A stretch of DNA of 64,000 nt from Macrostomum lignano (taxonomy: Eukaryota), in assembly GCA_002269645.1 (NCBI GenBank), contig NIVC01002518.1:44626-108625 (forward strand), in the 5' to 3' direction. Positions 1 to 64,000 of the stretch are shown in pieces. The notes under the pieces are model-generated. The model was not told the origin of the DNA, made no database searches, and was given only the letters and a program-made list of their open reading frames with translations. The position numbers and the translations under genes are program-made. The number at the start of each line of letters is the position of its first letter. The stretch's first letter is position 1.

Positions 1-373
1 CTGACTCCTGAGTCTTGTGTGAGCTCGAGCTTTCTTGCCAAGCTCACACAAGGTGTACAGTGGGCCTGACTTTCTAATCGTCAGGCATGTACAGTCTCTG
101 TGCCTTATCGTAAAGCTAATCATGTACGGTAAACATCCCCAGATCCAGTTTTGGTTGCTTCTGATCCTCCAAAGGAAACCGCTGAGTCCAAGCAAATTTT
201 GAAGCCCGTTTGCAGTAGGACGTACCTACGAGCTACAAAGTAACTACTATGCAATAAAGTTATTTAAAAAGGACACACTTCAGACTCGCACAACTTGCAA
301 TTATCGAGCACAGCAGCAGAGCCAGCGCTGCTGCAACCGGGATAGAGGAGAGCTGCATCTTAGCAAACTCCAT
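1..373 (-). CDS. Possible small secreted Cys-containing protein, runs off the left edge (exons 286-373 and 1-225)
   Basis: Kozak-like GCCATGG start; MEFAKMQLSSIPVAAALALLLCSIIASCA looks like a signal peptide. A putative 60-nt GT-AG intron (226-285, weak donor GTCTGA) joins it in phase 1 to an open frame STSYCKRASKFAWTQRF...GCLPYMISFTIRHRDCTCL...LCELGKK that stays open to position 1. Confidence 0.3.
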
Positions 374-563
374 GGCAAATCAGTTCAACGGCTTACTCTT
401 CTTAAGGTGTCGTACAAGCCTTGGAATTATCTTTCCGAAATGTTGGCTCTTTTTAGAATCCATGCATTGCTGTAGAAAAAAACTCAACGCAACTGCGATG
501 CGGGTCGTGGCCCTACAGACACGGTTTGATTGACATGATTAAGACTCTTTAAGAATTGAAGAA

Positions 564-1434
564 TTATACGGCTCGAAAGACTTTTGCAGCATTGCAGAGC
601 GAGGCAGGTCGGATGCGGATGAGTATCGCAGTCTGATAATTTAGGGTTTTTCTTGCCAAAATCTCATTGCATTTGTAATGCAAATATAATTGATTGTATG
701 AGCATTGAAATCCGTAATAAACCGCAAATCCAGGGGGGGGGGGGAAATGCACCTGAAATGAAGGTAGATTATTAAATACTTTTGCAAAACTGCATGGCTA
801 ATAATCCTGATAGAAAGTGTAACTTACATGTAGATAAAAACGCACAGCTACATTTGTCCTAAGATGTATAAAACGCAGGCGCTAAGTTTGAAAACCGTAT
901 GTATATTACATGTACGCTCGTATGTCCTGACCTGTATTGATTTATATCTTGATAACTTTTCAGATTTTAGTTATATAGATTAATCCACTTTACTGACTGG
1001 CAAGACATGATGGCTCGTAAGCGCGCGTTTAAACCTACTGTCAGTGCTTTAAGCGTTTACTAGCTGTCACAAGAGCGCAGTTTGATTGGCACACAACACA
1101 CACTGTCACAAGCGCGCAGTTTGATTTACACACTGTCACAAGCGCGCAGTTTGATTGACACACGCTGTTCAGTGTGACCACTGCAGTTCGCAAGCTTAGA
1201 ATTCACAGCTCGGTTATCTCATCTGATCATGCAGACATTACACCTACGTACCATGCGCCCTAACGTCATGCGCGCTTATAATCAGCCCTCACCAGCTCAT
1301 CTTCCCAGTCTGCGGCGTCAAACTTGGAATCCTAAGTCTAAATCAGATACTTACCTGGCTTGCAGCACAGAAAACTTGCTTGCATAAAGCATTATGAGAG
1401 AGAGAAGGCAGAGCAGCAGGGCTAACATGTACAT
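564..1434 (-). CDS. Possible small secreted peptide gene divergent from 14-3-3 (exons 1355-1434 and about 564-752)
   Basis: MYMLALLLCLLSLIMLYASKFSVLQAR ends at a perfect donor CAG|GTAAGT (1354). A good acceptor CCTTCATTTCAG| sits at 753. The frame of exon 2 depends on the length of the G12 run at 733-744. Confidence 0.4.
1064..1160. repeat. Three copies of CTGTCACAAGCGCGCAGTTTGATT
   Basis: Copies begin at 1064, 1103 and 1133. Confidence 0.85.
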
Positions 1435-1499
1435 ATAAACGCGCGTCTGATCGCTGTCGCTGACGACGATCGCTGACGACCCCTGATTTGATTCCGTGC

Positions 1500-1510
1500 G
1501 CGCAGGCGCA
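1500..1510. promoter_or_regulatory. NRF1-like motif GCGCAGGCGCA in a GC-rich patch between the divergent start codons
   Basis: Matches GCGCANGCGC and lies between the minus-strand ATG (1434) and the 14-3-3 ATG (2297). Function is inferred. Confidence 0.25.
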
Positions 1511-2296
1511 TTCATTTGGGGCTTGTGCGTGAAAGTTGGCCGGCGGGTTTGTCGTTTCGTGCAATTCACACCCAAGAGGACAACCCCTTAAAGTCAGGGC
1601 CATTACTAGCAGTACCTGTACATGTCGTACGTGAGCCTATAATAGCTGCAACACTGTCGATAACATAGCTCGTACAAAATGCACTAGCGGTTTGGCAATA
1701 GGCGTTTTTCCAGACCTTGAGATTATTTCTAAGAAAAGGTCAGCTATTCTGCGGTCGTCTACTTCGGCAATATGATTTTGCTGCGTTGCCGTTGGTGCTA
1801 CATGTATAATATAATTGTGACTCACATATGTCAGTTGGCAGGGGCCCAGACAGTGGAGAGCCGTAATCTCGATTATGTTCATAAATCGAATAGTGCAGAG
1901 CGAAAAGAAAGCACATGCACAGCTGTCTTTGAGGCAATATGTTATGCATGTACAGTTGCGATTCATAGGGCACCGAAAGTTTCTAACCTGAAAAATAATA
2001 AGGCAGAGATGTAGGCACTACGGTTGAAATTATAAATAAAATTTTTAAACTAAAATTTCGGTTTATTTTAAGATTCGTTTAAATCGACTAATTTCCTTAG
2101 TAAGCTAAAGTTTTGTTTAAGTAAGCTTTTTGAGCAAATGTTACGGAATCTTTCTTGCTTGGTTTGATGAATTTGCAACATGAAATTCAAATTAGCGAAT
2201 TCCATTATTGCGACGCGGTAGTTTTTCTTTACTGCTAAAGTAAAATAGTAGATAAGTTTTAGAGTATTCGAAGTAACGCTTTATTTAAATCTTACT

Positions 2297-5200
2297 ATGG
2301 CCCACCAGGACAGAGAAGATCAGGTTTACTTCGCAAAATTGTCTGAGCAGGCTGAGCGCTATGATGGTATGTAACAAAAGTTGAAATGTATAAATGTACT
2401 GTCAATGTCCCCAATTTTTAACTATAGTATAGTGTCACTGTTGTCATCATTTGCAAACCTAATCACTTAGCCATGAAATAAAGCACTTTCTAGGCTTGTT
2501 TTTTAATAAATTTTCATTGTTTAATAATAATATTTATTAGATCATTTATTAGATTTGTTTAGATTTGTTTAATTTATTAGATTAGATAAAAATTTATATT
2601 ATAATTAATATAAACAATGTGGGCTCATTAAAGTAGGGACTTAGGCACTAGTTTAGTGATGGTCTTGTAACTTGTAAGTGTTTTTTATTGAGTGCTATAT
2701 ATTATTATTATACCTGGTATTAGTAATATAATAAAATAAAATAATTTTGTTGAAATTTTACAATTTTTAATTATAGGCCTAGTGCTTAATTTTTCTATAA
2801 ACTGCCTCTGAACCGAAGTAGTAGTAGCTACTTATATTCTTGCCATACTCTGGATCATGCTGGGTGCATGCCCAAAAAAAATTGAATATTGTGGTGGCCA
2901 GACTATGCAACTGGCAGCACCAGCAGCACCATTGGCCTTCCACCTCAATAGGTACAAATGCATGCCCACTCGGGCATTTCTGCCAATTAATTCTCTTTGA
3001 TTCATGAAAAAAACACATTAAACTTTGTTAAAAACATTCCTTTTCGTCACAACACCTGCAAGAAGTCATTGATTCTTGTCAGTTTTCTTGCTATACCAAA
3101 AATTATAAACGGTAAGTTTTTGTATCATTTGTACTCATGTTGTACCCTCTCATTTACTCATAAGGCTTTCAATCTACATGTTTTTTAGCTTAAATGAAGG
3201 AAAACATCTTTGCGATGATGTATCAGTATATTTTTTAGCAATAGAATTTGCTTAATACATTTTTCTAAGACATTAATTTTTTTTCGATGTGACATCTTAA
3301 CCACAAGATTGTACTCATGTTGTACCCAATAATTTTTTTAGTGCTTTTTATTAGCTGAAAACGATATATTTATGGATTGCTGACATACAGAGCTTCACAA
3401 AAAGTGGTCTGCTGAACCTTAATCTGTCAAAATACCTTAAATATTAACATTTAAATGTAGTAAGCACACTACTTACACGAGATGTATTTTCATGTTGTAC
3501 CCTTTATTTTATTTTTTGCTAGTTTTTTTCTCAAAATCAGTCTTACAAGACTATCATTAAGTATAAAAGCTGGAAAATAAAACAGTTTCACATTAATTTC
3601 TTGTTTATTTATCAATAAAAATGTAATTTACATTTTGCACTATAGTATGTAGATATTAATTTACATAGTACTAAATCAATTTTCCCCACATTTACTTGTA
3701 ATATTGCTTCAGAAAAACTTTCTCTAGATTGTGGAAGCATATGCATTTCTTGCTGCTTGCAAAGTTGCACTGGAACTTCTGAATAATTACGGTGATCGGC
3801 TAGTTACTGAAAAGTAAAATTAGAGATTTATGTTCGGTATATCGCGCAGAAAAAAAACATTTTGACAAAGTTAAAAAATATCGTATGAACTTATGCGCAA
3901 AATAACAAAATCTGAATTAAAAAGTTGATTAAAAGCATTAAGAAACAATTAAAAAATTATTGACTGAAAGAAAATTAATTATAAGCAAGCAATTACGCCT
4001 CAATATAAAATTTTATTCTCCTACGGTATTAATCGTCTTCTTAGATCAGTATAACTTTTATCGGCAACTTTTTATTGTTACCAGAGAATTTCTTGTGCTT
4101 CTACAAGATAAAAAAAGAAATTTAATAACAAATTCTAGTTAGATTTCCTGTTTTCAACATTTTTCTTCTTCTTTGCACACTCGGACACAATTTGTGTCCC
4201 TATTTGGCGGAAATGCCCACTCTCAAATCTACAGTGGTGTTGCAATAATAAACACCATGACTAGGGACACGGTGGCCATGCCTCTAACTCTATGTCTAAG
4301 GACATGGCCGCCATGTCCCTAGCTACCACGCTACTCTGTGCCTAGAGCCACGGCGGCTGTGTCTTTAGCTGTGTGGACTCGCGGCACAGCCGCTGTGTCC
4401 CTAGCTCTGTGTATAGGGACATGGCGGCCGTGTTCCTAGTAATCTACCACTCACATGCCTAGGGGCACGGCGGTTGTCTATGAACAATAGGCTTTAAATG
4501 CAACATGGTAGCTCGAATGTTGCTGGTAGTGTCCATAAAGACGGTCAAATATTGTGTCAATCTAATATACTAAAACTTCTATACTAAAAAACCCAGAAAG
4601 CTTGATATTTAGGCTTAAAAATGAACTTGTTTTATCTTTTCCTATTTTACATTAGGCTTTATCTCTTTTGTGTGATTCTATCAAGTGCACGCTAGGTTTG
4701 CATGCACACAGGAATGATGCACACCAACTATACATGCCTAGTTTTGGCATGCAAGGCCAATGCATGCCCAAATTTTTGGGCATTTACTACATGATCCAGA
4801 GTGTAGTATTTTTGCATCCCCCTTGTGAGAAATTCCTAGCTACACCCCTGTGTGTCATATTTGCTAGACATTTAATGCATATTGACACATTTTTAAAACT
4901 TATTCCAATGGAAATTATAGTCAAAAAGAATTTCTAAATTATCTTTTAATTTAAAAAATAGATTTATCAAATCAAGGTTAATCCGTGTAATATAGACCAT
5001 GTTTATTGAAGATCAGGGCATGGAATGGGCTAAGGAGTTTTTGAGTGGGGGGTTCTTCAAGGAGATTGATTTTATTAACACAAACTTGAATATCACAGAC
5101 ACTTATAGTATTATTAATTAATTACTTCCATCATTAAATCATTCAAAAAGAGATGTTAATGTAGAACACAATTGCAAAGGTTGCATGGTTAATATTACTT

Positions 5201-7212
5201 GTAATTTCTAAATTTTATATTTATGTTCATTTATAAATACAGAATTCTTTGAAATAATTTTTATTAAATTTGCATTGACACCATAGCAGATTAATAAACC
5301 TTAAACTTAAACTTCTGAACTTCTAAGTCTTAACTTATTAGGCAATAGCAACTTTGATGCCTATTTGGAGGAGTATATGTATGTAGCAGCAACTCTATCC
5401 CAACAATCCTTTTGAAGCATTACCAGGGTCTAGTTTGTGTAGTAGTGCACACCAGAACAAAAATCCTATCTAAGCTATATATATGTATATATATATATAT
5501 GCCTGAGTGCACTAGGAACTAGAATAACTAGAATTACTACTTTCAGTTCAGTAGCAAACAAGAATACACCAGCTATTTTATAAAATAAAGGCAGCTGAAA
5601 TGAACTTTGATAAGTTTAGAAGCCCACAAGCTTGCAGGCATAAACAACTTGCTAATTGGTTCAGCAGTAATGTACATTGGCTAGTCCACTGAAATGTACA
5701 TGGCAGCTTTAGGCTGGAATTCTGAGAAAGGCAATTAAAATTGGGGCTGTGCGGGGGTTAGTGTGGAAAGGCACGGTTGGAGGGTTTAAGCTTGGGGGGA
5801 TAAAGGACATTAAAATGCTTGAGTTTAAGTTACTACTGAACTGAAAGTAGTTTACACGCAAATGTGCTGAGTGGCCCAACTAGTCATCCCAGTGTCTATC
5901 TGTGGAGTGCACCAAAAAACGAAATGAAACGAAATGACTATCATTTAAAAATATCAATAACCTTCCACACTGTGTGCAGAGATGGTGGACGCCATGAAGG
6001 CCGTCGCCGTGATGGACGTGGAGCTGACGGTGGAGGAGCGCAACCTGCTGTCCGTGGCCTACAAGAACGTCATCGGCGCCCGCCGGGCCTCCTGGCGCAT
6101 CATGAGCAGCATCGAGCAGAAGGAGGAAAGCAAGCCGGGCTCCGACAAAGTCGAATTGGTGAAGAAATACCGCAGCCAAGTTGAGAAGGAGCTCAAGCAG
6201 ATCTGCGAGGACATTCTGGACGTGCTGGACAGCCACCTGATCCCCAGCGCCACCGTGGACGAGTCCCGGGTGTTCTTCTACAAGATGAAGGGCGACTACC
6301 TGCGCTACATGGCCGAGTTCGCCACCGGCGCCGAGCGCAAGGAGGCCGCCGAGAACAGCCTGTCGGCCTACAAGAACGCCACGGACATCGCCAACGCCCA
6401 CCTGCCGCCCACGCATCCCATCCGGCTGGGCCTGGCTCTCAACTTCTCCGTGTTCTATTATGAGATTCTCAACTCGGCTGAGAGGGCCTGCCAGCTGGCC
6501 AAGACCTCCTTTGACGAGGCCATCGCCGAGCTGGACACTCTGTCCGAGGAGTCCTACAAGGACAGCACCCTGATCATGCAGCTGCTGCGTGACAACCTCA
6601 CTCTGTGGACCTCCGACATGCAGACTGGGGACGGTGAGTCTTACAGAACCTCTGACTGCTGACCCCCTGCACTTCATTGCTACTGGAAATCTTACTGGAT
6701 CATCTGACCCCTGTTCACCTTTAACCCTTGGCCAGTGACCTTTTTTGGATCCCGTGACCTCGGTTGACCTTTTATAGTTCCTTGGCCAATTGCCTCTTCT
6801 GGATCCCGTGACCTCGGTTGACCTATTATTCCCTTAGCCAATGGTCTCTTCTGGATCCCGTGACCTCGTTTGACCTTTTATTCCCTTAGCCAATGGTCTT
6901 CTGGATCCCGTGACCTCGGTTGACCTTTTATTCCCTTAGCCAATGGTCTCTTCTGGATCCCATGACCTCGGTTGACCTTTTATTCCCTTAGCCAATGGTC
7001 TCTTCTGGATCCCGTGACCTCGGTTGACATTTTAGTCTCTTAGCCAATGGCTTCTGGATCCAGAAATCTCTTTAACTCCACATCCAATGACCTGTATTTG
7101 ATCTTTAATAACCTTTGAACCCTTAGCCAATGGCCTCTTCGTTGACTTAATTAAATTTTTTGAACCGGTAATTGCAGAAGAGAAGGAGGGCGACAAAGAC
7201 TCGGGTAACTAA
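2297..7212 (+). CDS. YWHAE: 14-3-3 protein, epsilon-like (252 aa); exons 2297-2366, 5980-6633, 7178-7212
   Basis: Exon 1 reads [23 protein letters not shown](E). Exon 2 has [52 protein letters not shown] and [22 protein letters not shown]. Exon 3 is an acidic tail ending in TAA. GT-AG introns, both phase 1; 759 nt in total. Confidence 0.96.
4260..4480. repeat. Cluster of about six degenerate palindromic (hairpin) units in 14-3-3 intron 1
   Basis: Units such as CTAAGGACATGGCCGCCATGTCCCTAG and TAGGGACATGGCGGCCGTGTTCCTAG, spaced 35-46 bp, in both orientations. Confidence 0.7.
6740..7070. repeat. Minisatellite of about 50-55 bp x7 in 14-3-3 intron 2
   Basis: Repeated CTTCTGGATCCCGTGACCTCGGTTGACCTTTTATTCCCTTAGCCAATGG. 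Confidence 0.92.
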
Positions 7213-8254
7213 GACACTGCGCGGAGTCCGCTTTGGCCAGCAAGTTGAAGATGTGAGCGACTCAGACCAGATGAAATTTGTGTGAAAACACAGTAAAGTT
7301 CTGTTTGTTTAAACTGTGGTTTTGTTTGTTTTTTGCTGCTTCTGGCCAAGAGTTTTGCTCGCGATTCTGCGTCGGTTTTGTCCGGACAAATTTATGCTAC
7401 TTATACTACTTACCGTACAGTAGGACTCGCGTATATTCTAAATGTTTCTATTGTGTAATGTCTTATGTTTTTTCTCTCTATAGCCGACAAATTTTCAGCT
7501 TGAGGTCCCCATTATCGAGGCCTATTGAGGCTTATCCATCCACAGGGCTGGAAACAAAATTGCAAGAAAGCACAGCACCCACGGTAAGCAGGTCCTTTCG
7601 TGTGGGATCAGGCGGGTGATTTCAGCCTAATTGGCTGAGGCGAAAATTCTAAAATCAGTTCCCCCTCCGTCGGCCTGTGTCGTGTTCTCAAGCTCCCCCT
7701 AGCGCTTTTAATATTTAATAATTCCGGAAGTTCTAAGGGTACTGCTAATACTTGGCACACATTTTTCTAATTTTATTATCTATCTAAGCTATCTGTTGTT
7801 TAACTGTCGTTCGATCCCAGTGCGTTCGTCGCTTAACTCTTTGTTTCCAAAATTATTTGAAACATTTTTTATTAGCTAAATTTTTTTCTGTAATAAATTT
7901 TTTCGGCTGGTTAAAGAGTTGCTGGGGGAGCAGGAGAGATCGGTCTGATCTACTTTAGTTATTGTTGAGTTTTTTATTCAACCGTGGCGAACTTCAACTG
8001 TGTTGTTTCTGACTGTTCAATTTTCTATTACTAAGACCCCAGCTAGCTAGGAGTGAAACAAAACTGCTAAGCGTCAGCTTGTTGACTCTCCAATACGACA
8101 TCAGCTTTATCGCTACGCTACTGTCAAAAACAATAAAATTATCTTTTTATCGACAAAACAAACGGCACTGGCTGTCTTCAATTAGGCTTTGTTATTTTCG
8201 ATTACCCTGAGCACACTTTGGGCATTTTGCTTTTTCGCTTTGTAAGAGTTTCAA

Positions 8255-8406
8255 TTCCAATGAACATGCACTGCAAACAGATGCTCATGCAGACGAGATA
8301 TGCCGGTTGTAAGCTATCAATGAGTCCGAATTCCAACGAACATGCACTGCAAACAGATGCTCATGCAGACGAGATATGCCGGTTGTAAGCTATCAATGAG
8401 TCCGAA
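8255..8406. repeat. 76-bp tandem duplication
   Basis: 8255-8330 is repeated almost identically at 8331-8406. Confidence 0.92.
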
Positions 8407-8626
8407 TTTTGGCTCGGACATTTTCGGCCACTTGCTGTCAACTAACAACCGGCCACTTTATCTACTTTTAACATGTAATGGTGCAGACTGATCGCAAATT
8501 TCTTTTAGTGACTCAAAAAATTCGGCACCTGATCGCCACGGCCACTGCTCACACGGGTGTACAGCGGCAATCACTTGCTGTAAGGGGTATGTACATGTAC
8601 AATATGGAGTTGACTATTTTTTGGCC

Positions 8627-9110
8627 TACAAGGGTTGTTCAATGTATTTCTTAAATTAAATTAAATTAAATTAATTTCTTAAATTAAAAGCAAAATCTTG
8701 GCACATCTCAAAAGCAACTCTCAACAGCCAGTTTATCTGCTTCATGAACTCGATAGTGCATGTGTCTGTGGCCCGGGGCCGCTGGGGCGTTGTCCTTGTT
8801 GGTGGAGTTGGTGCCCCCGATGTCGCTCAGGCGTTTCTCAGCAACAGGTTGCAGCACCGGAGACAGACTAGAATAGAATGATAGAATGAAGTGCCGACTT
8901 CAGTGGCAACGGCTGCACCGGTGAGCGTGGATCCTTGTTGATCAGTGCCTGCACTGCGTCAGTTGTCCAGCTCCACTGTCTTCAACCGATGCGATCGGCC
9001 TCGATGAAATTCGCCAAACCAATGGTCGAAAATGCAACGAATGGCTGGTTCTCGAAAGCGCAGTATTCTCAACGGCTTGGCGAAGCCGCTCAAGGTTTAC
9101 ACCTACTGTA
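8627..9110 (-). mobile_element. Probable decayed, internally deleted mariner-like transposon
   Basis: Broken frames give WFGEFHRGR-ASVED, AVQALINKDPR-TGAAVATEVG (HTH-like), KDNAPA (DNAPAH-like) and TIEFMKQINW. TACAAGGGTTGTTCAAT at 8627 resembles a mariner TIR start; the partner TIR was not found. Confidence 0.4.
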
Positions 9111-9377
9111 AATTTGCAATCATAATCAAGACTTGTGAAACAAATGCTGGTAAAAAAGGCTTCATTTCCTACTGATCAGTAGAGTGTCGCGGTAATAAAT
9201 GTCGAGCGATGATCGAGTCAGCAGGCAGGGCTGCGTTTGTTTTTCCCATTTTTTTTATTTTGCTTCCCCTGCCCCGGTCTAACGAATGCCTTGCTGAATT
9301 GTTTAGCAAAGATAGGAGAGGCTGCAGCATAGTCTTCCGCTTTTAGTCAGTACTGTTTGCACTTTCTTGCCTGTCTG

Positions 9378-10670
9378 TAGGGGTGTTCGGGTCGGCCATT
9401 TTTTCGGGGTTCGGGGTTTACCCCGAACCCGGTACCCCTACCCCGAACCCCGAACCCCGTCCCGAACATTTCTTCCAACCCCGAACCCCGAACCCGGTAC
9501 CAAAACCCGACCCGACCCCGAACGTAACACCGAACATTTTCACGCTTATTTTGGTCAATCATTTTAATAAATTCAGTTTTCAGTTTTCAATTTTTCAGTT
9601 TTCAGTTTTGAATTTCAGTTTTAAATTCAGTTTTATATATTGAGATGTGCCTTAACAGCTTCAACCACTTAGCCTTGTGGTTTTATTTCCCTTAGCTACT
9701 CTACAACTAGGAAAAGAAATATGAAACACTTCTTGCAATGGGATTGGGATTGAGATGGAAGGAATACCAAGACCCAAGATCTAATAGTAAGATACATGAA
9801 AGGTCACAACTAAAATCAGGACCATTTCGTACCTATACTTACAACGAAATTGCTTTCATAGTAATATTACATCTATGAGTTTATTTAAGCTGCAAAAATA
9901 GAGTACAATAAAATTAGATTATACCCTGTAGTGTAGATATCAGTAGAGATAGAACTAGAGCGATAAAGAGATAGCACAGATAAAACAATGAAACAATGAA
10001 ACAGGAGAGTTAATCACAAATATATATTTATTTTTACTTTTGACTACAGTTAACAGTAAGTCAGTAGTGGTATAACAGAATTGCTTTGTAAAAACTAAAG
10101 TGACGTCTTTACATAAAATTGTATGCTGATATGAGTAGGTAATCATTGTGATAATTGATTATTGGCGACTGATGCGTGGAGAATAATAGTGTATTTATAA
10201 ATTTTAGGCTTCCTCATCCAATCCAGAAGTTCAGACCATGTTACACGTAGCACATGTAAAATTAGTACTGAACGTAATTTTTTAAATCATCAACTGCAAG
10301 ACTGAATGGGTCGAAAAACGACAATCGTTATTTACCAGAAAGTGTAAATGAATCCATGGTTCTATTTGCTATTTCTGTTTCAAATTGTATGTAAAATATA
10401 ACTTAAGTTGTACCTGAAACTCAATGCATATCTTTCGCAATGTGGATTTTGCATAAGGAGTAAAAAGTGCTTGAAAATACTCTTGAGAATGATAATTGTT
10501 CAAAACCCCGAAAACCCCGAAAACCCGGTGGCCAAACCCGACCCGAACCCCGAACCCGGTACCCCTACCCCGAACCCCGAACCCGACCCGGAACACCTAC
10601 CCCGAACCCCGAACCCGGTACCAAAACCCGACCCGAAACCCGACCCGACCCCGAACCCCGAACACCCCTA
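9378..10670. mobile_element. Non-autonomous hAT-type DNA transposon (1293 bp)
   Basis: Perfect 14-bp TIRs TAGGGGTGTTCGGG / CCCGAACACCCCTA; identical 8-bp TSD CCTGTCTG (9370-9377, 10671-10678). Dense ACCCGA/CCCCGAA subterminal repeats at both ends; AT-rich interior with no transposase. Confidence 0.92.
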
Positions 10671-11120
10671 CCTGTCTGGGAGGGTTTGACTAATGCATGG
10701 GAAAACAGGGGAGCCCTGCGCTATTGGGGACCGAATATGAATCGATATTTACGCCTCTCAGCTGCGACCGCGAGCCCGGCTGCGCCGGTAAAAATTCGAT
10801 ACTTGCCCTGACGTAAATGCTGAATACACAGCTGTAGGTGCAGCTGAACTTGCTGCAGTTCAGCTTTTGGCTTTGCTCTGTTAATCATCAGCACTGATCG
10901 TGGCCACCGCTGCCCAGGTTTTATGGCGCTGCAGAATTCCGTGTGGCTAAATATGGCTGAATTGGTCACAGAGTGCCTGGGGCCTTATGCAAGCTGCTCT
11001 TGGGTTGACCTCGGCTGACCCCGTGTGTGTGTGTGAACTTTCTAAATTAGGTCGTACTTTATAACTTTGCATACCTGCGTGAATTCCTTTCATGTAGCTG
11101 AGAGCTCGCACAAAAATGAA

Positions 11121-11662
11121 TATCACCGATCTTGTGTGATTTGGCGCCATCACCGATCTTGTCTGATTTGGCGCCATCACCGATCTTGTCTGTTTTGGCG
11201 CCATCACCGATCTTGTCTGATTTGGCGCCATCACCGATCTTGTCTGATTTGGCGCCATCACCGATCTTGTCTGATTTGGCGCCATCACCGATCTTGTCTG
11301 ATTTGGCGCCATCACCGATCTTGTCTGATTTGGCGCCATCACCGATCTTGTCTGATTTGGCGCCATCACCGATCTTGTCTGATTTGGCGCCATCACCGAT
11401 CTTGTCTGATTTGGCGCCATCACCGATCTTGTCTGATTTGGCGCCATCACCGATCTTGTCTGATTTGGCGCCATCACCGATCTTGTCTGATTTGGCGCCA
11501 TCACCGATCTTGTCTGATTTGGCGCCATCACCGATCTTGTCTGATTTGGCGCCATCACCGATCTTGTCTGATTTGGCGCCATCACCGATCTTGTCTGATT
11601 TGGCGCCATCACCGATCTTGTCTGATTTGGCGCCATCACCGATCTTGTCTGTTTTGGCGCCG
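11121..11662. repeat. 27-bp minisatellite x about 20
   Basis: Unit CACCGATCTTGTCTGATTTGGCGCCAT, nearly invariant. Confidence 0.97.
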
Positions 11663-12112
11663 ATATTAGCCATCACAACTATGGCTGGCTAAGCGCATAG
11701 CGCATCAATCGATTCGCATAGAAGCATCACAAATGCCTTCACCTCAGTTCAGTTTGACTCCATGACTTCAGTTCACACAAATTCCGCATTGTTTGCTGCT
11801 GCAACAGGCAGACGTATCTTACTTTTGAAAAAGCAGCAAGACCAAAAAGTCAAGCGCCAAGCTCAATTAAAAGCTACAGACGTCCTTTTTAAGCGTAGAT
11901 TTCTTCTTTAATGAAAATTGCTACTTCTCCCGCTGCTTCTCCTGCTGCTTCGAGTTCATTTCCTGCAGATTGAAAGAGAAGTTTGACTTGCCTCCCCCAG
12001 CGCATGCAAGTAGCGAATTTGGCTTGCCTCGGCTTTGGGGCTTCTGTGCAGTTCTGGGCTGCAATTGGGAGGCCCGCGATTCACTGAAATGTCTGAATTT
12101 GGGCTGGGGGTA

Positions 12113-12340
<228 letters not shown>

Positions 12341-12951
12341 GCAGGTGGCTCCCCAAAATCCGGGGGTCAGTCCTGCTGTCCCTCATCGAATGCGGCACAG
12401 AGACATTGGGCGCGGGTATCGAATAGAGTTCATAAAGGATGAGGCGCAGAGGCTGCAGTCACCAGCAGGCCAAATGGCAGGAGCGCAGCAGTAGCATGGC
12501 CCTCACCGCTCCAGGCGGATGCTGGGTGCAGTGATGAAGCGGGCAGGCGGCTGCAGGCAGCAGCAGCAGCGTTGGAGGCTTTACAGCCGGCCCCTCATCC
12601 CCCCCTCGCCTTTCTCCCCTTTCCCCTCTGCCTTCCCATTCGGAATTCGCAGTTTGGATTCCGGCAGGGCATCGGCAGCGGTGTGCGGCAGTTTGTGGGT
12701 GTGCAGGGCGCTTCGCCCGCAATCGCTGGGCCGCCCCCACCCCAGCCGACCTTGCATCCAAATTGGGCAGCGGCAGGCCCGCATCGCATCCGTGTTGCTG
12801 CCGGTTTGCGGGGAACTTACAGTTTCCTGTGTGTGCCAGCGCGTCGGACTCGGCCGAGCCTCCTTCAGCATCGACAGCGGCCGGGAGGACCTGCGGGCAG
12901 TTGAGCTAATTGAGTGGGCGGGAGAATTCGCTCACCTGGCCTGACTGAACA

Positions 12952-28215
<15,264 letters not shown>

Positions 28216-29126
28216 GTCCGTCTTTGTTCTCGCCAGAACAAAGACTCCAATAAATTCTGCAGAATGCCGGATGCTGAGTCAGCTTAGCGAAAATTTCTCA
28301 TTCAAACTATCGACTTTTAAAATTCTCGAAACGAACATTTTCAGCCTCGACAATTGTGCTTTTCTCTGTGCGTTTTTGCTTCAGCTGTGTGTCCGACTGC
28401 TATGCTATAATTTCATTATATTTTAAAACAGAATTGTAGAAAGTTGAAACAGAACTGCTTGCCTTTAGTCCAAATCTTAAATTCTACTCTGCTGATGTTC
28501 AATATTTAGGAAAATTTTATTGAATTGTTTAACTCCCAACAAAGCGCTCTTGTTTTCAAATATCCCTGTTCTATTGGCGAAAACTCAATTTAACTTTTAT
28601 TCAACAATTGCTGTGCCGTGAAGCACCGCAGAACTGAATTCAACAACTACCAATGAAATGTGCGGCTAATCTTACTCGTTCTTTGCTAATATTTCTACTG
28701 TAAGTAGAGAAAATGGAAACTATTATACAGAACTAAAGTGCGAACAAGTGGACAGAGCTTTATCTGAGGCTTTTCGTGCGATGCACACCCATGAAGGCCA
28801 ACCGCCAACCCCCAAGGCACAGAAAGAGTGTACATGCCTGTACGGCCTGTCTATAAGTGTGTGCCTGTGTACAGCTGTAGTGAAATGAGCGAACTATTTA
28901 ATTAGCTTGTAGCTCACGACACAGACGAGACTAAATTATCAGGAGCCAGACACGTAGGGCCGTGCCGGGCCCAAATCAGTGTAGCGCGTGTATTTAAGGC
29001 ATTATTTTTGGGGTTTGAGTGCAATCAGATAAGACGGGGGTGGAGTGCGCGACTGAGGAAAGAGGCGAGAACTGAGAGCCAATCAGAAGGCAGCGAGGGA
29101 GAGGGAGATAAGAATAACAAGATTGA

Positions 29127-29127
29127 A

Positions 29128-29181
<54 letters not shown>
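29127..29181. repeat. (GA)n microsatellite
   Basis: Direct reading of the sequence. Confidence 0.98.
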
Positions 29182-29184
<3 letters not shown>

Positions 29185-29804
29185 AAAGTTAACAGACGAG
29201 TGAAGGTGAGCCCTCCTCCCTCCTGCTATGAAAGTAGGAGGAACGCTGCAGTTCCCAGAGATCCTGAGTATAGGATAAGCTTATGGGAATCGCGGCTTCC
29301 CATAAGCAGATTAACAAATCCGACTGTTATAAACTCAGCCTTGCTGCTGGGGAATCTTCTTTCTTAGGCTGTGAGATCATTATTGAGCATTGATCCCCCA
29401 GCTCGAATCGATGGGCTGCTGCAGCCGACATGGAGGCTGAAGTGCTCCATCTGCTCTCCCCTTCAATTCCAGCCACACCCGGAGCCTCGAATGCCCCCCG
29501 CTCAAAGGTGCACAATTAATTTTACTGCTCAACTGACGAGCAGCAGCTGATGAGGCTCCAATTAGAGTGCAGGGGGATCTGGCCCAGACTCCCGACATAG
29601 TTGGCTTCGATACTTTTTTAGTCCCGTTCGTCGCTCTTATTCGCAGTGGGAATTACGGAACTGCATTAACAGTAGGAATACCAAGCCATTTTTCCGCCCG
29701 TCGAACTACCAAGAGGGGGGGGGGAAATTCCCCCCCCTGACAATTTTTTTTCGCTGCGCCGGAACGGAGCAACGCAGGCACACGAAATTTAAGAACACGG
29801 GCTA

Positions 29805-32800
29805 ACTCACCCTGTCTCCCTCTCACCCTGTCTCCCTCTCACCCCTGTCTCCCTCTCACCCTGTCTCCCTCTCACCCTGTCTCCCTCTCACCCTGTCTCC
29901 CTCTCACCCCTGTCTCCCTCTCACCCTGTCTCCCTCTCACCCCTGTCTCCCTCTCACCCTGTCTCCCTCTCACCCCTGTCTCCCTCTCACCACTGTTTCC
30001 CTCTCACTGTCTCCCTCTCACCCTGTCTCCCTCTCACCCTGTCTCCCTCTCACCCTGTCTCCCTCTCACCCCTGTCTCCCTCTCACCCTGTCTCCCTCTC
30101 ACCCCTGTCTCCCTCTCACCCCTGTCTCCCTCTCACCCTGTCTCCCTCTCACCCTGTCTCCCTCTCACCCCTGTCTCCCTCTCACCACTGTCTCCCTCTC
30201 ACCACTGTTTCCCTCTCACTGTCTCCCTCTCACCCTGTCTCCCTCTCACCCTGTCTCCCTCTCACCCTGTCTCCCTCTCACCCCTGTCTCCCTCTCACCA
30301 CTGTTTCCCTCTCACTGTCTCCCTCTCACCCTGTCTCCCTCTCACCCTGTCTCCCTCTCACCCTGTCTCCCTCTCACCCTGTCTCCCTCTCACCCCTGTC
30401 TCCTTCTTACCCCTGTTTCCCCTTGTCGCTGTCTCCCTCTCACCCTTGTTTCCCTCTCACCTCTGTCTCTCTCTCACCCTGTCTCCCTCTCGCCCCTGTC
30501 TCCCTCTCACCCTGTCTCCCTCTCACCCCTGTCTCCTTCTTACCCCTGTTTCCCCTTGTCGCTGTCTCCCTCTCACCCTGTCTCCCTCTCACCCCTGTTT
30601 CCCCTTGTCGCTGTCTCCCTCTCACCCTGTCTCCCTCTCACCCCTGTCTCCTTCTTACCCCTGTTTCCCTCTCACCCTGTCTCCCTCTCACCCTGTCTCC
30701 CTCTCACCCCTGTCTCCTTCTTACCCCTGTTTCCCCTTGTCGCTGTCTCCCTCTCACCCCTGTTTCCCTCTCACCCCTGTTTCCCTCTCACCCCTGTCTC
30801 CTTCTTACCCCAGTTTCCCTCTCACCCTGTCTCCCTCTCACCCTGTCTCCCTCTCACCCCTGTCTCCTTCTTACCCCTGTTTCCCCTTGTCGCTGTCTCC
30901 CTCTCACCCCTGTTTCCCTCTCACCTCTGTCTCTCTCTCACCCTGTCTCCCTCTCACCCTGTCTCCCTCTCACCCTGTCTCCCTCTCACCCCTGTCTCCC
31001 TCTCACCCCTGTCTCCCTCTCACCACTGTTTCCCTCTCACTGTCTCCCTCTCACCCTGTCTCCCTCTCACCCTGTCTCCCTCTCACCCTGTCTCCCTCTC
31101 ACCGTCTCCCTCTCACCCCTGTCTCCCTCTCACCACTGTTTCCCTCTCACTGTCTCCCTCTCACCTTGTCTCCCTCTCACCCTGTCTCCCTCTCACCCCT
31201 GTCTCCCTCTCACCCCTGTCTCCCTCTCACCACTGTTTCCCTCTCACTGTCTCCCTCTCACCCTGTCTCCCTCTCACCCTGTCTCCCTCTCACCCTGTCT
31301 CCCTCTCACCCTGTCTCCCTCTCACCACTGTTTCCCTCTCACTGTCTCCCTCTCACCCTGTCTCCCTCTCACCCTGTCTCCCTCTCACCCTGTCTCCCTC
31401 TCACCCTGTCTCCCTCTCACCCTGTCTCCCTCTCACCCCTGTCTCCTTCTTACCCCTGTTTCCCCTTGTCGCTGTCTCCCTCTCACCCTTGTTTCCCTCT
31501 CACCTCTGTCTCTCTCTCACCCTGTCTCCCTCTCACCCCTGTCTCCCTCTCACCCTGTCTCCCTCTCACCCCTGTCTCCTTCTTACCCCTGTTTCCCCTT
31601 GTCGCTGTCTCCCTCTCACCCCTGTTTCCCTCTCACCCCTGTTTCCCTCTCACCCCTGTCTCCTTCTTACCCCTGTTTCCCTCTCACCCTGTCTCCCTCT
31701 CACCCTGTCTCCCTCTCACCCTGTCTCCCTCTCACCCCTGTCTCCTTCTTACCCCTGTTTCCCCTTGTCGCTGTCTCCCTCTCACCCCTGTTTCCCTCTC
31801 ACCTCTGTCTCTCTCTCACCCTGTCTCCCTCTCACCCTGTCTCCCTCTCACCCTGTCTCCCTCTCACCCCTGTCTCCCTCTCACCCCTGTCTCCCTCTCA
31901 CCCTGTCTCCCTCTCACCCTGTCTCCCTCTCACCCTGTCTCCCTCTCACCCTGTCTCCCTCTCACCCTGTCTCCCTCTCACCGTCTCCCTCTCACCCTGT
32001 CTCCCTCTCACCCCTGTCTCCCTCTCACCACTGTTTCCCTCTCACTGTCTCCCTCTCACCCTGTCTCCCTCTCACCCCTGTCTCCTTCTTACCCCTGTTT
32101 CCCCTTGTCGCTGTCTCCCTCTCACCCTTGTTTCCCTCTCACCTCTGTCTCTCTCACCCTGTCTCCCTCTCACCCCTGTCTCCCTCTCACCCCTGTCTCC
32201 CTCTCACCACTGTTTCCCTCTCACTGTCTCCCTCTCACCCTGTCTCCCTCTCACCCTGTCTCCCTCTCACACCTGTTTCCCTCTCACCCCTGTCTCCCTC
32301 TCACCACTGTCTCCCTCTCACCCTGTCTACTCACCTAACTGTCTCCCTCTCACCCCTGTCTCCCTCTCACCCTGTCTCCCTCTCACCCTGTCTCCCTCTC
32401 ACCCTGTCTCCCTCTCACCCTGTCTTCCTCTCACCCTGTCTCCCTCTCACCCCTGTCTCCTTCTTACCCCTGTTTCCCCTTGTCGCTGTCTCCCTCTCAC
32501 CCTTGTTTCCCTCTCACCTCTGTCTCTCTCTCACCCTGTCTCCCTCTCACCCCTGTCTCCCTCTCACCCTGTCTCCCTCTCACCCCTGTCTCCTTCTTAC
32601 CCCTGTTTCCCCTTGTCGCTGTCTCCCTCTCACCCCTGTTTCCCTCTCACCCCTGTTTCCCTCTCACCCCTGTCTCCTTCTTACCCCTGTTTCCCTCTCA
32701 CCCTGTCTCCCTCTCACCCTGTCTCCCTCTCACCCTGTCTCCCTCTCACCCCTGTCTCCTTCTTACCCCTGTTTCCCCTTGTCGCTGTCTCCCTCTCACC

Positions 32801-34195
32801 CCTGTTTCCCTCTCACCTCTGTCTCTCTCTCACCCTGTCTCCCTCTCACCCTGTCTCCCTCTCACCCTGTCTCCCTCTCACCCCTGTCTCCCTCTCACCC
32901 CTGTCTCCCTCTCACCCTGTCTCCCTCTCACCCTGTCTCCCTCTCACCCTGTCTCCCTCTCACCCTGTCTCCCTCTCACCCTGTCTCCCTCTCACCGTCT
33001 CCCTCTCACCCTGTCTCCCTCTCACCCCTGTCTCCCTCTCACCACTGTTTCCCTCTCACTGTCTCCCTCTCACCCTGTCTCCCTCTCACCCCTGTCTCCT
33101 TCTTACCCCTGTTTCCCCTTGTCGCTGTCTCCCTCTCACCCTTGTTTCCCTCTCACCTCTGTCTCTCTCACCCTGTCTCCCTCTCACCCCTGTCTCCCTC
33201 TCACCCCTGTCTCCCTCTCACCACTGTTTCCCTCTCACTGTCTCCCTCTCACCCTGTCTCCCTCTCACCCTGTCTCCCTCTCACACCTGTTTCCCTCTCA
33301 CCCCTGTCTCCCTCTCACCACTGTCTCCCTCTCACCCTGTCTACTCACCTAACTGTCTCCCACTCACCACTGTCTCCCTCTCACCCTGTCTCCCTCTCAC
33401 CCCTGCTTCCCTCTCACCCCTGTCTCCCTCTCACCCTGTCTTCCTCTCACCCTGTCTACTCACCTAACTGTCTCCCTCTCACCACTGTCTCCCTCTCACC
33501 CTGTCTCCCTCTCACCCTGTCTACTCACCTAACTGTCTCCCTCTCACCACTGTCTCCCTCTCACCCTGTCTCCCTCTCACCCTGTCTCCCTCTCAACCCT
33601 GTCTCCCTCTCACCCTGTCTCCCTCTCACCCTGTCTCCCTCTCACCCCGTCTCCCTCTCACCCTGTCTCCCTCTCACCCTGCCTCCCTCTCACCACTGTT
33701 TCCCTCTCACTGTCTCCCTCTCACCCTGTCTCCCTCTCACCCTGTCTCCCTCTCACCCTGTCTCCCTCTCACACCTGTTTCCCTCTCACCCCTGTCTCCC
33801 TCTCACCACTGTCTCCCTCTCACCCTGTCTACTCACCTAACTGTCTCCCACTCACCACTGTCTCCCTCTCACCCTGTCTCCCTCTCACCCCTGCTTCCCT
33901 CTCACCCCTGTCTCCCTCTCACCCTGTCTCCCTCTCACCCTGTCTACTCACCTAACTGTCTCCCTCTCACCACTGTCTCCCTCTCACCCTGTCTCCCTCT
34001 CACCCTGTCTACTCACCTAACTGTCTCCCTCTCACCACTGTCTCCCTCTCACCCTGTCTCCCTCTCACCCTGTTTCCCTCTCAACCCTGTCTCCCTCTCA
34101 CCCTGTCTCCCTCTCACCCTGTCTCCCTCTCACCCCGTCTCCCTCTCACCCTGTCTCCCTCTCACCCTGCCTCCCTCTCACCCTGTCTCCCTCTC
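29805..34195. repeat. 4.4-kb pyrimidine-rich minisatellite (16-17-bp CTCACCC(C)TGTCTCCCT) with variant units and higher-order duplication
   Basis: Direct reading; block 31466-32338 recurs at an offset of 1014 bp. Confidence 0.98.
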
Positions 34196-34769
34196 TCCCA
34201 ACCCCACTTCACTGTACCCCTATTTTTTCCCTAATGCCCCACCCTGCGGTCATTCGCTCTTCGAACTGCGGTCTTCGCTCAGTGCTACAAATCTCGCTCT
34301 CTAGAAGCCTGCCGACCTTCCAGCTTCTTCTCTTCATCGTAGCAACTACGCCTTCGCGTGCCCACAAGTTGGCTTGGCAGGAAAAATAGCGCAATTTTAG
34401 CTACATCAGTGCAGCCAACCCACAGCCGTGTGGACAGGGGAAATTTTCTAATGCCCTGCTGGCGTCTCTTGCCGCCTGTCCCGGGTGACTGAGAAGGTTG
34501 ATGGAAAACAGAACCGCAAACTGTTTGATGAGCTGACAGCAGCTTTTGCAGCATGGGTGGGGAAAGTGCAGCCACCGCGTTAGGGTCCACCGACTGCTGT
34601 TTTGCACTGCTGAATGTCCTTCTGCCCGCAGGCCTCGGATCCTTCATTTTCTATCTCCATGTCGTTCGGTTACTAAAAAATGTATAAGAGCTGCACCTAA
34701 TAACCTTAGTTAAATTCAATTGTTAAACTCGAGTAACTTCGGTCATGAACCTCCGGTAACTTCTGCTAC

Positions 34770-36060
34770 TAACCTCAAGTAGCTTTAGTTACTGACCTCA
34801 AGTAGATTTAGTTACTGACCTCAAGTAGATTTAGTTACTGACCTCAAGTAGATTTAGTTACTGACCTCAAGTAGATTTAGTTACTGACCTCAAGTAGCTT
34901 TAGTTACTGACCTCAAGTAGATTTAGTCACTGACCTCAAGTAGCTTTAGTTACCGACCTTAAGTAGCTTTAGTTACTGACCTCAAGTAGCTTTAGTTACT
35001 GACCTCAAGTAGCTTTAGTTACCGACCTTAAGTAGCTTTAGTTACTGACCTCAAGTAGATTTAGTTACTGACCTCAAGTAGCTTTAGTTACTGACCTCAA
35101 GTAGCTTTAGTTACCGACCTTAAGTAGCTTTAGTTACTGACCTCAAGTAGCTTTAGTTACTGACCTCAAGTAGCTTTAGTTACCGACCTTAAGTAGCTTT
35201 AGTTACTGACCTCAAGTAGATTTAGTTACTGACCTCAAGTAGATTTAGTTACTGACCTCAAGTAGCTTTAGTTACTGACCTCAAGTAGATTTAGTTACTG
35301 ACCTCAAGTAGATTTAGTTACTGACCTCAAGTAGATTTAGTCACTGACCTCAAGTAGCTTTAGTTACTGACCTCAAGTAGCTTTAGTTACTGACCTCAAG
35401 TAGCTTTAGTTACTGACCTCAAGTAGCTTTAGTTACCGACCTTAAGTAGCTTTAGTTACTGACCTCAAGTAGATTTAGTTACTGACCTCAAGTAGATTTA
35501 GTTACTGACCTCAAGTAGATTTAGTTACTGACCTCAAGTAGATTTAGTTACTGACCTCAAGTAGCTTTAGTTACTGACCTCAAGTAGATTTAGTTACTGA
35601 CCTCAAGTAGATTTAGTCACTGACCTCAAGTAGATTTAGTCACTGACCTCAAGTAGCTTTAGTTACCGACCTTAAGTAGCTTTAGTTACTGACCTCAAGT
35701 AGATTTAGATACTGACCTCAAGTAGATTTAGTTACTGACCTCAAGTAGCTTTAGTTACTGACCTCAAGTAGATTTAGTTACTGACCTCAAGTAGATTTAG
35801 TCACTGACCTCAAGTAGCTTTAGTTACTGACCTCAAGTAGATTTAGTTACTGACCTCAAGTAGATTTAGCTACTGACCTCAAGTAGATTTAGTTACTGAC
35901 CTCAAGTAGATTTAGTTACTAACCTCAAGTAGATTTAGTTACTGACTTCAATTAGCTTTAGTTACTGACCTCAAGTAGATTTAGTTACTGACCTTAAGTA
36001 GATTTAGTTACTGACTTCAATTAGCTTTAGTTACTGACCTCAAGTAACTTTAGTTACTAA
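34770..36060. repeat. 23-bp minisatellite x about 55
   Basis: Unit TTAGTTACTGACCTCAAGTAG(A/C)T. Confidence 0.97.
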
Positions 36061-36689
36061 CTTTGTGGAACTTCGGCTTTTAAACTACAGTAACGGCAGT
36101 TACTGACTCCAGCTCTTTCAGTTCAAAACACCAGACGCGATTTTCACGCTTGTCTGCCCCGGTGTACTTTTAGGTTTTTTCATGCTCTTTGTTTATTTTT
36201 CCCAACACCCAGCCACTCACTGACGATTGCGCAAAGCATGACAGCTGTGCTCGGCTTGTCGTCGGGCTGCCTTGAGCTGACAAGCAGGCATATTAGACCA
36301 GTTAATCCTCCAAGGCTTTGCCAGACCCACCGAAGCAAGCGAAGACGGCGAGCCATTTCTTTGGATCTTATCGTTAGCAGAGAAAATTGACAAATCCTTT
36401 ATCTGACGCAGTACGTGAAAAGCAATCGAGCATTTCTTTTTGCTGTAAGCACTCGTAATAAAACACGCGGGGATATCACACACGGACCTCAAAATCGAAA
36501 AATTAGAAATGCGAGCATCCAAGAGATCAGATATATTTGTGGTTTGGCGTAATTAACGTTTGCTTATTAGAGCAGCAAAATAGTGCTTGATTTCTCTGTA
36601 AAAAATTTAGAAGCCGCTGGCGCAGAACAATATTTCATTTACCACACCGATAGATCCACCTCAGCTTCCTCTTTAATAACACAAACAAT

Positions 36690-37075
36690 ATTTTCTGTCC
36701 TCCGAAAACACCCACCTCACTCCCATCTTTAAAAACACCCACCCCATTCTCTGTCCTCCAAAAACACCCACCTCACTCCCATCTTTAAAAACAACCACCC
36801 CATTCTCTATCCTCCAAAAACACTCACCTCACTTCCATCTTTAAAAACGCCAGCCCCATTCTCTGTCCTCCAAAAACACCCACCTCACTCCCAACTTTAA
36901 ACACCCACCCCATTCTCTGTCCTCCAAAAACACCCACCTCACTCCCATCTTTAAAAACACCCACCCCATTCTCTGTCCTCTAAAGACACCCAACTCACTT
37001 CTATCTTTAAAAACACCGAAAAACACTGAAAACACCCATTCTCTGTCCTCCAAAACACCCACCTCACTCTCATGA
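36690..37075. repeat. Degenerate repeat of about 55 bp
   Basis: CCATTCTCTGTCCTCCAAAAACACCCACCTCACTCCCATCTTTAAAAACAC. Confidence 0.88.
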
Positions 37076-37817
37076 CACTGCCCCATTCCCTCTGAAGTCG
37101 CCCGCATCAATCCACTCGAGACTGTCCATCAATTAAGAAGCCCTCATATCAGGGCAGGATTATTCCTGGCCTCTTCACGCCCATCAAATCGTTGATGCGG
37201 CCCCTCCGGCTCCCGAGGCTCACTGGCCCAGCCGAGGCGGAACTGGAAGTGACACTGACAATTATTTGATAATGAGGGGGAGGCTGGGGTGAGGACAGGG
37301 TGGGCTCCGAAAATTCCAGTGTATACACGCATTTACAAGCAAACAACTATCTCCGGGCGAGAGAAGATGCCGGTAGTGATGAGCCGTGATGCGCAGTTCA
37401 GTGACGCACAAGGGGCCCTGTTTTCTTTTTTCTTGCTCAGCGCAACGAGCTTAAATCTATGAGTTAATCCACTCCAACCTTTCTTTGATGACCCCATTTC
37501 ATTTTGTCCCAATATTTTTATTACCTTATATGCTTTGCTTGATCGTATAAATTTTGCAGTTTCGAAAGCTTCTTTCTCAGCTGCGGCTCCGGAGTCTAAT
37601 CTCAGCTAATCTCTTGTGAGCCTAAATTAGCCCCCCCCCTTGACAACAAGCAGCCCCCGGCAATCGCAATCAGTTTTCCAAAGGACCTGAAAACGCAATC
37701 GGAAACCAAAGAAAGGTGTGAGAGCATCTAACCTCCTCTTGTTCTCGTTTTCCTAAAAATAGTGCCAACTGTTTGATGAAGCAGCTTTGATAAAGCAGGC
37801 TGCTGATATTCCAAAGT

Positions 37818-37903
37818 CACAAAGTGGCGCATCTAACTCAAAAAGTGGCGCATCTTACTCACAAAGTGGCGCATTCGACCCACAAAGTGGCACATTTGAC
37901 TCA
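37818..37903. repeat. 21-bp repeat x4 (CACAAAGTGGCGCAT core)
   Basis: Direct reading; adjacent to the 3' end of the LINE. Confidence 0.85.
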
Positions 37904-40330
37904 GTCACCTCTGGCGCCAGGAGCGCACATGATTGTGCCTAGCTGTTATCCCCAAAACTCACCGTCGTATCCGCAACTTGACTTACTTGACCCTGAGAGG
38001 GTTATGGTGGCAGCCCGGATGTCTCTACGCGAGAGGCGCAAGAGGAGCTTCCGGAGCTGGTGAGAGGGCTGAGGGACAGCGCCTCTGGATTGCCTGCATG
38101 TAGTGCAGTTCGCCCAAGTCAAGCGGTGCTGAGTCCTGATCCACGCTTTGATGCACGAGTCGATGACGCAGCCGGGGATAGGGACAATGGGTTCAGGCCC
38201 GAGAGAGGAGCCGGAGGCGCCAACTTTTGGAAGGGCGTCAGCCAACTCATTCCCTCGGATTCCCACATGCCCCGGAATGCACTTAAGGGTGATTTTGTTA
38301 GTGGAGCCCGACATGTTGAGGAGTTTGGTACAGTCGAGGACTGTAGCAGAATTGGTGCTGCAGCCACTGATGGCGTGCAAGGCAACTTGGCTGTCCGAAT
38401 GGAAAATGATGTTCTTACCGGTAACGCCAGTGGCGAGAAGCTCTGCGGTGCAGGAGCTGATAGAGAGAACTTCATTTTGGAAGACACTGGAGTTGATCCT
38501 AGTGCACTGAGCGTGGGTTGCGATGACCCTTCCGTTCAGGAAGATTCCAACACCAAAACCGGTGTTGGCTGACTGCATAGAACCGTCGGTGTAGCAATGA
38601 AGCTCATCAGGGTTCCATTGGTCATTGATGGTATCGCGCGAGTCGATAGCTACGGAGTAGCGTTGTCTCAGGTTGAGCGTTGAGGCAATGCCATCGGTGA
38701 AGACGCGATTGGCCTGACACTCGTTGAGAATGTTGAGGCACAGGTCGCTATGCAGGACGAGGTTCCGCTTAGCAGGTGCCCTCATGTAAAGGAATTTGAC
38801 ACCGGCATCAAGTAAACGCCGGGTCGTTCTAGCCGCCTCACCCCCCTGACGAAGAGGTCGAGAGGCGGTAGATTAAGGAAGGCCCCCATGCCGGCAAAGG
38901 GCGTGGACCTGGTGGCGTTGCAGATAAGCCTACACGCTCTGCCCTGGATCATGTTGAGCAAATCTGCATGGCTTTTGAACTGGGTAGCGCTAACCCAGAC
39001 AACAGAGGCGTATGTAATGGCAGATATAACTACGGAAGTGTAGATCCACCAAAGCCACTTAGGCGATAGACCCCAAGAAGTGCCAAGTGCTCGTCGGAGC
39101 TGGGCCAGGATGGCTGAGGCACGCTTGGCTTTTGCTTTCACGTGGAAGGACCAGTTGAGCCGGTGGTCTAGCATGACCCCGAGACATCTGGTCTGGTGCG
39201 CGAAGGCAATATCTCTGCCGTATAACTGCTGAGGTCGAATGTTCCAGCGTATTCTGCTGGTGAACATAATGGCAACAGTTTTTGGGCTCAGAGGGTTCCA
39301 GACCGTCGTCATTGGCCCAGGATTCTGCTTTGCGGATAAAACTCTGCATCAGATCCTTGTGCATGCTGGGAGACGGCCTTGCGACAATGGCCGTGACGTC
39401 GTCAGCAAACCCGACTTTGAAGACGGGATCAGGTCGGGAGTCACTCAGAAGAGCGTCCATGACCAGGTTCCAGAGCGTCGGGGTGAGGACTCCACCTTGG
39501 GGTCCACCCTTACAGACTCTGGAGGAGGCAGTTTGCCCTAGGAGTTGGGCAGTGACCGTACAGTTAGAGATCATGTACATGATCCACCGTATGAGGGTAG
39601 CATGAGCTTTGTGATTTTGAAGGGCCCTCTGAAACGCTTCAAAGATAACGTTGTCGAAGGCGCCAACAATGTCAAGAAAGAGAGCCAGAGCGTAACCGTC
39701 ACCCAGTACCGCCCGTTCAATCTTCTCGACTATCGCATGCAGGGCGCTGTCAGTCGACCTCCCGGTACGGAAGACGTGCTGATTATTGCTGAGGGGCATC
39801 GCTGTCAGCTTGCATGAAAGCAGACGCCAGAGAATAAGCCTCTCAGTGAGCTTAAGCATTGCTGATGTTAAGCTAATTTGCCCAAAGGCCTTGACGCTCT
39901 GGTAGTCACCATTCCCAGGTTTGGGAATGAAGACTATCCGAGCTTCGGCCCAGCACTTGGGAACGTAACCCAGCTGGATAGAGGCCCGCATGAGATTGCG
40001 GGTAAGTCTCAGGAACGTGGGTATCTTGGCTGCTTCACGAAGAAGAACAGGGTAGATACCATCAGGTCCAGGAGATTTGAAAGGCTTGCGGTCGTATCCT
40101 CAAGCTCGACAGTCCTTTGCCCCCCTCCCCAGTTTGTGTCTTCCCAGATCTTCCAGTTGCTCGTCTCGAACGCCCCCCCCCCAATGAGCGGTGCGGGCCA
40201 ATCAAATCTCGGGGCGCCTGACCGTGTCGCCCAACTCTGGGAGTTTAAATGCGCCCGCAGTGGCACAGATCCCAGATCCCATCGACACGATTCTCCGTCA
40301 GTCAGCCCCCATGACTCTGCTGGACGCCGC
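37900..40330 (-). mobile_element. Decayed, 5'-truncated non-LTR retrotransposon (RT plus RNase H; LOA/R1/I-group-like)
   Basis: KSPGPDGI, ARIVFIPKPG, QISLTS, FLDIVGAFDNV, KGGPQGGVLTPTLWN, FADDV, LGVMLD; RNase H motifs YTDGS, SDSQVAL, IPGHVGIRGNELAD. Split over at least three frames. Confidence 0.93.
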
Positions 40331-41124
40331 ACTTCAAGAGGCCTGCCGGGGCGGCCGCTTCTGCGAGGCCACCGCCGCCGAGTTTGCTGGTGAGCTGCTG
40401 CTGCCGTGAATTTCCATATTGATTGCCCGCTGCGCCCGCGGGGAGGGGCAAGGCGAGGTCGAACGGGCCGCGTTTAATTAAATTTTGATGCCCGGCAAGA
40501 GGAGCGACCGAGATAAAGTCGAGTGGGATCGATTTGGATTGGGGATAATTGGGGCTTTTCTTCGCGTTTTAGGATTGTGGGATACATTGTGCTCAAAGTT
40601 TGACGCTTGGATTTGAGGACGGGATCCGGATTTAGGGAAGTTAAGATGTGAGGCAGTTGGAATTTGAGGAAGATGGGGTTGAGGATGCTGGGATTTAATA
40701 AGTAGGGATTAAAAACGGATTATTTGCTTCCAATATCCGTAGAAATGAAAGAACCGGAAGATTGTGGCTGGCGTTCTGCTGCATAAAAGCTGAGAATGCA
40801 TCAAATTCAAAATGGCAAACCGTCAAAACACCTGGCGAGGGTGCTCAGGTTGCGGTGCGACTTCTGCGAGACTTTGAGTCGCAAAGGATAGATGAGAAGA
40901 GACCTTGATTAGACCTCTCATTCCCTGAGAACTCAATTAGCTAGCAAAAAGGGCTGATGCAAATCAAGGCTCACTTTGACGCCAGAGACTTAAGCAACAG
41001 CTGCAAAGGCGGCAATGCTTCTCAAAATTAGACTACCTGTCCAATGGTTTAAAGTTCATTATCCAGCCGGGACCAGTAAAGCAGAAAGAAATAGCCAAAA
41101 AATGAAAGGTGGAGAACGCAGTCC

Positions 41125-41257
<133 letters not shown>

Positions 41258-41734
41258 CTTACTCTTATACGCTGTAATTTACACTTTCAGCCCCTGGCTG
41301 GCAGAGGAACCTGACCAGCAGTCACCTGTACGTGCTGATGGCGCACTGCCTGTGGTGCAAGGACGTAGACCGGAAGTACACCATTCCGCACTTGTGAGTT
41401 AAAGCTGATTTGAAGCCAGCTAGGCGAGTAAATGATATGCTTTGGGATGAGGGAAGGACGGGAGATGCAAGAGGGTTTAAGGGTGCAGGCGCACTACAGA
41501 GTGCCTGCCTCTTCAGGAGGCAGTAGCGACTGCTGCGACTCACACCTCAAAAAAACTCGAGTTCTGCTTGGCCGCAAAAAGCCTCTGTTAGGTCGTAGTG
41601 CAGCACGAGCAGGCAGGTGCAGCACTGCAGTCAGCTGGAAACAAGCATCTTCTTCCTTAGTTCACGCAGGAAATTTTGAGATTTGCCTTTTGAAAGGAAC
41701 GCCCTAAACCATGAAGATTGGAATCATACTACCG

Positions 41735-42318
41735 GCTGGAGTTTGGAGTCAGGCCATTGTCTGTAGTTTGGGGTCAGACCATTGTCTGGCTGGAGTTTGG
41801 AGTCAAGCCATTGTCTGGAGTTTGGAGTCAGACAATTGTCTGGCTGGAGTTTGGAGTCAGGCCAGTGTCTGGAGTTTGGAGTCAGGCCATTGTCTGGAGT
41901 TTGGGGTCAGGCCATTGTCTGGAGTTTGGGGTCAGGCCATTGTCTGGAGTTTGGGGTCAGGCCATTGTCTGGCTGGAGTCTGGAGTCAGGCCATTGGCTG
42001 GAGTCTGGAGTCAGGCCATTGTCTGGCTGGAGTCTGGAGTCAGACCATTGTCTGGCTGGAGTCTGGAGTCAGGCCATTGTCTGTCTGGAGTCTGGAGTCA
42101 GGCCATTGTCTGGCTGGAGTTTGGGGTCAGACCATTGTCTGGAGTTTGGGGTCAGGTCATTGTTTGGCTGGAGTCTGGAGTCAGGCCATTGTCTGGCTGG
42201 AGTTTGGGGTCAGACCATTGTCTGGAGTTTGGGGTCAGGTCATTGTTTGGCTGGAGTCTGGAGTCAGGCCATTGTCTGGCTGGAGTTTGGAGTCAGGCCA
42301 GTGTCTGGAGTTTGGGGT
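41735..42318. repeat. Minisatellite of about 25-29 bp, GGAGTTTGGAGTCAGGCCATTGTCT(GGCT)
   Basis: Direct reading of the sequence. Confidence 0.95.
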
Positions 42319-42854
42319 GTAAACCTTACCATCAGTTTATGAAATAGAAATTGATCAGCGGCTTAGTTAAGAAGTACAACAGAATTAGTTAAGTAAAAGG
42401 CTTGCCGGAGCCAGATTCCGAGCTCCATCTGCTTACAGTCTCGTTGAACATTAAGGCCACGCCATGCCAAGTGCTGGAGACGGGAGGTCATCAAGGATCA
42501 ATTCAAGCGCCTCCGCAGTTGAAGCCAGGAGCCTGAGACTCGAAACTCAGCTGCACGTCTCATCAGTGGCGAGGACACCTCGGACAGAGATGTGCACTTT
42601 TAGCCCTTCAGGCGCATTCTTCTTCGCCACCGCTCTGCAGGATGAAAAAGCTAATGAAAAAAGTCAGAACATCAAGCAAAGCGGCTTTGCTGTTGCTTTG
42701 CCGGTTGGACAAAATGGCGAAATCGATTAGCAAATGTTAGGCTTGTCGGATTCCAGACTTTCACTGCCGTCTGGAGGCGCTCGCGGGAATGAAATGACCG
42801 GTGGACAGCACAGATTCTGACCGGAGCACAACATCAGACACTCATCAGACACAT

Positions 42855-43150
42855 GGGAAGTGACTTTTAGAACACATCCGAAGTGACTATAGAAACACAC
42901 CGGAAGTGACTATAGAAAAACAACGGAAGTGACTATAGAAACACACCGGAAGTGACTATTAAAACACACCTGAAGTGACTATAGAAAAACAACGGAAGTG
43001 ACTATAGAAACACACCAGAAGTGACTATTAAAACACAACGGAAGTGACTATAGAAACAGAAGTGACTATTAAAACACAACGGAAGTGACTATTAGAAACA
43101 CACCGGTAGTGACTTAAAACACAACGGAAGTGGCTATTAAAATACACAGG
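42855..43150. repeat. Repeat of about 23 bp containing CGGAAGTGAC
   Basis: Unit ACACACCGGAAGTGACTATAGAA; it ends about 85 bp upstream of the GPCR acceptor. Confidence 0.92.
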
Positions 43151-43233
43151 AAGAGAATATGAGACGGAAACTGAACTGAAACCCGAAAGCGCCAGTATTC
43201 TCACCCAATATTCTCTAACTCTTCACGCCGCAG

Positions 43234-48018
<4,785 letters not shown>

Positions 48019-50280
48019 ATGGTAGAAACTCGCCGATCTGATTGAGCTTCTGCACCTGTTGAATGTCTGACTCTGGTTTGAAGAGCATATCACCTGGTCA
48101 GTGTCAATTTGTTTTAGTGTTCTCTGTTGTCAGAAAGTTGTCAAAGTTGATTTTTGATCTTACTGCTTTTGTAACTTAGCCTGCATTGCACTCCATTGAA
48201 ATTAGATGCTTCATACTAGAGTTACAGCACTAGTGTTACATCAAAGTGTTACAAGCCACAAAATTATTGTCAAGAATACAGTAACATTACTATTATTCCA
48301 TGCACCTGCCCAAGCCTGCAGCTCACTGAAGCTCTGCAAACTCAATAAATTCTGCAGCTCGGCACGCCAGTAATTCCTATATTACTTCCTCGTTGTGACG
48401 AATATCGAATTTTGTGACTTGAGTCAGTCAGAAGCTGAAATATGGAATATGCAATTAGAACTCTGGCACGTTGGTTAGATAGGATTTTGTAGGTTATTCA
48501 AGGTAAGAACTAGACATTCTGTATCAGCATACTTAAGCTTTAGGCAACATATTTGACACTGTCTATATAGCAGCTTTGGCCTTTATTATCCAGATATATT
48601 AACGTGACAAGAACAACAAGCACTCAGCAGCTTGCAGATACACGTCACAAGAATTGTTTCTCGAACCTCCCAAGTCTATACTCTCTTCATTAGACAAAAC
48701 AGGTCACATATTTGTTGTTAGCTCCATCAGCTTCTATTCTCATTTTCTTGACTCTACTCAGCACTTGAACACTTCATCGCCATCTGACAGGAGTAGTTCC
48801 ATCAGCTCAAACAGTCTTCTTGGCCAACTGGACAACTATCAGGAGGGTTCAGGCTATGCCTAAGATTAAATACGATAGATACCGGTAATACAAGGCGTGA
48901 CCAAAAAGAAGCGAGGACTGTTTTGTACTCGTAAATTCCAAAAAATTGCTTTGACCAAAATGAATCGATTATGCTCTTGAAGCATAGCTTCTCAGCTTTC
49001 ATACGAAGCAGCCGTATGCGCAGTCTGGTGCGTCTGCTATTTCTGCAGTGACTTCGATTTCAAAGTCAATGTCCGCAATGCATGGTAGGGAGCGAGTTAC
49101 GAACGTATGGATATTTGATAATTTATCCAGGTGAGGCCCATATAAGTGGCCCAAATGATTCCGGGATGGACGTGAGAATGTCGATAAAAAGTCTGGACAA
49201 CCCTCAACGTCAAGAACTGGCTTCCTGGCATGTGCCCAGGAGGTGAAGTTTTGTTTTTGGGACCCAAGGTTTTTGCTACCCGAGGTAAAACAGTGAAACA
49301 CCTCGAAGGAACAACATTTGAAGACTTGACAAGCCCTCCCCAAAGGAACAAGATTCTGTAGTTGACTGATTTCTTATTTTTTAGTTATAAAAATTGTCGA
49401 GACGTTTTATGGAAGGAAAAATTATTTTATGGCTACCAGAATTTCACTTTCTCTAATATCCATGGACTAAAATTGTGAGTATGATCTATGAGATACTCTA
49501 TTAGCCCTTTAGATTTAGTCGCAATAATTAAAAACTAATTAAAGAAAGCAAGAAGCACTGAATGGAGTCGCTCGCATTAGCAGAGACTATTGGACGGCAT
49601 TGGGCTTGTGCTTGGAATATGCCGACTTAGTGCACAGTTCACTGCCTTTGAACTCCTGAACAGACTGCGGTCCCGGCGTCTTGTTAAATATCGCTTGATG
49701 GTCTTTCTCTAATTGGCACTTTAAGCTTATGTAGTACGAGATGCGACGTACGCTTGGGTCGACATGATACAGTCCACTCTGACTTGTATTTGAAAAATAG
49801 TCTATGGTCATAGACTGACTACCTCCACCCGAGCTGTTCTACCGAGACTGCGTGTTATTGCCTTTCTAGACCATAGACTACTAGCCTATAGGGAAGTCAA
49901 TGCATTCATTTGCAGTCGGGATGTAGTGGTATAACATGCGAGCGCCTGTTAAAGGAGGAGCCGGCCCAAGTTTCTGAGCATCCCTACTTCAGAACAATAT
50001 ACCATTGTATATATACTTTTAGCACTTGCATTTCACAGTCAAGATTGCTTTAAAAATGTATGCACACTTCATATTAGTTAATATGTAGTGCATGCGCCCT
50101 TGTCAGTTGGCAGGGCGCGTTGCACTTTGGGGCTGGTTGGGGGGGTTGGCGGGCGTGGCAGGGTTTGGCCGCCGGCCGGGCTTTGCGCGTGCCCCTCCCC
50201 AGCCGTGCCCCTGCCCCGTGCTCAGGGCTGGTTGGCTGCGGCCGGGCCAGCTTTGGCGCGGGTGCAGCCCCTCCCCCCTT

Positions 50281-50298
50281 AGGCGGGGTTTTGATTGG
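50281..50298 (+). promoter_or_regulatory. GC box plus inverted CCAAT box in a GC-rich island upstream of ATG 50370
   Basis: AGGCGGGG at 50281-50288 and ATTGG at 50294-50298 within a CpG-rich stretch (50100-50350). Function is inferred. Confidence 0.35.
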
Positions 50299-50369
50299 CT
50301 GGGCCGGCGTGGTTTGTTTTGGTGAGCTTAGCCGGTGGGGCCGTCTGCCCCAGGGTTTGGGTGCTATTT

Positions 50370-53300
50370 ATGGTGCGACTCTGGCTCTTGCCCACCTCCT
50401 GCGTGCTTTTTGTGTTTTGGTGTGCTCCGAGAGTGCAAGCGCGAGACCTGATAAAAGAAACAGCAACATTAGCTACTTCGATAAAAGAAACAGCAACATT
50501 AGCTACTTCGATAAAAGAAACAGCAACATTAGCTACTTCGATAAAAGAAACAGCAACATTAGCTACTTCGATAAAAGAAACAGCAACATTAGCTACTTCG
50601 ATAAAAGAAACAGCAACATTAGCTACTTCGATAAAAGAAACAGCAACATTAGCTACTTCGATAAAAGAAACAGCAACATTAGCTACTTCGATAAAAGAAA
50701 CAGCAACATTAGCTACTTCGATAAAAGAAACAGCAACATTAGCTACTTCGATAAAAGAAACAGCAACATTAGCTACTTCGATAAAAGAAACACAATAGCC
50801 TAATCGAGAAGAGTCTTGGAGAATTAAGAAGAAGTCGGAAACTGCGCTTGAGACCTGCGAATAATAAACGGTGAACAGTCATCTGGCCACTGGTAAGCCG
50901 CCTGCTGTTTGAGTCCTTTCTTTTCGGGAAGCTTGCTAGGCCGAATTCTTGCCAGAGCGTCATAACGCCGGGAGACCATATAGCTTCTGTAGTACGGTAC
51001 CGTTTACCATATATATTGCGTACGCCCTACGGTATAGAGAATAGAAGCACTCGAGAGTGTCACCACACCTCGAGCCGCAGCGTGAACTCTGAGTGTCACA
51101 ACACCAGAGGGATCGAATTATTATCGCAGAGCGTCGCCACGCCTGCTCGTCGTATTCATAAAAGTACAGACAGAGCGTCACAACGCCTGTTATATCACAT
51201 ATAATATATATTGTACTCGGGACTGGGCACCCAAGCCGACCCGGGTCACAACAAATACAAGCTAACTAAATAAACTGTTAGGATTTATTGTGATTGACTG
51301 TCAATCCCTCCTCCTTCAGTTCGTTGCGTGCTACGCGCGTGCAGGTGGCACTTGTGACTGTTGCTGAGTTTACTTAGATCTTGAAGCAGCTATGCTGCCA
51401 GAGAACTGTTTTAAAAATAGAACCTACACGCTTCACTACATATCCATAGCCACCCTTCTCTCTCTCTCAAAAAGTTTTTTCTTGAATGCAATTGCGCGTT
51501 TAATTATAGCTCATAAATTGAATTGGCTCCAGTGTACACCACACTATACACGGTAGCAAAGTGGGGTAATGTACACATCGCATCTGATATAGCTACGAGT
51601 AATGGATATTTTAGACGTTAGTTCCATGTTGGCCGATCCTGTGCCTTTATCTCACATTGCTATCGAATCTGCACTGATTAGCAATAGGCCTAATTGGCAT
51701 TGGCACTGTGACCAGTTTTTATCTGCATATCCAAATGAATTGGCGCAATCAGGCCGCTGCCCTGATTGAACTGTGCCTCCTCCTAGGTAAGTTATAATTG
51801 GCCTGTAAATTGGCTTCGAGTTATCGCTTATTGTCAGGTAGCCGGCACTGGCATGAAAGCGGCGCGGCGGCGGCATCAAACGAACGCCCCGCGATGGCGA
51901 GTTCCAAACACACCGGGGGGGGGGGGGTTCTACCCCTCCTTCCTTTGATCTGTGGGACGCCATAAACTCACGGATGCAAAAGAGGCTGCGTGGAAATCAC
52001 ACGCGATGCGGGCCCGTATAGGAAAGAACAGAAACACCGGCTGAACAGATAAGACCTAGAGGTGGTAAACTACTCGTAATTACGTACAGTGCGAATGCGA
52101 AGGTAAAAGAATCGCAGATGTTATCGATGCGTTTGTATTGTAAGGCACAATCTAATTTTGTTTTTTGTTCTTCTGTCCTCTTCGAAAAATCTAAGAGATC
52201 ATTGAGCAAATTTTCGAGGCTTTACTAAAAATGCATGAGTATTTGGTAGGGCTACGGACTACCGGGTGAGTATTGGGTAGGGCTACGGACTACCGGGTGA
52301 GTATTGGGTAAAGTGGCAGACTACTGGGTGAGTATTGGGTAGGGCGGCAGACTACCGGGTGAGTATTGGGTAGGGCAGCAGACTACCGGGTGAGTATTGG
52401 GTAGGGCGGCAGACTACTGAAAGAGCAAAGTTAGCCAAAATACTGACAGTAATGGAGCCCGCTCTGAGCTAGGCAGACTGCCCTTGTCATACAATATCTG
52501 AAAGATAATTATGCAGTACCGGGCCTTACTATAGCAAATCGCCCCAGACTCCATCATCCCTCGAGGCTAGTCGGGAATCCATTTTACAGTAAGGCTGGCA
52601 TTACAGCTGAAGTGAATAACGAAATCACACGAAACTGTCACCATGGACGAGTAGAAAGTCAATCGGAACACACAAAACCGGTTTTGAATTATAACAGATT
52701 TTAGAGACACTGGAAACAGAGAGTGGAGAACTCTGCAGAGCAAAGTCACTGCAGCTTCAAATGGTACTACTCATTGTACTCAACAGAAAATTCCGCCCTA
52801 GAAATGTCCAATCCAGAATTCAGCGCACCCTACCTACCTGTCACAGTTTAGATTAGCAAACCATAAACTGTGATGTGAAACAGTGAGGACTACAAGACAT
52901 AAAGATCCCTTACGAGAACAGGGCCTGTCCAAAGTGCCATGTGGGGTAGAAAGTGAAGTTCACTTCCTGTTCAAGTGCAGCTGGAACTTTTATAGTGCTC
53001 CCCGCGATAAATTTGAACTTAAAACCTCACTGCAGAGGATAAAAAGTTTACCTAATGACTCAAGAAGATGGATAAACAATGAAAGTTCTAGCAAAACTCT
53101 TCAAATACATGACGCTAGCTAGGATGCAGAAAAAAGCTTGAATAATCTGCTAGCGCACGAGATTTTATCTCGAGTCACTTCGAGAAATATTCTTCATTCC
53201 CTAACTTTCTGAATTTATTTTTTTACTGTATTAATCAGTTTGCGTTTGCTTCTGATAAATATTAACATAAAATATAAAAATCAGCACCTTCGGAGTTCGA

Positions 53301-56300
53301 ATTTATTAGCAATAAAACCTATCATAATCGAATTCGCAGGAGCTGCAGTCAACCAGTCATCCGGCAACTCGCGGAGCCTGAACGAACTCAAAGTGAGGTC
53401 ATGGGCCTGTCTCGTGGCGACCGGTGCAGCCGCAGCAGCCACAGCGCCTGTCAAAAGGGCCTGGAGTATCGCGGCATTGACTGCACCTGTCACAGGTGTC
53501 CGCAAGCCGGCGAGAGGCCCAGCCATCCGGTCCAGAGAGTCAGGCTGCGCTGCATCAGCCTCTTGAGTCTGTGCGAGCCACCCGAGGTCACAACTGCGAG
53601 TGTGTTTGACTTCGGAATGGAAATCGGTCAGGAGAGGAGTGGGTCAGAAGAGAGTGGGTCAGGAGAGAGTGGGTCAGGAGAGGAGTGGGTCAGGAGAGAG
53701 TGGGTCAGGAAAGAGTGGGTCAGGAGAGGAGTGGATCAGGAGAGGAGTGGATCAGGATCGAGGAGTGGGTCAGAAGAGAGTGGGTCAGGAGAGAGTGGGT
53801 CAGGAGAGAGTGGGTCAGGAGAGAGTGGGTCAGGAGAGGAGTGGGTCAGGAGAGGAGTGGATCAGGATCGAGGAGTGGGTCAGAAGAGAGTGGGTCAGGA
53901 GAGAGTGGGTCAGGAGAGAGTGGGTCAGGAGAGGAGTGGGTCAGGAGAGAGTGGGTCAGGAGAGAGTGGGTCAGGAGAGAGTGGGTCAGGAAAGAGTGGG
54001 TCAGGAGAGGAGTGGGTCAGGAGAGAGTGGGTCAGGAGAGGAGTGGGTCAGGAGAGAGTGGGTCAGGAGAGAGTGGGTCAGGAGAGGAGTGGGTCAGGAG
54101 AGGAGTGGGTCAGGAGAGAGTGGGTCAGGAGAGGAGTGGGTCAGGAGAGGAGGGGGTCAGGAGAGGAGTGGATCAGGATCGAGGAGTGGGTCAGAAGAGA
54201 GTGGGTCAGAAGAGAGTGGGTCAGGAGAGAGTGGGTCAGGAGAGAGTGGGTCAGGAGAGAGTGGGTCAGGAGAGGAGTGGGTCAGGAGAGGAGTGGGTCA
54301 GGAGAGAGTGGGTCAGGAGAGGAGTGGGTCAGGAGAGGAGGGGGTCAGGAGAGGAGTGGATCAGGATCGAGGAGTGGGTCAGAAGAGAGTGGGTCAGGAG
54401 AGAGTGGGTCAGAAGAAAGTGGGTCAGGAGAGAGTGGGTCAGGAGAGGAGTGGGTCAGGAGAGAGTGGGTCAGGAGAGAGTGGGTCAGGAGAGGAGTGGG
54501 TCAGGAGAGAGTGGGTCAGGAGAGAGTGGGTCAGGAGAGAGTGGGTCAGGAGAGAGTGGGTCAGGAGAGAGTGGGTCAGGAAAGAGTGGGTCAGGAGAGG
54601 AGTGGGTCAGGAGAGAGTGGGTCAGGAGAGAGTGGGTCAGGAGAGGAGTGGGTCAGGAGAGAGTGGGTCAGGAAAGAGTGGGTCAGGAGAGAGTGGGTCA
54701 GGAGAGGAGTGGGTCAGGAGAGAGTGGGTCAGGAAAGAGTGGGTCAGGAGAGGAGTGGGTCAGGAGAGAGTGGGTCAGGAGAGAGTGGGTCAGGAGAGGA
54801 GTGGGTCAGGAAAGAGTGGGTCAGGAGAGGAGTGGGTCAGGAGAGAGTGGGTCAGGAGAGAGTGGGTCAGGAGAGGAGTGGGTCAGGAGAGAGTGGGTCA
54901 GGAGAGGAGTGGGTCAGGAGAGAGTGGGTCAGGAAAGAGTGGGTCAGGAGAGGAGTGGGTCAGGAGAGAGTGGGTCAGGAGAGGAGTGGGTTAGGAGAGA
55001 GTGGGTCAGGAGAGGAGTGGGTCAGGAGAGGAATGGGTCAGGAGAGAGTGGGTCAGGAGAGGAGTGGGTCAGGAGAGAGTGGGTCAGGAGAGGAGTGGGT
55101 CAGTGCTTTAATAAAAAGAGTAATTTAGCTGCATCATGAGGTCTATCTCAATAATAAAATCTGAGCAAGGCAGAAAGTGTTCGAAATTTACTTACTAAGT
55201 AGTGGAAAGGTGGAACGAACGCTGCTCAAACCGAGACAGACACGGGGACCCACATTTCTTACAGGTGCTCTATACACAACTTACAGGGTAAAGGTGCTGC
55301 AGCGAAGGCTGTTATTTTGTCTCAGTAGTGCTATTGATTGAGCTGAAAGTGTTGAAAGCACAATTAAAGATGAGTTCAATAAGAGGGCTCTGTCCGCTAA
55401 ACGCTGATTGAAAAACAGGTTAATATGTGGGGAGGCGAAACTTCCAGCTAAAACGTATAAGCGACTGCATCGCAATTAATGACTTTGATTACAGGTAAAC
55501 AGCAGTCACGAGAGAATTTCCAAGAAAATATTTCTTTAGCAATTCGGGTCTTTGTTTGTTGCTTTTGACTGACTTGTGAAAATTTGAGACAACGTCAGGG
55601 CTCCCTTTTATTATTATCGATTTGAGCTGCCCTGTAAGCACCTGCTCCAGTAGAAGGGACCGCGGAATTGTTTTCGAAGAAGTTTTAGACTGTCTTGACA
55701 CTCCGTATGTGAATGTTTCCTTGTAATTAATAGTTCACTGCAAACTTTTATCGACTGCACGCTGATCTGTGCCATAGCGACCACTTAATCTGAGTCAGTT
55801 ATCAGCTGATCTAAGCCAAAGACACGGGTCTGGGCCATAGACATTAGCTTACCTAAGCCAAAGGGTCTGGGCCATAGGCACTATAGCTTATCTAAGCCAA
55901 AGACACGGGTCTGGACCATTTTTTTTAGAGGCAGGGGGTTTGTGTGCACCCTGGCGCACTTTAAGCGACATAGGCACACAACCGGCGAGAGGCATTACTG
56001 CCCATTCCGCCGACTCCCCTGAGCAGGCATACAAGCGCGCGGATACGTACGCAGGCACACACTCACACAGGAGTGTACAGCGGCCCTAACTTTATTTTAT
56101 CGTTAGGCATTTACACTTCACTGCGCCTTGGGCGGTTGGCTCTCAAGGCCGTTAATTGCACGAGCAGAGCCAAGCCGAGATTCCAATTCAGCCCCAAATT
56201 AATGTGACTGCACTTGGAATCGAGCCTGGGCCGCTGGTACACCAGAGCCTGCGCTAGACCGCTGGGCTACGGCCCCCCAAAAGGTCTGGACCATAGAGAT

Positions 56301-59300
56301 TAGCTTATCTAAGCCAACGGGTCTGGGCCATAGACATTATAGCTTATCTAAGCCAAAGACATGGGTCTGGGCCATAGACACTATAACTTATCTGGGCCAT
56401 AGACACTATAGCTTATCTGGGCCATAGACACAAAGAGACGGTATGTTCTGCACCATAAACAACAGCTGATTTGGGTGATTGATAAATTTCGTAGAAAGTC
56501 GCACTTTTGAAGCAAGTTCACATATTTTGATAATCTACAGTAGCACTCATTTTTCTGAAGTTTGCAAGGAGCTTAGAGTGAGCGCCAAGCGTGTGGTGCA
56601 TAAATACCGGTACATAGTCATGAATACATAGTAAAACGACGGAGACGGACGGGAGTGCAATCTAATTGTAACTGAGGTGAGAAGTGAGAGCTCAAGAACT
56701 TTCCGAGTTAACCAAACCGTCTGCCCCAGTCGGTTGGAAATCAAGCTGACAAGCTCTAAGAGGTACTCGACACGGAGACGACTGGGTCGAGAGAGCACTT
56801 TGAGCTAATATGACTCATGAAGTAGTCATTAACAATGAGAGCATATGCCGCATGCCAAATGCGGTCGTGGGTTCCCCAGCGCGAAGGAATCTGCGGGTAT
56901 TTTTAGCCCAATTATGCTCCTGCCGTTCAGATATCTGGTCTAAATGTCTGAGCAGTGTCTGAGCACTAATCCTTGTGGAGTTCAATAGAGCAGAACAAGA
57001 AATACGAGTCCGGAGTCTGCAAACCGCCGGGGTCTGAGTCGTCTGAAAGATATTCGCTATTACCAGATACAGCATATAATGCCACATGCAGCTAAAGTCC
57101 TACCTGAATCAAGCGTGTGGATGTCGGTAACAGTTTACGGTCATTAGCGTTGACCAAGAATTGCACTGTATGGAAATGTGTATGAGATAATTGGTTTTCA
57201 CTTCTGCAAAGGATTTATCAGGTCAGCTAAAGCCCCTACACGTATCTTCAGGTGAGCTAGCCCTACAGGTAACACCACTACCTAACACCAAATTTAGTAT
57301 GCAGGTAAGATAAGACAGAAAAGTCAGGTACCGTGAACCACATCCGGGACGATAAGGTCACAAATCATCGATTATCAGATGGAATGAAACCACCAAATAA
57401 TCAGATTGGATTTCATCAGATGTGCTAACCTGCGATGAACTCAATACTCAAATTTGCAGGCCCCCTCAACCAGCTGTCCTGCCAGAGGGCCTACCTGGGT
57501 AGCGAGGCAGCCTGCGGCACGGCTGCGGTCCGAGGCTGCCCGGCCGACAGCTACCTGACCCGGGTTGCTCCTGTGAGATGTGCCCGAGCCGAACGACTTT
57601 CAGCAGCGGCTTCGAACTGGACTGCCTGCAGCTGCTGGGCTTCTGCCAAGGTGCCCAACTTCTTGCGGGCGGCGAGACTGGGACAAATCCTGACCAGGCG
57701 ACGACTACCCTCAGCGAACCAAGTGTGATTGTTAGGACACTATCGACAGCTGTTTCCGGTTTGTCAGTTATGGATGAGCTTCTTAGTGCCTAATGCCTCC
57801 CGGTTCCCTCCCGGTTCCCTCCCGGTTCCCTCCCGGTTCCCTCCCGGTTCCCTCCCGGTTCCCTCCCGGTTCCCTCCCGGTTCCCTCCCGGTTCCCTCCC
57901 GTTCCTCCCGGTTCCCTCCCGGTTCCCTCCCCCCCTCCCGGTTCCCTCCCGGTTCCCTCCGGTTCCCTCCCGGTTCCCTCCCGGTTCCCTCCCGTTCCCT
58001 CCCGGTTCCCTCCCGGTTCCCTCCCGTTCCCTCCCGGTTCCCTCCCGGTTCCCTCCCGGTTCCCTCCCGGTTCCCTCCCGGTTCCCTCCCGGTTCCCTCC
58101 CGGTTCCCTCCCGTTCCCTCCCGGTTCCCTCCCGGTTCCCTCCCGGTTCCCTCCCGGTTCCCTCCCGGTTCCCTCCCGGTTCCCTCCCGGTTCCCTCCCG
58201 GTTCCCTCCCGGTTCCCTCCCGGTTCCCTCCCGGTTCCCTCCCGGTTCCCTCCCGGTTCCCTCCCGGTTCCCTCCCGTTCCCTCCCGGTTCCCTCCCGGT
58301 TCCCTCCCGGTTCCCTCCGGTTCCCTCCCGGTTCCCTCCCGGTTCCCTCCGGTTCCCTCCCGGTTCCCTCCGGTTCCCTCCCGGTTCCCTCCCGGTTCCC
58401 TCCCGGTTCCCTCCCGGTTCCCTCCCGGTTCCCTCCCGTTCCCTCCCGGTTCCCTCCCGGTTCCCTCCCGGTTCCCTCCGGTTCCCTCCCGGTTCCCTCC
58501 CGTTCCCTCCCGGTTCCCTCCCGGTTCCCTCCCGGTTCCCTCCCGGTTCCCTCCCGGTTCCCTCCCGGTTCCCTCCCGGTTCCCTCCCGGTTCCCTCCCG
58601 GTTCCCTCCCGGTTCCCTCCCGGTTCCCTCCCGGTTCCCTCCCGGTTCCCTCCCGGTTCCCTCCCGGTTCCCTCCCGGTTCCCTCCCGGTTCCCTCCCGG
58701 TTCCCTCCCGGTTCCCTCCCGGTTCCCTCCCGGTTCCCTCCCGGTTCCCTCCAGGTTCCCTCCCGGTTCCCTCCCGGTTCCCTCCCGGTTCCCTCCAGGT
58801 TCCCTCCAGGTTCCCTCCCGGTTCCCTCCCGGTTCCCTCCCGATTCCCTCCCGATTCCCTCCCGATTCCTCCCGGTTCCCTCCCGGTTCCCTCCAGGTTC
58901 CCTCCCGGTTCCCTCCAGGTTCCCTCCAGGTTCCCTCCAGGTTCCCTCCAGGTTCCCTCCAGGTTCCCTCCCGGTTCCCTCCCGGTTCCCTCACGGTTCC
59001 CTCACGGTTCCCTCCCGGTTCCCTCCCGGTTCCCTCCCGGTTCACTCCCGGTTCCCTCCCGGTTCCCTCCCGGTTCCCTCCAGGTTCCCTCCCGGTTCCC
59101 TCCCGGTTCCCTCCAGGTTCCCTCCCGGTTCCCTCCCGGTTCCCTCCCGGTTCCCTCCCGGTTCCCTCCCGGTTCCCTCCCGGTTCCCTCCGATTCCCTC
59201 CCGGTTCCCTCCCGGTTCCCTCCAGGTTCCCTCCCGGTTCCCTCCCGATTCCCTCCCGGTTCCCTCCCGGTTCCCTCCCGGTTCCCTCCAGGTTCCCTCC

Positions 59301-62300
59301 CGGTTCCCTCCGGTTCCCTCCCGGTTCCCTCCAAGTTCCCTCCAGGTTCCCTCCAGGTTCCCTCCCGGTTCCCTCCCGGTTCCCTCCCGATTCCCTCCCG
59401 GTTCCCTCCCGGTTCCCTCCCGGTTCCCTCCAGGTTCCCTCCCGTTCCCTCCAGGTTCCTCCAGGTTCCCTCCAGGTTCCCTCCAGGTTCCCTCCCGGTT
59501 CCCTCCCGGTTCCCTCCCGGTTCCCTCCCGGTTCCCTCACGGTTCCCTCCCGGTTCCCTCCCGGTTCCCTCCCGGTTCCCTCCCGGTTCACTCCCGGTTT
59601 CCTCCCGGTTCCCTCCCGGTTCCCTCCCGGTTCCCTCCCGGTTCCCTCCAGGTTCCCTCCCGGTTCCCTCCAGGTTCCCTCCCGGTTCCCTCCCGATTCC
59701 CTCCCGGTTCCCTCCCGGTTCCCTCCCGGTTCCCTCCAGGTTCCCTCCCGGTTCCCTCCAGGTTCCCTCCCGGTTCCCTCCGGTTCCCTCCCGGTTCCCT
59801 CCAGGTTCCCTCCCGGTTCCCTCCCGGTTCCCTCCCGGTTCCCTCCCGATTCCCTCCGATTCCCTCCCGGTTCCCTCCCGGTTCCCTCCCGGTTCCCTCC
59901 AGGTTCCCTCCCGGTTCCCTCCAGGTTCCCTCCAGGTTCCCTCCAGGTTCCCTCCAGGTTCCCTCCAGGTTCCCTCCCGGTTCCCTCCCGGTTCCCTCAC
60001 GGTTCCCTCACGGTTCCCTCCCGGTTCCCTCCCGGTTCCCTCCCGGTTCCCTCCCGGTTCCCTCCCGGTTCCCTCCCGGTTCCCTCCCGGTTCCCTCCCG
60101 GTTCCCTCCCGGTTCCCTCCCGGTTCCCTCCCGGTTCCCTCCCGGTTCCCTCCCGGTTCCCTCCCGGTTCCCTCCCGGTTCCCTCCCGGTTCCCTCCCGG
60201 TTCCCTCCCGGTTCCCTCCGGTTCCCTCCCGGTTCCCTCCCGGTTCCCTCCCGGTTCCCTCCCGGTTCCCTCCCGGTTCCCTCCCGGTTCCCTCCCGGTT
60301 CCCTCCCGGTTCCCTCCCGGTTCCCTCCCGGTTCCCTCCCGGTTCCCTCCCGGTTCCCTCCCGGTTCCCTCCCGGTTCCCTCCCGGTTCCCTCCCGGTTC
60401 CCTCCCGGTTCCCTCCCGGTTCCCTCCCGGTTCCCTCCGGTTCCCTCCCGGTTCCCTCCGGTTCCCTCCCGGTTCCCTCCCGGTTCCCTCCCGGTTCCCT
60501 CCCGGTTCCCTCCAGGTTCCCTCCCGGTTCCCTCCCGGTTCCCTCCCGGTTCCCTCCCGATTCCCTCCCGATTCCCTCCCGATTCCCTCCCGGTTCCCTC
60601 CCGGTTCCCTCCCGGTTCCCTCCCGGTTCCCTCCCGTTCCCTCCCGGTTCCCTCCAGGTTCCCTCCCGGTTCCCTCCCGGTTCCCTCCCGGTTCCCTCCC
60701 GGTTCCCTCCCGGTTCCCTCCCGGTTCCCTCCCGGTTCCCTCCCGGTTCCCTCCCGGTTCCTCCAGGTTCCCTCCCGGTTCCCTCCCGGTTCCCTCCGAT
60801 TCCCTCCCGATTCCCTCCGCGGTTCCCTCCCGGTTCCCTCCCGGTTCCCTCCAGGTTCCCTCCCGGTTCCCTCCAGGTTCCCTCCAGTTCCCTCCAGGTT
60901 CCCTCCAGGTTCCCTCCAGGTTCCCTCCCGGTTCCCTCCCGGTTCCCTCACGGTTCCCTCACGGTTCCCTCCCGGTTCCCTCCCGGTTCCCTCCCGGTTC
61001 ACTCCCGGTTCACTCCCGGTTCCCTCCCGGTTCCCTCCCGGTTCCCTCCCGGTTCCCTCCCGGTTCCCTCCCGGTTCCCTCCAGGTTCCCTCCCGGTTCC
61101 CTCCCGGTTCCCTCCCGGTTCCCTCCCGGTTCCCTCCCGATTCCCTCCCGGTTCCCTCCCGGTTCCCTCCAGGTTCCCTCCCGGTTCCCTCCCGGTTCCC
61201 TCCCGGTTCCCTCCCGGTTCCCTCCAGGTTCCCTCCAGGTTCCCTCCAGGTTCCCTCCCGGTTCCCTCCCGGTTCCCTCCCGATTCCCTCCCGGTTCCCT
61301 CCCGGTTCCCTCCCGGTTCCCTCCAGGTTCCCTCCGGTTCCCTCCAGGTTCCCTCCAGGTTCCTCCAGGTTCCCTCCAGGTTCCCTCCCGGTTCCCTCCC
61401 GGTTCCCTCCCGGTTCCCTCCCGGTTCCCTCACGGTTCCCTCCCGGTTCCCTCCCGGTTCCCTCCCGGTTCACTCCCGGTTTCCTCCGGTTCCCTCCCGG
61501 TTCCCTCCCGGTTCCCTCCAGGTTCCCTCCCGGTTCCCTCCGGTTCCCTCCAGGTTCCCTCCCGGTTCCCTCCCGATTCCCTCCCGGTTCCCTCCCGGTT
61601 CCCTCCGGTTCCCTCCCGATTCCCTCCCGGTTCCCTCCCGGTTCCCTCCCGGTTCCCTCCCGGTTCCCTCCAGGTTCCCTCCCGGTTCCCTCCAGGTTCC
61701 CTCCCGGTTCCCTCCCGATTCCCTCCCGGTTCCCTCCCGGTTCCCTCCCGGTTCCCTCCAGGTTCCCTCCCGGTTCCCTCCAGGTTCCCTCCAGGTTCCC
61801 TCCCGGTTCCCTCCAGGTTCCCTTCCGGTTCCCTCCCGGTTCCCTCCCGGTTCCCTCACGGTTCCCTCCCGATTCCCTCCCGGTTCAATTGGGAATTCGG
61901 TTTATGCCGTTGGGAACTGTAATTAGTGGACAATATTAATCATTGAAAGTGATTACAGAATCTAAATTTCATGGCGTCACAATGTCTGGATCTCTTTGCC
62001 ATGACACAGGTGTTTTTTCACCCGTCAATCAGGCCATTGTTTGGAACTATCGACTTCAATTCAAAATCGGAAGCAAAAATCAGAAAGACAGTAAAATTTC
62101 GATCGCTGAAAACATTTTTTCTGAAAAACTTGAATTGCAATTCTGCACTCAAGAACCGACGTGCGGCACCTGGGTTACTGAGGACGATGAAACAAACAAT
62201 GATTTCTTTAATTTCCTGATCATTAGGGAAAGCAGACAAGGGAATTTCAAATTCAGGTGGCAATCTCCAATATTGCTAGCTGACAATTTCCTGCCCTTAA

Positions 62301-63098
62301 TGAGATGACCGCTAATAATGAGAGTGCGTGCTCACATAGGAAATCACAACAATAGCTAGCAGGCAACTTCATTTTGAAAAATTAGTTTCGCGTTGCGTGG
62401 TGACCTACAAATCGACTAGTACATGTTTTTACATGCGTATTTTTATAATTTCGCAAGCCCAAAAAATGCCCTGTTTCCTTTTTTCCTATCATGATAAACA
62501 CCTGCGCTGTTGGGTGTTGGCTATAAAATCTGTGCTAGTGGGGTGTTGGCTATAGAATCTGTGCTAGTGGGGTGTTGGCTATAAAATCTGTGCAAGTGGG
62601 GTGTTGGCTATAAAATCTGTGCTAGTGGGGTGTTGGCTATAAAATCTGTGCTAGTGGGGTGTTGGCAATAAATCTGTGCTAGTGGGGTGTTGGTTATAAA
62701 ATCTGTGCTAGTGGGGTGTTGGCTATAAAATCTGTGCTAGTGGGGTGTTGGCTATAAAATCTGTGCTAGTGGGGTGTTGGCAATAAAATCTGTGCTAGTG
62801 GGGTGTTGGCCAATAAAACCTGTGCTAGTGGATGTTGGCAATAAAACCTGTGCTAGTGGGGCTATAAAATCCGATTTAGAGGTTGGCTGTAATTTTTTTC
62901 ATTTAAGCCAATTCAATTTAAACTCGCAGGCAACACTTGGCGTGTGCTGCTCATCATCCTCTGCGTTCTGCTCATCGCACTCCCATTGTCGCAGTGTTTG
63001 CTGTTCAGAGGCTTCAGCAGCAGCGCTACGCCTCAGCCTCGCTTAACGATGCGGCGGCCAGAGTGCCTCTGGATGACAAGAGTGGAGCCAGCATCTGA
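50370..63098 (+). CDS. Putative TNF-receptor-like type I membrane protein (about 256 aa); exons 50370-50419, 53340-53626, 57460-57722, 62930-63098
   Basis: Splice phases are compatible (2, 1, 1). Two homologous Cys modules ([23 protein letters not shown] and [22 protein letters not shown]), a Thr/Ser stalk, a TM segment ([23 protein letters not shown]), a short tail and AATAAA at 63208. Requires +1 G at 57557 and +1 C at 62982-62984. Exon 1 is the least certain. Confidence 0.6.
50450..50791. repeat. 30-bp minisatellite, 11 identical copies plus a partial copy
   Basis: Unit GATAAAAGAAACAGCAACATTAGCTACTTC. Confidence 0.98.
50954..51187. repeat. Five 16-bp direct repeats separated by unique spacers
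   Basis: Consensus AGAGYGTCRYMACRCC at 50954, 51054, 51090, 51128 and 51172. Confidence 0.75.
52237..52420. repeat. 31-bp minisatellite x6
   Basis: Unit GAGTATTGGGTAGGGCGGCAGACTACCGGGT and variants. Confidence 0.93.
52800..53130 (+). mobile_element. 3' fragment of a CR1/L2-like LINE ORF2
   Basis: RLANHKL*CETVR...[21 protein letters not shown] resembles the RLSSHxLxIETGR...CxxC..E..HFL..C C-terminal motif. Confidence 0.5.
53627..55102. repeat. 15/16-bp G-rich minisatellite (GGGTCAGGAGAG(G)AGT), 1.5 kb
   Basis: Begins exactly at the predicted donor G|GTCAGG. Confidence 0.98.
55810..56430. repeat. Degenerate GGTCTGGGCCATAGAC...TAGCTTATCTAAGCCAAAG tandem array interrupted by a SINE
   Basis: Copies occur on both sides of 55920-56282. 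Confidence 0.85.
55920..56282 (-). mobile_element. Full-length tRNA-derived SINE family B with a 12-bp TSD
   Basis: On the minus strand: A box TAGCCCAGCGG, B box GGCTCGATTCC and a poly(A) tail at 55920. GGTCTGGACCAT flanks both ends (55908-55919, 56283-56294). Confidence 0.85.
56480..57090 (-). mobile_element. Possible highly decayed CR1-like RT fragment
   Basis: Short motifs in broken frames (CSLDP, FPTDW, FRKxSAT); weak evidence. Confidence 0.25.
57797..61886. repeat. 4.1-kb 11-bp minisatellite (CCCGGTTCCCT), roughly 370 copies
   Basis: Direct reading; variant units CCAGG, CCGAT, CACGG. Confidence 0.99.
62513..62870. repeat. 29-bp minisatellite x about 12
   Basis: Unit TGTGCTAGTGGGGTGTTGGCTATAAAATC. 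Confidence 0.95.
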
Positions 63099-63244
63099 TT
63101 GTCGAGGCAAAGCGAGCTCATCAACTCTACGGCAAAGATGTATTTTTTCTTATCAATTTGCACAGACTGCATGTATGGTTTTGTACTGAAGCATGTGCTG
63201 AAATGAGAATAAAACACAACAGATGCTACTGTAATGCCACATAA

Positions 63245-63546
63245 TATTAATAATAATATAATTTTTGATTACGCTTGCTCTAATGGGCAGTTGTGCAACC
63301 GACAGCTCAGCCGCAGCTATTGCGCGGCGCATCTGAAGGCTGCGTACGGCTGTTTAGTCAAAAGACTTGGGGGGTCGCCACACATATCCTCAATTACCTC
63401 AGCTAATCCTGGTACCCATTTTACAGCTGGGTGAACTGAACAGTTGTGTCTTGCTCAGGGGCACAAATTGTTTCGAGTGGGTCGAGAATCGAACCCCCGA
63501 CCGTTCAGTCGTGATTCCGACGCTCTGACCACTCGGCTACAAGCAG
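63245..63546 (-). mobile_element. tRNA-derived CORE-type SINE family A, second copy
   Basis: The reverse complement has TAGCCGAGTGG, GGTTCGATTCT and CAGTTCACCCAGCTGTAAAATGGGTACC, and aligns with 24774-25080 through ACAGCCGTACGCAGCCTTCAGATGCGCCGC. Confidence 0.88.
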
Positions 63547-63784
63547 TATACAAGGCCGTAGCTGAAGGGCAGGCAAGGTGGCCGTAGAACCTAACCTAAA
63601 ATTTATGTTTATGTGAAACAGCTTATATAGCTAGTATCTGCTTTTCAAAAATTTCGATTGCGAAAATGCTACTATCAGTAGCAAGTAGTGAAATTTTGTT
63701 CGCGTGAGCAGAATAATTAATTAATAATTGAAACAGGATTATCGAATAGTTAGAGCTAGATAAATTTAAATTTTAACTATTTTA

Positions 63785-64000
63785 CCAAGCTGTCTCATTG
63801 TGTAACAGCTCATCCATCTCATCTCCCCAACTGTCTCATTGTGTAACAGCTCATCTCCATCTCAATCTCCCCAGTATCAGCTCTCTATCTCATCCTCCCA
63901 GTTTATCATCTCAGTATCTTATCTCATCTCCCCAGTATCAGTTCATCTATCTCATCTCCCCAGTACTCAGCTCATCCATCTCATCTCCCCTGTATCAGTT
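63785..64000. repeat. Degenerate CAGCTCATCCATCTCATCTCCCC repeat
   Basis: Direct reading; runs to the window edge. Confidence 0.8.

Follow-up and report, generated by a model that had tools for sequence, protein, structure and literature searches.

The window, a 64,000-nt stretch of Macrostomum lignano DNA, carries on its plus strand a rhodopsin-family GPCR gene resembling neuropeptide F receptors (43235–48015; exons 43235–44218, 46629–46928 and 47836–48015) and, downstream of it, four exons whose intact counterpart is the annotated four-exon gene BOX15_Mlig018243g1 (GenBank PAA82741.1; UniProt A0A1I8HF80; 262 aa), located on contig NIVC01000455.1 of the Mlig_3_7 assembly. Exon 1 of the window copy (51735–51786, plus strand) contains the start codon and the signal peptide and is followed by a GTAAGT donor; tblastn of PAA82741.1 matched it at 18/18 positions, and its DNA is identical to exon 1 of the intact locus over 52 of 52 nt. 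Alignment with BOX15_Mlig018243g1 placed the remaining exons, also on the plus strand: exon 2 (53340–53599), encoding cysteine module 1 and followed by the donor GTGTGT, which reads GTGAGT in the intact copy; exon 3 (57460–57758), encoding cysteine module 2 and a Thr/Ser-rich stalk; and exon 4 (62930–63098), encoding the transmembrane helix, a 30-aa tail and the stop codon. An AATAAA polyadenylation signal, already noticed before, lies on the same strand at 63208–63213, 110 nt past the stop codon, and the 3′ UTR of the window copy aligns with the intact locus.

An earlier note on this DNA had assembled a 256-aa TNF-receptor-like protein from a first exon at 50370–50419 and three GC-rich islands at 53340–53626, 57460–57722 and 62930–63098, and insertion of two bases in those exons does yield a protein of that length. 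The architecture described there holds, with two homologous cysteine modules of one exon each, a stalk, a strongly hydrophobic segment for the transmembrane helix and a short tail. The AG/GT boundaries of the islands are also present, but the donors of exons 2 and 3 differ from the annotated model: for exon 2 the annotated donor lies 27 nt upstream, after 53599, the donor at 53626 being the first repeat unit of a minisatellite, and for exon 3 it lies 36 nt downstream, after 57758. An optional 72-nt exon has AG/GT flanks and two open frames, but the annotated protein does not include it and its conservation does not exceed that of its flanks.

The introns carry four minisatellites. Intron 1 contains a 31-mer repeated 5.9 times (52236–52417; 29.6 copies in the intact homeolog), and intron 2 a 15-mer repeated 95 times over 1.48 kb (53626–55103; 46 copies). 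Intron 3 harbors the 11-mer CCTCCCGGTTC, repeated 375 times over 4.09 kb (57796–61886; 44 copies), and a 29-mer repeated 12 times (62512–62861; 30 copies). The giant arrays of 1.5 and 4.1 kb reported previously were found in introns 2 and 3, and copy numbers differ 2- to 8-fold between the window copy and BOX15_Mlig018243g1.

Comparison of the two loci showed that window positions 42.4–63.8 kb are collinear with the intact locus at 89–99% identity, through the GPCR and the four exons with the introns and minisatellites between them. Exons 2–4 share 97–99% DNA identity with BOX15_Mlig018243g1 with gene order kept, the coding sequences are 97.9% identical, and the independently annotated PAA82741.1 matches these exons with E=6e-117, which bears out the proposal that protein-coding exons lie between the minisatellites. 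Both loci have four exons, the same introns, four intronic minisatellite families, the upstream GPCR neighbor and an identical layout of exon 1 and 3′ UTR. The gene spans 11.4 kb in the window and 8.25 kb in BOX15_Mlig018243g1, and only the window copy has deletions of 7, 1 and 1 bp, a 1170-bp LTR-like upstream insertion and no intact ORF. The DV1 assemblies of M. lignano comprise three homeologous subgenomes that diverge by ~2.2% overall and 1.1% in coding sequence (PMC10733133). Since the Mlig_3_7 annotation is transcript-based (PMC5730564), the exon structure of PAA82741.1 probably reflects RNA. We conclude that the intact form of the gene is already known and that, judging from these alignments, the window copy is most likely a recently duplicated, homeologous one. 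The gene had been presented as hidden and as one that predictors would miss; the intact homeolog is annotated in both GenBank and UniProt, and a further UniProt model, A0A1I8IY03, already includes exon 2 of the window.

Three lesions break the reading frame of the window copy. In exon 2, the loss of 7 bp (CTCTGCC) between 53392 and 53393 shifts the frame and removes the first cysteine of module 1. Exon 3 lacks one base, reading GGG at 57562–57564 where the intact copy has GGGG, and exon 4 lacks another, with a single C at 62978 in place of CC; around the latter site the protein should read LIATPIVAV. The two single-base losses of the earlier note are therefore both present, at slightly different positions, but the lesions total three. 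Translation from the conserved ATG would end at codon 93, the TGA at 53564–53566. The frame of the earlier note first stops at TGA 57726–57728, reached after the exon-3 deletion, or at TAA 63044–63046, and in all splice and frame combinations tried a stop precedes the frame that encodes the transmembrane helix. The deletions sum to −9, and the last 39 codons are back in the original frame; the chance of such a return after three deletions is one in three, and a mis-polished assembly could also give it. Separately, moving the exon-1 donor by +4 (GTAA|GT) would restore the frame of the signal peptide with module 1.

The 7-bp deletion has a counterpart outside the window. Over 53341–53598, a segment that spans the deletion junction, the window is matched at 100% identity by A0A1I8IY03, which we take to come from the ML2 annotation, and the same junction occurs in a second predicted protein. 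Its presence in proteins predicted from another assembly indicates that the deletion is real. The GPCR served as a control for the local indel rate. Relative to the intact locus, the window-copy CDS has 3 indel events in 780 nt (1 per 260 nt), compared with 21 events in 4660 nt (1 per 222 nt) of flanking non-coding DNA and none in the 1391 nt of the GPCR CDS, for which the non-coding rate predicts ~6. Assembly error is thus not frequent at this locus, although each of the 1-bp deletions shortens a small homopolymer (GGGG to GGG, CC to C) and could be one. The A0A1I8IY03 match and the indel-free GPCR together make a decaying homeolog much more likely than sequencing error.

Nine nonsynonymous and five synonymous codon changes separate the window copy from the intact one, giving a dN/dS of ~0.7 that, with only 14 changed codons, is indistinguishable from moderate constraint, and no cysteine has been substituted. 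The intact state is ancestral, as exon 1 is in frame and module 1 shows the same 8-cysteine pattern as module 2. As in unprocessed pseudogenes, the window copy is syntenic with an intact paralog, retains introns and flanks, and has premature stops arising from its three deletions. On the basis of these sequence comparisons, we propose with a probability of about three in four that the window copy is a young unprocessed pseudogene, a homeolog of BOX15_Mlig018243g1 lost after the recent whole-genome duplication. The earlier note had allowed for a recent pseudogene, and the three deletions, the stops and the shared 7-bp junction favor that possibility. A recent whole-genome duplication would have produced the homeologous copies, of which BOX15_Mlig018243g1 stayed intact. 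The other keeps its four exons, introns and shared intronic minisatellites and would have gained the three deletions, an exon-2 donor weakened from GTGAGT to GTGTGT, and the upstream solo-LTR-like insertion, the premature stops presumably leading to loss of function.

The insertion bears directly on where the gene begins. It occupies 50084–51253 (1170 bp), 480 bp upstream of exon 1, has the ends TGTAGTG...CACAACA, and is flanked on both sides by a duplicated AATA (50080–50083 and 51254–51257); the intact locus lacks it and reads through the empty site without interruption (TTAATA|CAAGC). Solo LTRs are recognized by TG...CA ends, a short duplicated target site and an empty site at a homologous locus, and the element looks like one. 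No second copy of it was found in the window or in the 28-kb intact locus. Within it lie a perfect 30-bp minisatellite of 11.4 copies (50450–50792), an AATAAA at 50863 and the segment 50370–50419 that had been taken for exon 1. Because this segment is part of an insertion missing from the syntenic intact locus, we reject it as a spurious first exon, an ORF open by chance within TE-like DNA; the real one lies at 51735–51786.

A live four-exon gene built on the 50370–50419 exon, in which the 1-bp gaps are assembly errors and the product is a 256-aa TNFR-like receptor, nevertheless has points in its favor: the phase of the 50-nt exon compensates the 7-bp deletion and keeps module 1 in frame, both 1-bp gaps are in homopolymers, and the LTR-looking insertion could supply a promoter. 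We nonetheless consider it very unlikely. Beyond its absence from the intact homeolog, the exon has a weaker hydrophobic core than the real exon 1, a weak donor (G|GTGTGC at 50419), and the conserved true exon 1 standing between it and exon 2. Shuffling the upstream sequence produced signal-peptide-like ATG...GT segments in the required phase in 56% of cases, even with a hydrophobicity cut-off too strict for the exon itself to pass; the neighboring GPCR CDS, free of indels, speaks against assembly error being common here, and no protein with this N-terminus was found in 5.8 billion database sequences. Still less probable is that the insertion rescued the window copy by providing both a promoter and a 50-nt signal-peptide exon that compensates the 7-bp deletion, the 1-bp gaps again being assembly errors; if true, a duplicated gene for a lineage-specific TNFR-like receptor would have been saved from its frameshift, very recently, by a first exon of transposon origin. 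We give the least credence to a fully functional copy with the structure of BOX15_Mlig018243g1, in which all three indels are assembly artefacts. The assemblies do derive from PacBio reads of a triplicated genome that is hard to polish (PMC5730564, PMC10733133), and the deletions do total a multiple of three. Against this stand the indel-free neighboring GPCR CDS and the fact that proteins from another assembly, including one that matches the window at 100% identity, share the 7-bp deletion. A 7-bp deletion outside a homopolymer is, moreover, atypical of read error. Long-read error, to which the earlier note ascribed the single-base losses, explains the frame breaks poorly, given this 7-bp deletion and a CDS indel density equal to that of the surrounding non-coding DNA beside a GPCR CDS that has none.

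The model A0A1I8IY03 suggests another reading, in which GPCR read-through splices 48015 to exon 2 at 53340 and yields a GPCR with a C-terminal Cys-rich extension. It fuses the GPCR exon 47836–48015 in frame to 53341–53598 of exon 2, with 100% identity to the window, and it is the 7-bp deletion itself that opens this frame. But A0A1I8IY03 is an automatic prediction, a fragment ending at the exon-2 donor, and the frame carried into exon 3 stops at 57726–57728. GPCR C-termini are cytoplasmic, and disulfide-rich modules would not fold there. Furthermore, the TNFR-like gene is the only gene called in the 28-kb intact locus of Mlig_3_7, and no BOX15 protein near-identical to the GPCR was found. A chimeric receptor is hence improbable, if slightly less so than the live gene of the earlier note. 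Under the pseudogene reading, the window copy may still be transcribed, for example by GPCR read-through as modeled in A0A1I8IY03.

The product of BOX15_Mlig018243g1 begins with a signal peptide, followed by two homologous 8-cysteine modules, a stalk, a transmembrane helix and, last, the 30-aa tail. The modules are related to each other (BLASTP E=6e-4) and share an invariant G, C, C, Y, C-x-C-x2-C-P and C-x2-LL-x2-C. The TNFR-superfamily affinity inferred in the earlier note could not be reproduced with Pfam, with sequence searches of PDB, or by profile–profile comparison with flatworm TNFRs. Pfam TNFR_c6 (PF00020), which the earlier note had named as a check, gave no match at E≤10 with the 256-aa model, PAA82741.1 or the isolated modules. 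Searches of PDB sequences returned no match to any TNFR, nor did hmmsearch of the module profile against PDB find one. In hhalign, comparison with nine platyhelminth TNFR ectodomains and 31 individual CRDs gave probabilities of 0.2–1.2%, and the score of the modules against TNFR CRDs was equaled or beaten by 24.5% of column shuffles. The PROSITE pattern PS00652, presumably C-x(4,6)-[FYH]-x(5,10)-C-x(0,2)-C-x(2,3)-C-x(7,11)-C-x(4,6)-[DNEQSKP]-x(2)-C, did not match PAA82741.1 when run as a regular expression, although it matched the E. granulosus TNFR used as a positive control; the mismatches are a Y-to-C2 distance of 4 (5–10 needed) and a C4–C5 loop of 13–17 (7–11 needed). AlphaFold2, also proposed as a check, gave confidence too low for use with a shallow alignment, at a mean pLDDT of 50 for PAA82741.1 (ectodomain <50) and 42.8 for the module alignment.

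What speaks for the family is the cysteine spacing and a database name. With a relaxed A1–B2 six-cysteine pattern (C1-x(9-15)-C2-x(0-2)-C3-x2-C4-...-C5-...-C6, C1 being followed by an aromatic residue), each module matched once, at residues 57–98 and 133–169 of PAA82741.1. The observed C-x9/10-C-x-C-x2-C...C-x6-C spacing fits that layout, with two extra upstream cysteines per module bringing the total to eight. UniRef names PAA82741.1/A0A1I8HF80 "TNFR-Cys domain-containing", implying a match to the PROSITE TNFR/NGFR profile (PS50050). The case that the protein instead lies outside the superfamily, as a lineage-specific cysteine-rich membrane protein with CRD-like spacing, draws on the failed searches above, on the eight rather than six cysteines and long C4–C5 loops, and on phmmer over 1.8 billion representative proteins, which found homologs in M. 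lignano only. In addition, a survey of platyhelminth TNFRs gives a different M. lignano gene (PMC7519573). Yet PF00020 overlooks some genuine invertebrate TNFRs, Grindelwald among them (preprint 10.1101/2024.07.27.603686), and M. lignano encodes endogenous TNF ligands (PMC7519573), which need receptors. Weighing these sequence comparisons, we rate a non-TNFR protein at a little under even odds.

That survey (Bertevello et al. 2020, PMC7519573) lists BOX15_Mlig018038g1 (513 aa) for M. lignano, a member of the SmTNFR family. As in that family, the product of BOX15_Mlig018243g1 is a type I membrane protein whose Cys-rich modules stand in tandem and contain a C-x-C-x2-C core. SmTNFR-family proteins are NGFR-like and have four 6-Cys CRDs recognized by standard models and a death-domain-like tail, whereas BOX15_Mlig018243g1 combines two 8-Cys modules with a 30-aa tail that has no death domain, shows no profile similarity detectable by hhalign and is absent from the survey. 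Pfam Death was not found in PAA82741.1, and none of the TRAF motifs [PSAT]x[QE]E, PxQxxD and PxExx[Ar/Ac] occurs in the tail. Drosophila Wengen and Grindelwald are likewise small type I receptors without a death domain, with one CRD each and TRAF-binding tails. The present protein resembles them in its size, topology, few Cys modules and missing death domain, a likeness drawn from the literature rather than from alignment; its tail differs in lacking a TRAF motif, and no sequence relationship was found. Our best guess from sequence is that the intact protein acts at the cell surface as a ligand-binding receptor or co-receptor and has a disulfide-rich, rod-like ectodomain. The two modules of this 262-aa type I protein arose by internal duplication, and since its tail has neither a death domain nor a TRAF motif, it would signal via partner proteins.

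These results show that exon chains assembled by hand need to be checked against homeologs: the two base corrections and the first exon of the earlier note amount to an open frame forced onto a decayed copy. At this locus an intact homeolog can be set against a copy with deletions, a weak donor, a TE insertion and 2- to 8-fold minisatellite change, in what is probably a compact and clear case of early gene loss following the recent M. lignano whole-genome duplication. The intact gene product, by its sequence, is a membrane protein, uncharacterized and species-restricted, that bears two 8-Cys modules; were it to bind an endogenous flatworm TNF ligand, it would widen the known range of TNFR architecture.

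The four-exon TNF-receptor-like gene that an earlier note had proposed at 50370-63098 is not hidden, as that note had supposed, since an intact copy is already annotated and the intact gene is thus known from public annotation. A search of 5.8 billion proteins returned a single match to the proposed protein, the 262-aa M. lignano protein BOX15_Mlig018243g1 (E=6e-117; PAA82741.1, A0A1I8HF80), for which the UniRef name is "TNFR-Cys domain-containing protein". Its gene sits on Mlig_3_7 contig NIVC01000455.1, in a 28-kb locus (L001) that is collinear with the window at 89-99% identity, from the upstream GPCR to past the 3' UTR. The DV1 assemblies of M. lignano contain three homeologous subgenomes, with about 2.2% divergence overall and 1.1% in CDS (PMC10733133); given this background and the collinearity, we regard the window and L001 as homeologous copies of one locus. 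Because the Mlig_3_7 annotation derives from RNA-seq-guided transcript assemblies (PMC5730564), the exon structure of the intact protein is probably backed by RNA. A literature search on the name Mlig018243 returned nothing.

Window stretches 50200-53800, 57200-58000 and 61700-64000 were read directly, and the proposed exons were rebuilt as 50370-50419, 53340-53626, 57460-57722 and 62930-63098. These have AG/GT boundaries throughout and sum to 769 nt, out of frame as assembled; a single-base insertion near each of 57557 and 62984 regenerated the proposed 256-aa protein exactly. In L001, exons 10001-10052, 12237-12503, 15684-15983 and 18082-18251 yield the annotated protein exactly, and their window equivalents lie, in the same order and on the + strand, at 51735-51786 (exon 1, 52/52 nt identical, with a GTAAGT donor), 53340-53599, 57460-57758 and 62930-63098. 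Exons 2 to 4 of the earlier model are therefore real but its exon 1 is not, as 50370-50419 falls within a 1170-bp segment (50084-51253) that L001 is without. A signal-peptide-like ATG...GT segment in the required phase arose in 56% of shuffled upstream regions, and this rate stands even at a hydrophobicity threshold that the proposed exon 1 fails. Two donors also differ from the annotated model: for exon 2 the annotated site precedes the proposed one (53626) by 27 nt, the latter being the first unit of a 15-mer minisatellite, and for exon 3 it lies 36 nt beyond 57722. The exon chain still worked because both alternative donors preserve phase. An optional 72-nt exon, missing from the annotated protein and no more conserved than its flanking sequence, was rejected as unsupported by that protein, and ORFs of 500-1400 aa spanning the minisatellites were rejected as repeat artifacts.

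Pairwise alignment with the intact copy showed that the window copy carries three deletions, all in + strand exons. Exon 2 lacks 7 bp (CTCTGCC) after 53392, by which the first of its two cysteine modules loses its first Cys; exon 3 lacks 1 bp at 57562-57564 (GGG vs GGGG), and exon 4 lacks 1 bp at 62978 (C vs CC). The two single-base losses noticed earlier are thus both present as assembled, but the 7-bp deletion had escaped that count. The exon-2 donor is weakened as well, from GTGAGT in the intact copy to GTGTGT in the window. Read from the conserved start codon, the window copy meets a TGA at 53564-53566 (codon 93), while the frame of the earlier model, which offsets the 7-bp deletion, ends at 57726-57728 if the annotated junctions are used and at 63044-63046 if the proposed ones are. 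In none of the frames and junction sets tested does the window as assembled reach the TM helix in frame.

Such lesions could be assembly errors or the marks of a decaying gene. Both 1-bp deletions lie in short homopolymers and are known from the assembled sequence alone. The 7-bp deletion, judged by sequence comparison, is real, because two other M. lignano predictions carry the same junction: A0A1I8IY03, a gene model of the UniProt M. lignano proteome presumed to come from the ML2 annotation, matches the window at 100% identity across 53341-53598, which spans the junction, and A0A1I8HD72 has the identical junction. A look-up found no contig on record that encodes A0A1I8IY03. Between the window and L001, 21 indel events were counted in 4660 nt of non-coding segments and three in the 780 nt of the Cys-rich CDS, compared to none in 1391 nt of the neighboring GPCR CDS, where about 6 would be expected at the non-coding rate. 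Indels have been kept out of the GPCR CDS but not out of the Cys-rich CDS, and this pattern points to real divergence under relaxed selection, as opposed to random assembly error. The 16 CDS substitutions in 780 nt change nine codons nonsynonymously and five synonymously, for a dN/dS of roughly 0.7, a weak indicator at such counts. That the gene might be a recent pseudogene had been raised in passing; from the three deletions and the indel density, a young unprocessed pseudogene, or decaying homeolog, is now the favored reading, with a probability of about 0.75.

The two large minisatellites described earlier were confirmed by Tandem Repeats Finder at 53626-55103 (15-mer, 95 copies) and 57796-61886 (11-mer, 375 copies), together with three smaller arrays. 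All four intronic minisatellites are common to both homeologs, with copy numbers 2- to 8-fold apart: in L001 the 15-mer has 46 copies (12530-13257) and the 11-mer 44 (16021-16504), while a 31-mer has 5.9 copies in the window (52236-52417) and 29.6 in L001 (10398-11313), and a 29-mer has 12 (62512-62861) and 30 (17141-18013), respectively. These gaps reflect either very fast array turnover or collapse and expansion in assembly. The 1170-bp insertion at 50084-51253 starts with TGTAGTG, ends with CACAACA, contains an AATAAA and is flanked by a duplicated 4-bp AATA; its target site is uninterrupted in L001, and these features make it a probable solo LTR. Within the insertion is a 30-bp minisatellite (11.4 copies, 100% matches), whose perfect homogeneity indicates very recent expansion. 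Large arrays also occupy 10947-11692 and 41711-42347, and the window overall is very rich in tandem repeats. A degenerate, stop-interrupted segment of intron 1 (52850-53010, +) resembles by eye the Cys/His zinc-binding tail of a retrotransposon ORF2. On the 3' side of the gene, a tRNA-like or SINE-like segment at about 63330-63540 (...GGGTCGAGAATCGAACCCCCGACC...) is also present in the homeolog, with an 8-bp indel at 63440; ARAGORN called no tRNA in this repeat at about 63.3-63.5 kb.

The upstream neighbor is a rhodopsin-family GPCR at 43235-48015 (+; Pfam 7tm_1, E=1e-36), which among named proteins is closest to Schistosoma neuropeptide F receptors. Relative to the homeolog, no indels occur in its CDS, and the transcript-based Mlig_3_7 annotation calls no gene for it in L001. 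The A0A1I8IY03 model runs from this GPCR straight into exon 2 of the Cys-rich gene; we treated the fusion as a prediction artifact, as it would put a disulfide-rich module on the cytoplasmic side of the membrane and has a stop in exon 3. A0A1I8HD72 (95 aa) has been labeled 'Protein phosphatase 1 regulatory subunit 35' in error, since its sequence corresponds to exon 2 of the Cys-rich gene; besides the 7-bp deletion it has more frame changes and a different downstream sequence (TTASLFD...), and may represent the third homeolog or an assembly of the window copy with many errors. Elsewhere in the window, a 14-3-3 exon (5982-6662, +; Pfam 14-3-3, E=4e-100) begins at profile position 14, so that the ORF lacks one or more upstream exons. 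Collagen triple-helix exons follow in series at 17828-24306 (+; Pfam Collagen, E about 1e-25), interleaved with tetranucleotide-type CAGA/GACA repeats at 14.9-15.5 kb and 25.5-27.1 kb. A C/T-skewed repeat of ~3.4 kb (30423-33840, +; GC skew about -0.77) yields artifactual ORFs of at least 1000 aa, and a non-LTR retrotransposon remnant (37946-39991, -) has adjacent RVT_1 (E=4e-22) and RNase H (E=1e-7) ORFs, apparently separated by frameshifts. The GPCR, 14-3-3, collagen and retrotransposon sequences together mark the DNA as metazoan.

The intact protein begins with a hydrophobic signal segment, followed by an ectodomain whose 16 Cys form two homologous 8-Cys modules, one exon each, of the pattern C-x10/11-C-x7-C-x4/5-Y-x4-C-x-C-x2-C-P-x13/17-C-x2-LL-x2-C. 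The mutual homology claimed for the modules was borne out by pairwise BLASTP, in which the internal repeat is significant (E=6e-4). A Thr/Ser-rich stalk, a TM helix at about 212-230 and a 30-residue tail complete the protein, and no TRAF motif or death domain was found in the tail.

The assignment to the TNF receptors draws on the UniRef name and on cysteine spacing, as the final six cysteines in each module agree with a relaxed A1-B2 CRD spacing and an aromatic residue follows C1, but Pfam, PDB and hhalign comparisons gave no match. Pfam TNFR_c6 was not matched at E<=10 by the earlier model, the intact protein or the isolated modules, whose scans returned only noise (TMEM154, E=0.15; Imm58, E=0.08); PF00020 is known to overlook some invertebrate TNFRs (preprint 10.1101/2024.07.27.603686). 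PDB sequence searches with the protein and the module profile found no TNFR, the sole hit being an EGF-like protein (E=0.42), and the PS00652 pattern was unmatched in the intact protein, whereas a flatworm TNFR control matched. With hhalign, neither nine platyhelminth TNFR ectodomains nor 31 CRDs compared one by one scored above column-shuffled nulls, the sequences being taken from the supplement of PMC7519573. AlphaFold2 models, built from shallow alignments, had a pLDDT of 50 (protein) and 43 (module alignment), too low for a fold search or for the structural comparison suggested in the earlier note. Exhaustive phmmer against 1.8 billion representative proteins found no homologs beyond M. 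lignano; the sole sequence from elsewhere was rejected as a spurious TM-segment match, and a word-indexed search with the module profile returned A0A1I8HD72 alone. M. lignano has endogenous TNF ligands, and the TNFR that the platyhelminth survey names is a different gene, Mlig018038g1, of 513 aa with a death-domain-like tail (PMC7519573). For M. lignano, the preprint supplement on Wengen-like receptors provides counts (16 Wgn and 1 Grnd) without accessions. On spacing and name the intact protein is a candidate TNFR, and the Pfam, PDB and hhalign searches did not reproduce that membership.

We propose that the intact homeolog would be a single-pass cell-surface protein whose ectodomain may bind a ligand as a rigid, disulfide-rich rod. 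Since the tail has no recognizable signaling motif, the protein might act via a co-receptor or else serve as a decoy or modulator. Any transcript of the window copy would carry a premature stop, and could produce at most a truncated, non-anchored fragment.
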